In this document: positions 1 to 42,666 of the stretch, piece by piece
Layout of the letters: each line of letters opens with the position of its first letter
How positions within the stretch are numbered: the first letter of the stretch is position 1
DNA from: Candidatus Brocadiia bacterium
GTDB lineage: Bacteria; Planctomycetota; MHYJ01; WSZJ01
DNA: 42,666 nucleotides
NCBI GenBank assembly: GCA_013360825.1
Contig: JABWAY010000001.1
Span: forward strand, 1 to 42,666
Direction: 5' to 3'
Notes under the pieces: generated by a model
Told to the model about the DNA's origin: nothing
Seen by the model: only the letters and a program-made list of their open reading frames with translations
Database searches by the model: none
Made by a program: the position numbers and the translations under genes

Positions 1-783
1 CACCGGCGTGTCGCTCGGTCGCTTCAGCGGGCGCGTCGCGGGACTCCCCGCCGGACGGACGCCGGAGGCCGACCCGACGATCCGCGTCGCACTCTCCCCG
101 CCTCCCAGTCCCCGCGCCGCCGTCAGCCGCTCCCGCGCCATCGTCTGGTGCGCCGTCTTCGCCGCCGCTTCCGAAACCTCCAGCCGCGCCTCCAGCCCGA
201 ACTGCACCTTGACCACCACCCGGTCCGAATCGACCCACCAGTGGTTGCGTTCCTTCCCTCCGACCCTCTCCACATAATGCCACGCCAGCCCGGACTTCGC
301 CGGCACCCGCACCTCCTCCGCCCCCGCACACTCCACCGCCGCCACCGCCGGCGTGTCGCTCCCCATCGGAAGCCGTGAAAATCCCCACAGTCCGCGGTGT
401 TCCTGGGGAAGTGTCGCGATCCACTCGGCGTTGCCGAAGTTGGGGAGGAAGTCCGGGGGGAGGACCTTCGAGAAGGGCTGGCCGGCCCAGGTGCCTGAGA
501 AGAGGTCGCCGTTGCGGCGGATCTGGAAGGTCATGGCGCCGTCGCGCTGGCAGCGGACGGCTTCGAGGCGTGCGCCGCCGGAGCCGAAGGCGAGGGTGGC
601 GACCTGTTCGGAGGTTCCGCCTTCCGTCTTGAAGGCGGAGTATGTCTCAACGGTCGCGCTGCCGTCGGAGACGGCGGACACGACATGCCGCTCGAAGCCG
701 GCGTATTTACCGTCCGCTGTCCAGAGCGAGTACCAGCGGACGCCGCTCTTGAAGGCCGTGCGGGTGATGTTGGGCGCGGGCAT
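1..783 (-). CDS. hypothetical protein, partial (3' end runs off the left edge of the window)
   Basis: Minus-strand ATG at 781-783. Hand translation is open through all 261 codons to position 1 (MPAPNITRTAFKSGVRWYSLWTADGKYAGFERHVV...). It is absent from the ORF track because no stop lies inside the window. Third codon positions are GC-rich like neighbouring genes. No family recognised. Confidence 0.5.
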   Translation of the reverse strand, partial: MPAPNITRTAFKSGVRWYSLWTADGKYAGFERHVVSAVSDGSATVETYSAFKTEGGTSEQVATLAFGSGGARLEAVRCQRDGAMTFQIRRNGDLFSGTWAGQPFSKVLPPDFLPNFGNAEWIATLPQEHRGLWGFSRLPMGSDTPAVAAVECAGAEEVRVPAKSGLAWHYVERVGGKERNHWWVDSDRVVVKVQFGLEARLEVSEAAAKTAHQTMARERLTAARGLGGGESATRIVGSASGVRPAGSPATRPLKRPSDTPV

Positions 784-912
784 GGCTGGTGGTGCCTTCC
801 TTCCCTAAGCCCATGATTGTAGGGAAGATACGGCGCGCGTCAAGGAATACCGCACGCCTCCCCGCCTGCGAATTTCAACCGCCGCGGGCACCCGGCCGGC
901 TGTCGTCGGCGC

Positions 913-2115
913 TCAGGACACCAGCCTCAGCAGCATCGCGATCGCTGCCCGCGCACGACGACGCTTCACCTCGATCTCCAGCCTCTCCTTCCCGAACTCC
1001 AGGATCTCGTCGTACCCGTTGGCGTAGGGGAGGGGGAAGTCCACGACATGGTGCGGCGTCACCCCCACCCCCTCCAGCTTCTCACCCTTCGTGTAGAACT
1101 GCGCGTTCTGGACCGGCACGAGCAGGCAGGAACCGTCGGACAGCTCCACAAACGTCGACCCCAGCACCGCCCCCTCCGTCGTCCGCCCGACCGTCGGGCC
1201 CAGGTCCTCGTCCATGAAGACCCAGGTGAAAATCTCCTTCGCCGACCGCGACCGGTCGTCCACGAGCAGCACCACGGGGCGGTCCCAGGCGCCGGTCCGG
1301 AACAGCCCGAGAATCGCATTCATCACCAGCGGCGAACCCCCGCGCCCACGGATGTCGAGGAGAAGGCCGTCGCAGTCCTCGAACTTCTCCGTCATCGCCT
1401 TCGAGACCGTGCCGTAAATGAGCGGCGTCAGGAAATGCCAGGTGTGCACGTACCCGAACTTCATCCCGCCATGCCGGATCACGCGCACCGAGTTCTCCGA
1501 GGCCTGCACCATCGAGATCGGCTCGGGCCGGATCGTCACCGTCCGGGACCGCCCCTTCTTCGACTCGATCACCAGCTCCACCGGCTCCTTCCCGTCCGCC
1601 GCCACGTACCAGAGCGGCGGCCACGGGAGCCCGGGGTCGCTTCCCGCCGCCGTCAGCCGCTCCGATGCCTTCGCCTCCACCCCGGCGATCCGGACCAGCC
1701 GGTCGCCGCGCCGGATCCCGGCCTTGTCCGCAGGACCGCCTTCCAGGAGGTTGCGCACAAACAGCTTCCCGTCGACCTCCACCGCCTCAAACCCCACCTG
1801 CGGGGTCGGCTTTCCGCCCATCTCCGGCACGAAATGATCCTGGTAGGCCTCCTTCGGGATCAGCACCAGGTGCGAGACCCCCAGCTCCCCGAGCATCCGG
1901 TTCGTGATCCCGATCAGCTCCTCCTGCGTCTTCGCCTTCTTCGCCAGCGGCCGGTACTCCTCCTTGAGCGCCGCCCAGTCGCGGCCGTTCATCGTCTTGT
2001 CGTAGAACCGGTCGCGCGTCGTCCGCCACGCCTCGTCGAACGTCTTGATCCTGGGCTTTTCGGCAAGGGCGGGAAGTGCCAGTGCTGCGGCGAGGACGAC
2101 GGTCAGAAGGCGCAT
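913..2115 (-). CDS. S41 family C-terminal processing peptidase with PDZ domain, secreted
   Basis: Within track ORF 913..2238. The internal ATG at 2115 gives the signal peptide MRLLTVVLAAALALPALA. PDZ-like stretch GGPADKAGIRRGDRLVRIAG. S41 signatures DIRGRGGSP and VDDRSRSAKEIF (Ser/Lys dyad region). Confidence 0.85.
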   Translation of the reverse strand: MRLLTVVLAAALALPALAEKPRIKTFDEAWRTTRDRFYDKTMNGRDWAALKEEYRPLAKKAKTQEELIGITNRMLGELGVSHLVLIPKEAYQDHFVPEMGGKPTPQVGFEAVEVDGKLFVRNLLEGGPADKAGIRRGDRLVRIAGVEAKASERLTAAGSDPGLPWPPLWYVAADGKEPVELVIESKKGRSRTVTIRPEPISMVQASENSVRVIRHGGMKFGYVHTWHFLTPLIYGTVSKAMTEKFEDCDGLLLDIRGRGGSPLVMNAILGLFRTGAWDRPVVLLVDDRSRSAKEIFTWVFMDEDLGPTVGRTTEGAVLGSTFVELSDGSCLLVPVQNAQFYTKGEKLEGVGVTPHHVVDFPLPYANGYDEILEFGKERLEIEVKRRRARAAIAMLLRLVS

Positions 2116-2778
2116 CGGTCGTGTCTCCGTGGGTTCGTGCAGAGTGATACGGCTGTCGGGCCGGAATGATGGGTTCAGGCGGACGGGGGCAGGTGCGGGG
2201 TCAGGGCGGCAGGGAGAGGGCTCCCGGGCGTGGGACACCTCGGGACCCGGGTAGTGGGCCCCCGATCCCGGTGATCCGACCCCTCATCGCTTTCCCAGAA
2301 CCTTCCTGCCCTCCCCGTCGTCCAATCCCCACACCCTTACGGAGCCCCTCCCATGCGTCGTTTCGCCGGTCCGGCCCTTCTCCTCGCCCTCGCCGCCGGG
2401 GTCGCGCGCGCCGAGGATTCCACCGTTCTCGAGGGCCGTATCGACGCACTGCTCGGCCCCGATGTCGGCGCTTCGCGAGAAGCCGTGTTTCGACCGCGGC
2501 CGCGAACTGTGCCGTCGGATCGGGGAGAGGAAAGGGAAGTTCAGCCAGGTGGGGGAGAGCGAGGTTGGTCCGCGATCGGGGGAGGCTGAGCCCTGGGAGC
2601 GGAACCTGATGCGCGTGGAGGCCGTCGTAGAATCGGTCTTCATCTGGTAGGGCGGTCCTGCGCTCTCTGGCTCGGAGCTCATCAGCAGCCTGCGTCGTGC
2701 CGGCTCGCCTCCCGCCTGGAATGCGGTGACCGAGGACGCCTGGTGGGACGCCGGGCGGGCGGGGGAGCGCCCCGCCGC

Positions 2779-3426
2779 TCAGTACTTCACCGAGCACCCG
2801 TACGGCTTCGACTCGGTCACCGGCGCCGGCTTGCCCGACAGCACGGCGTCGAGCACCTCGACCACGTAGTTCCGGGCCCCGGCGATGTCCGCCGAATTCG
2901 CCGTCGGCCGGTCGTCGATCGCCCCGCCGTATACGATCGCCCCCTGCGGGTCGATCACCACCATCTGCGGCGTCGTCTTCGCGTCGTAGAGCCGGCCGAC
3001 CTTCCCGTCCACGTCCAGCAGCATCGCCGTCGGCGCGGCCCCGATCGATTTCAACGTCTCCGTCCACCCCGCCGGCTCCTGGTGCCCCTGCTTTCCGGGG
3101 GCCGATGAGCAGATCGAGAGCCAGACCACCCCCTTCCCCGCGTACGTCTTCTGAAGCCCCTGCATGTTCCCCGACCCGTAGTGCTTTTTCACGAACGGGC
3201 ACCCGTGGTTCACCCACTCCAGCACGACCCATTTCCCGCGATAGTCCGCCAGCGCGTGGGATTTCCCGGTGTTGTCGGGAAGCGAGAACGCCGGCGCGGC
3301 CGCGGCGGAGATGTTGTCCTGTGGGGCGGGGGGGGAAGTGGTGTTCCCATTTCCGTTCTCGGGCGACCCGCAGCCGGCGAGGAGGGCGGCGGACAGGGAG
3401 AGGGCGAGGGTGAGGGAGCGCGTCAT
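2779..3426 (-). CDS. thioredoxin-fold (redoxin/TlpA-like) lipoprotein
   Basis: Lipobox LLAGC after the signal sequence. Thioredoxin-fold core KWVVLEWVNHGCPFVKKHY and C-terminal YGCSVKY. The start overlaps the upstream gene's stop (ATGA at 3423-3426). Confidence 0.85.
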   Translation of the reverse strand: MTRSLTLALSLSAALLAGCGSPENGNGNTTSPPAPQDNISAAAAPAFSLPDNTGKSHALADYRGKWVVLEWVNHGCPFVKKHYGSGNMQGLQKTYAGKGVVWLSICSSAPGKQGHQEPAGWTETLKSIGAAPTAMLLDVDGKVGRLYDAKTTPQMVVIDPQGAIVYGGAIDDRPTANSADIAGARNYVVEVLDAVLSGKPAPVTESKPYGCSVKY

Positions 3427-4262
3427 CGGGGGGGCCTTTCAGGAGTGGTTGCGTCGATGGTCCAGGATGCCGTCGATCCGTCGAGATGGACGACGAGGAC
3501 ACCCCGGAGCCGGGTGACCGGTTCCTTCCGGCGCGGTGCCGGGAAGAGCCGGATGCGGAGGGCGACCGGGCTCGTCGGGTCGAACACGGCGGGCCTGGTT
3601 TCGTCGAGGGTGAGCGGGTCGGACGGGAAGAACTCGGCGGAGGAGCCCTCGAGTCCCTTCACGACCAGAACGATCCCCCCGGAAAATTCCTCCAGCGTCG
3701 CCGCTCCCGCGGGGAGTTCCTTCGGCAGCGACGCGCGCGCCGCGGCGAACGCGGCGGCGTGGGCCGGATCGGCGACCGGGGGGTCCTCCCGGATCTCCAC
3801 GCGCGCCTGGCAGGCGTCGCTTCCGGAGGTGCACGCTTCGTCGCTGCAGGCGACCCAGTGCACGGTCGCGCCGAGGATCGCGTCGCCGGCCGCCGCGCCG
3901 GCGGGGACCTGCAGGCTCACGGGGAGGAGGACTTCGCCCTCGTAGACGTAGGACACGAGCCCGTCCTGCACGAGGCGGTGCGGCGTCGGCCAGGCGATCG
4001 GGCCGGCGACCCAGCCTTCGGGCAGCTTCCAGTCCACGACCGGGGCGGCGCCGGAATCCCCCGGGTATTTCCAGTAGACGTGCCGTCCCGGCGCGAGCAC
4101 CAGCCTCACCCCGACAGACAGTTCCGTCCCCGGACGCGCGGTGGGGGTTTCGGCGATCAGCGCGGCCCGGCAGTCGGCGATCTTCGGCGCTGCATCCTGG
4201 GCGATCGCGGTGGAGCCCAGGGCCAGGACGAGGGCGGGGGCTGCGTGGCGCAATCGTTTCAC
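3423..4262 (-). CDS. DsbD N-terminal-domain-like (DsbC/ScsB-type) periplasmic thiol-disulfide protein
   Basis: Signal peptide MKRLRHAAPALVLALGSTAIAQ. GRHVYW and VHWVACSDEAC motifs are typical of the DsbD-alpha/DsbC-like fold. Translationally coupled to the thioredoxin-like gene downstream. Confidence 0.7.
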   Translation of the reverse strand: MKRLRHAAPALVLALGSTAIAQDAAPKIADCRAALIAETPTARPGTELSVGVRLVLAPGRHVYWKYPGDSGAAPVVDWKLPEGWVAGPIAWPTPHRLVQDGLVSYVYEGEVLLPVSLQVPAGAAAGDAILGATVHWVACSDEACTSGSDACQARVEIREDPPVADPAHAAAFAAARASLPKELPAGAATLEEFSGGIVLVVKGLEGSSAEFFPSDPLTLDETRPAVFDPTSPVALRIRLFPAPRRKEPVTRLRGVLVVHLDGSTASWTIDATTPERPPR

Positions 4263-4286
4263 GAGCCTTCACTCTAGCGGGGTGAC

Positions 4287-4781
4287 TCACTCTGATGGAG
4301 TCTTATCGAGCGGCGCCCTGGCGCGCCGCAATTGCGCGGGGATGTCCCCGGCCTTCGCGGTCCGGACGAGCGCTCCTGGATCGTCATTGTGCGTGGCGAT
4401 GTATCCGTTGATGGCGTCGATCAGGTGGAGGTCGAGATCCTTCGGGGTCCCGCCGTCGATGGGATCGAGGATCTGGATCCGGTCCGGATGACGGTGCCGC
4501 TGCATGCGCTTGCCGATGACCCGTCCCTCGGTGACGTTCAGAGCCGCGAAGAGCGTGGCGGTGCCGTGGCGCCTGTCGTCGTGCTTCATGATTCCGCGAC
4601 GGCGCGGAGACATCGGCAGGCTGCGCGGCGTGCGGTCCCGTGCCTGGATCTGGCTTTTCTCGCCGGCACACAGCACGATGGCATGCTCGGAAGGATTGAG
4701 GTGCCGCCCCGCCACGTCGATCGGTTTCTCGAGCCGGGCGGATCTTCGCCCCGTGAAACGTGCCGCGGAGGACCCGGACAT
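4287..4781 (-). pseudogene. IS630-family DDE transposase remnant (N-terminally truncated, internal deletion)
   Basis: EKPIDVAGRHLNPSEHAIVLCAGEKSQIQARDR...RRHGTATLFAALNVTEGRVIGKRMQRHRH...DLDLHLI matches the IS630 core (DEKSQIQALDR, RHGTTTLFAALNV, RHRH). It then jumps directly to the C-terminal AINGYIATHNDDP (AINRFxxxHN) region. The ~75-80 aa stretch (LDNYATH...SWLN) holding the remaining catalytic residues of the DDE triad is missing, and there is no HTH N-terminus. Confidence 0.7.
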
Positions 4782-4940
4782 CGCGCTTGGGCGGGGACTC
4801 CCCGGGGTGTACCGTCGGGGCAGCGCAGTGTCCGGCCCTCACTCGCTCCGGGGGACAGTCTGGAACCACCGAAGCCTCAACGGCTGAAATTCCTGCTCCG
4901 CGAGCTGTTCGGGAGCGCGCTCGCCGCGGGAGGAATTGCA

Positions 4941-5879
4941 TTGGCGGCATTCGGGTTCCTGGGGAATCCGGACGGCCCCCGGGGTGTCGTGGTGGGGTTC
5001 GGCCTCGTCCTGACCCTGGCGGGCGGTCTGCTCGCCGGGGGCGCGCGGGGAATCGCGCGGGCCGTGATCCGACGGTATCCCGGCGTCGCGAACTGGCCGT
5101 GGAGTCTGATCTCCGGGGCGGGTCTCTGCTCCGGAATCGGTCTCGTGATCATGCTCGTCAGCGTCTTCAACCCGGACGACGCGGCCTTTCCGTCCGGTCG
5201 CGGGGTGGCCTTCGCCGCGGGGCTGGTCTTTTTCCTCGCCGGCGTCGGCATCGCCGGTCCCACGCTCTCCCGCTCCGGCGACCGGGGTCCGCTCCAGGGG
5301 ATCGTCGTCGCCGCCCTCCTGACCGCATTCGCCGCAGTCCCCCTCGGGATCGCGATCCAGAGCCCCGATCTCCCCGTCGCGGTGGCCGCGGTCATCCTCG
5401 CTGGCGTCGCCCTGGCCGGCTGGGACTTCGTTCTGCGACGCTGGATCTCCCGGCTCGCCCTGCGGCTGCCGCTCTACGCCGGCGTGCTCCTCCTGGTGGG
5501 AGTCGGCGCCTCCCGCCTCACGAGGGCGACCGGACCGACCGCGCGAGGGCCCGTCTTCGAGCCTGTCACAGTCCGCGTGGAAGACCACTCCGTCGTGGCG
5601 GGGGAGCCCGTGAGGATTCATTTCGACCGGCCGCTCACGATGCCGTACGGATACCACTACCAGGTCGTCATCGTGCCCCGGGGCGTCGAGGTCTTCGCCT
5701 CAGGTCGCTGGTCCTATGTCAATCCCGGTGCCGCCTTCCTTGAGCTCGAGGCCCCCGACCAGCCGGGGGACTACGAAGTCCGTTTGAAACCGCACATGAA
5801 CGCCGTCCTTTCCTCGTGTCCCCTCTCCGTCCGCCCGGGCGAAACGCCGGAGCGGCCGCCGGATTTCGAGAAACGCTGA
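4941..5879 (+). CDS. multi-pass membrane protein with C-terminal beta-sandwich-like domain; start uncertain
   Basis: Track ORF 4332..5879, but its first ~200 aa are antisense to the IS630 remnant. The protein-like part begins near LKFLLRELFGSALAAGGIALAAF. Several hydrophobic helices are followed by VTVRVEDHSVVAGEPVRIHF...PGDYEVRLKP. There is no in-frame ATG or GTG just upstream. The first plausible starts are TTG 4941 or GTG 4989/4992. Confidence 0.55.
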   Translation: MAAFGFLGNPDGPRGVVVGFGLVLTLAGGLLAGGARGIARAVIRRYPGVANWPWSLISGAGLCSGIGLVIMLVSVFNPDDAAFPSGRGVAFAAGLVFFLAGVGIAGPTLSRSGDRGPLQGIVVAALLTAFAAVPLGIAIQSPDLPVAVAAVILAGVALAGWDFVLRRWISRLALRLPLYAGVLLLVGVGASRLTRATGPTARGPVFEPVTVRVEDHSVVAGEPVRIHFDRPLTMPYGYHYQVVIVPRGVEVFASGRWSYVNPGAAFLELEAPDQPGDYEVRLKPHMNAVLSSCPLSVRPGETPERPPDFEKR

Positions 5880-6168
5880 CGGGTCGGCGGCTGCGGATCC
5901 CGGGGCGATCGGGAGAAAAAAATATTTCCGCACCGCACCGAGGCCCGCGCGGGGAGTATTCTCGGGGGACGGCTTCGGGTTGTGCGCTGTGCAGGAATTT
6001 CGGCCCGAACCGTCTGAATTTCTGACGCCCGCAGTCCAGCGTCCCGCGCACCGCGGGGCGCGCAACTCCCTGTGTCATCCGCCCTTGCGGCGGATGGTCG
6101 GGCTCGACGCCGGGCGGGACCGGAATCTGCAACCTGTCGCTCCGCGCCCTTCCCGCGACACGATACCC

Positions 6169-8682
6169 ATGGAGATCCCCATGAATTCGATCCTTCGAAG
6201 TTGCGTCACGCTGACCTGGGCGCTGCGACTCGCCACGTTCGCCGCGGCGATCCTGGTCTGCGCCGCCTCGCTTCCCGCGCAGGATCCCGCGCCGGGGATC
6301 GACCCCGAGTTCGCGGCGCGCGAGGACCTGAAGCAGGCGCGCCGCCAGGTGGAGATGTGGCAGGAGATCCGCCGGGAGCATGCGAAACGGCGGGATGCGG
6401 CCGTCGCTCCGGCGGCACAGGCGGGGAAAGCGTATGAGACGGCGCGAGCGGAGCGCGAGCTCGCAGATCGGATCGACTCGGCGCTGCGCAACCCGGAAGC
6501 GAACCCTTCGGACAAGGTCAAGCGGTTGCTGGCGCACATCAAGAGTGTCGAGGACGATCTGGAGCGCCTCCGCACCACTCTCAAGGAGCGGCCGGGGCAC
6601 ATGGACACGGCGATGGCGCTGGGAGCCACGGCGAACTATCTGGAGCGGCTGTACGCGAAGCGCGACGGGCTGCTGAACGGGACGGGGGAGGAACGGGTCC
6701 GGCGCGAGGAGTGGAAGAAGGCGGCGGCCGAGGTGGCGCAGCGCAAGTTTGATGCGTACTGGGACGCCCGCGGGACGTGGTACCGGGCTTCGAACGAGCT
6801 CGCGTCCCTGCAGCGCCTGGTCGACGCGGACGACGCGGAGCTCGCGAAGGCGGAGGCCGCGCTGCTGGCGCTCGAGGTCGATGTGCTGGAGCGGTTCCGG
6901 AATGCGCCGAGGCCGCATCTCCAGCGGGCGTCTGCCTCGGCAGGCGGCGCGGTCGTGTACGACGCGAGCTGGGTTTCCGAGGAGGAAGTCCTCGACGAAC
7001 GGATCCGCTTCATGAGCAGGGCCGTGATCGCGCAGGCCGCCGAAATCGGCGTGCAGACGCGCCGGAGGGACAACGTTCTCGACGAGTACATCGCGGCGAG
7101 CAATGAGGCGATCGCGGCGATTCAGGCTTACGAGAGCGCGATCTGGACCCAGGCGTACCGGCAGATCGGGATCGACCTCCTCGACTGTGCCGTCTCTCTC
7201 GCCCTCGATGCGAAGGACGGCGGGGTGGCCGGCCTCGCCGTGGGGACCGGCGTGGAACTCGCGCACAAGCTCTACGAATGGGGCTCCGGGGACGTCGGCC
7301 GGAGGTATGACCTGCCCGCCTCCGGCGCGGCGGGCCCGCCTCCCGCGCACGACCCGACGACGTATGTGGGGGAGGCCGGGAAAGAAGCGATCAAGAGCGC
7401 GATCAAGGCCGGGCTCAAGGGGTTCATCGAGGGGACGCGTGCGGGGGCGGCGGACTACCGCCGGCTGAACGTCGCCCAGCCGCTGATCGAGGAGCTGTGG
7501 GTCGTGCTCAAGCGCCGCGTGATCTTCAACAACAGGGTCACGGAGGAGGCGATCGTCGTGGTCTTCCGGAAGACGTCGGAGACGCTCATCGTGCGGTCGA
7601 TGAAGGACCGCGTGAAGGGGGCGATGAATGCGTTCAGGGAGGGGCTGAAGAAGGGTCTCGTGGACGCGAAGGTGCTTCGCAGCATCGGGCGTTCGATGGC
7701 GCAGGCGGCCGTGAAGAACTTCATCCAGGAGATGGCCCGGTCCGAGCGCCTGCAGGCCTGGTACGAGTTTGCCGAGAAGGACGCCATCGCGCTCGAGATC
7801 TACCGGCAGATGCGCCAGGAGAGCAATCTCCTGCAGTTCGAGAAACTGCAGCTGGAGGCCTATCAGGAATACCTGCGCGAGCTCATGGCCGAACGGGCGC
7901 GGCTCAGCGGAACGCGCCGCCTCCGTTTCGACCGCGACGAGGCGGTTCCTGCCACCGCCCGCGCAGGGGACGGGTCGGTGGAGCTCGACCTCCGGCTGTC
8001 GTTCTCGAGGCCGGTGGAGACGGTGAGGGTGAAGGTCAACGGCGCCGAGATTGTCGGGTCGATCGGAGCGACGGAGTGGTCCGGAAAGGCGCGGCTGGCG
8101 GCCGGGATCGCCGAGGCCGCACTCTCCGTGGAGGCCGTGGACAGCCTCTCCCGGCAGGGAATCGACGCCGATCCCCACACGGTCCCGCAGTACAACACGG
8201 GGAATGACCGCTGGTCGGGATGGGAGAGGGGACCGGACAACACGCACACCGTCCGGCTGGGCGAGCGCAAGCCGGGCGTCTCCATCGTGCTGCTGATCGA
8301 CTGCTCGGGAAGCATGGGTGAGCACGGGCGGCTCAACAGTGCGAAAACGGCCGCGCGGAATGTCCTGAACCCCGACTCGCTCGGACCCGACGACGATGTC
8401 GCGCTCTGGACGTTTTCCGGCTCCGAGGCGCAGTTGCGCGTGCCCTTCACGTCGGATCCGGCCCGCGTCGTGGCCGCAGTCGACGCCCTGGGTGCCGACG
8501 GTGCGACCCCCCTGGCGCTCGGGATCTCCCGGTCGGGGGACTACCTGCTCTCCGTCGGCCGGAACCGGAAGAAGGTCCTGATCGTGCTCTCCGACGGCGA
8601 GGAGACGATGAACGGAAATCCCTTCGAGGCGATGCGCCTGCTCCGTGAACGTGGCGCCGTGGTCAGGGAGGGCGGCCGATGA
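6169..8682 (+). CDS. secreted/anchored long coiled-coil protein with C-terminal vWA domain (MIDAS intact, domain apparently truncated)
   Basis: Within ORF 5980..8682. ATG 6169 (or 6181) precedes the signal/anchor SILRSCVTLTWALRLATFAAAILVCAASLPAQ. About 700 aa are heptad-rich and charged. The vWA part is VSIVLLIDCSGSMG (DxSxS at 8299-8313), ADGATPL and LIVLSDGEET. The stop TGA overlaps the next ATG (ATGA at 8679-8682). Confidence 0.8.
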   Translation: MEIPMNSILRSCVTLTWALRLATFAAAILVCAASLPAQDPAPGIDPEFAAREDLKQARRQVEMWQEIRREHAKRRDAAVAPAAQAGKAYETARAERELADRIDSALRNPEANPSDKVKRLLAHIKSVEDDLERLRTTLKERPGHMDTAMALGATANYLERLYAKRDGLLNGTGEERVRREEWKKAAAEVAQRKFDAYWDARGTWYRASNELASLQRLVDADDAELAKAEAALLALEVDVLERFRNAPRPHLQRASASAGGAVVYDASWVSEEEVLDERIRFMSRAVIAQAAEIGVQTRRRDNVLDEYIAASNEAIAAIQAYESAIWTQAYRQIGIDLLDCAVSLALDAKDGGVAGLAVGTGVELAHKLYEWGSGDVGRRYDLPASGAAGPPPAHDPTTYVGEAGKEAIKSAIKAGLKGFIEGTRAGAADYRRLNVAQPLIEELWVVLKRRVIFNNRVTEEAIVVVFRKTSETLIVRSMKDRVKGAMNAFREGLKKGLVDAKVLRSIGRSMAQAAVKNFIQEMARSERLQAWYEFAEKDAIALEIYRQMRQESNLLQFEKLQLEAYQEYLRELMAERARLSGTRRLRFDRDEAVPATARAGDGSVELDLRLSFSRPVETVRVKVNGAEIVGSIGATEWSGKARLAAGIAEAALSVEAVDSLSRQGIDADPHTVPQYNTGNDRWSGWERGPDNTHTVRLGERKPGVSIVLLIDCSGSMGEHGRLNSAKTAARNVLNPDSLGPDDDVALWTFSGSEAQLRVPFTSDPARVVAAVDALGADGATPLALGISRSGDYLLSVGRNRKKVLIVLSDGEETMNGNPFEAMRLLRERGAVVREGGR

Positions 8683-10643
8683 GAACCCTGATTCTGCTCC
8701 TGTCCCTGGCGTGCGCCGCGGCCGCGCAGGACCATGTCGTGGAAGTCGGGAAACTCCCCTACGCCTTCAAGGTGGAGGCCCCCGGCGTCGGATATGTCAC
8801 CCTGGAATTCACGGATCGGCCGAAGAGCTTCAACCCGCGGATGGTGTTCGGGGAAGAGCGGGCCTGGCCGATCGTCGAAGAGCAGTGCGAAGCCCGCGTG
8901 GAGGGGGGAACGATCGACTTCGTCCTCTCGGACCGGTGGGGGACCGTCGCGACGGAGGCGATCAAGTTCCGCGTCGTTTTCACGCCGGAGGACGACCCGA
9001 GCGAACCGAACGGGGACTGGGAGCACGCCCGCGCGGTGCGGATCGGGGAAACGGTGTCGATGCGGATCCGGCCGGCGAAGGATCTCGACTGGCTCCGGGT
9101 GGAGGTCCCCGAGCCGGGATACCTGACGGCGGAGTTCGAGGGGATCAAGAACACCGTGGAGGCCGGGTTTTACCTCGACCCGACGCGGGAACTGACGACG
9201 AACCTTGCCCGGATCGACGTGGCCGGCCAGGTCCTGGTCCGCGTCCGGGAGCGGTGGGGGAATCCCCATCCGGAGCCGTTCCGGCTGACGTTCCGGTTCG
9301 AGCCGGAAACCGACCCGGCGGAGCCGAACGACAGGTCCGAGGACGCCGGCCCGCTGGAACTCGGGGAGTGGATGCACGCCCGCATCGCCCCGGCAGGGGA
9401 CGTGGACTGGTTCGAGGTGACGGTCGAGGATGCCGGCAGCTTCATCTGCGAGGCCGAGGAGCTGAAGGGATTCACCCCGGCGTGGGCGGCGTTCCGGGCC
9501 GGGGAGCGCGAGGCCGCGGCGAGCGGCGACGTCATGAACGTCCAGCCGGGGCGGTATCTGCTGCGCCTCACCGAGCGGTGGGGGAATGTGACCCCCCGGA
9601 ATGTCCTCGTCCGGGTCCGTTTCGTCCCGGAACCCGACGAGGCCTCGCCGAACGACGACCCGAAGGAGCCGGCGAGGATCGAACTCGGCCGGTGGTACGC
9701 AATGGCAGTTTCGAGGCCGGGGGATGTCGATCACGTCGTCTTCGAACTTCCGTCGCCGGCCAGGGTCTCGATCGACTTCCTCGGGTCGGTCCCGCGGGAT
9801 TTCTACGTCGCATTCCGCGCACCCGATGGATCCGAAACCCGGTGGGGGGACGGCCCGCGTGACCTCCCCGCGGGGACCTATCCGCTGGTCCTCCAGGCAA
9901 AATGGGGGCACTGGTCGGAAACCCCCTTTCGCTTCGCCGTGACGGCGAGCCCCGGTGACGATCCCGTGGAGCCCAATGACTCCCCGGAACTTGCCACGCC
10001 GCTCCAGGTCGGAACCGGGATCGACATCCGGCTCGGTCCGGGATCCGGTGACGTCGACTGGTACGCCGTCGAGATCCCCGGGGACGGCATCCTCTACGTG
10101 ATCACCTCGGAGGACTCAGGATGGCCGAAGTCGTGCGCGCTCGTCGAACTGCGCGACCCTGAAGGGAAGGAAGCCGGGAAACTCCGGATGGACCCCTATG
10201 GCGTGAACCGGTTCCATCCGGTCACGAAAGGGACCTGGCGCCTCCGCGTCTCTCCTCAGCAGAACCGCGTCCCGCCGCTCCAGACGCTCCGGCTGACGAC
10301 AGCGCTCGTCATCCCGTCGGCGGAGCCGTCCTCCACACCCGGCCTGCTCGACATCGCCGTCATCGGCCTCGACGTCGACGACTCCACCATGACCGCCCTC
10401 CGTGCCATGGCCTCGTCCGGCTCCGCTTCGTTCGCCAACACCACCGATCTCACTCAGTTGGAAAAGCAGATGCGCACGATCGTCGAGACGGGGAAGCGCG
10501 ACGCGGAGCGGAGGAACGCCCCGACGCCCGCGGGCGCAGAGCCACCCGGGACCGGCAGTCCCTGGGTTCGGTCGGTGGGAGGTGGCGTCGCGGGCCTGAT
10601 CATTCTCCTGATTCTCGTTTTCGTCTGGAGACGGAGCCGGTAG
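8679..10643 (+). CDS. secreted protein with tandem PPC (pre-peptidase C-terminal)-like repeats, vWA-tail-like segment and C-terminal TM anchor
   Basis: Signal peptide MRTLILLLSLACAAAAQ. Four clear units plus one degenerate unit of ~105 aa, each with (D/E)P.EPND...G......D(V/L)DW(F/Y/L).V.V and ending (R/K)WG....(F/V)R. C-terminal hydrophobic anchor GGGVAGLIILLILVFVWRRSR. Confidence 0.8.
   Translation: MRTLILLLSLACAAAAQDHVVEVGKLPYAFKVEAPGVGYVTLEFTDRPKSFNPRMVFGEERAWPIVEEQCEARVEGGTIDFVLSDRWGTVATEAIKFRVVFTPEDDPSEPNGDWEHARAVRIGETVSMRIRPAKDLDWLRVEVPEPGYLTAEFEGIKNTVEAGFYLDPTRELTTNLARIDVAGQVLVRVRERWGNPHPEPFRLTFRFEPETDPAEPNDRSEDAGPLELGEWMHARIAPAGDVDWFEVTVEDAGSFICEAEELKGFTPAWAAFRAGEREAAASGDVMNVQPGRYLLRLTERWGNVTPRNVLVRVRFVPEPDEASPNDDPKEPARIELGRWYAMAVSRPGDVDHVVFELPSPARVSIDFLGSVPRDFYVAFRAPDGSETRWGDGPRDLPAGTYPLVLQAKWGHWSETPFRFAVTASPGDDPVEPNDSPELATPLQVGTGIDIRLGPGSGDVDWYAVEIPGDGILYVITSEDSGWPKSCALVELRDPEGKEAGKLRMDPYGVNRFHPVTKGTWRLRVSPQQNRVPPLQTLRLTTALVIPSAEPSSTPGLLDIAVIGLDVDDSTMTALRAMASSGSASFANTTDLTQLEKQMRTIVETGKRDAERRNAPTPAGAEPPGTGSPWVRSVGGGVAGLIILLILVFVWRRSR
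8985..10313 (+). repeat. four tandem ~105-110-codon coding repeats (PPC-like units) inside the 8679..10643 CDS
   Basis: Approximate protein repeats: 103-207, 208-315, 316-423 and 424-545. They begin EDDPSEPNGDW / ETDPAEPNDRS / EPDEASPNDDP / GDDPVEPNDSP, and all contain a D.D(W/H) motif. A degenerate unit precedes them (aa ~18-102). Confidence 0.7.
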
Positions 10644-10667
10644 GAGTCGGGACGCCGCCCGGCGGGT

Positions 10668-12638
10668 CTACGACGAGTGGCTCGCCGCCGCGGCCAGGAC
10701 GGAAGCCTTCGATGAGACCAGTCGCCCGACCCGGCCGGTCCGCTTGAAGGCGGCCCAGATCGCACGCGGCCCGGACGTCGCTTCGACTCCCCGTCGCGCC
10801 CTGTCCGCGTGCGTTCCCGCCAGCGCCGCCTGGCCGTGCCGTTCGAACAGATCCAGGTGAAAGGCAGTCAGGATCACGCCGAGGTGGGTCAGCGCCTGCG
10901 GGAAGTTGCCGAGGTGGGCGTGGGTCTTCGGATCGATCTCCTCCGCGAACAGGTGGAGGTCGCCGGCGCGCGCGAGCAGGCGGTCGAAAAGCCCGCGTGC
11001 CTCCTCCGCCCTGCCCGTGACGAGGAGCGCGTCGGCGAGCCAGAAGGAGCAGACGAGGAAGGCTCCTTCGCCGCCGCGAACGCCGTCGTCGGTCCGGTAT
11101 CGCAGCAGGAAGTCTCCGGCGCCGAGTTCGCCCCGGATCGCCGCCACCGTCCGGAGGATGGCCTCCTCTCCTGCGGGGAAACCGAGCATCGGCAGGAGGA
11201 GGAGCGCCGCGTCCGTGCCGGGGAGGTCGTACGCCTGACGGAAATGCCCGTCCGCCGGCGAGACTCCCCGTGCCGACACCTCGCGGAGGATCGCCTCCCG
11301 GGCGGTCACCCATTCCGGACGTTCGCCGAGCAGCCGGCATGCCCGATCCATCGCCACCCAGGCCATCACCTTTCCGAAGACATGCTGTCTCGGCTCCCCG
11401 CGCATCTCCCAGAGCCCCTGTCCGGGTTCCTGCCAGTGGGCCGCCACAAAGTCCGCGAGCTGGGAGAAATACTTCTTCTGCTCCGGGCCAAACCTGCCGC
11501 CCAGGCTCGCGTGCGTCCAGGCCCAGTCGAGCACCTCCCCGAACACGTCGAGCTGTCGCTGTCGGAAGGCCGCGTTTCCCACCCGCACGGGCCGGCTCCC
11601 GCGGTACCCCTCGAGGTGCTCGAGAGCCTTCTCCTCCAGGGAACACTCCGCCCCGATGCCGTAGAGAATCTGAATCTCGCCGGGACTCTGCTGGCAGCAC
11701 TTCAGCAGATACCGCCCGAACTGCGCCGCCTCGCCGCTGTAGCCGAGCGCTGCGAACGCGAGCAGGCTCAGGCTGCCGTCGCGGAGCCAGCAGTACCGGT
11801 AGTCCCAGTTCCGCTCGCCGCCGATGTCCTCGGGAAGGGACGTCGTGGGGGCGGCGGCGATGGCCCCGGTGGGCGCGTAGGTCAGGAGCTTGAGGGCCAG
11901 GACGCTCCGCATCACCTGTTTCCGCCAGGGGCCGGCATAGCGGCAGTACGCCGACCATTCCGTCCAGAAGGCGCGTGTGATCGCGAGGAGCGCGGCGAGC
12001 GCGTCGTGAGTCGGCCGCGGGCTGGCGTCGCGGCTCACGACCAGGAAGCGGCGTTCGCCGGCGGCGAGTTCGGTCGTGCCGGAAGCGGAGTCGCGGTCGG
12101 CTGCGAGGGGAAGATCCGTGGACAGCCGGGCTCCGCCGGGGAGTTCGAAGCCGCCGTCGGAGGGGCGGAGATCCGGGTGTCGTCGAGCGAACTCCACGGA
12201 GAGACGGCAGGCGACCCGGAGCCGGACCCGACCGCGCGTGCACTCCACGATTCTCACGAACCACCCCGGCGCGTTCAGCCTGACGTAGTCGTGGACGCGC
12301 GCCCCGGGGACGCGGCCGACCGGCATGAAGTCGGTCAGCGTTGCGGTGCCGTCCGGTCCTTCGAGCGAACTGATGAGGATGTTGGTGTCGCCCTCGTACG
12401 TCCGGGTCATTCTCCCGCCGCCTTCGATCTCCGACGAGAGGAACCCCCCGTTCCCGGCATCGAGCATCCGGCAGAACACGGGATCCGCGTCGTGCCGCCC
12501 CAGGGCACACCAGTCCACGCTCCCGTCCCGCGCCACGAGGGCGTTTCCATGGCAGTCTCCGACGAGCGCATAGTCCTCGATCGGACGGTAACGCCTCCCG
12601 GAATCGGGGAACTGTGGCACGGGGCGATTGTGCGTCAT
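10668..12638 (-). CDS. glycoside hydrolase family 15 protein (glucoamylase/trehalase-like)
   Basis: Within ORF 10668..13484. ATG 12638 gives MTHNRPVPQF... GH15 hallmarks are YALVGDCHGNALVARDGSVDWCAL, GGERNWDYRYCWLRDGS and FLVCSFWLADAL. 656 aa. Confidence 0.9.
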   Translation of the reverse strand: MTHNRPVPQFPDSGRRYRPIEDYALVGDCHGNALVARDGSVDWCALGRHDADPVFCRMLDAGNGGFLSSEIEGGGRMTRTYEGDTNILISSLEGPDGTATLTDFMPVGRVPGARVHDYVRLNAPGWFVRIVECTRGRVRLRVACRLSVEFARRHPDLRPSDGGFELPGGARLSTDLPLAADRDSASGTTELAAGERRFLVVSRDASPRPTHDALAALLAITRAFWTEWSAYCRYAGPWRKQVMRSVLALKLLTYAPTGAIAAAPTTSLPEDIGGERNWDYRYCWLRDGSLSLLAFAALGYSGEAAQFGRYLLKCCQQSPGEIQILYGIGAECSLEEKALEHLEGYRGSRPVRVGNAAFRQRQLDVFGEVLDWAWTHASLGGRFGPEQKKYFSQLADFVAAHWQEPGQGLWEMRGEPRQHVFGKVMAWVAMDRACRLLGERPEWVTAREAILREVSARGVSPADGHFRQAYDLPGTDAALLLLPMLGFPAGEEAILRTVAAIRGELGAGDFLLRYRTDDGVRGGEGAFLVCSFWLADALLVTGRAEEARGLFDRLLARAGDLHLFAEEIDPKTHAHLGNFPQALTHLGVILTAFHLDLFERHGQAALAGTHADRARRGVEATSGPRAIWAAFKRTGRVGRLVSSKASVLAAAASHSS

Positions 12639-12664
12639 CGCAGGGGTTCCGTCACCCCGTGGAC

Positions 12665-13057
12665 TCAGGGATCCCGCGGCGCGGGCGCCAGGCCGTAAAG
12701 CAGCGTGCCGCCGACCAGCCCGGCCAGCGTCGCCAGCGCGTAGAGCTTGCCTTCGCCCAACTGGGCGAGCGCGGTGCCGGGTCAGGCACCGGTGAGCGCC
12801 CATCCCGCGCCGAACAGCGCTCCGGCGGCCAGCGTCCAGCGATGGGCCGGTTTTGTTCTCACTTCGTGCGCCCGCCCCGACCGGCGCAGGGCGAAGAGCC
12901 CGAGGGCGGAGGTCGCGATCGCGGCTCCCATCACCCCCATGATGTGGAAGTCCTGGAACCGGAACATCCGGGTGATCGCGTCGTAGTCGGTCGCGCGGGA
13001 CTGATGCAGGACGTACCCGAAAGCGACCCCGAACAGCAGCGTGACGAGGCGGTTCAT
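12665..13057 (-). CDS. YeeE/YedE-partner (DUF6691-type) sulfur-transport membrane protein with in-frame TGA (candidate Sec) at 12782-12784
   Basis: Track ORF 12782..13057 ends ...ALFGAGWALTGA*. The same frame continues for 38 codons, PGTALAQLGEGKLYALATLAGLVGGTLLYGLAPAPRDP, to TGA 12665-12667. The joined sequence FGAGWALTGA-[TGA]-PG matches the family signature FG.GW.L.G.CPG, with TGA at the Cys. Confidence 0.65.
12753..12768 (-). promoter_or_regulatory. candidate SECIS-like hairpin downstream of TGA 12782-12784
   Basis: The mRNA reads UCGCCC-AGUU-GGGCGA: a 6-bp stem with a tetraloop containing G and U. The stem begins 14 nt after the UGA. Confidence 0.4.
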
Positions 13058-13554
13058 GCGAACCTCCCCGCGAGCCAGAACACCCCGTTGACGGCCGCCA
13101 CACCGGCGGCCATGAACCCGATCGTCGCCAGGAGACTCCCCCTGGACCCCTGGGCGAGCCCGACGATCGAGTGCCCGCTCGTTCAGCCCCCCGCCCAGCG
13201 GGCGCCGTACCCCGCGAGCGTGCCGCCGACGAACAGGAACGCCAGCCGGACGACCGGATGGCCGCTGATCCCGCTGTCAAAGTCCCCCATCGACGTGACC
13301 CACCCGACCTTCCCCGCCAGCGCCGCCCCGAGGAGCCCGCCGAGCGGGATCCCCGCGATGAACCAGATCCGCCAGGGGGCCTTGTAAGCGCTCTGCTGGA
13401 AATACCGGATCCGCGGGGCGATCCTGGCGCAGAGCCCTCCGATCCCGGTCGACACGCCGACCGGCTTCCCGGTCGCAAACGCAAACGCGGTCACGATCAG
13501 TCCGATCGCGGACCCGGCGACCCACCACGGCCAGGGTTCGGATAGCCATTTCAT
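13054..13554 (-). CDS. YeeE/YedE family sulfur-transport membrane protein with in-frame TGA (candidate Sec) at 13183-13185
   Basis: Track ORF 13183..13554 ends ...GYGARWAGG*. The frame continues for 42 codons, TSGHSIVGLAQGSRGSLLATIGFMAAGVAAVNGVFWLAGRFA, to TGA 13054-13056, which overlaps the next gene's ATG (ATGA). The joined GG-[TGA]-TSGH...SL.AT..FM matches the short YeeE/YedE signature G.GCTSGH...RSL.AT..FM. GGGAGG RBS about 10 nt upstream of ATG 13554. Confidence 0.65.
13117..13171 (-). promoter_or_regulatory. candidate SECIS-like extended stem-loop downstream of TGA 13183-13185
   Basis: In mRNA sense, CUCGAUCGUCG pairs with CGACGAUCGGG: 9 Watson-Crick pairs plus one U.G and one C-G. This encloses an upper hairpin CCAGGGG-GAGU-CUCCUGG. 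The upper hairpin needs a G.U pair that would be an A.C mismatch on the opposite strand, so the structure is specific to the sense strand. Confidence 0.4.
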
Positions 13555-13647
13555 CGGCTTCTTGCCTCCCTTCCTGCCTGATCGGCGACGGTTGCCCGGA
13601 CCATGCGCGGAACCGGGGCGTGCATGGTAGCAGCGGACCGGCGCCCC

Positions 13648-14847
13648 TCAGCGCTGCATCACCGCCGACCCTTCGCGCACACGCTCCCCGGGATGCAGGA
13701 CCACGGACTCGCCGGCCGCGAGCCCGCTGAGGATCTCGACTTCGAGCCCGCTTCGGTGCCCGACCTCCACCCGTCGCGCCCGCGCCAGGCCTCCCTCGAC
13801 GACGTAGACGCTCCACTCCGCCCCGCCCGGCTTCATCACGCGGTAGAGCGCGCTCAGCGGCGCGCGCACGACGTCGTCCGCGGACCAGGTCTGGATCGCC
13901 ACATTCACCGAAAACCCGTCGCCGAGCCGCGGCCGGCGCTCGGGCGGCTCGAGCAGGTCGATCACGACGTTCACGCGCTGCTCCTCCACACCCAGCGCGG
14001 AGACTTTCGTGAACCCCGAAGGTTCGACCAGCCGGACGCGCCCCCGGAGCTCGTGAGCGCCCCCCCACCCGGTGATCAGCGCGGCGCTGCCGGGCGAGAC
14101 GGCGACGGCGTCCGAAGTCAGCAGGTCCGACACGACCTCCAGTGCGGTCGGGTCGGCGATTTCCAGAAGCGGCGTTCCGGGGGAGACCGGCCCGGGGCCT
14201 TCGTAGATCACGCGCAGGACGCGGCCGCGGATCGGCGACCGGATCTCGAGCCGCTCTTCGCCCTCGCCGCGCTCGATCCGGGCCAGGGCGCTGACCGCGG
14301 TCTCGTGCTCGTAACGGGCGACATCGGCGGAGAACCGGGCGGACTCGACGGACTGTTCCGCCATCCGTTTCCGCACCTCGGCTTCCTCGAGATCCGCGGC
14401 GGGGATCGCCATGACCGCGGCCAGCTCCCGCTGGCGTTCGAATTCCTTCCCGGCCAGAGAGAGGGCCGCCTCGGAGCGCCGCCGCTCCGCTTCGGCATGC
14501 CCGACCGCCGCCTCGGCAGCCTTCGCCCGGGCCCGGAGTTCGGCGCGGACGCGCGCATCCAGGAGCGGCGGGGAACCCGGGAGGAGGTGCGCCAGGAGAT
14601 CCCTCGCCTCAATGGCATCCCCGGGGCGCGCCTGGATGCGCTCCAGGTCGCCGGCAATCGGGGCGGTGATCGTATAGCGTTCCCGCGCCCGCGTCCTGCC
14701 GTCCTCCTCGACCGCGGCTTTCATCGCCCCGCGCTCGACGCGGGCGATGTCGACGGCGACCGGCTTCGGGCGGAATGCCAGAAAAGTCCCGCCCGCCGCC
14801 CCGGCCAGGACGAGCAGAAGGGCCAGTCGCTTCAGCCATGTCTTCAT
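13648..14847 (-). CDS. efflux transporter periplasmic adaptor subunit (HlyD/MacA-type membrane fusion protein)
   Basis: N-terminal anchor MKTWLKRLALLLVLAGAAGG, lipoyl-like ITAPIAGDL and IRSPIRGRV, and a long alpha-hairpin. It lies 4 nt downstream of the permease gene. Confidence 0.9.
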   Translation of the reverse strand: MKTWLKRLALLLVLAGAAGGTFLAFRPKPVAVDIARVERGAMKAAVEEDGRTRARERYTITAPIAGDLERIQARPGDAIEARDLLAHLLPGSPPLLDARVRAELRARAKAAEAAVGHAEAERRRSEAALSLAGKEFERQRELAAVMAIPAADLEEAEVRKRMAEQSVESARFSADVARYEHETAVSALARIERGEGEERLEIRSPIRGRVLRVIYEGPGPVSPGTPLLEIADPTALEVVSDLLTSDAVAVSPGSAALITGWGGAHELRGRVRLVEPSGFTKVSALGVEEQRVNVVIDLLEPPERRPRLGDGFSVNVAIQTWSADDVVRAPLSALYRVMKPGGAEWSVYVVEGGLARARRVEVGHRSGLEVEILSGLAAGESVVLHPGERVREGSAVMQR

Positions 14848-14851
14848 CCGT

Positions 14852-17211
14852 TCACTCCTTCACTTTCAGAACACTCACAAGGTCCATGCCATCGAGCTTC
14901 CTGCGGACGATGAGGGCGGACGCTGCCCCTGCGGCGAGGACGACGAGCATGGCGAAGGCGTAGGTGCGCGGTTCGATGATGAGGGGGAAGCGGTAGAGTT
15001 CGGTGTCGAGGGACGCGATCAGGGCGGCCGCGAGTCCGTATCCCATGAGGCAGCCGAGGGGGAGTGCGAGGACGAGCTGGACGGCGAGTTCGCCGAACAG
15101 GATGGAGGCGACCTCGCCGCGGGTGAATCCCATGACGCGGAGGGTTCCGAGTTCCCGGCTCCGTTCGGAGAGCATCACGCGCGCGCCGTTGTAGACGACG
15201 CCGACGGCGACGATCACGGCGAACAGCACGAGGATGAGCCGCGTCACCATCTGCATCTCCCCGGCGGTCCCCTTGAAGATGTCGTAGGCGGCGGTGCGGA
15301 GCGTCGCGCCGGAGACGCGGGGCATCCCCTTGATCTCCCGCCATGTCTGCTCGCGGCGGGCGGGGTCGAGCAGAAGCAGGCCGCCCGAGGCCCGCTCGCC
15401 CTCGCGGAGAAGGGACGCGAGAGGGCGGGGGCTCATGTAGGCGGACATCCCCATCATCTCGTCGATCGTTCCGGAGACCGGCACGAAGGCCCGCCTGCGT
15501 TCGCCTTCCAGGATCTCGACTTCCAGCAGGTCCCCCGTACGCACCGCGAGTTTGGCGGCGAGGGCGTTGCCGAGGAGGAGCCCCTCGTCGGGGAGGGGGA
15601 CGTGCCGCAGGTCGGCGTCAAGGAGGCGGCGGAGGCGCGAGTCCGGGGGAAAGCTCTGGATGGCGGTCTCATGGCTCCGGGGGCCGGCGCGGAGGCGGAC
15701 CGGCGTGTCCCGGATCGGCTCCGCATAAAGCACGCCGGGGATCCGGGAGAGTTCGCGGACGGCGCGCGGCTCGAGCGACCGGTCGAAGGTGACGGTGAGA
15801 TCCTGGCTCTGGACGCGTTCGAAGCTGACTTCCATGACGTGCTCGAGGGCATCGGAAGAGAAATTCCCGACCACGAGGATGGCCAGCGAGACGGAGATCC
15901 CGGCGACCGCGATGGCGGTCGTGACGGGGCGGCGGGCCACGTTTCGAGCGACGATCCGCGCGGGCGGCGACAGCGCGGCCATGATTCCGAGCCGGTCGAG
16001 GATCCCGCGCCGGTAGCGGGTCGGGGATTCCGGCCTCATGGCCTCCGCCGGGGGGAGCCGGACGGCGCGCCAGACCGCGACCGCCGCGCCGAGGCCCCCG
16101 GCGAGGACGCTCAGCCCCACCGCTTCCAGCGCCTGCGCGGGTTCCACCCTGAAATCCAGCAGGGGGAAGATGAAGAACTCGCCGTAGATCCCCATCATGC
16201 CGGTGCCCAGGAGCCGCCCGATCAGGATCCCGAGCCCCGCGCCTCCCAGGACGACGAGGCAGGCGAGGCCGAGATAGCGCACGGCGATGGCGGAGTTCGC
16301 GTATCCGATCGCCTTGAGCACCGCGATCTCCTCCCGCTGCGTCGCGATCAGGCGGGTCAGCACGACGTTGACCAGAAAGGCCGCGACACCGAGAAACAGC
16401 ACCGGGACGGTGCCGCCGATCGAGTCCAGCTGCTTGAGTTCCTCGTCGAGATACCGCGCGGAGGTCTGCCGGTCGCGCCCGTACGCCGCCCGTCCGCCCC
16501 AGGGGGCCAGGATCAGGTCCACGCGCTCGGCGGTCGTCTCCGGCGAGGTTCCGGGGATCAGTGTCAGGCAGACGTCGTTGAACGCCCCATCCATGTCGAA
16601 CGCGGACGCAAGGGCGCTCCGCGACATCCAGAGAACGCCGAACCGCCGGTGATCGGGAAAGAGCGCGCCGGGGGCGATCTCGTATGTGTACTCCGGGGAG
16701 AGCGCGATCCCGGCGATCTCGAGGCGATGCCGCGTCCCGCCGAGAACCGCGTCCAGCGACTCCCCCGGTTTCAGCCCGTGCGCGCGCGCAAACGACTCGC
16801 TCACCAGAACTTCGCCGCGCCGCGCGGGGTCCGGCCACCGGCCGTCGCGGAGCGCCAGGTCATTGAGCGCCGGCCGCCCGGTCTCAGGAATGGAAACCAG
16901 CCGCCCCGACGCCGTCTCTTCCATTCCCCGCACACTGAGCGTGACGTCCTTCACCACCCGTGTCTCCACCACCGCCACGCCGGGAACATCCGCCAGCCTC
17001 CGGCCGACCGCATCCGGCGCGCTCGCCACCCCCGCGAACAGGTCCGCGAATCTCGACCGCTCAAACCAGGCGTCCCGGCTCTCCCCGAGCGAGGCCCTCA
17101 CGCTCCGCATGCAGACGAACGACCCGATCCCGCACGCCACCACAAGCGCAATCGCCCCGAGCTGCGACCAGAGCCGGAGCGTGTCCCGCAGCATTTTCCG
17201 GTCGATCGCCC

Positions 17212-17215
<4 letters not shown>
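14852..17215 (-). CDS. ABC transporter permease with two FtsX-type domains (MacB/YbbP-like)
   Basis: Within ORF 14852..18352. GTG 17215 overlaps the ATPase stop (GTGA); the alternative start is ATG 17194. [24 protein letters not shown], large periplasmic loops, and duplicated FtsX helices ([12 protein letters not shown]..., [12 protein letters not shown]...). Confidence 0.88.
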
Positions 17216-17994
<779 letters not shown>

Positions 17995-18188
17995 CAGACG
18001 GGATGGCGACGTGGCCGCCGAGGCAACCCGGCGGCGGCAGGACCCCCGACTCTACACCGGCAGTGGCGCTCTGCGGGGAGGAAGTCCGGCGTCGTTCGTG
18101 ACCAGGGGCCTCGGGTCCGTCAGGGAATCTCCGGCCGTGTACTCCTGCGCCCGCCGGCGCGTGCGGATTCCGCCTGCGAGGACCCGTT

Positions 18189-18875
18189 TCAGCGGCGACC
18201 GACAGAGGCGTACCGGGTCGGGTCCGGCACGCCGGCGGCGCGAAACCCACGGCGGCGGAGGACGCAGGCATCACACGCTCCGCACGCGAGTCCGCCGCGG
18301 CCCGGGTCGTAGCAGGAGTGCGTGAGGGCGTAGTCGACCCCGGCGCGGACACCGGCCCTGATGATCTCCGCCTTGGTCAGCCGGACGAGCGGCGCGTGGA
18401 TCCGGAACTTCTGCCCCCCTGCCGCCGCGCGCGTCCCCGCGTTCAGCGTCTTCCGGAACGCCGCCAGAAACGCGGGGGTGCAGTCCGGGTACCCGCTCGA
18501 GTCGAGCACGTTCACGCCGATCACCAGGTCGCGCGCCCCGATCGTCTCCGCCAGCGCCGCAGCGAACGCGAGGAAGATCGTGTTCCGCGCAGGGACGTAC
18601 GTCGCCGGGATCCCTCTCCCGATCCCCCGGCGCCGCGGCACCGCGATCGACCGGTCCGTCAGCGCAGACCCGCCGAACGCGCCGAGATCGATCGACACCA
18701 CGCGGTGGTCCCGGATCCCGAGGTGCCGCCCCACCTTTCGCGCCGCCGCAATCTCCACCGCGTGGCGCTGCCCGTATCGAAACGAAAGGGCGTGCAGCTC
18801 AAACCTCCCGCAGAGCAGCGCCCCGGCGGTCGCGGAGTCCAGGCCCCCGGAGAGGAGGAGCACGGCGGGTTTCAT
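18189..18875 (-). CDS. queC: 7-cyano-7-deazaguanine synthase
   Basis: PP-loop LLSGGLDS, VPARNTIFL, and the C-terminal Zn cluster SCYDP...CGACDAC. Confidence 0.92.
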   Translation of the reverse strand: MKPAVLLLSGGLDSATAGALLCGRFELHALSFRYGQRHAVEIAAARKVGRHLGIRDHRVVSIDLGAFGGSALTDRSIAVPRRRGIGRGIPATYVPARNTIFLAFAAALAETIGARDLVIGVNVLDSSGYPDCTPAFLAAFRKTLNAGTRAAAGGQKFRIHAPLVRLTKAEIIRAGVRAGVDYALTHSCYDPGRGGLACGACDACVLRRRGFRAAGVPDPTRYASVGRR

Positions 18876-18904
18876 TCCCAGAGATTACCCGGACGCGGCG
18901 GACC

Positions 18905-20368
18905 TTACTTCGAAAGCGATTCGAGAATTTCTTTCCACTCCTCGGATCCATGAAGTGCCGCGAGCTCCGGATCGGCCTCCAGCTCGGCCCGGGTCACCGT
19001 GTCCGTCGCGGCCGCGGACCGGAGCAGCAGGATCGCCTTCGCCCGGAACGCGCTCACGATCTTCGGGTCGAGTTCCTCGGGGGTCCCACCCCGTGCATCC
19101 AGCCCGGTGCTGCGCAGGGCGACGACGCGCGCGTGGCGGATCAGCCAGCGCGCCAGGGCCGCACGGAGCCCTTCGTCTGTCCGCGCCCGTGTCGCATCCG
19201 CTTCCGGCCACTGTTTGAGGAACCGCTCCATCCGGTCGATCCTCTCCGCCAGCACCGGGTCCTGCTGGTGCAGCGGGAACTCGGTGTCGCCCCCGTACTT
19301 CAGGCCGCTGTCAGGGTGGAGGAACGCCGACTCCGCGTGCCGGGCCGCCGTCCAGGCGCGGCATCGCGCGACCGTCTCGCGTTCCGCGTCCGGAGTGACC
19401 GGGTGATCCTTCACGAAGCGTTTCGCGATTTCCAGGTTTGCCCCGGTCAGCTCGAAAATTCCCTGTTCACCCTCGAACAGCCCGGCCGCGGCCGTTCCCG
19501 ACCATGGTGTCGAGACGCCTTTCATCGGCACGACGATCAGGAACGCGATCCCCTCCGGGAACGCCTCGGCGCTGCCGGCGGGGGCCGGAGTCGAAATGAA
19601 CAGCGGAAGGGTCCCGCCGGCCCCGACGCCGGGGGCGCGCAATATCTCCCGAAGCCTGAACGGAACCTGGTTCGAAACGGGCGTTCCCGGGGACTCCGCG
19701 ATCGCCACCAGCTCTGCACGGGCGAGCAGTCCCTCGAGGTCGACCCCGGCCGCTCTGGAGGCCCAGAATGCGCGCGCGGTCTCCAGCCGTTTCCGCGCCG
19801 TCTCCGCCTGCTCAATTTCCCAGGCCTCATGGGCGGCCCGCCCCTCGTCATACCATCCGCGGATTTCTTTCAGCACTTCCTCGGTGAACGGCTGGCGGCA
19901 CCGTCCGGTCGTGGACGGGAGCGGCGATCCAGGTTCTGCGGGGTGCAGGGCGACGACAAAGCGATCCCCGACCTTCGGCATTTCCTTGAACTCCGCTTCC
20001 CGCCACGCCGGGAGGCGCGAATCGTTTCCGCAGATCCCGATAGGGAACGGCCAGGTCGGTGTCCACCGGATCCGGGTGCGGTCCTGGGACTTGTCCCCGG
20101 AGAGGAGCTGAAGGACCCGGACCTCGACGGTGGGGGGCCGGTCGTTGGTGTATCTGCCTTCGGGGACGGCCACGATTTCGACCACGGCCAGGTCGGACTT
20201 CATCCCCCCGGCACGGTTCCAGTCGCGGCTCAGGATCCCCTTCTGAAGCTCGGCGAGTTCCTCGAGACTGACCCCCTCGAGAGCAGAGTCAGGCTCCCCG
20301 GCGCGGGAAGGGGAGATCAGGAGGGCGGTGACGGCGGTGACGGCGGCCAGGAAACGGGATGCGCGCAT
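18905..20368 (-). CDS. hypothetical secreted protein
   Basis: Within ORF 18905..20626. ATG 20368 gives the signal peptide MRASRFLAAVTAVTALLISPSRA. 487 aa, no family recognised. It ends 29 nt upstream of queC. Confidence 0.6.
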   Translation of the reverse strand: MRASRFLAAVTAVTALLISPSRAGEPDSALEGVSLEELAELQKGILSRDWNRAGGMKSDLAVVEIVAVPEGRYTNDRPPTVEVRVLQLLSGDKSQDRTRIRWTPTWPFPIGICGNDSRLPAWREAEFKEMPKVGDRFVVALHPAEPGSPLPSTTGRCRQPFTEEVLKEIRGWYDEGRAAHEAWEIEQAETARKRLETARAFWASRAAGVDLEGLLARAELVAIAESPGTPVSNQVPFRLREILRAPGVGAGGTLPLFISTPAPAGSAEAFPEGIAFLIVVPMKGVSTPWSGTAAAGLFEGEQGIFELTGANLEIAKRFVKDHPVTPDAERETVARCRAWTAARHAESAFLHPDSGLKYGGDTEFPLHQQDPVLAERIDRMERFLKQWPEADATRARTDEGLRAALARWLIRHARVVALRSTGLDARGGTPEELDPKIVSAFRAKAILLLRSAAATDTVTRAELEADPELAALHGSEEWKEILESLSK

Positions 20369-20429
20369 GTCCGGGGCTCCTTGTGAGGTCCCCCCTTGGA
20401 CGCCGGCGCGCCGTCCGGGTTCCCGGACT

Positions 20430-21233
20430 TCAGCAGCGCGTCCGCATCGACTCCCGGGACCGCTCGTGCGCCGCGGGGCTCTCGAACCCCTTGGAAGTCG
20501 AGTGCGCCCACGCTTTGTCGATGTACGGGACCGCCTCCGGCGTCTTGCAGGCGGTGTCGCCGTGGTCGACCTCGACCGTCCCGATCCGTTTCGCGGCGAG
20601 CGTCGCAGCCTTCCGCAGGGAGGCATCGCGGCATCCGATCGCGATGACCGCGCGGTTCATCGCCTCGCGCTCGCCGTCCGGGGATTCATGGATCGACTTC
20701 TGGATCGTCGCCAGCCGCTCCGCAAACCACGCCGCGGGGGTCGCCTCGTCGCACATCGCCATCGCTCCGACCAGAAGCCAGCCGGAACAGCGGAGCAATT
20801 CGTCTTTCGAGGCGAGCCACGCATCAGCCCTCGTCCGGGCGTGCGGGCTTTCGGCCGCAAGGTGGGCGACGTAGCCGTGGCACATCGCCGCGGAAGGCGC
20901 CGCCGCCCAGCGGTCGAGGTCCGCGGGGGTGATCTGCGCGGGGTCGGCGATCTTCACGGCCAGGTTGCGCGCGTCGAAATTCCCGGTCTTCCAGAGCGCG
21001 AGGGCGAGTTCATGGTCGACCCGGATCCGCTTCACGAGCATTTTCAGCGTGGCAAAACTCACCCCAAACATCGGCTCCGAGGCGCCGTGGCGCGCGTACG
21101 TCTTCCGCGTCTGCGCCGAGCCCGCCTTCTCCAGAGCGGACATCGCCTCCGCGAGGGACAGGCGCGTTCCGGCGGCCTTGTTCGACTTCGGGGTCGAGCG
21201 GGCGGTCGGCGCCGTCTTCGTCTTTGCGGGCAT
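20430..21233 (-). CDS. DNA alkylation repair (AlkD-like HEAT-repeat) family protein
   Basis: C-terminal 267 aa of track ORF 20430..24635, starting at ATG 21233 (MPAKTKTAP...). RKTYARHGASEPMFGVSFATLKMLVKRI...LALALWKTGNFDARNLA resembles the DNA_alkylation family. The rest of the track ORF is antisense to the kinase gene. Confidence 0.75.
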   Translation of the reverse strand: MPAKTKTAPTARSTPKSNKAAGTRLSLAEAMSALEKAGSAQTRKTYARHGASEPMFGVSFATLKMLVKRIRVDHELALALWKTGNFDARNLAVKIADPAQITPADLDRWAAAPSAAMCHGYVAHLAAESPHARTRADAWLASKDELLRCSGWLLVGAMAMCDEATPAAWFAERLATIQKSIHESPDGEREAMNRAVIAIGCRDASLRKAATLAAKRIGTVEVDHGDTACKTPEAVPYIDKAWAHSTSKGFESPAAHERSRESMRTRC

Positions 21234-21386
21234 CGGTGGGCTCCACGCTGGGTGAATCGGGAAACCGGGCGACTCCGGCGTCGCGCGGGCCCGCCAGTCT
21301 ACCCGTTTCCCCGCGGGGTCCGCCGGCCGATCGATGCGGTCCCGGCCCGGCGGGCCCGGTAGAATCCTCCGGAGAAGGAGTCGCCG

Positions 21387-24300
21387 ATGGCCGTCTGTCC
21401 GATCTGCGCGCTCGAGCATCCGGCCGGGGCGTGCGCGACCGTCATCGCCGGGACCGTCTCCCCGGGCGGGACCGTCCTCCCCTCGGGAGGTTCCGCGGGG
21501 GAGGGGGCGGCGGGGCTGCGCGCGGGTTCGCGGGTCGGCGCGCGCTACGAGATCGTGTGCCTCCTCGGTCGCGGGGGGATGGGGGCCGTCTACCGCGCCC
21601 GGGATCTGACCCTCGGCCGGCAGGTCGCGCTCAAGGTCCTCCTCGGGGCCGGCGTCGCCGGAGAGGATGAAATCGCCCGCTTCCGCCTCGAAGCCTCCGC
21701 CCTTGCCTCCCTCGCCCATCCCGGGATCGTTCCGGTTTTCGACTCCGGGCAGGAGGACGGGAGGCCGTATTTCGCTATGGAGCTTGTGGAGGGCCGCTCT
21801 CTCGAAGCGGTGTTGAAGACGGAGCGGATCGGGCTCGAGCGGGGGCTGGGGATCATCCGGGATGTGGCGCGGGCGCTGGCGTTCGCGCACGGGCGCGGGC
21901 TGGTCCACCGGGATGTGAAGCCCGGGAACATCCTCCTCGACGCGGCGGGGGCCGCGAGGCTGACGGACTTCGGCCTGGCGCGACGCATCACGGAGGCGAG
22001 CGGGCTGACGCTGTCCGGCGCCGTGCTCGGGACGCCGGCGTACATGGCTCCGGAACAGGCACGCGGGGATGCGCGGGGGGCCGATGCGCGGTCGGACGTC
22101 TACTCGCTCGGCGCCGTGCTCTACCAGCTCCTGACCGACGAGCCGCCCCACCGGGGCGCTTCGCTCGTCGAAATCCTGCGCTCTGCCGCCGAGGACGATC
22201 CCGTCCCGCCGCGCCGACTCGCTCCGCGGACTCCGCGCGACGTGGAGACCCTCTGCCTCCGCGCTCTGGCCCGCGAACCGGGACGCCGCTACCCGGACGC
22301 CTCGGCGTTCGCGGACGACATCGACCGGTTCCTCCGCCGCGAACCGATCCTGGCGCGCCGACCCTCTCCCGTCTATCGCGCGCTGCGGTGGGTGCAGCGG
22401 AACCCCGTCCCCGCCGCGGCCCTGGCCGCCATTCTCTTCGGCCTCCTCCCCTGGGGGGCGTGGGCCTGGTCCCGGCCGGGGGAGGTCACCATCGAGGTCA
22501 CATCGCGGGGCCTCCCTGTATCCGGCGCGGTGGTGACGCTCGGCGACCGGACGCTCGCGCCCGGCGGCGGCGGCGCGCGCGGCCGCATTCCCGCCGGTAC
22601 CCACCGCGTCCTCGTCCGCGCCCCCGGGTACCGCGAGAGCGAACGGGCCCTCACCGTCACCCGCGGCGGTACCCACCACCTCCAGATTCCCCTCGACCGC
22701 GAGCAGGGCATCTTCGAACTCGAGGTCCAGCCGGCGGGGGGAAGCGTCTACGTCGACGGGGTGGACTTCGGGTCCCGCCTCCGGGGGTTCGCGGTGGACA
22801 CGGGGGTGCGGGAGATCGTGGCGCGGAAAGAGGGACGTCATGATGCGTTCCTGGACTGGGAAGCGCGGGTGGGCGAGCGGACCGAGGGATACCTCCACCT
22901 GCCCGAGGCCTGTCCCTGGTCCCGGCGGCTCCGCGGTGACAATCACTGGATCTCCTGGGTCGGCGACGCCGACGGCGATGGACGGCAGGACCTCATGTAC
23001 CGGAATTTCGGTTCGCATGTCCTGGTCTCCCCCTGGGACGGGCGCGTCCTCGGCACCGTCCATCTGGGGACGACCACCATGCGTCCCTCCGAACTCGCCG
23101 ACCTGGACGGGGACGGCGTGAAGGATCTGGTCGCGCAGTGGGTCGATCCGGAGGACGGAGCGCATGTGGAGGCGTGGTCGGGCGCCGTCGACCCGGGCCG
23201 CGCGCTGCCGCAGGAACTCAGACCGCTCTGGAAGTGGCACCGTCCTGCCGACGCCGAAGTCAGCTTCGGGATCTGCTGGACCCGTCCGCTCGTCGTGGCC
23301 GCGGGGGCCGCACCGTCCCCGATGGTCATCACGACGTCGGACGTCCGCGACGAGATCCGGGGGAATGCCGGGCGGGACGGAACGCTCGCCTGGCGGACCC
23401 CCCTGGATGACTTCCCGCTCGGCAGCGTGGCGCTGTCCGGCCCGGACGGCCGCGCCCGGATCGTCGTCGCCTTCGCGGGCGCTCTCGTCGCTCTCGACGC
23501 CGAGACCGGGGCCGCGCTGTGGAAGGCCCCCGCCGGCATCGCCCCATCGCTCGAGGACGCCGGGTGGCACCCGCTCCTCCGGCGAGGCGCCCTCGACGGC
23601 CGACCGTTCCTCGTCGCCGCAGAACTCGACGGCGAGCCGGGGGACGACATCGCACTCGCCGCCTGCGACGCGGGGCAGGGGAGGAGGACCCTCCTCGCCT
23701 TCTCGGGAAAGGACGGACGGCCGCTCTGGTCCGGGCCTGACCTGGCCTTGCTCAACGGCTGGGCCGAGGGGGTCGCGGACGTCAACGCCGATGGCACCCC
23801 CGACTTCTTCGTACGCGCCCGCGATCCCGAGCGCACCGCGCTGGTCGACGGACGGTCGGGACAGACGCTCTGGAGCGCCCCCGGCCCCCTCTGGCCCGCG
23901 CTTCTGGACCTCCCCGGCGGCGTCACGCCGGTGACGGTCGGTCCGGAAGCGATCGAAATCCGGAGTCCGGCCGACGGGACGGTCCGGCACCGGATGGTGC
24001 AGCGGGCCGCGCGCCGGGGGACCGCGGTGGCAGCGGACTGGGACGGGGATGGCCAGCGGGAGGTGGTTGCGTCGTGCGCGGATGGCACCGTCGCCGCCTG
24101 GGCGGCCGATGGGACGCGCGTCGGCTCCTGCCTCCTTCCCGGTCCGGTCCGGCTGCATCCCGGGCCCGATGCCGGGGGGGATGGATTTCCGGACATGCTC
24201 GGTCTCGGCGAGGTCTTCGCCGTCCTGACCGGTCCCGCGGTGGCCTGGTCCCGCACGTCCCGCATCGCCATCAACGCCCGCCCCCTCGTCGCCGATTTCT

Positions 24301-25388
24301 CGGGCGACGGACGCCCGCAGGTCGCGGTCTACGCGGATTTCGGGGACGACCGGTCCCTCGAGATCCTCGATGCGCGCGACGGCCGTCGACGCGCCCGGGC
24401 CGGCCCCGCCCGCTGCTTCCAGCCCCCCGTCCTCCTCCCGCGCGCCGACGGCGGCTCGGACCTGGTCGCCCTTCTCCAGGACGGCGCCGACGCCGAACTC
24501 GTCCACCTCTCCGGCCGCGACGCCGCCGTCCTCCGCCGCGCACCCGGTCCTCTCGCCTACGGCCAGCCCGGTCTTGCCGACCTCGACGGAGACGGACGCC
24601 CGGAAATCCTCTCCATCGGCTGGCAGACTCCCCACGCGCTCCGCGTCCTCGACTCGTCCACCTGGGAGGTCCGCTGGACTCTCCCCGGGTCAGACGGATG
24701 TTTCCACGCCCCGCTCTTCGTCGATCCCGGCACCTCCCAAGGTCCGGGCCTCCTCATCCGGTTCCTCGACGGCCGCTTCCGGTTCGCCTCCCCGCGCGAC
24801 GGCGCCGCCCGCTGGGAAGTCTCCCTCGGTCCAGGCCTGGTCGGACCTCCTGCTCTCCGGGACCTCGACGGGGACGGCCGGCAGGAGATCGTCACGACCG
24901 CCATCGCCTCGGGGTGCGACCTCGTCGCGATCCGCGCGGAGGACGGGCAGGAACTCTGGCGGTCCGAAGGATTCGGGGGGTACGCGACCACACCCGTCTT
25001 CTGCGAGCCCGACGCGACCCGCTCCGTCGCGATCCTCGTGGCTTCGCGCCCCCGCGGCCTCGCCCTCCTCGACGCGGGCGGCCGCCCCCGCTGGACCTGG
25101 GTCCCGCCTCCCGCCCTCGGGAAGCCCGTCGCGTGCGACGCAGGTCCGGGAGTCGCCGACCTTGACGGGGACGGGCGTCTCGAAGCGCTCTGCGCGTTCA
25201 TGGACGGGACGCTGCGCATCTTCGACCTTCGCACGGGCACCCTCCTTCGCACCTGGCGGACCGGTGAAAAGCGCATGGAGGGCGGGTGGGCGATCCTGGA
25301 TCTCGAGGGCGACGGACGGCTGGAGATCCTGCTCGCCGGGGGGGACGGGTCGCTGACGTGCCTGCGGACGCCGCGGGGGGGAAAGTAG
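21387..25388 (+). CDS. Ser/Thr protein kinase with TM helix, PEGA-like domains and FG-GAP/VCBS-type beta-propeller repeats
   Basis: GRGGMGAVYRA, ALK, HRDVKPGNILL, DFG and APE. TM helix PAAALAAILFGLLPWGAWAW. Two PEGA-like units (VLVRAPGYRESE; IVARKEGRHD). At least 9 D.(D/N/S).DG motifs follow (DADGDGRQDL, DLDGDGVKDL, DWDGDGQREVV, DLEGDGRLEIL...). Confidence 0.9.
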   Translation: MAVCPICALEHPAGACATVIAGTVSPGGTVLPSGGSAGEGAAGLRAGSRVGARYEIVCLLGRGGMGAVYRARDLTLGRQVALKVLLGAGVAGEDEIARFRLEASALASLAHPGIVPVFDSGQEDGRPYFAMELVEGRSLEAVLKTERIGLERGLGIIRDVARALAFAHGRGLVHRDVKPGNILLDAAGAARLTDFGLARRITEASGLTLSGAVLGTPAYMAPEQARGDARGADARSDVYSLGAVLYQLLTDEPPHRGASLVEILRSAAEDDPVPPRRLAPRTPRDVETLCLRALAREPGRRYPDASAFADDIDRFLRREPILARRPSPVYRALRWVQRNPVPAAALAAILFGLLPWGAWAWSRPGEVTIEVTSRGLPVSGAVVTLGDRTLAPGGGGARGRIPAGTHRVLVRAPGYRESERALTVTRGGTHHLQIPLDREQGIFELEVQPAGGSVYVDGVDFGSRLRGFAVDTGVREIVARKEGRHDAFLDWEARVGERTEGYLHLPEACPWSRRLRGDNHWISWVGDADGDGRQDLMYRNFGSHVLVSPWDGRVLGTVHLGTTTMRPSELADLDGDGVKDLVAQWVDPEDGAHVEAWSGAVDPGRALPQELRPLWKWHRPADAEVSFGICWTRPLVVAAGAAPSPMVITTSDVRDEIRGNAGRDGTLAWRTPLDDFPLGSVALSGPDGRARIVVAFAGALVALDAETGAALWKAPAGIAPSLEDAGWHPLLRRGALDGRPFLVAAELDGEPGDDIALAACDAGQGRRTLLAFSGKDGRPLWSGPDLALLNGWAEGVADVNADGTPDFFVRARDPERTALVDGRSGQTLWSAPGPLWPALLDLPGGVTPVTVGPEAIEIRSPADGTVRHRMVQRAARRGTAVAADWDGDGQREVVASCADGTVAAWAADGTRVGSCLLPGPVRLHPGPDAGGDGFPDMLGLGEVFAVLTGPAVAWSRTSRIAINARPLVADFSGDGRPQVAVYADFGDDRSLEILDARDGRRRARAGPARCFQPPVLLPRADGGSDLVALLQDGADAELVHLSGRDAAVLRRAPGPLAYGQPGLADLDGDGRPEILSIGWQTPHALRVLDSSTWEVRWTLPGSDGCFHAPLFVDPGTSQGPGLLIRFLDGRFRFASPRDGAARWEVSLGPGLVGPPALRDLDGDGRQEIVTTAIASGCDLVAIRAEDGQELWRSEGFGGYATTPVFCEPDATRSVAILVASRPRGLALLDAGGRPRWTWVPPPALGKPVACDAGPGVADLDGDGRLEALCAFMDGTLRIFDLRTGTLLRTWRTGEKRMEGGWAILDLEGDGRLEILLAGGDGSLTCLRTPRGGK

Positions 25389-25459
25389 CGGGGGAGGATC
25401 TGCGGGGCGGCTCGGGAGGTGGGTGGGCTCCACCCCCGATCCTCGAGCCCCCCGCTCCC

Positions 25460-28123
25460 TCAGTCCCTGACCCTCACCTGGAGCCGATTCTGCGAGCTGC
25501 CTCCGAAATTTTTCAGCCAGAACGCCATGGCGTGATGCAGCGAGTCGCACGAAGCGCGCGGCCGGAAATCGCCGAGGTAGGACACCACCGATTCCGCGGA
25601 GTCGTCGTCGACCAGGAACGGATCGGGCGCGCCGTCCAGGTTGTGCCACCCGAGGTCATCGCCATCGGGCTGGAACTCCTGATAGTAGACGCGGTCCTGG
25701 TCGAAGAAGAAGAGGCCGACCGATGCCTCGCCGACAAGGGGGACCGGCAGATCCATGAAGGAGGGACTGAGCCAGCCGATGGGGATGTCGAGCTGGAAAG
25801 GCGGGGCGAACCCCGCGCCCGCCGCGGGGACGAACGATTCGCCGAGGGGAAGGCCTGTGTCGCCCGCGCGGAAGCGGCGCGTGCGGATGGCCGGCGCGTA
25901 GCCGTCACTCTCGTGAAACTTGCTCTCGTGGAAGAACACATGGACGTCGGACGCCCCGTGCGCCCGGTCGCCGTCGTCCTCACCCGAAACCGGGTCGAAG
26001 CTCCCGATCTCGCTTCCCGGAGGCGTCACCGCCACGCGCAGGAGATCGAAAGGACCGGTCGACTGCAGATCCGGCCGCAGGCTGTCGATTTCGACCTCGC
26101 CGGCGCCGACGCCGGTCCGCCGGGCGAAGACGCGCCAGTCGGTTCCCGCCGTGGGGTCGACGTCGTTGACGTAGAACGCGACGACATTCCCGCCCTCGCC
26201 TGAATCGGCCGCGATGAAGCCCCAGGGCGAGTCGTCCGAGAACGCGTAGAAGGAGAGGGCCCCCTGGGGGAACGACTGGAAGAGGGAGGTCGCCGTCGCC
26301 GGGAGGACGCCGCCCGCAGGATCCAGGTCCGCGGTGAGCCGGACGATGTGCATGCGGTCCTCGGTGGAATCGCTGTGCTCGATGAAAAGGTTCATGACGT
26401 CGGGATCGGACTGAACGCCGCAGATGTAGCCGAGAGCCGACTGGAACTGGAATCCCGAGGCTGCCGAGAAGCCGCCCGTGAGGGGGGGGCTGACGCGGAT
26501 GGCGGCGCTGACGCGCCCCGAGAGCGGCGGGATGGACGCGGGAGGAAGGCCGTCTTCGTCCAGACGCGCCGGGAGGTACTGGCAACTCCAGATTCCAAAA
26601 TGATCGTCGGCCGAGGGGCCCGTGGGCGCCATGTCGACAGGTTCCGACCACGCCGCCCAGATGAAGTCCCCGTTGCGGGAGATCCGGCTGGAGAAGTCGA
26701 AGCCGGCGGAGTCGGAGATGTCGTCGTCCTCGGCGTCCAGCAGGAGGGCGTCGACGACGAGGCCGGTTGCGGGATCGATTTCCGAGAGCAGGTACCGCCC
26801 GTCCGCGACGATCTCCCCGAAGGTGGCGTCGTCGTCCGCTTCGAGGTACAGGGTCGTGATCACGGTGCGGGCCAGACCTTCGTCCGACCCGTAGACGGAG
26901 TGGCGGCTGGTGTTGAAGTTGCCGGCGAACATGCCTCCGTGCTCGGTGAACGCCGCGCCGGACTGGATCACGTCCCCGGCGGCGGAGCTCGGCGTCGAGA
27001 GCGCGAGGGCGGCCGCCGGGAACGCGGTCCCCGCGGCGAGGTTGAACGTGAGGGCCTGGACCGTCGTGTCCACACCCGTGGAGAGCGAATACCAGTCCTG
27101 GTGGAAGACCGGGGTGTGCCCGGCCAGGCTGCCCGCGTCCGCCCTCGAGGACAGCGTGTAAAACAGCGTGTTGTTGCAGGAGATGAATTCGTCACCGACG
27201 ACGGTTTCTTCGCTCTGCACCCCCGAATCCGAGGCGCCGAAGCCCAGGGTGGAAACGCGGAGGTCCGGACCCGGGACGAGCGGAAGCTCGGGATCGCCGG
27301 GCTGGCCGAGGTCCCAGGTGACGGTGGCGATGTACCGGTCCTGCTGCATCCCGGCGACGCCGGGGTCGTTGTCCTCGATCTGAAGCCAGAACACCGCGAG
27401 CCCCGTGGTGGCGTCTCCCCAGTCGTAGGACGGCCCGAGGACGGACCACCGGGCTTCGCCCCGCAGCCCGTCGGACACCAGACCGTAGATATACGCGTCC
27501 TCCGAGAACGGGGGGAACGTCGAGTCCTCCAGGTTGCTGATCCGGACTCCGGGCGCCTGAAACCCGTAGTTCGCGGCGGGCTCGTGGCAGAGGCTGACGT
27601 TGAAGTACGTCGCGAAGAGGCAGGCGTTCGCGTCGTCGCCCCCGCCCGTGGCCACGTCCAGCGCCTTCCAGATGATCACCGCGTCTCCGTTGCGCTCCCG
27701 GGCCGGCTCCGAAGGATGGTCCGACGTGTTGAGGAAGGCGACGCAGATCTCGGAGGCGATGACGGTGCCGAGGTCCGTGTCGGAGGCCGTCAGGGCGATC
27801 GGCGTCGTCCAGGACTCCCCGTCGTAGTAGTTGGCCCACGCGATCCCCGAGGCCCCGCGGTACGTCGCCATGGCCGTGCCGCGGTCGCCATTGTGGACCA
27901 CGCGCAGCTGGCCGGCGCAGGCGTCGCCGGACGGGCTCATCGCCCGCTGGTCGTCCGCCACGTTCCCGTTCTGCACCGGGGCGCCGGGAAAATCGTCGGT
28001 CGTGGAAATGCCGCCCGCCTGGACCACGGTGCTGCGCTTCGTCTTCTTCCGACACCCCGTGACTCCGGCGACGACCAGTGCGACAAGGGCGACGACAAGG
28101 GCGGTCCGAGCGGACAGGCTCAT
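25460..28123 (-). CDS. large hypothetical lipoprotein (887 aa)
   Basis: Lipobox VAGVTGC after a hydrophobic leader. GGAGA RBS 5 nt before the ATG. Recurrent strand-like motifs (VIIWKAL, LAVFWLQ, FIWAAWS, VVAFYVND, VHVFFHES, LFFFDQD) suggest a repeated beta architecture. No family recognised. Confidence 0.7.
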   Translation of the reverse strand: MSLSARTALVVALVALVVAGVTGCRKKTKRSTVVQAGGISTTDDFPGAPVQNGNVADDQRAMSPSGDACAGQLRVVHNGDRGTAMATYRGASGIAWANYYDGESWTTPIALTASDTDLGTVIASEICVAFLNTSDHPSEPARERNGDAVIIWKALDVATGGGDDANACLFATYFNVSLCHEPAANYGFQAPGVRISNLEDSTFPPFSEDAYIYGLVSDGLRGEARWSVLGPSYDWGDATTGLAVFWLQIEDNDPGVAGMQQDRYIATVTWDLGQPGDPELPLVPGPDLRVSTLGFGASDSGVQSEETVVGDEFISCNNTLFYTLSSRADAGSLAGHTPVFHQDWYSLSTGVDTTVQALTFNLAAGTAFPAAALALSTPSSAAGDVIQSGAAFTEHGGMFAGNFNTSRHSVYGSDEGLARTVITTLYLEADDDATFGEIVADGRYLLSEIDPATGLVVDALLLDAEDDDISDSAGFDFSSRISRNGDFIWAAWSEPVDMAPTGPSADDHFGIWSCQYLPARLDEDGLPPASIPPLSGRVSAAIRVSPPLTGGFSAASGFQFQSALGYICGVQSDPDVMNLFIEHSDSTEDRMHIVRLTADLDPAGGVLPATATSLFQSFPQGALSFYAFSDDSPWGFIAADSGEGGNVVAFYVNDVDPTAGTDWRVFARRTGVGAGEVEIDSLRPDLQSTGPFDLLRVAVTPPGSEIGSFDPVSGEDDGDRAHGASDVHVFFHESKFHESDGYAPAIRTRRFRAGDTGLPLGESFVPAAGAGFAPPFQLDIPIGWLSPSFMDLPVPLVGEASVGLFFFDQDRVYYQEFQPDGDDLGWHNLDGAPDPFLVDDDSAESVVSYLGDFRPRASCDSLHHAMAFWLKNFGGSSQNRLQVRVRD

Positions 28124-28867
28124 GGGGGTCTCCGGGAATCTGGGGAATCGCCTCCCTGTAACCGGTCCCGCCTGGTGCGTTTAAACAGACCCGGGCCCTG
28201 TCCGGCATGCCTCGCCCCGTCGGACCGCACGCCGCCTGTTTCCCCGCTGTTCCACCCACGACGTCGATCTCAAGCACAACCTCCCCCATCGCCTTCTCCG
28301 CATGCGCCCGGTTGACCTTGACCTGCAGCCACGACTTTCCCGAGTCGCGTTCGACCGCGAAGACGGGCGCCAGGGTCTTCAGCGCCGTCTGTCCCCACGC
28401 CGCGAACCGCGACATGTACGCGTCACCCTCGAACGTCTCGTCGAGCCACCGCAGCGCGACGCCGGTGTGACACGCATCGTTGATCACCACCGCCGGAAAG
28501 AGATCGACCTTCGCGAGGTCCGCCGCCTGCGGGCCGTGCCCGATCTCCCACGGCATCCCATGCCCGCCCGTCTCGATCGCGCCGCATCCCGACAGGGACT
28601 TCAACTCCCTGTCGATGAACGCCTGGTCGCGCTCCGACCTGCCGTCCGCCCCGCCCGCGAAGGCCAGCTGCCGCCTGGGGAACCGAAGCGCCCCGAGCCG
28701 CTCCTCGGTGTCCGTCGCGGCACTCTTCTCGACACCCCACCGTGGTGCTTCGAGACGGCCCCGGCGACCGGATGGAACGGATCCCGGGCGTCGAATCCGG
28801 CGAGGACGACATGGTCGCCGGCGAATGCGGGCGCCGTGAAGAGAAGGACGGCGAGGGCTATGCGCAC
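28124..28867 (-). pseudogene. clan CD (caspase/gingipain-like) cysteine peptidase-like gene, frameshifted and without a credible stop
   Basis: GTG 28867 gives the signal peptide VRIALAVLLFTAPAFAG (frame of ORF 28601..28957). Near 28730-28745 (a C/G run) the protein-like reading moves to the frame of ORF 27192..28604. That frame reads ...RELKSLSGCGAIETGGHGMPWEIGHG...LFPAVVINDACHTG, with His-Gly and D-A-C-H-x-G dyad-like motifs. It has no stop before running ~900 nt into the 887-aa gene. Confidence 0.4.
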
Positions 28868-29288
28868 GGGTGTCTCCGGGAATCGTCTGCCGCGGGTGCC
28901 GGGATCGAATTCGCCGCTCCGTCGGCCTCCGGAGCCTGTGGGGCGATGCCCCTTCACGAACGGTTCACTCCAGGCCCCTGGAGGGGCTCAGATCAAGCGC
29001 CGCGGCGGTCGTCCCCCCTCTATTTCAACGCGCGGAGGAGATCGGGGAGGTCCCCGATGGAGACCCCGTCCGCCACATGTGCGGGACTGGACCATGAGAA
29101 TCTAAAGTCGAACTTTGGATATTCATGGAACAGCGCGCTCTCATCTGAGACGGGTCGGCCCGCGTTCCCGCGGGATCCGAGTCCTCGACATGCCCCGCGG
29201 CGGATTCCCGGGGAAGAACCGGGTGCCTTTCCACGTAGACCCGGTTGAGCCCGCGCAGGATCCCGTGTCCCCGTCCCGGAGGCGTCTC

Positions 29289-30326
29289 ATGATCCGACTG
29301 GCTGCTGCCGTCTGCGCCCTCTCGCTCTTCCTCACCCCCTCCCGGGCGGACGAGGTCACCACCGCCGACGGGCGCAGGCTCGTCGGCGTGATCCAGAACG
29401 AGACGGAGGACGAGCTGACCGTCCTCACCTGCAAGGACGGCCCGATCCGCGTGCTGATCTCCGACATCCGGTCGCGCAAGGCGGGGAAGACCGCGTACGA
29501 CGACTTTGAGGCGAAGAAGGGGGAGTTCGAGGACACGGCCGAGGGGCACCTGAAGCTGGGGAACTGGTGCCGGGACAAGGGGCTGGCCTGGGAGGCACGG
29601 CTCGAATGGCGGAAGGCCGTGGCGCTGGACCCTGAGAGCGAGGCGGCGCGGAAGGCGCTGGGTGACCGGAAGGGGAAGGAAGGGTGGACGACGTTTGAGG
29701 ACCAGCAGAAGGCGAAGGGGCTGGAGTTCTTTGAAGGGAAGTGGCTGGCGCCGGACGCGATCGCGAAGGTGATGCGGGCCCGGCACCCGGCGCAGGGGTG
29801 GGTGCTGACGGCCACGTACCGGGGGGACACCGACGCGGCGTTCCTCGAGTCGTGGGGGGAGAGGACGAAGGAGGCCTCGAAGTTCATGTGGGAGCTGACG
29901 GAGGGGCAGATGTACGTCGCGCAGATCACGATCACGGACAACGGCGGCCCGGCGGATTTCACGATCGTGAACAAGGATCTGACGAAGGCGAAGCCCGGGG
30001 AGTACTACGCCATCACGATCGGGAACACGATCGAGGCCCCCGGGAAGATCCTTGCGTACACGTTCTTTCACGAGCTGATCCATCTCAAGTACCGGCGTCC
30101 GGAGCACTGCGACAACTGCCGGCACTGCATCATGAGCAGCGATCCCACCGCGTCGCGGCTCTGTGACGACGGCGACCACAAGTCCCGCCAGGCGAAGTCC
30201 TGCTGGGGCGCGATCCGCGAGTTTCACAGGAAGGATCTCGCGCTTCAGCCCCTCACGCGAAAGGCGAAGATCGGGCCCGTGCCCGACACCAAGGTGATCG
30301 TGAAGGACCGTCCGCCGGCGAAATAG
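29289..30326 (+). CDS. secreted HExxH-motif protein with Cys-rich C-terminus (putative Zn metallopeptidase-like)
   Basis: Within ORF 29115..30326. ATG 29289 gives the signal MIRLAAAVCALSLFLTPSRA. FFHELIHLKY (HELIH at 30069-30083) is followed by CDNCRHC...C...C. Confidence 0.65.
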   Translation: MIRLAAAVCALSLFLTPSRADEVTTADGRRLVGVIQNETEDELTVLTCKDGPIRVLISDIRSRKAGKTAYDDFEAKKGEFEDTAEGHLKLGNWCRDKGLAWEARLEWRKAVALDPESEAARKALGDRKGKEGWTTFEDQQKAKGLEFFEGKWLAPDAIAKVMRARHPAQGWVLTATYRGDTDAAFLESWGERTKEASKFMWELTEGQMYVAQITITDNGGPADFTIVNKDLTKAKPGEYYAITIGNTIEAPGKILAYTFFHELIHLKYRRPEHCDNCRHCIMSSDPTASRLCDDGDHKSRQAKSCWGAIREFHRKDLALQPLTRKAKIGPVPDTKVIVKDRPPAK

Positions 30327-30390
30327 CGTTCTCGCCGTCCATCCCTGCCGGCTTCGGTCACGCTGGGTCCCTTTCCCCCGCATTCGTTTC

Positions 30391-30460
30391 CCTTTGCACT
30401 TTTCCCTTTGCACTTTTCCCTTTGCACTTTTCCGTTTGCACTTTTCTGTTTGCAGTTCTC
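30391..30460. repeat. five tandem copies of a 14-bp unit (CCTTTGCACTTTTC), the last two diverged
   Basis: Copies at 30391-30404, 30405-30418 and 30419-30432 are identical. 30433-30446 reads cgtttgcacttttc, and 30447-30460 reads tgtttgcagttctc. A degenerate copy precedes them (30377-30390). The array is intergenic, 50 nt upstream of the DUF2277 ATG. Confidence 0.95.
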
Positions 30461-30509
30461 CTTGTTCCATGTCCCTCCCCCCCCCACCATCCTGGAGCTC
30501 TCTCTCCCC

Positions 30510-30794
30510 ATGTGCAGAAGCATCCGCACCCTCTTCAACTTCCTCCCCCCCGCAACCGACGCCGAAATCCGCTCAGCTTCGCTGCAGTTCGTCCGGAAAC
30601 TCAGCGGGTTCCAGTCGCCGTCGCGGGCGAACGCGGAGGCCTTCGAGCGCGCCGTGGAGGAAGTCTTCGGCTCGGCCCGGCGGCTGGTCGATTCGCTCTC
30701 GACAGTCTCGCCTCCGCGGGATCGCGCGGTCGAGGCGGCGCGGGCGAAGGCGCGAACCGCGGCTCGTTTCGGGGCGCCGCCACGCGAGGCGTGA
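30510..30794 (+). CDS. DUF2277 family protein
   Basis: Within ORF 30408..30794. ATG 30510 gives MCRSIRTLFNFLPPATDAEIRSASLQFVRKLSGFQSPSRANAEAFERAV, matching my memory of the DUF2277 N-terminus (MCRNI..L.NF.PPAT..EI..AALQ(F/Y)VRK.SG). Confidence 0.8.
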   Translation: MCRSIRTLFNFLPPATDAEIRSASLQFVRKLSGFQSPSRANAEAFERAVEEVFGSARRLVDSLSTVSPPRDRAVEAARAKARTAARFGAPPREA

Positions 30795-31050
30795 GTCCGG
30801 GCGGTGGGCCGTCGATCATGCGGGATGATCCGCAATCGGCGAGGCCGGCGTTGCCATCGGATGGGGACCGGCTTCTACGACGCTGCTCCTCGCCGCTACC
30901 CGGCACATCCCGGCCGGGACTCCCCGAGTCGCCGCACGCGCTGTGGCGCGGCAGCGCCCGAATTCGCCTGCCCAAGATCCGGTGCCACTGCTTGAGAGGC
31001 GCTTTCGATTCCCACTGATCTACAAATTTAGGTCTCGCTAAGTCCTAAAA

Positions 31051-32199
31051 ATGATGTATAAAGGTCTTATGTACTCCCGAATGCTGGCTCCTCCCGAGGG
31101 GAGTTTCCTTCTGCTCGGGCCGCGGGGCGTTGGAAAGACCGCCTGGCTGCGCAGCCGGCTCACAGATGCGCTGTACTTCGATCTCCTCCATCACGAAACC
31201 TGGACCGAATTGCTCGCCTCGCCGGCTCGCCTCGACGAGAGGATCCCGAAGTCCCACCGCGGATGGGTCGTACTCGATGAGATCCAGCGCCTGCCCCTCC
31301 TCCTGAACGAAGTTCACCGGCTCATCGAGTGCCGCGGCCTCCGTTTCGCCCTCAGCGGTTCAAGCGCCCGCCAACTCCGCCGCCGAGGTGTCAATCTTCT
31401 CGCTGGCCGCGCCCTGACCAGAGCGATGCACCCCCTGACTGCTCACGAACTCGGCGCCGACTTTGATCTCGTGAAGGCTGTCCAGTTTGGCTGCATGCCC
31501 CGGGCCTGCACCGATCCCGCCCCTCGCGACTACCTCAAGAGTTACGTCGCCACATGGCTGACCGAGGAGATCCGGGAAGAAGGACTTGCCAGGAACCTTG
31601 GGAGCTTTGCGAGATTCCTCGAGGCCGCCAGCTACTCCCAGGGAGCCGTCCTGAACATGGCGTCCGTCGCCCGCGATTGCTCCGTCAACGCCAAGGTCGT
31701 GCAGGACTACTTCGAGATCCTGGAAGACCTGCTCGTGGCCGTCCGCCTTCCCGTGTTTTCCCGACGCGCCAAGCGACGGATCGCCCATCACCCCAAGTTC
31801 TACTTCTTCGACGCCGGTGTGTTTCAGGCTGTGCGCCCGCGCGGTCCGCTCGACGCGCCATCCGAAATCCGGGGACCGGCGCTCGAAACGCTCCTCCTCC
31901 AGCATCTCCGCGCCTACAACGACTACGGCAACCTCGGGTACGCCCTTCACTACTGGAGAACACCACAGGAACAGGAAGTCGATTTCGTCCTCTATGGGGA
32001 ACGCGGCCTGCGCGCATTCGAGGTGAAGGCGTCCGAGCGCGTGCGAAGCGAGGACTTTGCAGGGTTGCATCAATTCCAGGAGAAGTTCCCGGAGGCACGA
32101 GCCTGCCTGCTCCACCTGGGCAGCAGGCGATGGCGTGAGCGCGGGGTCGACGTCGTCCCGTTCGCGGACGTCGCGATGGATCTGGAAACCTGGCTCTGA
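31051..32199 (+). CDS. AAA+ ATPase with DUF4143 C-terminal domain
   Basis: Walker A LLLGPRGVGKTA, Walker B VVLDEIQ, and a DUF4143-like LLVAVRLPVFSRRAKRRIAHHPKFYFFDAG. Preceded by an unusually AT-rich ~50-bp stretch. Confidence 0.85.
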   Translation: MMYKGLMYSRMLAPPEGSFLLLGPRGVGKTAWLRSRLTDALYFDLLHHETWTELLASPARLDERIPKSHRGWVVLDEIQRLPLLLNEVHRLIECRGLRFALSGSSARQLRRRGVNLLAGRALTRAMHPLTAHELGADFDLVKAVQFGCMPRACTDPAPRDYLKSYVATWLTEEIREEGLARNLGSFARFLEAASYSQGAVLNMASVARDCSVNAKVVQDYFEILEDLLVAVRLPVFSRRAKRRIAHHPKFYFFDAGVFQAVRPRGPLDAPSEIRGPALETLLLQHLRAYNDYGNLGYALHYWRTPQEQEVDFVLYGERGLRAFEVKASERVRSEDFAGLHQFQEKFPEARACLLHLGSRRWRERGVDVVPFADVAMDLETWL

Positions 32200-32435
32200 T
32201 TCGCCGCGATGGCGAACTTCAGGGGGTCAGTCCTGATCTGACTGAGAAACAACCCGGGGCTCGCGAATCGGCAATCGGGGACCCGGCGCGAAACCTCACT
32301 GGGCGATTGAGCGCGACCTCGACAGGCGATTGACCTGTCCCGGCGTGCAGCGCCCTCGTTCCCGCCCACAGGTCCGGCACGCCGCCACCGTTTCCCTGGT
32401 CATAAGCCCCGCGGCGTCGCTTACGATCCTCCCCG

Positions 32436-33188
32436 ATGCCCCTTCGACTCGACGGCACGGTCCTGCGTTCGGACCGGTTTCCCGCTCCGCATGCGTTCAC
32501 GACCCGCCTCGGCGGGGTGAGTGAAGGGGTGTACGCGTCGCTGAACGTGGGGTACCGGAAAGGCGACCCCGCGGCGAACGTCGAGCGGAACCGGGCGCTG
32601 GCCGCGCGGGCGGCGGGGGCCCCCGGGGCGGTCGCGGCGCTCTCTCAGAAAGTCCGGGATGGCGTCGTGGTTCTCGGGGAGGGCGACGAGGGGGACGCGC
32701 TGGTGACGGACCGGCCGGGGGCGGCGGTGATGACGTACTCCGCGGACTGCAACCTGATCCTCCTTGCGGACCCCGCCGCCGGCGTCGTCGCGAGCGTCCA
32801 CGCTTCGCGCCCGGGCGCGCGCGGGCGGATCGCGTTCAAGACCGTCGGGGTGATGCGCTCGCTGGGCGCGCGCCGGATTTCCGCGGTCGTCGGGCCGTCG
32901 ATCGGGCCGTGCTGCTACGACATCTACGGCCCGGTACTCGAGGACTGGCGGGGGTTCGGGCCGGAGTTCCTGTCGGAGCGCGGGGGGAAGAGCCGGCTGG
33001 ATCTCAAGGCCGCGAACGCGGCGCAGCTGGCCGAGGCGGGGGTGGAGGACGTGGACGTCTGCGACCTCTGCACGTTCTGCCGCGCCGACTGGTTCTATTC
33101 GTCCCGGCGGGACGGGGACGAAACGGGACGGTTCGGGGGGATCGTGTGGGTCGGGGAGGCCCCGGGCGCGGGCGGGGCGGTGAGATGA
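32436..33188 (+). CDS. pgeF: YfiH/PgeF (DUF152, laccase-domain) family protein
   Basis: AFTTRLGGVS.G.YASLN, DALVT, SADC, HAS..G, GPSIGPCCY and CT.C....F(Y/F)S.RRD are family landmarks. Confidence 0.85.
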   Translation: MPLRLDGTVLRSDRFPAPHAFTTRLGGVSEGVYASLNVGYRKGDPAANVERNRALAARAAGAPGAVAALSQKVRDGVVVLGEGDEGDALVTDRPGAAVMTYSADCNLILLADPAAGVVASVHASRPGARGRIAFKTVGVMRSLGARRISAVVGPSIGPCCYDIYGPVLEDWRGFGPEFLSERGGKSRLDLKAANAAQLAEAGVEDVDVCDLCTFCRADWFYSSRRDGDETGRFGGIVWVGEAPGAGGAVR

Positions 33189-34108
33189 GCGCTCTCCCTC
33201 TGAATCGCGACATCGTCGTCGCGTGGAACTGGGAGCATGACGTCGAGCTGGTCGCGGACCTGGAAGCGGCCTGTTGCGGGCTCGGGCTCACGTTCGGATC
33301 GGTGACACCGGAGACGGTGGACGAGTTGCTTGCCGCGGCGTCGAGTGGCGGGGTGCGCTGGGGAGTCCTGCTGGACCGGGCGTGGGAGAGCGACGCGCGG
33401 TTCCGGCGGCTGAACGACCTCGTCGCGGCGTCGGGGACGCGCCTCGCGAATCCGCCGGAGCGCTCGCTGCGGATGGGGAACAAGGCAACCCTTCACCCGC
33501 TGCTCCAGGCCGCCGGCGTCCCCGTCCCGCGCGCCATCGACGTTCTCCCCGCGGAATGGTCCGTCGAGCGGATTCAGGCGGAGGCGGCGAGCTGGCGGCG
33601 CCCGCTCTGGCTCAAGCCCGCGAACTCCGGCGGAGGGGACGGCGTGACGGCGCTGGCGGAGATTCCCGACCGGTTTCCGCTGGGGCCGGAATGGGCGGCG
33701 GAGCGGTGCGTGCTGCAGGAGGATGCGACGCCGATGACGCTCGGAGGGACGCCGGCCTGGTTCCGGGTCTTCCTCGTCTTCGGAACTCCCCACATCTTCT
33801 GGTGGCATCCGGGCACGCATCTGTTCCGGTGCGTGGCGGAAGGGGAGTGCGCCCGGGAGGATCTCGCCTGCGTGGCCGACACCGCCGCGGCCGTCGCCGC
33901 GCTCGCCGGGATGGAGATCTTCTCCTGCGAGATTGCCCTGGTCGCCCCCGAACGCCCCCTCGTGATCGACCCGGTCAACGACCCGGTCGACCTCCGGCGC
34001 CGCTCCCGCGCCGCCGACGGCATCCCGGACGCCCCTCTCGCGGAGATGATCCGCGCCACCGCACGGGGGCTCGCCGGGCTCCTCGGCGCTCCGCCCCGCT
34101 CCGGCTGA
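33185..34108 (+). CDS. ATP-grasp-fold-like hypothetical protein
   Basis: Within ORF 32909..34108. ATG 33185 overlaps the pgeF stop (ATGA). LHPLLQAAGVPVPRAI and RPLWLKPANSGGGDGV resemble ATP-grasp strand/loop motifs. The assignment is tentative. Confidence 0.55.
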   Translation: MSALPLNRDIVVAWNWEHDVELVADLEAACCGLGLTFGSVTPETVDELLAAASSGGVRWGVLLDRAWESDARFRRLNDLVAASGTRLANPPERSLRMGNKATLHPLLQAAGVPVPRAIDVLPAEWSVERIQAEAASWRRPLWLKPANSGGGDGVTALAEIPDRFPLGPEWAAERCVLQEDATPMTLGGTPAWFRVFLVFGTPHIFWWHPGTHLFRCVAEGECAREDLACVADTAAAVAALAGMEIFSCEIALVAPERPLVIDPVNDPVDLRRRSRAADGIPDAPLAEMIRATARGLAGLLGAPPRSG

Positions 34109-34117
34109 ACTCCTCGC

Positions 34118-35776
34118 TCAACGCCGGCCGCCCGGCCCCGACGGGAGCCGGATCCCGTGCGTCTTCGCCGCGCGCACCGCTTCCCCATACCCCGCATCCG
34201 CATGCCGCACGATCCCGATCCCCGGGTCGTTGGTGAGCACCCGCGCCGCCCGCGCCGAACTCTTCGCGCTCCCGTCCACGCAGACCACCTGCCCCGCGTG
34301 GATCGAGTAGCCGATGCCGACGCCGCCGCCATGGTGCACGCTGACCCAGGTGGCGCCGCTGGCGGTATTGAGAAGCGCGTTCAGCACGGGCCAGTCGGCG
34401 ATCGCGTCGGAGCCGTCCTTCATCGCCTCGGTTTCGCGGTTGGGGGAGGCGACGGATCCGGTGTCGAGGTGGTCGCGGCCGATCACGAACGGGGCGCGGA
34501 CCTTTTTCTTTGCAACGAGGCGGTTGAGGAGTTCGCCGAAGCGTGCGCGTTCTCCCTGACCGAGCCAGCAGATCCGCGCCGGGAGGCCCTGGAAAGCGAC
34601 CCGTTCCCGCGCCATGCGGATCCAGCGCGAGAGCGACTCGTTCCCGCCGAATTCCTGGAGGACCAGGTCGTCGGTCACGGCGATGTCGCGCGGGTCGCCG
34701 GAGAGCGCCGCCCAGCGGAACGGGCCGCGGCCCTCGCAGAAGAGCGGCCGGACGTAGGCGGGGACGAACCCCGGGTAGTCGAACGCGTTCTTCACCCCGG
34801 CGTCCTTCGCGAAGGCGCGCAGGTTGTTTCCGTAGTCGAACGCGATCGCCCCGGCCTTCTGCATCGCGAGGATCGCGCGGCAGTGCACGGCCATCGACGC
34901 CATCGAGTGCCGGACATACTCCTGCGGATCCTTCCGGCGCAGCGTCGCGGCCTGCGCGAGCGTCAGTCCCCGGGGGACGTACCCGTTCAGGGGATCGTGG
35001 GCGGAAGTCTGGTCGGTGACGATGTCGGGAATCGTCCCGCGGCGGACGAGTTCGGGGAGAACGTCCGCGCAGTTCCCGACCAGCCCGACGGAGAGCGCCT
35101 CACATTTCGAACGCGCCGCGTCGATCCAGCGGAGCGCCTCGTCGAGCGACGCCGTCATCCGGTCGCAGTACCGCGTGGCGATCCGCCGCCGGATCCGCGC
35201 CGGGTCGACCTCCACGCAGAGGATCGCGGCGCCGGCCATCGTCGCCGCCAGCGGCTGCGCCCCGCCCATCCCGCCCAGCCCGCCGGTCAGCACGAATCTC
35301 CCGGCCAGCGTCCCGCCGAAATGCTTCCGCCCCGCCGCTGCGAACGTCTCGTACGTCCCCTGCAGAATCCCCTGCGTGCCGATGTAGATCCACGACCCCG
35401 CCGTCATCTGCCCGTACATCGTCAGCCCCATCGCCTCCAGCCGCCTGAACTCGTCCCAGGTCGCCCAGTGGGGGACGAGCAGCGAATTCGCGATCAGGAC
35501 CCGCGGCGCCATGTCGTGCGTGCGGAAGACCCCGACCGGCTTCCCCGACTGCACCAGCAGCGTTTCGTCGTCCCGGAGATCCCGCAGCGTCGCCAGGATC
35601 GCCTTCAGCGCGGCCGGGTTGCGCGCCGCCTTCCCGCTCCCGCCGTAGACGATCAGCCGCCGCGGATCCTCCGCCACCTCAGGATCCAGGTTGTTCAGCA
35701 GCATCCGGTACGGCGCTTCCGTCTGCCAGGACCGGCACGACAGACGCGTGCCGCGGGGGGCGCGGGAGGTGGGCAT
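34118..35776 (-). CDS. hutU: urocanate hydratase
   Basis: Within ORF 34118..35827, using Met 18 (MPTSRAPRG...). [59 protein letters not shown] and [13 protein letters not shown]. Confidence 0.93.
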
Positions 35777-35869
35777 GACGGAATTGAAGCGGTGCGGCGG
35801 CGGCGCGGCGAGGGAAAAGCAAAGCACGGGTCCCGGGGGGGCGCCCCGGGGCCCGTGCTCGAGAGTCGC

Positions 35870-36454
35870 CTACTTCTTCCGGTTGTACGTCAGCTTGAAC
35901 ATCAGGATTTCCTTCCCGTCATGCTCCCCGAACATCTCGAACGTGAACCTGTCCTTGCCGGCCCCCGTGTGCAGCATCCGGATCTTCATCGGCTTCTTCG
36001 ACTCCGGGTCCATCATCTCGGCGTGGTACTCGATCGTCTTCCCCCCGTCCTTGCTCGTCCCGGTCCCGCTCAGGGGGCTCGTCCCCATCGAGTCGCACCA
36101 GAAGAACGTGTATTTCCCGAGGACCCGGTCGTACCCGTCGATGCCGACTCCCTCGAACGCCATCCCCGCCATCTCGCCCTTGTAGGTCTGCTTCACGAAC
36201 TTCCCGTCGAGGATGACCTCGAACGTCGCCGTGCCGGTGGACTTCTGCGCGTCCGGCCCCCCCATGTACAGCTCCGACTCCACCGTCCACTCCCCGGCAA
36301 CCTCGGCGAGCTTCTTGTGCTCCGGCCCCGCCACCATCCATTCCGGCAGGCCTTCCCCGCCCTCGTCGCTCCCTTCCTCGGACCAGAGCGGACGGGCGGC
36401 AAACATTCCCAGCGCGAGGACCAGCGCGCTTCCCAGCACGATCGACGTGCGCAT
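35870..36454 (-). CDS. DUF1579 domain-containing secreted protein
   Basis: Signal peptide MRTSIVLGSALVLALGMFAA. GEWTVESELYMGG....STGTATFEVILDGKFV....G.......FEGVGIDGYD...GKYTFFWCDSMGT is the typical DUF1579 pattern. Confidence 0.8.
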   Translation of the reverse strand: MRTSIVLGSALVLALGMFAARPLWSEEGSDEGGEGLPEWMVAGPEHKKLAEVAGEWTVESELYMGGPDAQKSTGTATFEVILDGKFVKQTYKGEMAGMAFEGVGIDGYDRVLGKYTFFWCDSMGTSPLSGTGTSKDGGKTIEYHAEMMDPESKKPMKIRMLHTGAGKDRFTFEMFGEHDGKEILMFKLTYNRKK

Positions 36455-36594
36455 GCGAATCTCCCTGTGACTGCGGGTCTGTGCACGGGGACGCCCCCGG
36501 GCGCCCTCCGTGCGAATGTGGGTCGAAACAGGATACGGGGCGCGGGGCGTCGGGGATGGGGAAATTCTGCGGTCCCTGCGCGCGAGGCCGACCG

Positions 36595-37833
36595 CTACTG
36601 GAACGTCATCGCCGCGTAACTGACGAGTTCCCGGTTCTCGATGTCGGCGAACCGGTCGTACCGGACGAGCGATCCGCGGGAAGCGTCGGTGGCGGCGAGG
36701 AGCGTGGTGATCGCCGACAGGCCGCAGATCCTGCGCCAGTCGCCGACGTCGGAGATCGACCGGAAGAACCCCGCCGCGTCGACGGCCGCGGCGCGTGCGA
36801 GGGAAGCGCGGTCCTCATCCTCGATTTTCTTCAGGAGGTCGCCGGTCAGCGGTCCCTCGTCCCCGAATTTCGCCCCGACGTGCGCGAGGTCGACGCCGCC
36901 GACCAGGCAGACCTTCCGGCCCTGCATCGTCTTCCTCAGCGCGGCCACGAACCCCGTGACGACCGGATCGGCGAGCGGGTCGGTCTTCTTCAGCACATGC
37001 TCATGCATCGAGCTGACCAGCACGGGGACGATCCGGAACGGCTTCCGGCCCATCAGCCACCGCAGACAGACCGCCTGGAATTCGATCGAGTGTTCGTCGC
37101 GGTGGTACCACTCGTCCGCGAGCAGGTCCCCCCCCGTCCAGCGCCGGGCGAGCTCGTCCACGAACTCCGTATCGACCGGCGCGGGGCCGAGCGGCGTTTC
37201 GTAGGCTTTCTTCGTCGCCGTGTACAGCGTCCGCGGACTCTTGTGCGCCGTCCCCAGGATCACGAACGTGTCCGCGTCGCACCCCCCTGCCAGCGCCCCG
37301 TAGGCGTGGGCATAGCACGGTCCCCCGCGGTGGAAGTCGATGTGCGGCGCGAGAATCGCCCTGACCGGGCCTTTCTTCACCCGCCGCGGCGGCTCCGTCC
37401 CCGGCCCGCGCTCGTGCGCCCACTGCGCCCTGAGGAACCCCGGGAGCTTCTTCCGGTCCCCCGCATAAGCCCCCGTGTGCCGCGCGGGGCGCGTCGCAGA
37501 CTCCCGGAACTCCCGCGTGACCCGCTCCCGCCGCCCTTCGAACTCCGACGAAACCAGAAACCCCGCACGGTCCATCTCCGCCACGAACCCGGCGATCTCT
37601 TCCGTCGAAACCTCCCGTCCCGACGCCCGGCGGAGCTGCTCCGTCATCTCCGCGACCGTGTGGCGGCCGTCAAAGAACTGCAGCAGCCAGGCGCCGTACA
37701 TCGTCAGCGGCCAGGGCGACTCCGCGATCCCCATCGGGTCGTGCAGCAGGAGGATCTCCTGCCCGTTCGCCCGCACCGTCTCGGGCTCCACGGCGCGGAG
37801 AAGGGGGCGTTCAGGGGGCGAAGGGGGGTTCAT
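36595..37833 (-). CDS. MEMO1/AmmeMemoRadiSam system protein B family protein with ~130-aa N-terminal extension
   Basis: ILAPHIDFHRGGPCYAHAYGAL, FVILGTAH, DEHSIEFQ and GGVDLAHVG match the Memo-like family. The N-terminal LLLHDPMGIAESPWPLTMYGAWLLQFFDGRHTVAEMTEQL...EEIAGFVAEMDRAGFL looks like a PqqD/RRE-type module. Confidence 0.85.
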   Translation of the reverse strand: MNPPSPPERPLLRAVEPETVRANGQEILLLHDPMGIAESPWPLTMYGAWLLQFFDGRHTVAEMTEQLRRASGREVSTEEIAGFVAEMDRAGFLVSSEFEGRRERVTREFRESATRPARHTGAYAGDRKKLPGFLRAQWAHERGPGTEPPRRVKKGPVRAILAPHIDFHRGGPCYAHAYGALAGGCDADTFVILGTAHKSPRTLYTATKKAYETPLGPAPVDTEFVDELARRWTGGDLLADEWYHRDEHSIEFQAVCLRWLMGRKPFRIVPVLVSSMHEHVLKKTDPLADPVVTGFVAALRKTMQGRKVCLVGGVDLAHVGAKFGDEGPLTGDLLKKIEDEDRASLARAAAVDAAGFFRSISDVGDWRRICGLSAITTLLAATDASRGSLVRYDRFADIENRELVSYAAMTFQ

Positions 37834-38216
37834 GTGCGGACTCCGTGGGAGGCAGGCGCAGCCGGGACGTCCGGTGCGCCCAAGATAGCAGACGGGGCGG
37901 GGCGGGGGGAGCGGGGGAGGCGTGGCGCTGGTTCAATCGCGAATGCGGCAGCACCGTTGGAGCTTCCGCACCCTGATGCCGCGGCGGAATGTAGCGCTCG
38001 TGCCCGGTGCGTCCGACGGTGGGTAACCATTCACCCACTCCCGCCCGTCCTGTGTCATTCGCCTGGCGGAACCTGGAGGCGTGGCTGGGGCGCATACGAC
38101 GGTCGCGACGCCCTGGGGGCGCTCCCGCGGGGGGTTCATCGCGAATTCCGGAAAATCCCGGACGTTTTGGGGTCGGCGAGGTCAGACTTGGGGAAGGGAG
38201 CGGAGATTGGGGGGGG

Positions 38217-38908
38217 ATGAGAGGGGTTGAGATGCATGGGAATGATGACGCGGGTGGAGAGCCGAGAGCCGAGAGCCCAGAGCCAAGTGACTTCCTGGTC
38301 CGCTCGGTCGCCGATGTCGTCGATGTCCTGAGACGCCGCCACCGTTTGCCCGAAGCCGACGCGAAGGATCTCGCGCAGGACGCCTGGATACGCGCACAGG
38401 GAGCGGCGACGCGAGGAGTGGAGATCCGCGACGCCACGGCCTACCTGCTCACGGTCGCGCTCAGGCTTCAACGGACCCGGCGCAGGGGCGAGGCGAGCCG
38501 CTGCCGCCGCGAAGCGCTCGTTGCACGGCGGGACATCGTGACTGCGGACCCGTCGGGGGACGCCGTCCAGGCGGACCGCTCCGTCCTCGTCTGGGACCCG
38601 CTCGCGCTCGCGCCCTCCGCGCTCCAGGTCTCCGCGGCGCTCCCCCTCGGCGGCGCCAACGCGCTCGAATTCTCCGCCGTCGTCATCGGCGCCGCCGGCG
38701 CCATCCAGACCCTCCTCCAGGCCCAGGTCAGCAACGACGGGATCAATTGGGCCAACGCCGGGTCGTCCGTCCAGCTCCTCGCCTTCGGGAACACCGCCGC
38801 CCCGCGCTCATCACCGGCCTCGGCGCCCGGTACTTCCGGATCGCCGCCCAGAACCAGACCGCGAACGCCGTCGTCTTCATCGTCGCCGCCCGACTCTCGT
38901 GCGCTTAG
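38217..38908 (+). CDS. sigma-70 region-2-like N-terminus fused to discoidin/jelly-roll-like C-terminus; apparent 1-nt frameshift near 38795-38812
   Basis: In the frame of ORF 38007..39131, starting at ATG 38217 or 38232. LRRRHRLPEADAKDLAQDAWIRA...ATAYLLTVALRLQRTRRR resembles ECF sigma region 2, with no region 4. This is followed by ...QVSNDGINWANAGSSVQLLAFGNTAAP. After a C-run at 38800-38803 the protein-like reading continues in the +2 frame: LITGLGARYFRIAAQNQTANAVVFIVAARLSCA, ending at TAG 38906-38908. Confidence 0.45.
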
Positions 38909-38918
38909 GAGGTTGCCC

Positions 38919-39131
38919 GTGATCGAGTCGCTCCTCGTGTTGAGAGCAGGTCTTCGACCCGGACGTCGGGAGAACAGGAGAGGCGTGCCGCGGGTGGAGG
39001 GACGGGTGCCCGTCGAGGAGAGCGTAATGGCGTCGGAGGTGGAGGCGGTGAGGGTGTGGATGCTGGGAGACGTCGGGGAGATCAGTGAATTGCTGATAGA
39101 ATCCAGCAGGCCGACAGGAGGTCATCGATGA
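38919..39131 (+). CDS. small hypothetical ORF (70 aa from GTG; 34 aa if ATG 39027)
   Basis: AGGAGG lies 6 nt upstream of GTG 38919. The stop TGA overlaps the ATG of the 422-aa gene (ATGA at 39128-39131). The sequence is not strongly protein-like in its first half. Confidence 0.3.
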   Translation: MIESLLVLRAGLRPGRRENRRGVPRVEGRVPVEESVMASEVEAVRVWMLGDVGEISELLIESSRPTGGHR

Positions 39132-40396
39132 GTCAGACGTCGCCGCAGGACTACCTTCAACAGGCCTTGCTCGCGGGAGATGCGCGGCGCGCAGCCAGCA
39201 TGTTAATGAAGCTTCGCGATGGGCTGAAAGTCCTGACCCATAACGAAAGGGGAGTGAACGAATACGAAGCGACTTCTATTGACATCACAGCCCAATTGGC
39301 TCAGACCAGACCGCCGATGCCATCTTCAAACCCGGAGGCAATTGCCACCTACTCCAGGCTCACTTGGAATGGACATCCCGCGCCTCACCCAAGAGCCTTG
39401 GCCGCGCGCATCGGGGAACCTGAACGAGATGTTTCCCTTCTGCTGCAGGATGCAGCTGGTGGTTGGGGCCCTCCGGTTCCCAAGAAGGTGCCTTGCGTAC
39501 AGGCATTTGCAGCATGGGCACAGCACTTCAAGATAGAGATAATACCTGCCGCCAGCGGAGGCGATGGCAAGGCGTACCTTGCAAAGCGGATTCCTGGATT
39601 GAACGCAGTGACCACTGAGATCTGCGATGAGCTTCGTTTTCTTGCCGACATGATGGGGCAATGCCAGACGGAGGAATTCCTTTGGAATGGCGTCAGGGTC
39701 ATCTTGGGAGTTGGCCAGGTCAGGGGAAGCGGACCCAATACGATTGTCCTTGCTACTTCCTGCGGCGTGGGGATTGGAGTAACCGCGGTCGCTGGTAGAG
39801 GTTCCTCCGCCTATGCCGCAGGCGGGACTGCGGACGCAGCTTCCGCGCAGGCTGTGCCGTTTGCGGAGGGATCAGGGAATGCAGCGATGGCATGCGCCGG
39901 AAACAGTTCGCAGATCCTCGGTAACTCACCAGGTGGAATGGCTGTGGCGATCGGCGATCCTGCGAGTGCGCACGGTGGAGGTGGTGGCCGGGGCCGTGAG
40001 GGAGGATTTGCCATCGCAATGGGTGGTGGTACATGCGTGGCTGTCGGCGGGCCGGGCGGTAGTAGCGCTAAGGGGAGGGGGGGCAACGGCGGGTCGGCCA
40101 GAATCGTGCAGGGAAGTAAGCCTGGGTACGTTGAGGGAGGCCAAGGTGGTGACGGAGTCAGTGGGGGTTCCGGAGGATGGGTCGATGTGAATGATGCCGA
40201 TCGTGGGCCCCAAGTTGTCAGGGTTGGCAAGGGTGGAAAGGGAAGTGGCGGCGACGATGGACCTGATGGGCAGCACGACGAGATCCCGGGTGACCTTGCA
40301 GGAGGGCCCAACGCCTTGCCGCCCGCGGCACCGCCTGAAGACGAAGGTACAGCGGCAGCCGCTCGCAAGCGATGGGAAGAGTATCGAAATCGATAG
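39128..40396 (+). CDS. hypothetical protein with Gly-rich, solenoid-like C-terminal half (no signal peptide)
   Basis: 422-aa track ORF. Its codon usage differs clearly from neighbours, with many A/T third positions. The N-terminal ~210 aa are globular and unrecognised. The C-terminal half has SGNAAMACAGNSS..GGMAVAIGDPASAHGGGGG..GGFAIAMGGGTCVAVGGPGG..GGNGGSA..GGQGGDGVSGGSGG..GKGGKGSGGDDG repeats and ends in a charged tail. Confidence 0.7.
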   Translation: MSQTSPQDYLQQALLAGDARRAASMLMKLRDGLKVLTHNERGVNEYEATSIDITAQLAQTRPPMPSSNPEAIATYSRLTWNGHPAPHPRALAARIGEPERDVSLLLQDAAGGWGPPVPKKVPCVQAFAAWAQHFKIEIIPAASGGDGKAYLAKRIPGLNAVTTEICDELRFLADMMGQCQTEEFLWNGVRVILGVGQVRGSGPNTIVLATSCGVGIGVTAVAGRGSSAYAAGGTADAASAQAVPFAEGSGNAAMACAGNSSQILGNSPGGMAVAIGDPASAHGGGGGRGREGGFAIAMGGGTCVAVGGPGGSSAKGRGGNGGSARIVQGSKPGYVEGGQGGDGVSGGSGGWVDVNDADRGPQVVRVGKGGKGSGGDDGPDGQHDEIPGDLAGGPNALPPAAPPEDEGTAAAARKRWEEYRNR

Positions 40397-40406
40397 GAGG
40401 ACGACC

Positions 40407-40823
40407 GTGAATTGGGCGACAGCAGCCAGATTACGATCGCCGAGGATTCTTGAACCGACTGGTGGTCGGGTCAGCACCGCCAAGATTCAGCTTCTCATCC
40501 TCGGCCTGCGCACTGGGCCTCTGGCGGTCCTCGTGGGCTCGCTATCATCCTGCGCGTCAGAACTGCCGCGGGACGCCGCATCGAATCGACGATCGGGTTG
40601 CGGCGCCGCGGATTCCAGAGTGGAACTCCCCCTGGGAAACGAGCCGGGCGTATTCGGCGTCATCGACCCGATTTGTCAAATGGAGATCGATCATCAGGTT
40701 CTCCGGAGACATCCGAAACTCACAGTGGATTGGGAGGGCAAAGTCTACGTGTTCTGCAACGTCGATTGTGCCCAGAGATTTCGCGAGAAAGTGGCACGAC
40801 AGCAGCGGAACCTGGGAAGGTGA
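40407..40823 (+). CDS. YHS/TRASH-type metal-binding-domain lipoprotein
   Basis: Within ORF 40191..40823. GTG 40407 lies 6 nt after AGGAGG, which overlaps the TAG stop of the previous gene. Leader ...LAVLVGSLSSC (lipobox-like). The C-terminal VIDPICQMEID....L.V.WEGKVYVFCNVDCAQRF fits the YHS pattern DP(V/I)C.M......G..Y.FC...C...F. Confidence 0.7.
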   Translation: MNWATAARLRSPRILEPTGGRVSTAKIQLLILGLRTGPLAVLVGSLSSCASELPRDAASNRRSGCGAADSRVELPLGNEPGVFGVIDPICQMEIDHQVLRRHPKLTVDWEGKVYVFCNVDCAQRFREKVARQQRNLGR

Positions 40824-41272
40824 GTGTTTGTACGCGGCGGCGGAAACGGGTGCTCTACGGCCCGCCCCACCTGACCGAGTCGCGGCCACCGGAACGCAGC
40901 AGTCCTGGCGGTCGGTCGATGTCTCGACCCATGCTCGCACGCCGGGTGTGGCTCGGCTGCTGACAGCAGGCGATCCGTTCCTGCGGGCCGTATCGTCTGG
41001 AGGTTGACTGGGAAGAGGCGCTGGGCGGGACCCCGGGGGTGGCGGCGTCGTCTCGGCACGGGATCGAAGGCTGAGGTTGGTGGGACCGGCATCGATGCGG
41101 CATTGGTGCCGCTCCGATGCCTGTTCTCTGCCGTTCCTGCGAGGGCGACCCGCCTCCCGGGCGGGAACGCCCGGCCGGGCATCCGGAACCCGGGGATCGA
41201 CCGCCGGGAGCCCTTCCGCGTCCCGTTCAGCCCGAATTCCGGAATCTTCCCCATTCAGGGTGGCGGTCCCCC

Positions 41273-41278
41273 TATAAT
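41273..41278 (+). promoter_or_regulatory. possible -10 element (perfect TATAAT) upstream of rluB
   Basis: TATAAT lies 62 nt upstream of ATG 41340 in otherwise very GC-rich DNA. There is no good -35 at 16-18 bp spacing. The 10-bp palindrome ATTCCGGAAT (41236-41245) sits just upstream. Confidence 0.2.
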
Positions 41279-41339
41279 CCTCCCCCCCAGAACCCGGGCG
41301 GCACGCGTGAGCGTCCCCCCCACACTCGAGGCTTTCACC

Positions 41340-42666
41340 ATGTTGCAGCGTCTTCAGAAGATCCTTGCCCACGCCGGCGTCGCTTCTCGCAGAGAGTGCG
41401 AAGAGATCATCGCCAGCGGCAGGATCACCGTGAACGGGAAGGTCGTGACGGAGCTCGGGTCGAAGGCGGACCCGGAGAAGGACGACGTGCGCTGCGACAG
41501 CGAGCCGGTGAAGACGGAGAAGAAGGTGTATTTCCTTCTCAACAAGCCGACGCGGGTGCTCTGCACGAACGAGAAGTCGCACGGGCAGAAACGGGTGATC
41601 GACCTGTTCCCGGCGATTGCGCAGCGCCTCTACACGGTCGGCCGGCTGGACGCGGAGTCGACGGGGCTGATCATCGTCACGAACGACGGGGAGCTCGCCA
41701 ACCACATCGCGCACCCGCGGTACGGCGTGGAGAAGACGTATGCCGTTTCGGTCCACGGGTGGCTGGAGGGACCGGCGCTGGAGAAGCTCCAGAAGGGTGT
41801 CTGGCTGTCGGAGGGGAAAACGGGGCGCGCGAAGGTGCGTATTCTGAAGCGGACGCGCCAGATGACGCACCTCGAGATCACGATTCACGAGGGGAAGAAC
41901 CGGGAGCTCCGTCGGATTTTCGCGAAGGTCGGGCACCCTGTGCTGGCCCTGCGCCGGATCCAGGTCGGGAATCTCCTGCTCGGGCCGCTCAAGGAGGGGC
42001 AGTGGGTCCCGATCGACCGGGAGACGCTTCTCCGCCGCCTGGGTCTTGACCCGGAGACGATGGAGCTGGCGGGCGAGCGTGCGGTGGCGGGGAAGGGGAA
42101 GAAGGCCGGGAAGAAGCCGGTGGTGAAGGAGGTCGAGGAGGAGGTCGAGATCGGCGAGGGTGCCGAGGACACGGAGTTCTCGATGGAGGCGGAGGCGGCG
42201 CCGGTGGAGGTGAAGAAGGCGAAGGGGAAGGGCAAGGGGAAGGCGAAGGAGGAGCCCGTTGCCGAGGTGGAGGTGCCGGACGACGAGGAGGTCCTGGAGG
42301 CGGAGGTGGAGGGCGAGGACGAGGAGCTGATCGCGGCGCCGGTGGAGAAGAAGAAGGGGAAGGGGAAAGCCGCGGTGCCGGCGCCGGTCGTCGGGGAGGA
42401 GAAGGACGAGGAGGCTGAGGAGGAGGACGAGCTGACGGACGAGATGCTCGCCGAGATGGTCGACGACGAGCTGGGGGTGGGCGAGGACGACGGCGACGAC
42501 GACGAGGATGAGGACGACGACGACGGCGCGGAGGAGGAGTTCGAGGCGGACGGCGAGGATGCGCCCGACGACAAGCCTGCGGTCGCCGCAGAGGGCGGTC
42601 GCGGGCCCGGCCGCGGCGGTGCCCCGGGTGGAGACCGTGGTGCGCGCCGTGGAGCGCCTGCGGGGG
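41340..42666 (+). CDS. rluB: pseudouridine synthase RluB-type (S4 domain + RsuA/RluB catalytic domain) with long acidic/Lys-rich tail, partial (3' end beyond window)
   Basis: MLQRLQKILAHAGVASRRECEEIIASGRITVNG (S4 domain), VGRLDAESTGLIIVTNDGEL (catalytic Asp motif), KTYAV and GKNRELRRIF. Open to the window end, so it is absent from the ORF track. Confidence 0.9.
   Translation, partial: MLQRLQKILAHAGVASRRECEEIIASGRITVNGKVVTELGSKADPEKDDVRCDSEPVKTEKKVYFLLNKPTRVLCTNEKSHGQKRVIDLFPAIAQRLYTVGRLDAESTGLIIVTNDGELANHIAHPRYGVEKTYAVSVHGWLEGPALEKLQKGVWLSEGKTGRAKVRILKRTRQMTHLEITIHEGKNRELRRIFAKVGHPVLALRRIQVGNLLLGPLKEGQWVPIDRETLLRRLGLDPETMELAGERAVAGKGKKAGKKPVVKEVEEEVEIGEGAEDTEFSMEAEAAPVEVKKAKGKGKGKAKEEPVAEVEVPDDEEVLEAEVEGEDEELIAAPVEKKKGKGKAAVPAPVVGEEKDEEAEEEDELTDEMLAEMVDDELGVGEDDGDDDEDEDDDDGAEEEFEADGEDAPDDKPAVAAEGGRGPGRGGAPGGDRGARRGAPAG

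Follow-up and report, generated by a model that had tools for sequence, protein, structure and literature searches.

A vWA domain divided between two adjacent genes for exported proteins, a candidate device for docking a cargo protein onto a membrane-anchored PPC-like partner

Few modules of adhesion and assembly have been studied as much as vWA domains with their MIDAS. In the 42,666-nucleotide stretch of DNA analyzed here (the window), two overlapping genes, P1 and P2, had been read in an initial annotation as a protein with a C-terminal vWA and an intact MIDAS, followed by a secreted protein of tandem PPC-like modules with a C-terminal membrane anchor. P1 ends with its vWA, and the question that the locus raises is whether this is a whole domain and, if it is not, where the remainder lies and what its separation would mean for the two proteins.

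Both open reading frames were found as annotated, co-directional and overlapping by an ATGA stop/start at 8679-8682, and both had coding-type GC1/GC2/GC3 values (0.70/0.50/0.87 and 0.69/0.50/0.86). An AGGGAGG run resembling a Shine-Dalgarno sequence was located at 8665-8671, within the P1 tail and 5' of the P2 start. In a public protein collection, P1 is listed from the ATG at 6181 and is 833 aa long. Scans for promoters and terminators over 5700-10900 found none. The neighbors of the pair encode an S41 peptidase, AhpC/TSA and DsbD_N proteins, GH15, and HlyD. The features of the locus are collected in the table.

Table. Features of the P1-P2 locus, with nucleotide positions numbered from the first letter of the window
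Feature	Position	Strand	Evidence
Upstream membrane-protein ORF, outside the module	4941..5879	+	
P1 gene, 837 aa	6169..8682	+	ORF
P1 signal peptide, aa 1-37, predicted cleavage between LPA and QD	6169..6279	+	Sequence read by eye
P1 helical head, aa 46-578	6304..7902	+	AlphaFold2 model
Beta-hairpin GGAVVYDASWVSEE in the P1 head	6943-6984	+	AlphaFold2 model
P1 Ig-like beta-sandwich, aa 583-658	7915..8142	+	AlphaFold2, pLDDT ~85
vWA N-piece, beta1 to alpha4, P1 aa 692-837	8242..8679	+	Pfam, unsplit-vWA HMMs, Foldseek
DCSGS (MIDAS), P1 aa 711-715	8299-8313	+	
GATPL (MIDAS Thr), P1 aa 778-782	8500-8514	+	
SDGEET (MIDAS Asp), P1 aa 808-813	8590-8607	+	
Coupling junction, AGGGAGG Shine-Dalgarno-like run and ATGA overlap	8665..8682	+	
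P2 gene, 654 aa	8679..10643	+	ORF
P2 signal peptide, aa 1-16, predicted cleavage between AAA and QD	8679..8726	+	Read by eye; conserved in orthologues
Five tandem PPC/collagen-binding-domain-like beta-sandwich modules, P2 aa 17-546	8727..10316	+	Repeats, AlphaFold2, Foldseek, weak Pfam PPC
vWA C-piece, beta5-alpha5-beta6-alpha6, P2 aa 556-606, LLDIAVIGLDVDDSTMTALRAMASSGSASFANTTDLTQLEKQMRTIVE...	10344..10496	+	Unsplit-vWA HMMs, PDB profile hit, shuffles
P2 transmembrane helix, aa 633-650, and basic cytoplasmic tail RRSR	10575..10640	+	Read by eye; conserved in orthologues

P1 matched both VWA_2 (PF13519; 58.3 bits) and VWA (PF00092; 45.2 bits) and carried the MIDAS motif DxSxS...T...D, which places it among vWA proteins. 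In five P1 orthologues, DCSGS, the Thr of GATPL and the Asp of SDGEET were invariant. The complete six-stranded alpha/beta fold was absent from P1 alone: the match to the Pfam VWA profile covered positions 2-132 of 174 and ended at the C-terminus of the protein, and solved vWA domains of about 157-199 residues aligned with P1 over about 135-150 columns in Foldseek. The vWA part had a pLDDT of about 60-80 when P1 was modeled as a single chain with AlphaFold2, and the source genome encoded just this one truncated vWA of the P1 type. Thus the MIDAS was intact, as had been annotated, but the domain was not complete; it ends after alpha4, and the remainder is encoded in P2.

The remainder was placed in P2, after the PPC array and ahead of the membrane helix at the C-terminus. 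When aa 549-620 of P2 were appended to P1, the Pfam VWA match grew to positions 2-170 and the score rose from 49.4 to 55.8 bits. The junction was located with two HMMs and small orthologue sets (five P1 and six P2 sequences). The first HMM was built from three unsplit vWA domains that had been chosen by their similarity to P2 and was to that extent circular, a circularity not shared by the second HMM (21 unsplit vWA domains, chosen solely by N-terminal patterns), the Pfam test or the PDB search. On the first, the P1 orthologues matched at about 3-142 (window P1, 3-140), and the P2 orthologues began at about 142-144 and ended at about 186-192 (window P2, 143-189); on the second, P1 matched at 4-131/137 (window, 4-136), and P2 began at about 135-138, or at 123 in one orthologue (P0005), and ended at about 185-188 (window, 138-185). 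Since the P1 matches stop at about 137-142 and the P2 matches start at about 136-143, the two pieces abut. Scores for the C-piece were modest, at 10-28 bits overall and 15-28 bits in the shuffle test, in which none of 1000 shuffles reached the C-piece score (best shuffle, 5.5-9.7 bits); other windows of P2 scored at most 0.4 bits against the unsplit-vWA HMM. A 62-position profile of the C-piece had a sole significant match in the PDB, the VWFA-domain protein 9e5c (E=0.0025), over alpha5-beta6-alpha6, and a joined P1+P2 profile aligned through the junction with residues 127-220 of the 223 in the complement factor B vWA. In an AlphaFold2 model of P2 alone, the C-piece had a pLDDT below 50.

Ahead of the vWA, P1 had been described as about 700 aa of coiled coil; AlphaFold2 instead gave a helical head of about 530 aa, with long helices, a single beta-hairpin and a low-confidence middle, and then an Ig-like beta-sandwich. 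Proteins with different heads, as judged by eye, likewise have a stretch matching this Ig-like domain ahead of their truncated vWA. Searches of the PDB and Pfam with a head profile (7 sequences) returned coiled-coil noise only, e.g., vimentin, and Foldseek with the P1 model returned vWA domains or multidomain proteins containing one and nothing else. A ClyA-like pore-former was considered for aa 320-365 and dropped, since this charged, amphipathic segment matched no such fold. The signal peptides of P1 orthologues had in common a cleavage pattern of AxA followed by Q(D/E).

The modular build and C-terminal anchor annotated for P2 were confirmed. Its five modules, of about 105 aa each, were modeled by AlphaFold2 as beta-sandwiches, with pLDDT of about 80-93 across most of the array; M2-M5 were 24-40% identical to one another, with E-values down to 1e-17, and M1 resembled them weakly in the internal repeat comparison. 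The motifs DPxEPND and GDVDW recurred in M2-M5 and are candidates for the N-terminal acidic/Asn calcium-site motifs that go with PPC beta-sandwiches of about 70-100 aa. The top Foldseek match of P2 was the tandem collagen-binding domains s3a-s3b of ColG (5iku, E=7.8e-9), and Pfam PPC (PF04151) matched aa 458-525 with 19.8 bits (E=0.0015), below the gathering score of 25.9. Because the Pfam match was subthreshold and the fold match to ColG significant, we call the modules PPC-like and do not assign them to the Pfam family. The AlphaFold2 model had a helix at 629-653, and the membrane helix was conserved. The sequences of both proteins are consistent with an extracytoplasmic, membrane-anchored placement of the pair; the role in adhesion or sensing that the initial annotation had suggested is conjectural.

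The upstream gene encoding a membrane protein, which had been noted next to the pair, matched nothing in Pfam or NCBIfam. As a component of the module it was rejected: it was missing 5' of the pair at four homologous loci (L001, L005, L007, and L009), and its sole homologue among 20 relatives was in a genome (G402) from which no P1 head was recovered. Judged by this distribution, the upstream protein is no part of the module.

The pairing of vWA and PPC-like proteins proved to be conserved, as adjacent genes with varying other neighbors, in eight lineages of Planctomycetota and Omnitrophota, at identities down to 25%. The layout, in which gene 1 ends after vWA alpha4 and a same-strand gene 2 encodes a signal peptide and beta5-alpha6, was found in the window and in L001, L005, L007, L009, L036, and L044. 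Depending on the lineage, the two genes overlapped by ATGA or by 19 nt, or were separated by 25-41 nt. All P1 orthologues ended at the identical point, and all P2 orthologues retained the C-piece, the membrane helix, and the basic tail. On two contigs (L011 and L012), P2 was preceded by a P1 remnant of merely about 85 aa; there, P2 may persist without full-length P1, or the contig end may have produced an artefact. In a 401-genome sample of the phylum, full-length P2 was found in its own genome only; the other matches were to modules of the PPC type that belong to large, unrelated proteins. No Pfam, NCBIfam or PDB profile placed P1 or P2 in a characterized system, in agreement with the initial annotation, which had not recognized one.

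A related, permuted form was common in metagenomes. Here, gene 1 ends in a truncated vWA, and gene 2 encodes a signal peptide, then the C-piece, and then partner domains. It was confirmed at one genome locus and at least 14 metagenome loci (the loci with this form being L041, L121-L128, L130, L131, L133, L134, L145, L150, and L151). The partners were PPC arrays (PF04151, 57-77 bits), an S-layer domain (PF07752, 518 bits) or a bare membrane helix (L151), and the gene-1 heads included cell wall hydrolases (lysozyme/CHAP/M23). Heads with an HExxH motif were also among the gene-1 cargo; we report the presence of the motif alone because Pfam supported neither a clostripain-like reading of the G065 head nor a metalloprotease reading of P0064 and P0099, both of which had been made by eye and were discarded. 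Among the 150 best cluster representatives, 89 ended in a seemingly truncated vWA.

We consider it probable (roughly 0.65) that a single vWA domain is completed in trans after export and thereby docks the cargo protein P1 onto the anchor P2. P1 and P2 would be two Sec-exported subunits of one extracytoplasmic complex, to which P1 would give beta1-beta4 and alpha1-alpha4, including all five MIDAS residues, and P2 would give beta5-alpha5-beta6-alpha6. By docking, the otherwise anchorless P1 would be tethered at the cytoplasmic membrane beside the five-module stalk of P2. In vWA folds generally, the alpha4-beta5 loop lies on the same face as the N- and C-termini, so a break in this loop would put every connection on that side of the domain and keep the side with the MIDAS open to a ligand. 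The split itself, its conservation, the abutting matches and the export and anchor signals are seen in the sequences; physical complementation, membrane tethering and ligand binding of the pair are steps that we infer.

A different history could have produced the same arrangement. An ancestral head-vWA-anchor protein may have been broken by insertion of the PPC array, leaving two products that act separately or interact through other surfaces, with the P1 piece as a stable subdomain or disordered tail and the P2 piece as merely a juxtamembrane stalk. Unsplit head-vWA-TM relatives do exist (L139 and L142, with insertions of 15-21 aa at the same loop, and P0081), and the P1-P2 complex is itself a prediction. 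However, vWA-specific residues were kept in both pieces between lineages that are only 21-36% identical overall, the MIDAS residues were invariant, half a sheet is not expected to be stable, and the genes for the two pieces remain neighbors also in those loci in which the C-piece has shifted to the N-terminal end of the partner or is attached to unrelated domains. We therefore regard a fission relic that does not reassemble as unlikely.

Two further explanations were weighed. Programmed frameshifting or readthrough at the ATGA junction could yield one protein, a vWA with a large PPC insertion, and such a reading draws on the fact that the 4-nt overlap lies exactly where the domain is interrupted and on the tolerance of vWA domains for insertions within one chain, e.g., the 9-kDa insert of AhLap (PMC12077191). 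Yet P2 started with a typical signal peptide in every orthologue, a Shine-Dalgarno-like run preceded its start, its frame was open for only 10 codons ahead of the ATG, and the 25-41 nt between the genes in other lineages mean that no single frameshift could join them; recoding is thus very improbable. An error in sequencing or assembly, or a frameshift that recently broke a single gene, might be suspected in a fragmented, metagenome-assembled genome (532 contigs, 88% complete), but the same break recurred in independent NCBI, JGI, ENA and Logan assemblies at 25-64% identity and both ORFs had coding-type GC3, so that we give an artefact or pseudogene next to no credence.

Reassembly in trans may extend beyond this locus. 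The relatives with the same split carry hydrolase heads and have PPC, S-layer or bare-anchor partners, which suggests that the split vWA serves generally to dock cargo proteins onto proteins that act as anchors or scaffolds. We lean, by a little, towards a widespread natural fragment complementation in Bacteria, and probably archaea, in which a cargo with two-thirds of a vWA and an anchor with the remaining third would lock together outside the cytoplasm and rebuild the domain with its MIDAS. In that wider reading, P1 and P2 would represent, within a general surface-display mechanism, the version with PPC modules and a membrane anchor. If reassembly is true, microbes would have a new way of attaching exported cargo, peptidoglycan hydrolases among it, to membrane anchors, PPC stalks or S-layers. 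Reassembly would also account for a large group of predicted proteins that end in an apparently truncated vWA, and protein engineering in the periplasm or at the surface would gain a natural split-domain pair that is genetically encoded.

We know of no other vWA domain that is split between two proteins exported separately, and a full-text literature search found neither a split vWA arrangement nor a pairing of a VWA domain with a PPC domain described. A MoxR-vWA, BatA-BatB or Mg-chelatase D-type system was rejected: the neighbors of the pair in the window, given above, are of other kinds, no AAA+ gene adjoined the pair in L001, L005 or L007, and the NCBIfam chelatase and BatB matches to P1 were far below cut-off and covered the vWA part only. 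The PPC/collagen-binding domains of secreted peptidases (PF04151; ColG s3a-s3b, 5iku) have in common with P2 the beta-sandwich fold and the (D/E)PxEPND ... GDxDW motifs, and partners in the permuted form exceed the Pfam PPC threshold, whereas P2 itself is below it; unlike in those peptidases, no peptidase is attached in P2, where the array is instead followed by part of a vWA and by a membrane anchor.

Single-chain bacterial vWA membrane proteins (P0081, and L139/L142 with the order head-vWA-TM-FHA) share the motifs DxSGSM, TPL, DGxETCGGxP and VIGFDV...GGG.Y. In these, the vWA (PF00092/PF13519) lies in one chain and is followed directly by a linker and membrane helix, whereas P1 ends in the alpha4-beta5 loop and the remainder lies in the next gene, behind a signal peptide and a five-module array; L139/L142 carry an insertion of 15-21 aa in this same loop. 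The RTX adhesin AhLap of Aeromonas hydrophila has a vWFA domain with an internal 9-kDa insert, described under "split domains" (PMC12077191). It is a vWA on a bacterial surface, and its fold breaks off and is completed further on, as is proposed for P1/P2, but its interruption lies within one polypeptide, near mid-fold (PMC12077191), whereas P1 and P2 are two separately exported chains with the break after alpha4.

The mechanism that we favor for P1 and P2 also has counterparts among other folds. In donor-strand complementation (chaperone-usher pili) and in split inteins, an incomplete fold is completed by a segment of another polypeptide after export or translation. These folds are unrelated to vWA, and where the pili donate one strand, P2 would donate a beta-alpha-beta-alpha unit of about 50 residues.

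G+C content around the locus was approximately 69 to 70% in the window, where the 837-aa protein P1 and the 654-aa protein P2 were encoded by adjacent ORFs on the same strand. The ATGA overlap given in the initial annotation was present, with the stop of P1 lying over the start of P2, and an AGGGAGG run was found 8 to 14 nt 5′ of the P2 start. The leader of P1 was hydrophobic and ended in LPA before QD, the N-terminus of P2 read MRTLILLLSLACAAAA before QD, and the C-terminus of P2 carried a hydrophobic helix (aa 633 to 650) followed by RRSR. The genes flanking the pair look unrelated to it. The genome contained a single copy of each of the two genes and no other truncated vWA of the P1 type.

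Coordinates and composition of the gene pair, its neighbours in the window and related loci
Feature or locus	Position	Strand	Basis or source	Content
P1 ORF	6169-8682	+	long ORF, coding-type codon-position G+C	
P2 ORF	8679-10643	+	long ORF, coding-type codon-position G+C	
ATGA stop/start overlap P1-P2	8679-8682	+	sequence	
Membrane-protein ORF	4941-5879			
Upstream neighbours	upstream of pair	other strand	Pfam	S41 peptidase, AhpC/TSA, DsbD_N proteins
Downstream neighbours	downstream of pair	other strand	Pfam	GH15, sulfur-transport fragment, HlyD
Short ORF	13183-13554	-	Pfam	matches C-terminal part only of Sulf_transp
L001-L004			Planctomycetia metagenome-assembled genome	P1-like 824 aa, P2-like 656 aa; 4-nt overlap
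L005			metagenome	P1-like 812 aa, P2-like 643 aa; 25-nt gap
L007			metagenome	P1-like 809 aa, P2-like 666 aa; 41-nt gap
L009			metagenome	P1-like 828 aa, P2-like 667 aa; overlap
L011, L012	1-340, 1-386		metagenome (two JGI samples)	upstream of P2 only P1 tail
L036			genome G065, another family of the phylum	P1-like, 514-aa P2-like; 19-nt overlap
L044			Omnitrophica genome	P1-like, P2-like
L041	2711-6117		Planctomycetaceae genome	permuted pair
L121-L128, L131, L133, L134	L133: 1471-5498		C-piece detected by HMM	permuted pairs
L130, L145, L150, L151			C-piece seen by eye	permuted pairs
L139, L142	2209-4188, 2-1312			unsplit vWA
L042	1784-4924			P1-like, extended
L106	3-3356		alphaproteobacterial contig	in-frame stop

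P1 had been annotated with a C-terminal vWA domain containing an intact MIDAS, the vWA metal site. All five MIDAS residues were indeed located in P1 and were invariant among its orthologues, but the domain was incomplete: the C-terminus matched Pfam VWA_2 (58 bits) and VWA (45 bits), and the VWA match covered profile positions 2 to 132 of 174, ending where the protein ends. Directly before the membrane helix, the tail of P2 reads LLDIAVIGLDVDDSTMTALRAMASSGSASFANTTDLTQLEKQMRTIVE, the usual pattern of the final strand-helix-strand-helix of a vWA domain. Several tests support the view that this C-piece is the missing part of the P1 domain. When P1 aa 691 to 837 were joined to P2 aa 549 to 620, the Pfam VWA match grew to 2 to 170 of 174 and its score increased from 49.4 to 55.8 bits. 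A profile of six P2 tails (62 positions) had one significant match in the whole PDB, the VWFA-domain protein 9e5c (E = 0.0025), on whose α5-β6-α6 it aligned, and the profile of the joined pieces spanned the junction in its alignment to the vWA of complement factor B (residues 127 to 220 of 223). A first HMM, built from three unsplit vWA domains that had been found via P2 in other genomes of the phylum, matched five P1 orthologues over approximately 3 to 142 and six P2 orthologues from approximately 142 to 144 up to approximately 186 to 192. Because these three sequences had come through P2, a second HMM was built from 21 unsplit vWA domains of many phyla, for whose retrieval only N-terminal motifs were used. 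Here, P1 aligned over 4 to 131/137 and P2 from approximately 135 to 138 up to approximately 185 to 188, with one P2 orthologue (P0005) aligning from 123. The P2 tails scored 15 to 28 bits, compared to 5.5 to 9.7 bits for the best of 1000 shuffles and ≤0.4 bits for every other P2 window.

Modelled alone, P2 formed five confident β-sandwich modules (M1 to M5; aa 17 to 545), with pLDDT of approximately 80 to 93 across most of these modules, falling in the last one, and a terminal membrane helix; the C-piece (aa 548 to 593) had pLDDT <50. The PPC match in P2 was below the Pfam threshold, and NCBIfam added nothing specific on the pair. The best Foldseek matches of the P2 model were the tandem collagen-binding domains of ColG, followed by CUB-type sandwiches. 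The modules are internal repeats; M2 to M5 were mutually 24 to 40% identical, with DPxEPND and GDVDW anchors in common, and M1 resembled them weakly, RWG also being retained in M1 to M3. The P1 model (numbered on P0013; add 4 for the 837-aa frame) contained long helices at 42 to 240, a β-hairpin and another long helix, a low-confidence middle part (340 to 514), a helix at 496 to 574, an Ig-like sandwich at 579 to 654, and a vWA part of only moderate confidence. Foldseek matched it to vWA domains or vWA-containing multidomain proteins only, with approximately 135 to 150 columns aligned to solved vWA domains of approximately 157 to 199 residues, and searches of Pfam and the PDB gave no relative of the P1 head. 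The C-piece, not confidently folded alone, and the below-usual vWA model in P1 are compatible with a split domain, without proving it.

Close relatives of P1 and P2 were few, and every contig with enough sequence carried the same gene pair side by side and in one orientation (L001 to L004, L005, L007, L009, L036, and L044); the pair proved to be conserved jointly. Identity to the window was 64% for P1 and 51% for P2 in L001 to L004; in L036, the P1-like head was different and non-helical, and the P2-like protein had three modules. The vWA end point was identical in all P1 orthologues, and the C-piece, linker, membrane helix, and basic tail were retained in all P2 orthologues. The remaining neighbours varied by locus, and the module therefore comprises this gene pair alone. 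The membrane-protein ORF upstream, which the initial annotation had listed with the pair, was not conserved with it; only one homologue was found among 20 relatives, and the genome that carries it yielded no P1 head. The distribution of the pair was patchy: of 8 genomes in the genus, 2 had the P1 head, a search of 13 further relatives did not find it, and full-length P2 was absent from the 400 other genomes sampled across the phylum. In L011 and L012, the last approximately 85 aa of a P1-like gene preceded P2, and upstream of this remnant was unrelated sequence with stop codons; this is either a 5′-deleted P1 or a chimeric contig end.

Behind this split form of a known vWA domain type is a wider family. 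When 1.84 billion cluster representatives were searched with a profile of the P1 alignment, 63 proteins were found at E ≤ 1e-30, and 89 of the best 150 ended at a truncated vWA. Of these, 46 were P1-like and 43 had unrelated N-terminal parts, matching the profile only in the vWA region or directly upstream of it; many of the 43 stopped approximately 10 residues past DGEETCGGDP. Extra N-terminal regions fused to the same cassette of Ig-like domain and truncated vWA were seen in the large proteins P0046 (1628 aa), P0064, P0099, P0104, and P0147, several with HExxH motifs, and Pfam gave no assignment for the heads of P0064 and P0099. Pattern searches of genome and metagenome contigs revealed permuted loci, where gene 1, with various heads, ends approximately 10 aa past DGEETCGGDP, and gene 2 encodes a signal peptide, a short Pro-rich linker, and then the C-piece (e.g., IEFHIIGFGVDxATxQQLQQIAAAAGGxYYDA). 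Past the C-piece were genuine PPC arrays in L041, L125, and L128 (PF04151, 57 to 77 bits), a repeat protein without assigned family in L127, and only a linker and membrane helix in L151. In L133, the signal peptide and C-piece of gene 2 were followed by an S-layer domain protein (PF07752 at 518 bits). At the S-layer loci (L133, L131, and L130), gene 1 encoded a truncated vWA behind a cell-wall hydrolase head, which was SH3_3 with CHAP/NlpC-P60 and phage lysozyme, Hydrolase_2, or Peptidase_M23. This arrangement resembles the docking of peptidoglycan hydrolases on an S-layer, possibly in an archaeon. Thus, the two pieces stay in neighbouring genes while their attachments change, with the C-piece at either end of its carrier, and this persistent adjacency is hard to explain unless each piece needs the other.

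Other relatives were unsplit. P0081 had an unsplit vWA followed by a membrane helix, and L135, L137, and L140 had a complete vWA followed by apparent TPR-type repeats, as judged by eye. L139 and L142 encoded a head with an HExxH motif and a complete vWA that carried a 15 to 21-aa insertion in the very loop where the split lies; after the vWA came a membrane helix, a linker rich in Pro, and an FHA domain on the cytoplasmic side. This layout suggests transmembrane signalling by some members. In several P1-like proteins (L042, P0059, P0070, and P0075; one from a Robiginitomaculum genome), the sequence ran beyond the truncation point with VRVIGYGAG and a low-complexity Pro/Glu/Lys linker, followed in L042, P0070, and P0075 by a conserved C-terminal domain of approximately 110 aa, which may represent a third solution for finishing or replacing the vWA C-terminus. 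In L106, the in-frame stop interrupted a second vWA domain halfway (HMM positions 5 to 87 before and 90 to 189 after, in the same frame). The gene may be a pseudogene, or the stop may be recoded or due to a sequencing error; this case has no relation to the α4-β5 split.

A frameshift artefact or pseudogene that broke one gene is excluded by the conservation of the split across independent assemblies. Synthesis of a single polypeptide via recoding is unlikely, given that every P2 orthologue carried a signal peptide, that the intergenic gaps in other lineages preclude joining by one frameshift, and that the P2 frame opens just 10 codons before its ATG. The main rival is a relic of gene fission whose pieces no longer reassemble; the permuted architectures argue against it, as do the conservation of residues specific to vWA domains and the invariance of the MIDAS site.

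The description that best fits the locus is therefore a split-vWA docking pair of two genes, with physical assembly putative. Both pieces, their conservation, and the export signals were seen in the sequences; we infer assembly of P1 with P2, tethering, and any ligand. Both proteins would be exported by Sec. P2 would stay anchored in the cytoplasmic membrane with type I topology, in keeping with its basic tail being inside, and P1 has no anchor once its signal peptide is cleaved. Strands and helices β5 to α6 of P2 would complete the vWA sheet and tether P1 beside the membrane. The break is in the helix-to-strand loop α4-β5, which in the vWA fold is on the same face as the N- and C-termini; the head, PPC array, and anchor would therefore all exit there, and the MIDAS face would be left free. 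The two-gene pair noticed initially was confirmed, and its interpretation was supported in part; the pair may act in adhesion or sensing.

A full-text literature search for split vWA domains, or for vWA with PPC domains, found no description of such a system. The nearest described case found was the Aeromonas RTX adhesin AhLap, in which the vWFA domain is broken by a 9-kDa insert and then completed (PMC12077191). In AhLap, interruption and completion lie within a single chain, whereas P1 and P2 would complete the domain between the products of two genes.

Follow-up and report, generated by a model that had tools for sequence, protein, structure and literature searches.

The window analyzed here, a stretch of 42,666 nucleotides, contains two adjacent genes which very probably encode a two-subunit YeeE/YedE channel of the PmpA/PmpB (YedE1/YedE2) type, with a UGA-encoded selenocysteine (Sec) in place of the single essential pore cysteine of each subunit.

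Gene 1 (13054-13554, minus strand) translates as a PmpA/YedE1-like half-size YeeE/YedE protein of 166 codons, one of them the Sec codon, and is preceded by the Shine-Dalgarno-like sequence GGAAGGGAGG (13565-13574, minus strand), the 3' end of which lies 10 nt upstream of the ATG as read from the sequence. From the ATG at 13554 the frame runs through GYGARWAGG to an in-frame TGA at 13183-13185 (minus strand), stays open for 42 further codons (TSGHSIVGLAQGSRGSLLATIGFMAAGVAAVNGVFWLAGRFA) and ends at the TGA at 13054-13056, which overlaps the ATG of gene 2 as ATGA. The preliminary description had given these coordinates and this translation, including the 42-codon extension and the overlap, and they were exact on re-reading. 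It had also claimed that the TGA falls on a conserved functional cysteine. When the position was filled with Cys, the joined 166-aa product matched PF04143 with 58.7 bits (cut-off 27), covering profile positions 171-308 of 310, and in an alignment of 26 sequences the TGA stands in the near-invariant Cys column of the motif GG[C]TSGHSI. The product aligns to residues 192-318 of S. thermophila YeeE, where the same column is C293, an essential residue (PMC7449682), in agreement with the claim. For the 42 codons past the TGA, a lack of similarity to the family had been named as refuting; they are clearly homologous to other proteins of the family, and purifying selection acts on them. The predicted Sec at 13183-13185 is not part of the GenBank entry (NUN47207.1), which is a truncated product of 123 aa.

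Gene 2 (12665-13057, minus strand) translates as a PmpB/YedE2-like (DUF6691) half-size YeeE/YedE protein of 130 codons including one Sec codon, and matched PF04143 with 52 bits (cut-off 27) and PF20398 (DUF6691) with 30.3 bits (cut-off 27). It carries a second in-frame TGA at 12782-12784 (minus strand), also a predicted Sec, in the context GWALTGA[U]PGTALAQLGEG, after which the frame continues for 38 further codons. The position is that of the single conserved Cys of gene 2, in the motif GWALTG[AT][C]PG, and since gene 2 aligns to residues 6-106 of S. thermophila YeeE the TGA column corresponds to C91. GenBank lists gene 2 as a hypothetical protein of 91 aa (NUN47206.1). This second TGA is absent from the preliminary description. 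Judged from the alignments, both TGAs replace cysteines that are essential in YeeE (C91 and C293; PMC7449682) as well as in the split importer YedE1E2 (C104 and C101; PMC10812762).

The TGA of gene 1 was kept in all 14 independent same-species assemblies that were fetched, one of which is a strain variant of approximately 99% identity, and that of gene 2 in 13 of the 13 assemblies among these 14 in which it was readable. Both TGAs are thus not sequencing errors, and the worry about read errors that had been raised for 13183-13185 can be laid aside. The exact truncated 123-aa product of gene 1 is moreover on record in at least 25 blocks of independent assemblies, including the NCBI MAG contig JAPKGT010000078.1. 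Beyond the species, an orthologous pair of approximately 70% identity (L095) carries a TGA in both genes, and a DNA-pattern scan of metagenomes returned 12 further, more divergent gene 1 orthologues with a TGA. When the window and L095 are counted, both TGAs are present in 10 of 11 readable pairs, and gene 2 has its TGA in 9 of the 10 readable metagenomic partners; L109 has TGG at the Sec position of gene 2 and still keeps the hairpin. At three loci (L112, L113, and L116) gene 2 alone has the TGA, beside a partner of the Cys type. The scan of genome contigs used a pattern built from the Cys motif and returned only Cys forms, which served as controls; every Cys form has TGC or TGT at the position. 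In the tree the 16 TGA-bearing loci, window included, are scattered among Cys forms, and such alternation between TGC and TGA across orthologues, which a comparison of orthologous codons had been expected to reveal, is typical of Sec/Cys families. The pN/pS ratios after the TGAs were 0.39-0.43 compared to 0.42-0.60 before them. Past each TGA purifying selection is as strong as on the codons before it, which shows that the downstream codons are translated.

According to the bSECISearch rules, the apical loop of a bacterial SECIS lies roughly 16-37 nt downstream of the UGA and has a G at the start of the loop. RNA folding gave a candidate SECIS for gene 2 at 12749-12772 (minus strand) with the core hairpin UCGCCC-AGUU-GGGCGA (12753-12768), in which the loop begins 19 nt past the UGA and contains GU, and in which UUG, a rare codon by the codon usage, stands for Leu. 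A homologous hairpin, CUCGCCC-AG(G/U)U-GGGCGAG, was found in all five clade-B Sec forms and in none of seven GC-matched Cys forms. For gene 1 the folds yielded a tentative SECIS at 13114-13175 (minus strand), an extended hairpin covering nt 11-72 after the U of the UGA, with a lower stem of 12 bp and a GGU apical loop that begins 34 nt past the UGA. It is the only SECIS candidate for gene 1 in the clade of the window. All four clade-B Sec forms have it (a compensatory pair occurs in L100), but so do two of the seven Cys forms, and it is weaker than the candidate of gene 2. A long-range stem in gene 1, GAUCGUCG...CGACGAUC, was initially taken for a SECIS and downgraded to tentative, as it also occurs in some Cys forms and is in part explained by the palindrome CGAUCG, to which Ser-Ile and Thr-Ile-Gly codons give rise. 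The clade-A hairpins are 100% paired with one compensatory pair each, and the peptide ILGVAQG, common to L111 (Sec) and L112 (Cys), is encoded with the rare codons GGA GUU, which build the hairpin, only in the Sec form.

Less specific measures of structure were not informative. The folding energy of the whole region past the TGAs was not significant compared with dinucleotide shuffles or synonymous-codon shuffles, and it was set aside as a discriminator because GC-rich coding sequence folds strongly regardless. The test for the specific hairpins was borderline for each sequence taken singly. RNAalifold on all Sec forms pooled gave a poor consensus, since the hairpins of the two clades differ and are placed one codon apart, and the clades were therefore analyzed separately. 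The Sec recoding of gene 1 that had been proposed at the outset is nevertheless supported by the TGA in the Cys column, the alternation of TGC and TGA in orthologues, the constrained tail, and the second TGA in the partner with its Sec-specific hairpin.

Sec-containing YeeE/YedE proteins (PF04143, motif GUxSG, one Sec, e.g. WP_012471001.1) are already catalogued as predicted selenoproteins (PMC9312934, PMC13188914), while the family is not named in the main text of the GOS paper (PMC2398784) or of Peng et al. (PMC5029168). Gene 1 belongs to the same Pfam family as the catalogued protein, its GG-U-TSG fits GUxSG, and both were predicted from UGA/Cys homology. As far as the catalogue entry goes, however, the latter is one protein carrying one Sec, for which no mechanism is described, whereas in the window, which comes from a Planctomycetota MAG, the DUF6691/PmpB-like partner (G-[AT]-U-P-G) is also a Sec form, giving two Sec per predicted channel. 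Sec in this partner subunit appears to be undescribed, and so, in consequence, does the double-Sec pair. The find extends a family already listed with selenoproteins and is not a new kind of system.

Like PmpA/PmpB from Serratia sp. ATCC 39006 and YedE1/YedE2 from Cupriavidus pinatubonensis, the window has two adjacent half-size genes. In such pairs the PmpA type is the C-terminal half with the cysteine equivalent to C293 and the PmpB type the N-terminal half with that equivalent to C91 (PMC11582611), each subunit having one conserved and essential Cys, and YedE1/YedE2 is an importer of zero-valent sulfur (PMC10812762). The window pair shows the same features, being adjacent, with one C-terminal-half and one N-terminal-half match and one conserved Cys position each, here Sec. 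It differs from PmpAB and YedE1E2 by Sec in place of both essential cysteines, by a longer gene 1 product (166 aa vs about 130), and by having no adjacent persulfide dioxygenase, rhodanese, or ArsR-type regulator. TsuA (YeeE; S. thermophila and E. coli; PDB 6LEO, 8J4C) shares the fold family, and the two Sec positions align to its C293 and C91, which line the proposed thiosulfate path about 7 Å apart (PMC7449682). TsuA, however, has all nine TM helices in one polypeptide of 330-350 aa and a third cysteine (C22) where the window genes have Thr, and it requires the TusA-like partner TsuB (YeeD); no TusA-like gene adjoins the window pair. Identity with TsuA was rejected on the scores for NF052577 (28.5 and 28.9 bits vs 400) and NF041049 (18.8 vs 645) and the lack of an adjacent TsuB. 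The putative selenium transporter YedE (TIGR04112/NF033796) shares the superfamily and a thematic link to selenium, but is full-length, Cys-containing, and defined by linkage to selD and yedF, which is unseen at the window; this identity was also rejected (TIGR04112 32.9 bits vs 200, NF033796 24.1 vs 350, no selD or yedF nearby).

In the model that we propose, SelB would deliver Sec-tRNA(Sec) to the ribosome at the UGA codons at 13183-13185 in gene 1 and 12782-12784 in gene 2, being recruited by an intragenic stem-loop 15-40 nt past each UGA. After Sec insertion, translation of the 42 and 38 remaining codons would give full-length proteins of 166 aa and 130 aa. By analogy with the PmpAB proposal, and with YedE1 and YedE2 both being required, the two halves may then form a pseudo-symmetric heterodimer, with the two Sec residues along its conduction path, that of gene 1 at the C293 position on the periplasmic side and that of gene 2 at the C91 position in the center. 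The selenolates, which are more nucleophilic than thiols and leave more readily, could relay sulfane sulfur (polysulfide, persulfide, or thiosulfate sulfur) inward. We regard it as evenly poised whether the heterodimer with Sec at both essential pore positions forms a Sec-Sec relay inside the membrane and the PmpB/DUF6691-type Sec form (G-x-U-P-G) is uncatalogued and at least as widespread as the GUxSG type.

Sec is used almost only where the residue performs redox or nucleophilic chemistry. Its presence at both essential pore cysteines would be evidence from natural variation that these residues act chemically on the substrate, beyond hydrogen-bond donation. If this is true, YeeE/YedE proteins may move chalcogens by a covalent nucleophilic relay with Se-S intermediates, as opposed to the passive S-H-S hydrogen bonding proposed for TsuA, and exchanging Cys and Sec in the assay of sulfur uptake by YedE1E2 would give an experimental handle on the chemical role. 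The prokaryotic selenoproteome would gain a membrane-embedded system with two subunits and two Sec, along with UPG in DUF6691 as a probably new Sec motif. As Sec proteins, both are mis-annotated as truncated, by GenBank (NUN47207.1 and NUN47206.1) as well as by all automated gene calling, and the same mis-annotation affects a whole set of orthologues from soil, groundwater, and Planctomycetota.

Elsewhere in the window TGA is a normal stop, as in hutU, Cu-oxidase_4 (pgeF), and the MFP gene, and in the former two it falls directly after the last Pfam domain. TGA also terminates gene 1 in all 13 Sec-form loci with a readable gene 1 end and ends other genes on the Sec-form contigs. A genome-wide reassignment of TGA, which had been discounted on account of the sensible C-termini of other genes, is thus not seen. 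Genes for selA, selB, selD, and tRNA-Sec were found neither within the 42.7-kb window nor in any fetched locus, and ARAGORN gave no result on the window or on 15 related loci. A scan of the window at the Rfam gathering threshold gave no match either, which is uninformative on SECIS elements since to our knowledge Rfam has no bacterial SECIS model.

The lack of Sec genes in the window could be taken to mean that the TGAs are true stops, and that either truncation or decay has hit the genes or the fragments of 123 aa and 91 aa are functional in themselves; these are indeed the products reported by GenBank and all gene callers. We find this extremely improbable, as two independent stops would have to fall exactly on both essential Cys codons and recur in at least 16 loci, down to approximately 45-50% identity, with frames that stay open to a normal C-terminus at the pN/pS values given above. 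There is no in-frame start just past the TGA for separate expression of the tail, and the translational coupling by ATGA is retained. Decay had already been argued against from the intact downstream segment and the coupling, and the constraint on that segment and the unbroken ATGA bear the argument out. tRNAs that recode UGA to Cys have been proposed in some bacteria, and it is conceivable that the UGAs are read through with a residue other than Sec, either Cys by a tRNA-Cys(UCA)/SelB-like recoding or Trp by near-cognate suppression, the latter in line with the TGG and retained hairpin in gene 2 of L109. This is very unlikely, however: the Cys forms all simply use TGC or TGT, Trp would be functionally senseless at the position of an essential nucleophilic Cys, TGA stops other genes on the same contigs, and a UGA that alternates with Cys and has a hairpin downstream is the hallmark of Sec, for which the YeeE/YedE family is already catalogued.

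Sec insertion at both UGAs may also be right and the substrate different, so that the pair handles selenium species (selenide or selenotrisulfide) and not sulfane sulfur or thiosulfate, like the selenium-linked YedE. A role in selenium metabolism has been suggested for YedE (PMC9312934, PMC11582611), gene 2 matches TIGR04112 and NF033796, and in L110 the pair is followed by an AIR-synthase (AIRS)-family gene, which is not demonstrably SelD. We consider a selenium substrate unlikely, since both matches are weak and far under the cut-offs of 200 and 350 bits, selD and yedF are not adjacent to the pair in the window or the fetched loci, and the sole characterized split pair imports zero-valent sulfur (PMC10812762). 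The window neighbors, a MacB-type ABC efflux system and a GH15 gene, include no persulfide dioxygenase, rhodanese, ArsR-type regulator, or other sulfur-metabolism gene, and the substrate was accordingly inferred from relatives only; no conserved partner gene emerged from the neighborhoods of the Sec-form loci. Among the relatives, the nearest Cys-form clade (P0007) is found downstream of a persulfide-dioxygenase-rhodanese fusion and the L106 pair is located behind a rhodanese, both contexts favoring sulfur. Association with sulfur genes is frequent in the split YeeE/YedE family, although it does not define it.

The locus is a two-gene split YeeE/YedE pair with an in-frame TGA at the conserved cysteine position of each gene. 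Gene 1 (13054-13554, minus strand) begins with an ATG at 13554, preceded by GGAAGGGAGG, and gives a 166-aa product if its internal TGA at 13183-13185, directly after ...GYGARWAGG, is read as cysteine. Past this codon the frame stays open for 42 further codons, TSGHSIVGLAQGSRGSLLATIGFMAAGVAAVNGVFWLAGRFA, until the TGA at 13054-13056, which overlaps the ATG of gene 2 as ATGA. Re-reading of the minus strand reproduced exactly the coordinates and translation in the preliminary description, and its assignment of gene 1 to YeeE/YedE was confirmed by a match of 58.7 bits (cut-off 27 bits) to the C-terminal half of the PF04143 (Sulf_transp) profile when cysteine was substituted at the TGA. As had also been proposed, the TGA falls on the near-invariant cysteine of GGCTSGHSI in an alignment with 25 database homologues, where every full-length homologue has cysteine in this column. 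A TGA at a conserved cysteine of gene 2 had been missed. Gene 2 (12665-13057, minus strand; ATG at 13057, stop at 12665-12667, 130 aa with cysteine substituted) carries it at 12782-12784, after ...GAGWALTGA and followed by PGTALAQLGEGKLYALATLAGLVGGTLLYGLAPAPRDP, where the homologues read GWALTGACPGTALAQ. With cysteine substituted, gene 2 matches the N-terminal half of PF04143 with 52 bits and DUF6691 with 30.3 bits. Since the two genes thus correspond to the C- and N-terminal halves of one profile, each with its own TGA, they are taken as a split pair. In GenBank both are annotated in truncated form in a "Candidatus Brocadiae bacterium" MAG, gene 1 as NUN47207.1 (YeeE/YedE family protein, 123 aa) and gene 2 as NUN47206.1 (hypothetical protein, 91 aa).

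When compared with PDB entries, gene 1 aligned to residues 192-318 of S. thermophila YeeE with its TGA on C293, and gene 2 to residues 6-106 with its TGA on C91. Tanaka et al. placed C22, C91 and C293 approximately 7 Å apart along the proposed thiosulfate path and found C91 and C293 to be essential (PMC7449682), which agrees with the earlier suggestion that the conserved cysteines are the functional thiols; the C22 position is threonine in the window pair. According to Li et al. (PMC11582611), the short protein PmpA corresponds to the C-terminal half of YeeE and the equally short PmpB to its N-terminal half, with a single cysteine retained in each (equivalent to C293 and C91, respectively); a heterodimer was proposed. 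YedE1E2 of C. pinatubonensis imports zero-valent sulfur and loses activity when either single cysteine is substituted by serine (PMC10812762). The window pair is of the same split type, but with predicted selenocysteine (Sec) in place of both essential cysteines. From the YeeE alignments and these parallels it is therefore classified as a PmpA-like/PmpB-like pair with putative Sec at both essential positions. The TsuA and selenium-type YedE equivalogs were excluded, as NCBIfam scores were 19-33 bits against cut-offs of 200-645.

A trivial origin of the two TGA codons had to be considered. Sequencing or assembly error is ruled out by their recurrence across independent assemblies of the same species: the exact 123-aa truncated gene-1 product is recorded in at least 25 blocks of independent assemblies, including Logan assemblies of many SRA runs and the NCBI MAG contig JAPKGT010000078.1, and among the same-species loci fetched the gene-1 TGA is kept in 14/14 and the gene-2 TGA in all 13 with a readable gene 2. 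One strain in this set is approximately 99% identical and carries 9-10 substitutions at other sites of the two genes, with both TGAs intact. A different genetic code is ruled out by the use of TGA as a normal stop. Among ordinary stops in the window it is the most frequent, it ends hutU and the Cu-oxidase_4 (pgeF) gene right behind the last Pfam domain, in keeping with the preliminary argument against a genome-wide reassignment, and it is the stop of gene 1 itself in 13/13 Sec-form loci (TGA at the conserved cysteine codon) with a readable gene-1 end. A GC3-based scan found no further coding-like in-frame TGA in the window. Decay, which the preliminary description had also rejected, is contradicted by constraint on the codons past the gene-1 TGA, where pN/pS in the Sec-form set is 0.39 over 36 codons compared with 0.60 over the 36 before; in gene 2, pN/pS is 0.43 past the TGA and 0.42 ahead of it. 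No in-frame start codon able to express either tail separately directly follows either TGA in the window sequence, and the tails are predicted to be translated.

The preliminary description had proposed comparing orthologues for TGC/TGT or TGA, and TGA indeed recurs with Cys forms alongside. P0145, a 91-aa match with 70% identity, led to the JGI contig L095, where TGA stands at the equivalent codon of each gene (ARWADG*TSGHSIVG in gene 1, GWALTGA*PGTALAQVGEG in gene 2). Scanning a metagenome collection with the degenerate DNA pattern R-x-A-x-G-TGA-T-S-G-H-S-I gave 16 loci, 12 of which are genuine gene-1 orthologues with TGA; L096, L097, L098 and L103 were chance matches without a YeeE-like reading frame. 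The partner gene also has TGA at its cysteine in 10 of 11 readable pairs, counting the window and L095. The exception, L109, has TGG (Trp) in gene 2 at oriented position about 5746, yet keeps the downstream hairpin and the gene-1 TGA. Either a misread base or recent loss could account for this codon, and it may also hint at near-cognate decoding. In the closest Cys-type gene-1 relatives, P0021 (locus L112), P0024 (L113) and P0002 (L116), gene 1 has cysteine (TGC) and gene 2 has TGA and the hairpin. Mixed pairs thus exist and the two Sec positions are not strictly coupled; the gene-2 (PmpB-type) Sec form is at least as common as that of gene 1, and perhaps commoner. A rough NJ tree scatters the Sec forms among the Cys forms at several points, as is typical of Sec/Cys families.

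Generic folding energy after the TGAs was uninformative in this ~69% GC sequence. Gene 2 contains a candidate SECIS hairpin at 12753-12768 (minus strand), UCGCCC-AGUU-GGGCGA, with the loop starting 19 nt past the UGA. The homologous hairpin CUCGCCC-AG(G/U)U-GGGCGAG occurs in 5/5 Sec forms of the window's clade, with one mismatch in L100, and in none of seven GC-matched Cys forms, which reach an identical or almost identical ALAQ(L/I/V)GEG through other codons. In the other Sec-form clade, gene 2 has a UCA(A/G)CUC-GGN-GAG(U/C)UGA hairpin, 100% paired, with a compensatory CAA/UUG to CAG/CUG change, and gene 1 has (U)CCUGGG-AGUUG-CCCAGG(G), also 100% paired, with one compensatory pair. The candidate SECIS loops and stems coincide exactly with rare codons, in place of which close Cys-form relatives have common synonymous ones. 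When the Sec-form loci and the window are pooled, UUG, found in the gene-2 hairpin (12759-12761), accounts for ~3% of Leu codons, CAA for 7% of those for Gln, GGA for 12% of those for Gly and GUU for 5% of those for Val; GGA GUU lies in candidate loops or stems of the other-clade loci L102, L105, L108, L110 and L111. ILGVAQG is identical in L111 (Sec) and its Cys relative L112, and only L111 has the hairpin-making GGA GUU. The gene-2 hairpins at the expected SECIS distance track the TGA, and the gene-2 candidate is reasonably supported. In gene 1 of the window's clade the only common structure found was an extended hairpin at nt 11-72 past the UGA (13114-13175, minus strand), with a GGU apical loop 34 nt downstream. 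It forms in 4/4 Sec forms; in L100 the pairing is kept by a compensatory replacement of GUC/GAC with GUG/CAC. The GGG codon that extends the stem of this hairpin is present in 4/4 Sec forms versus 1/7 Cys forms. A similar fold in 2/7 Cys forms arises because the codons impose the palindrome CGAUCG, and this SECIS candidate is tentative.

Sec recoding of both window UGAs is strongly supported and very probable, short of proof. The favoured explanation is that SelB and SECIS elements direct Sec insertion at each of the two UGAs. Two full-length subunits of four helices each would result and could pair into a YeeE-like channel where both selenolates would line the path and relay sulfane sulfur; heterodimer formation and substrate are proposed here by analogy with the relatives. 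GUxSG-motif Sec YeeE/YedE proteins are already catalogued as predicted selenoproteins (PMC9312934, PMC13188914), and the gene-1 Sec form is an addition to that family. A full-text literature search found no other paper joining YeeE with selenocysteine, and no published description was found of a Sec form of the DUF6691/PmpB-type partner (G-x-U-P-G), a double-Sec pair or mixed Cys/Sec pairs. As a whole this extends the catalogued family modestly and is useful for what it implies about mechanism.

The next genes upstream, 93 nt from gene 1 and in the same orientation, form a MacB-type ABC efflux system (about 13648-18350, minus strand; ABC_tran, 787-aa FtsX permease, 399-aa HlyD/MFP), and a GH15 gene lies downstream of the pair. 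Neighbours of the pair in the window include no sulfur or selenium genes. Approximately 9 kb away (2779-4268, minus strand) are genes for a DsbD_N-domain protein and an AhpC/TSA-Redoxin protein, both intact thiol-disulfide ORFs without an in-frame TGA. In the nearest Cys clade (P0007, JGI contig), the genes directly preceding the pair encode a fusion of an MBL-fold (persulfide-dioxygenase-like) domain with rhodanese, and a membrane protein resembling YgaP; the Sec-form pair of L106 is behind a rhodanese domain (L106 1-228, CRTGHRS loop), unlike the window pair, which has no rhodanese-type neighbour. Judged from ORF translations, L104 has an RND-type heavy-metal-efflux-like system in the position of the MacB system. 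In L110 an AIR-synthase-family gene (AIRS, PF00586; 2245-2808) without an obvious SelD N-terminal motif follows the Sec pair. No partner gene is conserved across the neighbourhoods of the window and its relatives. Two Sec-form contigs of the window's clade share a small HEAT-repeat protein just downstream of the pair (L095 915-1220, assigned by eye; L106 1242-1583, by Pfam match), a position occupied by GH15 in the window.

Follow-up and report, generated by a model that had tools for sequence, protein, structure and literature searches.

In YeeE/TsuA of Spirochaeta thermophila (PDB 6LEO, 6LEP, 8J4C; Pfam PF04143), a single chain of ~330 aa with nine helices, two essential cysteines, Cys91 and Cys293, line the hourglass-shaped pore at its narrow centre, and hydrogen bonding of the substrate has been proposed (Tanaka et al. 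2020, PMC7449682). An essential cysteine of the E. coli YeeE could not be replaced even by serine (PMC7449682). The related PmpA and PmpB proteins (COG2391; Serratia pmpAB) are encoded by two adjacent genes of ~130-170 codons. PmpB aligns to the N-terminal half and the Cys91 site of the single-chain protein, PmpA to the C-terminal half and the Cys293 site, and a PmpA/PmpB heterodimer, in which each protein would have four transmembrane helices, has been proposed (Li et al. 2024, PMC11582611). The putative selenium transporter YedE/FdhT, which belongs to this superfamily as a distant member and is itself no selenoprotein, is tied to selenium metabolism by comparative genomics (PMC5322559).

The YeeE/YedE (thiosulfate transporter) family has already been listed among the predicted bacterial selenoproteins, with one selenocysteine (Sec, U) in place of the conserved Cys, the motif GUxSG and the entry WP_012471001.1, for which no partner is listed (PMC9312934, PMC13188914). 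Five such genes in five organisms are given in a supplementary table of Peng et al. 2016 (PMC5029168); the main texts of GOS 2008, Peng 2016 and deep-Sep 2025 contain no discussion of it. DUF6691, the type to which one of the two genes described below belongs, was not found mentioned in the literature searched.

Two adjacent half-size YeeE/YedE genes with in-frame TGA codons

The stretch of DNA analysed here (the window) is a whole contig of 42,666 bp from a MAG labelled Candidatus Brocadiae/Brocadiia bacterium (Planctomycetota). On its minus strand lie, head to tail, two genes, designated gene A and gene B, each of which contains an in-frame TGA. The features of the locus are the following, with the evidence in parentheses:

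13054..13554, minus strand: full read-through ORF of gene A, PmpA-type partner subunit (translation, Pfam, 6LEO alignment)
13183..13185, minus strand: in-frame UGA of gene A, motif G-G-U-T-S-G-H, equivalent of TsuA Cys293 (translation, alignment)
13116..13172, minus strand: candidate structured region after the gene A UGA, assignment uncertain (fold and alignment)
13054..13067, minus strand: gene junction with Shine-Dalgarno sequence and ATGA overlap (sequence)
12665..13057, minus strand: full read-through ORF of gene B, PmpB/DUF6691-type half-size YeeE/YedE subunit (translation, Pfam, alignment)
12782..12784, minus strand: in-frame UGA of gene B, predicted to be read as Sec (Cys column alignment, equivalence to TsuA Cys91)
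12753..12768, minus strand: candidate SECIS hairpin of gene B, UCGCCC-AGUU-GGGCGA (bSECIS consensus, comparative data)
12665..12781, minus strand: part of gene B read after the UGA (tail), 38 codons and the putative true stop TGA 12665..12667 (encodes the last transmembrane segment)

Gene A begins as an ORF of 123 codons (13554..13186), which ends ...GYGARWAGG at TGA 13185..13183. Past this TGA the frame continues (TSGHSIVGLAQG...) for 42 codons up to TGA 13056..13054, and the read-through product would have 166 aa with Sec as residue 124. The ATG of gene B is at 13057..13055; its ORF of 91 codons (13057..12785) ends ...ALFGAGWALTGA before TGA 12784..12782 and is followed in the same frame by exactly 38 open codons (PGTALAQLGEGKLYALATLAGLVGGTLLYGLAPAPRDP) and TGA 12667..12665. 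Translation through the first TGA would yield a protein of 130 aa with Sec in position 92. In GenBank gene B is represented by its first 91 aa only (hypothetical protein NUN47206.1) and gene A by 123 aa (YeeE/YedE protein NUN47207.1). An earlier note, made from the sequence, had pointed out both TGAs, and the coordinates and sequences that it gave were all reproduced on re-translation. At the 69% G+C of this DNA an open frame of 38 codons is by itself without significance, spurious long ORFs being frequent in the window. When the window was scanned for further in-frame TGAs flanked on either side by coding signal, only that of gene A was returned. Eleven of the 16 Pfam-supported genes in the window are terminated by TGA; the codon is thus the usual stop and has not been reassigned throughout the genome.

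Gene B starts with an ATG (13055..13057) that overlaps the putative true stop codon of gene A (13054..13056) as ATGA, and a GGAGG Shine-Dalgarno sequence (13063..13067) precedes this ATG by 5 nt. Such an overlap is typical of translational coupling, and the arrangement suggests that genes A and B are probably coupled in translation. Pairs of the Cys type have the same 4-nt overlap, or the two genes directly adjoin each other.

For the family searches Cys was placed at the TGA positions of both genes. Gene B scored 52 bits with Sulf_transp (PF04143) and 30.3 bits with DUF6691 (PF20398), the cut-off being 27 bits for each, and gene A scored 58.7 bits with Sulf_transp, which is above the gathering threshold. 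Gene B covers positions 8-103 of the 310 positions of the Sulf_transp profile and residues 6-106 of 6LEO, whereas gene A covers profile positions 171-308 (the C-terminal half) and 6LEO residues 192-318. In TsuA, Cys91, the residue that is changed in the C91A mutant 6LEP as compared with 6LEO, is the aligned counterpart of gene B residue 92, and Cys293 that of gene A residue 124. Neither protein comes near the NCBIfam cut-offs of the TsuA and YedE selenium transporter models: the scores were 28.9 and 18.8 bits with the TsuA equivalogs NF052577 and NF041049 (cut-offs 400 and 645), and 32.9 and 24.1 bits with the putative selenium transporter models TIGR04112 and NF033796 (cut-offs 200 and 350), of which gene B is accordingly not a member. 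By these comparisons genes B and A can be assigned as a pair of the PmpB/PmpA type, each with TGA in place of its single conserved Cys codon.

The pair matches PmpA/PmpB exactly in consisting of two adjacent genes of this size, but differs from it in that both single Cys codons are UGA. Compared with TsuA, which belongs to the same Pfam family, the putative Sec residues stand where TsuA has its essential pore cysteines, Cys91 and Cys293; the window proteins are, however, half-size, the position of the third cysteine of TsuA (Cys22) is occupied by Thr in gene B, and no YeeD/TsuB partner gene adjoins the pair. The catalogued YeeE/YedE selenoprotein shares the Pfam family and the replacement of the conserved Cys by Sec. 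Its motif GUxSG is found in gene A (G-U-T-S-G) and in homologues of gene A (G-U-P-S-G in L099), but not in gene B, in which the motif is G-A-U-P-G-T and the site lies in the other, DUF6691-type half of the channel. A homology search seeded with gene A of the Syntrophaceae relative returned only Cys-type proteins of ~174 aa, and the catalogued WP_012471001.1 was not among them. Thus neither a Sec site in the PmpB half nor a pair with two Sec residues appears to have been described; such a pair may adjoin WP_012471001.1 unrecognised.

The note's assertion that the TGA of gene B replaces a conserved Cys depended on where the Cys column of the family lies. When gene B was aligned with 20 full-length homologues, its TGA fell on a column that is Cys in 20/20, the invariant Cys of G-[A/T]-C-P-G-T, and this column is also Cys in the 110 Cys-type proteins that were used for the tree. 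The family consensus around the site, FG.GWAL.GACPGT in the same 20 homologues, is close to the signature given in the note (FG.GW.L.G.CPGP). The part of gene B beyond the TGA aligns with the last hydrophobic, transmembrane segment of these proteins. The note had also spoken of a 'catalytic-type' Cys. The equivalents in TsuA, Cys91 and Cys293, are pore-lining and essential (PMC7449682); 'catalytic' is the note's own word for what may be a chemical role.

Conservation of the TGA, the downstream frame and the hairpin

Two further truncated relatives of 91 residues were found in the protein database. One of them (P0025) is 70% identical to the gene B product, and the contig encoding it has both TGAs and both downstream frames intact. 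Further relatives were sought by scanning with the site pattern GGN TGG GSN YTN NNN GGN NNN TGA CCN GGN MCN, for which 0 chance matches are expected in the window. Among 70 loci obtained from metagenomes 40 were true gene B homologues with TGA, and the same scan of GTDB species-representative genomes gave 42 loci with 15 true homologues from at least five phyla. The latter 15 come from MAGs that belong to Planctomycetota (6, among them L095, the closest relative), Rokuibacteriota (2), Acidobacteriota (2), Syntrophaceae (1) and Bacteroidia (1), or are unclassified bacteria (3). Altogether, about 55 other contigs share the gene B TGA together with the conserved downstream frame, down to ~50% protein identity. 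The frame after the TGA is open in all homologues, and its translation reads PGTxLAQxGE[G/L]K or can be recognised as a variant of this. In 147 pairwise comparisons the median dN/dS was 0.34 for the 29 codons after the TGA and 0.43 for the 29 codons before it, which indicates that the tail is translated and under purifying selection. The identical truncated 91-aa product is called on 28 contigs from NCBI and Logan assemblies, and the same TGAs are present in an independent run, SRR10064596 (L002).

In a rough NJ tree the TGA-bearing genes fall into eight clades among the Cys-type genes, which requires at least 7 state changes. Such scattered switching between Cys and Sec fits the counts of Sec and Cys homologues published for many selenoprotein families. 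Viral contigs scanned for Cys-type controls gave 0 matches.

The states of the two subunits were compared at loci where both genes were visible:

gene A TGA, gene B TGA: 28 loci, including the window and its clade
gene A TGC or TGT, gene B TGA: 19 loci, from a soil lineage that L010 and L107 represent, together with L024, L096, L100 and L104
gene A Cys, gene B Cys: 6 loci, the full set of Cys-type gene B loci whose gene A is intact
gene A TGA, gene B Cys: 0 loci, with six Cys-type gene B pairs examined

Fisher's exact test gave p = 0.008, a value that ignores phylogeny and derives from a biased sample. The note had asked whether related genomes have either both subunits Cys or both Sec. The co-variation turned out to be one-sided only, as 19 loci combine Sec in gene B with a Cys partner. 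Sec in the PmpB half therefore does not require Sec in the PmpA half, and double Sec is common but not obligatory. The distribution suggests that the PmpB site was converted to Sec first. One locus (L119) that looked like Sec in the partner with Cys in gene B was discarded, its gene A being merely a C-terminal remnant.

The UGA of gene B is followed by a hairpin, UCGCCC-AGUU-GGGCGA, with a stem of 6 bp, a 4 nt loop containing GU, a loop start 19 nt after the UGA and a folding energy of -10.2 kcal/mol; two more outer pairs lengthen it to 12749..12772. The bacterial SECIS (bSECIS) consensus consists of a loop of 3-9 nt with a G within its first two nucleotides, a stem of 4-16 bp, a spacing of 16-37 nt between UGA and loop, and an MFE of at most -7.5 kcal/mol (PMC13188914). 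The hairpin of the window lies within all four of these limits. Perfect hairpins of 6-7 bp were present in 36 of 37 distinct Sec-type sequences, whereas a comparable one was found in only one of seven Cys-type relatives (L076, -10.7 kcal/mol). [quoted passage not shown]

kind 1: CUCGCCC-AG[G/U][U/C]-GGGCGAG at 19 nt
kind 2: UCA[A/G]CUC-GGN-GAG[U/C]UGA at 24 nt
kind 3: GCCCUC-GGU-GAGGGC at 24 nt

Three different sequence solutions thus fill the same place after the UGA. In the Cys-type L120 and L121, which encode the identical peptide ALAQLGEGK, and in L074 (LAQLGELK) other synonymous codons are used and there is no pairing. The peptide LAQ-GE partly predisposes its codons to pair.

When kinds 2 and 3 were aligned, 98% of the cells were paired and three of the seven pairs showed compensatory changes. 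Pair 24-34 is G-C in 14 sequences, A-U in four and C-G in three, and the switch from G-C to A-U is made by two synonymous changes, CAG to CAA (Gln) and CUG to UUG (Leu). The observed covariation was reached by 0 of 500 shuffles. Kind 1, to which the window belongs, is nearly invariant: its stem varies at the basal pair only (GAG or GAA, giving 7 or 6 bp), and the sequence of L002 is the same as that of the window across this stretch. Therefore, the hairpin of the window is backed by conservation at synonymous sites and by the contrast to the Cys-type genes, and not by covariation. The folding energies of the window segments were unexceptional against shuffled sequences (z = 0.5 to -2.1), thus the argument for a SECIS rests on the comparative data. 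Taken together, a hairpin matching the published bacterial consensus does follow the UGA, as the proposal of Sec insertion requires, and covariation is seen in its sister kinds. Another 6-bp hairpin, with the UGA in its loop (GGUGCC-UGACCC-GGCACC), was rejected, as it is not conserved in relatives, and was taken for a by-product of Ala and Gly codons.

The RNA after the UGA of gene A gave a less clear picture. In the window it can form a 12-bp long-range stem between nt 14-25 and nt 59-70, counted after the U of UGA, which encloses a variable G-rich apex. In eight members of the clade 93.8% of the cells of this stem are paired with one compensatory pair, but 48 of 500 shuffles did as well, and Cys-type genes partly share the stem; we do not claim it as a SECIS. 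In the lineages with kind-2 hairpins, gene A has a 7-bp hairpin UCCUGGG-(5 nt)-CCC[A/G]GGG 23 nt after the UGA, which is 100% paired in 17 sequences and has one compensatory pair. The SECIS of gene A is thus poorly defined in the clade of the window, and its assignment there is uncertain.

Interpretation of the in-frame UGA codons

Taking into account that the UGA of gene B stands on the Cys column, that the frame beyond it is conserved, that a hairpin specific to the UGA-bearing genes follows and that the family already contains predicted selenoproteins, selenocysteine is the best explanation. In our reading, the probability of which we estimate at roughly 0.87, the product of gene B is a selenoprotein whose Sec92 takes the pore position equivalent to Cys91; the organism is presumed to provide the Sec machinery. 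According to the model, genes A and B would be the halves of a PmpAB-type heterodimeric membrane channel for reduced sulfur species; that the two proteins form a heterodimer we infer from the proposal made for PmpA/PmpB (PMC11582611). The UGA at 12784..12782 would not act as a stop. The hairpin 14-29 nt downstream (UCGCCC-AGUU-GGGCGA) would serve as a bacterial SECIS and recruit SelB with Sec-tRNA(Sec), and Sec, presumably rather than another residue, would enter at position 92. Translation would then take in 38 further codons, which include the last transmembrane segment, and end at the real stop, 12667..12665. The UGA of gene A at 13185..13183 would be decoded likewise. The two Sec residues would replace the essential pore cysteines Cys91 (gene B) and Cys293 (gene A), and the narrowest part of the channel would carry selenol(ate) groups in place of thiols.

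Weakest termination in bacteria occurs in the UGA-C context, and C follows the UGA in all gene B sequences. The UGA could therefore be read through without selenium, with a near-cognate or suppressor tRNA inserting Trp, Cys or Gly and yielding a full-length protein that is not a selenoprotein. The leaky context and the downstream hairpin would help such read-through, and it would account for the conserved tail as well. Also compatible with it is the result that selA, selB, selD and tRNA-Sec were not detected within the 42,666-bp contig by Pfam searches on ~35 ORFs, Rfam and ARAGORN; Rfam at gathering thresholds and ARAGORN found no RNA gene in the window. We nevertheless consider it improbable. 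The UGA occurs exactly where every homologue has Cys, an alternation by which catalogued selenoproteins are recognised, the hairpin matches SelB-type SECIS elements in loop size, position of the G and spacing, and the family is already catalogued with selenoproteins. Moreover, Trp or Gly would probably inactivate a channel whose essential Cys resists replacement even by Ser (PMC7449682), and inefficient decoding of this kind would come at a high cost with two such genes in succession. In L101 a predicted 'tRNA-Gly' of 94 nt was a G+C-rich false positive.

That the genes are pseudogenes, or encode true truncated proteins of 91 and 123 aa with untranslated remnants downstream, would agree with the GenBank annotation, which ends at the TGAs, with the use of TGA as a normal stop codon here and with the frequency of chance long open frames at 69% G+C. 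It is difficult to reconcile with a TGA and an intact tail that recur in ~55 contigs from several phyla down to ~50% protein identity, the tail being under purifying selection and encoding a transmembrane segment of all full-length homologues. In addition, without translation of the gene A tail there would be no ATGA overlap to couple the genes, and the presence of Sec forms in eight NJ clades means that TGA has persisted in several lineages. Decayed downstream sequence in relatives, which would have been expected of pseudogenes, was not seen, close and distant relatives alike keeping the TGA with an intact, conserved frame. The view of the earlier note that pseudogenisation can hardly explain the locus is borne out by the conserved TGA, the selection on the tail and the Cys column, and we regard this alternative as very improbable. 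Even less credit can be given to a sequencing or assembly error in the MAG. Although one base separates TGA from TGC or TGT, the 91-aa product is found on 28 contigs, and the TGA recurs in SRR10064596 and in dozens of unrelated assemblies.

If both UGA codons are read as Sec, as we propose, the family, listed so far with one Sec site, gains another (G-[A/T]-U-P-G-T, in the PmpB/DUF6691 half), and a membrane channel of two subunits is revealed that can have Sec in both of them. The finding also concerns Planctomycetota, Rokuibacteriota and Acidobacteriota, phyla without mention in the selenoprotein reviews consulted (PMC9312934, PMC13188914). In the annotation NUN47206.1 and NUN47207.1 would both be truncated, and the same error must affect dozens of relatives; the patterns and hairpin kinds reported here are direct means to find and correct them. 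Natural alternation of Cys and Sec usually marks redox-active or nucleophilic cysteines. Its occurrence at the equivalents of Cys91 and Cys293 makes it testable whether the pore cysteines act chemically or as hydrogen-bond donors only. One may speculate that the YeeE/YedE channel passes sulfur or selenium by transient covalent chalcogen exchange (Se-S/Se-Se) and not by simple hydrogen bonding, but we think this rather unlikely. Should it be true, the Sec forms would be variants with high turnover or low substrate affinity, or dedicated importers of selenium species, and the order in which the Cys91 site changed first and the Cys293 site later would mark the chemically most demanding step.

Gene neighbourhood and possible substrates

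The pair most likely carries reduced sulfur species, thiosulfate or sulfane sulfur, as judged from the genes next to it in relatives. In the window it is flanked by an HlyD/ABC/FtsX efflux system upstream and by a GH15 hydrolase downstream, which are not sulfur genes. In relatives, by contrast, of both the Cys and the Sec type, the pair follows a metallo-beta-lactamase-rhodanese fusion of the persulfide dioxygenase type. These neighbourhoods point to traffic of thiosulfate, sulfite or sulfane sulfur. A TauE gene often comes after the pair in relatives, and in single cases the pair adjoins an ArsR-type regulator or a SoxB-like protein.

Cys and proposed Sec states of the two subunits

In the window, the gene for the PmpA-type partner subunit (gene A) carries an in-frame TGA of its own:

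13054-13554, minus strand, gene A (PmpA-type); TGA in frame at 13183-13185 (Cys293-equivalent site)

This codon lies in the motif G-G-U-T-S-G, which fits the GUxSG pattern catalogued for selenoproteins. A weakly supported 12-bp long-range stem was found in gene A of the window's clade, where the SECIS of this gene is not clearly defined.

Comparison of homologous loci (L-numbers) on metagenome contigs and in species-representative MAGs showed a TGA in gene B, which encodes the PmpB/DUF6691-type subunit, combined with TGC or TGT in gene A (motif GGCPSGH) in L010, L012, L018, L020, L024, L034, L040, L041, L044-L046, L053, L064, L068, L072, L096, L100, L104 and L107. The reverse state, TGA in gene A and Cys in gene B, was seen in no locus. 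These observations suggest that Sec is gained at the PmpB site before the PmpA site.

A longer gene B variant, with approximately 80 additional C-terminal residues, is present in L017, L067, L099 and L100 (Syntrophaceae and relatives), and is accompanied by the third hairpin type, GCCCUC-GGU-GAGGGC. Within this group gene A likewise has TGA in L099 (G-U-P-S-G), and TGT in L067 and L100.

Hairpins and the candidate SECIS of gene B

Divergent homologues with TGA in the context G-x-U-P-G-P were found in L096 (a Bacteroidia MAG) and in the A+T-rich contigs L043 and L062. No hairpin satisfying the bSECIS consensus (PMC13188914) was detected in L096, and plain folds of L043 and L062 gave no evident hairpin. 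Either these loci use another class of SECIS, or their TGA is not a Sec codon. The Cys-type gene B of L074 (6288-6335) encodes the peptide LAQLGELK, which is elsewhere typical of the second hairpin class (UCA[A/G]CUC-GGN-GAG[U/C]UGA), in codons (CAA UUG GGU GAA CUC AAA) that make hairpin formation impossible; this gene may have reverted from Sec to Cys and lost its SECIS.

A 6-bp hairpin with the gene B UGA in its loop (GGUGCC-UGACCC-GGCACC, window 12785-12802, minus strand) was dismissed; it shows no conservation among relatives and probably arises from the GCC and GGC codons there.

Incomplete loci and neighbouring genes

On four metagenome contigs (L048, L049, L050 and L060) gene B consists of the tail and a few codons immediately preceding the TGA, with unrelated sequence in place of its upstream part, and gene A is absent. 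They resemble remnants of a Sec-type gene B that has lost its 5' part. In L119 (2700-3000) the gene A upstream of a Cys-type gene B is reduced to a C-terminal fragment (ASGHSIVGIAQG...LGG*), and the gene pair is broken up by rearrangement.

In the window (2782-4262, minus strand) an AhpC/TSA-redoxin gene adjoins one with a DsbD_N domain as a thiol-redox pair; no in-frame TGA was noticed in either. A 94-nt tRNA-Gly(CCC) called by ARAGORN at 3943-4036 of L101, in G+C-rich DNA, was dismissed as a false positive, Rfam giving no tRNA match. Directly upstream of the Cys/Sec pair of L104, a Rokuibacteriota MAG, lies the following gene:

about 1452-3138 on the record's minus strand (4863-6549 when read in gene B orientation), SoxB-like protein gene

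Its product has a Tat signal, a metallophosphoesterase domain and a 5'-nucleotidase C-terminal domain.

Follow-up and report, generated by a model that had tools for sequence, protein, structure and literature searches.

A constant-flank, variable-core gene cassette in a planctomycete genome and a truncated copy of it mistaken for a four-gene operon

Gene content and composition of the locus

The window, by which we mean the whole stretch of 42,666 nt analysed, belongs to the MAG 'Candidatus Brocadiia bacterium', and outside the region described here the contig carries ordinary chromosomal genes only. A sequence-only reading had proposed a tightly coupled foreign cassette of four genes: a sigma-region-2/discoidin-like fusion (gene i), a 70-aa ORF (gene ii), a Gly-rich protein of 422 aa (gene iii), and a YHS-domain lipoprotein (gene iv). 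The four ORFs are present where they were placed, between gaps of 383 nt upstream (37834-38216) and 516 nt downstream (40824-41339), as described, and the junction motif TAGGAGG-N6-GTG does occur twice, at 38906-38921 and 40394-40409. The features recognized in our analysis are as follows.

38115..38153, plus strand: left copy of a 39-nt imperfect direct repeat bracketing the whole block (repeat search, shuffles)
38217..38571, plus strand: fragment of an ECF sigma gene, region 2 and linker (Pfam Sigma70_r2, partial NCBIfam SigJ/ECF matches)
38572..38908, plus strand: 5′-truncated, frameshifted copy of a small jelly-roll gene, discoidin/CBM-like and DUF6385-like (homologues, DNA alignment)
38572..39227, plus strand: left constant block, comprising the jelly-roll remnant, the spacer, and codons 1-33 of gene iii (blastn to locus L003)
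38919..39131, plus strand: 70-aa 'gene ii', likely a non-coding spacer with expression signals of gene iii (substitution pattern, comparison of loci)
39128..40396, plus strand: gene iii, 422 aa (AF2 model, homologues)
39228..40827, plus strand: variable low-GC core, most of gene iii and gene iv (GC 0.604, core comparison)
40407..40823, plus strand: gene iv, 138 aa, lipoprotein-like, with a C-terminal YHS/TRASH-type Cys motif (Pfam, homology)
40828..40942, no strand assigned: right constant flank, beginning 5 nt past the gene iv stop (blastn to L003)
41206..41244, plus strand: right copy of the 39-nt imperfect direct repeat, 96 nt 5′ of an rluB-like start (repeat search, shuffles)

The low-GC block at 39228-40827 has a GC content of 60.4%, compared with 69.4% for the whole contig, whose lowest-GC 1600-nt segment begins at 39201 and lies about 3.5 standard deviations under the mean. 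The GC drop estimated by eye is real, although its level is about 60% and not 55%. Third codon positions are also richer in A/T, as had been claimed, with GC3 values of 0.57 in gene iii and 0.63 in gene iv versus about 0.9 in host genes. Two of the statistics suggested as a check, GC in windows and GC3, deviate, and the block is compositionally foreign; however, the break is limited to genes iii and iv and part of the spacer, and does not cover the whole four-ORF block. The proposed search for att sites or direct repeats returned the bracketing 39-nt repeat, whose copies match at 30 of 39 positions and end in an exact CGAATTCCGGAA; its score of 16.5, against a shuffle maximum of 14.5, was reached in none of 300 shuffles. 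Of the other marks of an integrative genomic island, no tRNA gene was found, and no integrase was present among the annotated neighbours.

A chimeric gene i and a probable spacer in place of gene ii

In gene i, residues 33-92 give a Pfam match to Sigma70 region 2 (E 6.4e-5, profile positions 8-68 of 71) that scores 23.1 bits, just below the cutoff of 24, whereas searches of Pfam and NCBIfam gave no match to region 4. The fragment thus resembles ECF (group 4) sigma-70 factors in region 2 alone. An ECF sigma factor was rejected as an identity for gene i, given the absent region 4, the score under the cutoff, and an ORF that enters an unrelated truncated gene. The sigma fragment runs in frame into the jelly-roll remnant from 38572. 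The true breakpoint may lie at 38487 rather than at 38571: the Logan contig L023 follows the window up to 38487 and then diverges, reading on in frame as RRR-DEEGEVLQP. Contigs of at least nine samples confirm the window sequence up to 38606.

The jelly-roll copy lacks about 33 N-terminal codons, and its DNA alignment revealed a 2-nt CG insertion within 38803-38807, seen in two independent assemblies, which shifts the frame; near 38800 the GC3 signal leaves frame 0 for frame 2. In five other loci the jelly-roll gene stands alone, and the homologues P0003-P0007 and the L012 copy are standalone proteins of 125-143 aa. Matches to DUF6385 are sub-threshold (E 5e-3 to 9e-3, 16.5-17.3 bits against a cutoff of 26.8), and Foldseek with a structure predicted for the paralogue P0003 (mean pLDDT 58) returned Eph-LBD/CBM32 jelly rolls (E ~1e-3, TM ~0.4). 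The proposed sigma/discoidin fusion fits the sub-threshold domain matches, but as drawn it joins two frames, one on either side of the CG insertion. Nor does a single ORF end at the TAG of 38906, since the frame shifts at 38803-38807; the actual ORF of gene i reads on through 'gene ii' to 39131, and NCBI annotates one protein of 304 aa. On sequence grounds, gene i is best described as a rearrangement chimera, a pseudogene: some 90-119 codons from the start of an ECF sigma gene would have been fused to the left end of the window copy, whose jelly-roll part was in addition frameshifted by the CG insertion.

The 70-aa ORF is probably not a gene. Its substitutions are spread evenly across codon positions ([11,9,11], [15,12,11], and [11,9,10]), its frame is broken by a deletion of about 70 nt in the otherwise intact locus L012, and the ORF is absent from L004, L005, and L006. 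Its GC3 is 0.70 versus at least 0.88 in the adjacent constant genes; no family match was found in Pfam, NCBIfam, or PHROGs, and RNAalifold gave no support for covariation in this region. 'Gene ii' is thus most likely a non-coding spacer. Within it, TGATAGAAT at 39094-39102, which is −10-like, and AGGAGG at 39115-39120, just 5′ of the gene iii start, are conserved in the window, L003, and L012, while L007 carries the variant TGATAAAAT in place of TGATAGAAT. Gene iii may possibly have expression signals of its own in these conserved motifs. The ATGA overlap cited as a sign of translational coupling is present at 39128-39131, but it is a necessary consequence of the conserved Met-Ser with which gene iii opens.

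A repeated cassette with constant flanks and unrelated cores

The unit to which the region belongs is not the tightly coupled four-gene module that had been proposed but a cassette in which constant flanks enclose unrelated cores, of which the window holds a 5′-truncated orphan copy. The cassette is specific to the planctomycete lineage of this MAG and is present at least twice in its genome, in the window and in L003 on another contig. The left block is 88% identical over 662 nt to L003 514-1173 (blastn) and also aligns to L007, L012, and L006; the right flank is 90% identical over 115 nt to L003 3118-3232. Between these flanks, the window core and the L003 core (1174-3117) have no similarity in blastn. 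Four further metagenomic loci share the N-terminal handle and continue into unrelated C-termini, always with lower GC, and in all loci the GC break sits at the junction of constant and variable parts. Variable genes have a GC3 of 0.55-0.73 in every locus. Among the constant genes, those for the 107-aa and tail-collar proteins and, in L003 and L012, the jelly-roll protein reach 0.88-0.95, but the jelly-roll gene falls to 0.68-0.75 in L004 and L006.

An intact constant part consists of a 107-aa protein, the small jelly-roll protein, a spacer of 145-350 nt, and the opening ~35 codons of the gene that follows. An intact variable core supplies the rest of this handle gene and one or two downstream genes, and the products of most of these downstream genes carry an export signal or a membrane anchor. 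The window copy is without the jelly-roll N-terminus and the upstream 107-aa gene. The degenerate copies L004 and L007 adjoin IS66/rve transposases. The family comprises about six loci, all on short contigs. Logan contigs break inside the left block at 38606 and 39113, and neither an empty site nor an alternative-core allele was recovered at the window locus. The right flank gave no signal of RNA structure (z +1.1 and +0.7) and no covariation.

Gene iii and its co-inherited lipoprotein

The Gly-rich protein of 422 aa comes from a real gene, and its beta-solenoid is modeled with confidence. Its constant handle (aa 1-35) forms two short helices (AF2 places helices at aa 6-30), followed by a disordered linker of about 90 aa (aa 30-119, pLDDT <50) and a Cys-containing, Gly-rich beta-solenoid (aa 120-385, nt ~39485-40282, pLDDT ~88-93). 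With L003-232aa, P0009, L006-395aa, and P0014, gene iii shares only an N-terminal stretch of 24-55 aa, and all-vs-all blastp found the five gene-iii-like proteins alike in that stretch only. Conversely, P0008 is 42% identical to aa 120-420 of gene iii (E 3e-39) with a different N-terminus. No signal peptide was found in gene iii; in the short homologues P0011-P0013, signal-peptide-like hydrophobic N-termini directly precede the conserved Cys-containing domain. Foldseek returned generic beta-helix resemblance only for the beta-solenoid (best E 0.07-0.7), its weak neighbours including tail fibre, capsid spike, and adhesin-like proteins, and no known toxin fold. In the five variable proteins and their partners, no toxin, enzyme, or trafficking domain was found in Pfam, NCBIfam, PHROGs, PADLOC, or a PDB sequence search, and these negatives, together with those from Foldseek, agree with the earlier statement that the gene set matches no described system. 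Beta-solenoids are found in adhesins and tailspikes more typically than in toxins, which counts against a reading of the domain as an effector.

Gene iv, which starts with GTG 6 nt 3′ of AGGAGG, is likewise a real gene. Its hydrophobic stretch terminates in a lipobox-like LSSC, and its C-terminal DPxC...FCxxxC motif resembles YHS/TRASH metal-binding proteins (PF04945, PF08394) in its Cys residues and their spacing. The assignment as a YHS-domain lipoprotein is consistent with these features, but the YHS match (E 1.5e-3, 18.9 bits) remains under the curated cutoff of 30.3, with weak TRASH matches, and gene iv differs from those families in being lipoprotein-like and paired with a beta-solenoid, a combination for which our literature search found no description. 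The protein is 31% identical (E 7e-9), with three aligned Cys, to a 99-aa YHS protein encoded after P0008 in L009 and L011, for which a weak YHS match had been precomputed in L009. That P0008-YHS pair lies in a GGDEF/SpoIIE context, again with GC below its surroundings. As to whether the cassette recurs as a unit, the variable domain of gene iii and the YHS lipoprotein thus lie side by side in an unrelated context, but the four genes were never seen together.

The downstream partner co-varies with the core: homologous beta-solenoids (window and L009) are followed by homologous YHS proteins, and other cores by unrelated partners. No YHS neighbour was found beside P0011-P0013. Judged from their homology and composition, the beta-solenoid of gene iii and the YHS lipoprotein of gene iv appear to be a co-inherited pair with a foreign composition. 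The partners begin with a hydrophobic segment ending in LLAAGC (L009), a signal-like N-terminus (L012), or a TM segment (L003), and these features, along with the lipobox of gene iv and the signal-like N-termini of P0011-P0013, suggest an extracytoplasmic destination.

Interpretation of the locus

We regard it as about evenly balanced whether the region is a 5′-truncated, partly decayed orphan copy of a lineage-restricted polymorphic cassette encoding an exported effector or tip and its cognate lipoprotein. In this model, gene iii would be a protein exported independently of Sec. The constant partner proteins would recognize its 35-aa helical handle and deliver or attach it, and its flexible linker would serve to display a swappable extracytoplasmic domain. 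The lipoprotein exchanged along with that domain would bind or neutralize it in an immunity-like manner, and the cores would be swapped by homologous recombination between the 656-nt left and 115-nt right flanks. The arrangement of flanks and cores is shown by the sequences themselves, whereas export, partner binding, an antagonistic function, and expression of the orphan copy are inferred. A bolder form of this model, in which the handle is read by the 107-aa, jelly-roll, and tail-collar proteins along a Sec-less delivery route specific to planctomycetes, and YHS lipoproteins constitute a new immunity class for a new family of Gly-rich beta-solenoid effectors, seems unlikely, if conceivable.

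The architecture is most readily compared with polymorphic toxin-immunity cassettes (CdiA-CT/CdiI, Rhs-CT/RhsI, and orphan modules; Zhang et al. 2012, PMC3482391). As in those systems, a constant N-terminus is joined to unrelated C-terminal domains (blastn of the flanks; blastp over aa 1-24 to 1-55), a small downstream gene is swapped with the domain, one C-terminal domain occurs on differing N-termini, the variable module is compositionally distinct from its surroundings with a break at the domain boundary, and truncated or orphan copies are found near IS elements, with recombination between conserved flanks as the putative mechanism. In contrast, the constant part here comprises only ~35 aa and a disordered linker, with no known trafficking domain and without a signal peptide, PAAR, VgrG, LXG, WXG, FilH, RHS, or PVC peptidase; no trafficking domain was found in gene iii, the handle, or the 107-aa and jelly-roll proteins, and the contig contains no secretion genes. 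The variable domains match no known toxin, and the partner, a YHS lipoprotein, lies outside the known immunity families.

A phage or tailocin receptor-binding module, with gene iii as the fibre or tailspike tip docking on the tail-collar, 107-aa, and jelly-roll proteins, and the lipoprotein as a co-varying accessory (receptor masking or superinfection exclusion, like T5 Llp) or an assembly factor, is an unlikely alternative. A short conserved N-terminus with a variable tip is a known layout of receptor-binding proteins, and we take phage proteins with a short anchor and a variable beta-helix tip, and the T5 pb5/Llp pair, to be a likeness of the cassette. The short N-terminus, the beta-solenoid tip with its fibre-, spike-, and adhesin-like Foldseek neighbours, the adjacent co-varying lipoprotein gene, and a jelly-roll protein resembling carbohydrate- or ligand-binding modules are all in line with this reading, as is the one locus, L004, with a tail-collar fibre-like gene 5′ of the constant genes (PHROG E 1e-18 to 1e-20). 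Tail-collar domains occur outside phages too. Against it, no phage genes were found in the window or L003, the neighbourhoods of the copies, as far as their contigs extend, are free of capsid, sheath, tube, baseplate, terminase, and integrase genes, and the tail-collar gene of L004 was the only one found. Relatives of the jelly-roll and 107-aa proteins were absent from 2.9 M viral contigs, neither the sigma fragment nor the beta-solenoid (aa 120-422) matched any of 50,697 phage genomes, and PHROGs held nothing for the 107-aa, jelly-roll, gene iii, and gene iv proteins. In addition, the 90-aa disordered linker and a 232-aa variant would be unusual for fibres, and some variable partners are not lipoproteins.

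The cassette also resembles payloads of extracellular contractile injection systems (PVC/eCIS), which have N-terminal loading signals, in a putative N-terminal signal of at most ~50 aa, a flexible region, a highly variable payload, and a place downstream of tail-like genes. Here, however, no sheath, tube, baseplate, or PVC-metallopeptidase genes were seen, and each core brings a partner, whereas PVC payloads usually lack adjacent immunity genes (PMC3482391).

The pair might also serve the envelope without antagonism, the beta-solenoid being structural or adhesive, the YHS lipoprotein its metal-handling or maturation partner, and the variation an adaptation to niche. We think this rather improbable. 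YHS/TRASH domains are described in Pfam as metal-binding modules, and the three Cys conserved between gene iv and L009, the signal-peptide homologues without an immunity-like neighbour, and the absence of any toxin fold among the matches fit such a role; it would leave unexplained why unrelated domains share one 35-aa handle and flanks, why each core has a different exported partner, and why the copies lie in an IS-rich, decaying, multi-copy context.

Less probable still is inert debris, that is, a dead rearrangement fragment in which genes iii and iv are intact only through recency. The 5′ truncation, the chimera, the frameshift, and the missing constant upstream genes all point in this direction, and another copy (L007) is visibly degenerate. 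Nevertheless, neither gene iii nor gene iv is truncated, both keep intact starts, Shine-Dalgarno sequences, and conserved −10-like motifs, and the sequence is 100% identical across independent samples and assemblies. Orphan modules of polymorphic systems can still serve immunity or as recombination stock (PMC3482391).

A functional, translationally coupled four-gene foreign operon, as first proposed, is highly improbable: its ORFs are all open and closely spaced with Shine-Dalgarno-like motifs, and the sub-threshold domain matches fit their labels, but it is contradicted by the frameshift, the missing coding signature of 'gene ii' and its broken frame in an intact locus, and the homology breakpoints, since gene i could be read as proposed only with a change of frame for which the sequence has no basis, its halves are separate elsewhere, the first TAGGAGG is not conserved in L003, and the compositional break together with the breakpoints splits genes iii and iv from genes i and ii.

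Implications

Planctomycetes have unusual envelopes, and to our knowledge no inter-bacterial weapon or modular surface-display system has been characterized in them. If the locus is only debris, it would still clearly illustrate that MAG annotation can mistake a rearrangement junction for a 'fusion protein' and, with a frameshift involved, see a 'coupled operon' where there is none; NCBI annotates genes i and ii as one 304-aa protein. If the proposed mechanism of a swappable exported protein and its cognate lipoprotein holds, the cassette would offer a trafficking signal, an effector fold family, and a family of partner or immunity proteins, the YHS lipoproteins, all of them new, as well as a compact handle with which protein export could be tested.

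A constant-flank, variable-core cassette

The block at 38217-40823 represents one copy of a polymorphic cassette that is rare and restricted to this lineage; the copy is orphaned and partly decayed. L003, another contig from this genome, matched the window at 88% identity over 38572-39227 and at 90% identity over 40828-40942, and carried between these flanks unrelated genes encoding proteins of 232, 220, and 91 amino acids (aa), plus approximately 330 nt. The left breakpoint lay about 33 codons inside gene iii, and the right breakpoint lay 5 nt past the stop codon of gene iv. The parts of the block (forward-strand positions) are as follows.

Parts of the block
38217-38908, gene i
38919-39131, gene ii (70 aa)
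39128-40396, gene iii (422 aa)
40407-40823, gene iv (138 aa)
38572-39227, left flank
39228-40827, variable low-GC core
40828-40942, right flank, 115 nt, 90% identical between the two copies (3118-3232 in L003)

The right flank showed no coding signal and no RNA-structure signal (positive z-scores, ruling out a structured RNA), and is probably a right homology arm or an element end.

The same modular architecture recurred on other contigs. Gene iii, the 232-aa protein of L003, a 395-aa protein of L006, and the gene-iii-like proteins P0009 (L012) and P0014 (L007) were common only over their first 24-55 residues, 'MSQxSPQDYLQQALLAGDARRAA...'. The third-codon-position GC content (GC3) of the variable genes was 0.55-0.73 at every locus, with values of 0.88-0.95 for the constant 107-aa and tail-collar genes and for the jelly-roll genes of L003 and L012, and lower values (0.68-0.75) for the jelly-roll genes of L004 and L006. 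The gene downstream of the variable gene differed among loci and usually bore an export signal or membrane anchor: a lipobox-like N-terminus in the window, a hydrophobic LLAAGC segment in L009, a signal-like N-terminus in L012, and a transmembrane segment in L003. Intact loci had the conserved 107-aa gene upstream, L004 had an additional tail-collar fibre-like gene (PHROG E 1e-18 to 1e-20), and degenerate copies adjoined IS66/rve transposases (L004, L007). Logan contigs broke off within the left constant block (no later than 38606), and the contig L002 began at 39113, which is the behaviour expected at a repeat. We hold the cassette architecture with high confidence. The sequence-only reading had proposed a novel four-gene accessory module; the anomalous composition and the lack of a recognised counterpart were confirmed, and the pairing of the gene iii domain with a YHS protein does recur, but the four-gene operon was unsupported.

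Composition and limits of the block

The window, which is the complete 42,666-nt contig of a metagenome-assembled genome labelled 'Candidatus Brocadiae/Brocadiia bacterium' (Planctomycetota; locus tags HUU15_), is reproducible and not an assembly chimera, since a second assembly (GCA_026647635.1) holds the same sequence, differing solely in homopolymer runs at 30486 and 38134, and Logan contigs assembled from nine or more sequencing runs match parts of the region at 100% identity. A chimera at 38572 was likewise ruled out, as two assemblies and contigs of several independent samples cross or reach that position. A sequence check recovered all four claimed ORFs and their junction motifs, together with the gaps of 383 nt upstream and 516 nt downstream.

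Motifs and repeats at and around the block
38906-38921, TAGGAGG-N6-GTG
39128-39131, ATGA
40394-40409, TAGGAGG-N6-GTG
38115-38153 and 41206-41244, 39-nt imperfect direct repeat, 3091 nt apart, bracketing the whole block

The core is foreign in composition. The GC drop read from the sequence was real, but milder than stated and narrower than the four-ORF block: GC was 60.4% over 39228-40827 versus 69.4% for the whole contig, and the lowest-GC 1600-nt window of the entire contig started at 39201, approximately 3.5 standard deviations below the mean. GC3 was 0.57 in gene iii and 0.63 in gene iv, with flanking host genes at approximately 0.9. Pfam matches agreed with the proposed domain labels, but near or below threshold (Sigma70_r2, 23.1 bits against a cutoff of 24; DUF6385, E 5e-3; YHS, E 1.5e-3). 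The remainder of the contig consisted of ordinary chromosomal genes. No tRNA, integrase, or Rfam match was found anywhere on the contig, and on the Rfam result the idea of a structured RNA in the window was rejected. The suggested search for att or direct repeats yielded the 39-nt repeat, identical at 30 of 39 positions with an exact final stretch (CGAATTCCGGAA); none of 300 Markov shuffles of the flanks reached its score. This repeat may be an att-like insertion scar or a pair of similar promoter regions.

Gene i is a rearrangement junction

The 'sigma/discoidin fusion' attributed to gene i did not hold; its separate halves, missing region 4, and frameshift indicate a frameshifted chimera at a rearrangement junction rather than a designed fusion. 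In the GC3 frame plot, the coding signal left frame 0 at about 38800 and resumed in frame 2, and the C-terminal half had standalone jelly-roll homologues of 125-143 aa (P0003-P0007 and one in L012), which open with their own N-terminus, MSxxGCxCK. DNA alignment with the paralogues in L003 and L012 located an extra CG within 38803-38807 of the window copy, shifting the frame of the jelly-roll gene; its occurrence in both assemblies makes a real pseudogenising mutation probable. Programmed frameshifting was ruled out, the intact paralogues simply lacking the insertion. The actual ORF continues through 'gene ii' to 39131, and NCBI annotates a single 304-aa protein (HUU15_00150). Homology to the jelly-roll gene starts only at 38572, so approximately 33 codons and all upstream sequence are missing, and the window copy is decayed at its 5' end.

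To the left of 38572, only ECF sigma factor region 2 was present, and neither Pfam nor NCBIfam found a sigma region 4 in gene i. The possibility that this fragment was copied from the ECF sigma factor beside the paralogous cassette was ruled out (E 0.29). A Logan contig from another sample (L023, SRR25608317) departs from the window after 38487 and stays in frame for the 27 nt that it covers ('...RRR-DEEGEVLQP'); this continuation is plausible ECF-sigma sequence, which points tentatively to an undisrupted sigma gene in some strain and to 38487 as the true breakpoint. The AlphaFold2 (AF2) model of the jelly-roll protein was weak (pLDDT 58), and its top Foldseek neighbours were Eph-LBD/CBM32-type jelly rolls (E ~1e-3), so the label 'discoidin-like' is plausible but unproven.

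The probable spacer upstream of gene iii

Gene ii is probably not a gene. Substitutions were spread evenly over codon positions among the copies in the window, L003, and L007 (11, 9, and 11; 15, 12, and 11; 11, 9, and 10), and in L012, where the flanking genes are intact, a deletion of approximately 70 nt leads to a stop after 24 codons. No equivalent ORF was found in L004, L005, or L006; gene ii itself had a GC3 of 0.70 and no family matches. The first TAGGAGG was not conserved in L003, and the ATGA 'overlap', read earlier as a coupling signal, is an automatic outcome of the conserved Met-Ser start of gene iii. Conservation was seen at the 3' end of the spacer, where TGATAGAAT precedes the gene iii ATG by 25 nt and AGGAGG precedes it by 8 nt.

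Promoter-like element
39094-39102, TGATAGAAT, extended -10-like; same in the window, L003, and L012; TGATAAAAT in L007

In a genome of 70% GC this element is conspicuous, and it may act as an autonomous promoter dedicated to gene iii. A structured RNA in the spacer was ruled out, as no covariation was seen.

Genes iii and iv form a pair

Genes iii and iv are real genes and form a pair. An exhaustive HMMER search yielded six relatives of gene iii, a k-mer search returned only gene iii itself, and a profile of its constant N-terminal 35 aa (the handle) added just one 62-aa fragment. Among the relatives, P0008 (514 aa) shared 42% identity with gene iii residues 120-420 (E 3e-39) behind a differing 200-aa N-terminus. 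P0010 and the short proteins P0011-13 matched less strongly, and the short ones had signal-peptide-like hydrophobic segments immediately before the conserved Cys-containing domain. The AF2 model, built on a small alignment, predicted two short helices (residues 6-30), a disordered stretch (30-119, pLDDT <50), and a confident beta-solenoid (120-385, pLDDT ~88-93). Foldseek against PDB and BFVD gave no significant match to this model, only generic beta-helices at E 0.07 or worse.

Co-inheritance of the beta-solenoid protein and the YHS lipoprotein was evident in L009 and L011, where the gene after P0008 encodes a protein of 99 aa whose hydrophobic N-terminal segment ends in LLAAGC and which has a precomputed weak YHS match. 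At 31% identity this protein resembled gene iv (E 7e-9), and the alignment paired the N-terminal Cys as well as all three Cys of the YHS motif. This pair lies among GGDEF, SpoIIE, and STAS genes, a context unrelated to that of the window, and its GC is again below the surroundings. Upstream of the P0008 gene, the contigs of four independent assemblies begin at 77-80 nt (L008, L009, L011) or 14 nt (L010), which suggests a repeat or strain-variable junction there too. The distant homologue P0010 (456 aa; JGI 3300078620) occurs in the order 127 aa, 144 aa, 225-nt gap, 456 aa, and 306 aa, mimicking the cassette layout of a protein of about 140 aa, a spacer, and a variable protein, and suggesting a wider family with another N-terminal handle.

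Elsewhere on the contig

A second low-GC islet (GC 0.61-0.63) lies at approximately 30000-32200, and the run at 30486 is a C-homopolymer of unequal length in the two assemblies.

Other features of the contig
21387-25388, Ser/Thr protein kinase, 1333 aa, with PEGA, FG-GAP, and beta-propeller domains
30469-30795, DUF2277 gene, in the second islet
31070-32200, AAA_14/DUF4143 ATPase gene, in the second islet
36595-37833 (- strand), Memo/AmmeMemoRadiSam-B protein, with an N-terminal extension of approximately 110 aa (weak PqqD-like match, E 0.02)
41340-42665, RluB-type pseudouridine synthase (S4 + PseudoU_synth_2), running off the contig end

No adjacent radical-SAM or AMMECR1 partner of the Memo protein was seen in the contig. 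The RluB-type protein has a long, purine-rich, low-complexity C-terminal tail (GC skew 0.44 and AT skew 0.39 over 42001-42500), and its gene contains a 35-nt repeat at 42195 and 42333.

Relation to known systems and proposed function

In polymorphic toxin systems, C-terminal cassettes recombine behind a constant N-terminus, a cognate gene lies alongside, and orphan copies occur (PMC3482391); the layout of the window cassette follows this defining logic. However, neither a recognisable trafficking domain nor a known toxin domain was found in it, and we therefore left it outside this class. Searches of PHROGs, NCBIfam, Pfam, and PDB sequences gave no match to any variable protein, to the 107-aa protein, or to the partners; PADLOC gave one chance-level MTase match (the 232-aa protein of L003, E 0.004), and nothing was found in the literature on DUF6385, the accession numbers, or YHS lipoprotein partners. 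Scans of genome contigs (jelly-roll profile, Memo protein) and metagenome contigs (jelly-roll and beta-solenoid profiles) were empty and recovered neither an empty site nor the full-length upstream context.

Similarities also extend to phage receptor-binding modules and eCIS payloads, but no phage or contractile-tail genes surround any copy. No relatives turned up in viral contigs with the jelly-roll profile or the 107-aa protein as query, in the phage collection with the sigma fragment or the beta-solenoid, or in the plasmid collection with the beta-solenoid. A phage- or tailocin-type receptor-binding tip is an unlikely reading. A non-antagonistic envelope pair appears quite unlikely, an inert remnant is improbable, and the original four-gene operon is very improbable.

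An effector/immunity function is a tentative reading, to which we give somewhat less than even weight; the combined statement of cassette architecture and effector/immunity function is evenly balanced. The beta-solenoid domain probably works outside the cytoplasm, given the conserved cysteines and the Sec signals ahead of the domain in the short homologues. Gene iii lacks a signal peptide, which makes its conserved 35-aa handle, together with the linker, the leading candidate for a dedicated signal (for export, loading, or docking) that the constant proteins would recognise. As a cognate binder, the lipoprotein swapped with the core may be immunity-like or receptor-masking, and the cores would be swapped by homologous recombination between the flanks. 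At its furthest reach, which we regard as having a low probability, the cassette would represent a truly novel route of delivery, together with effector and immunity families that are themselves new.
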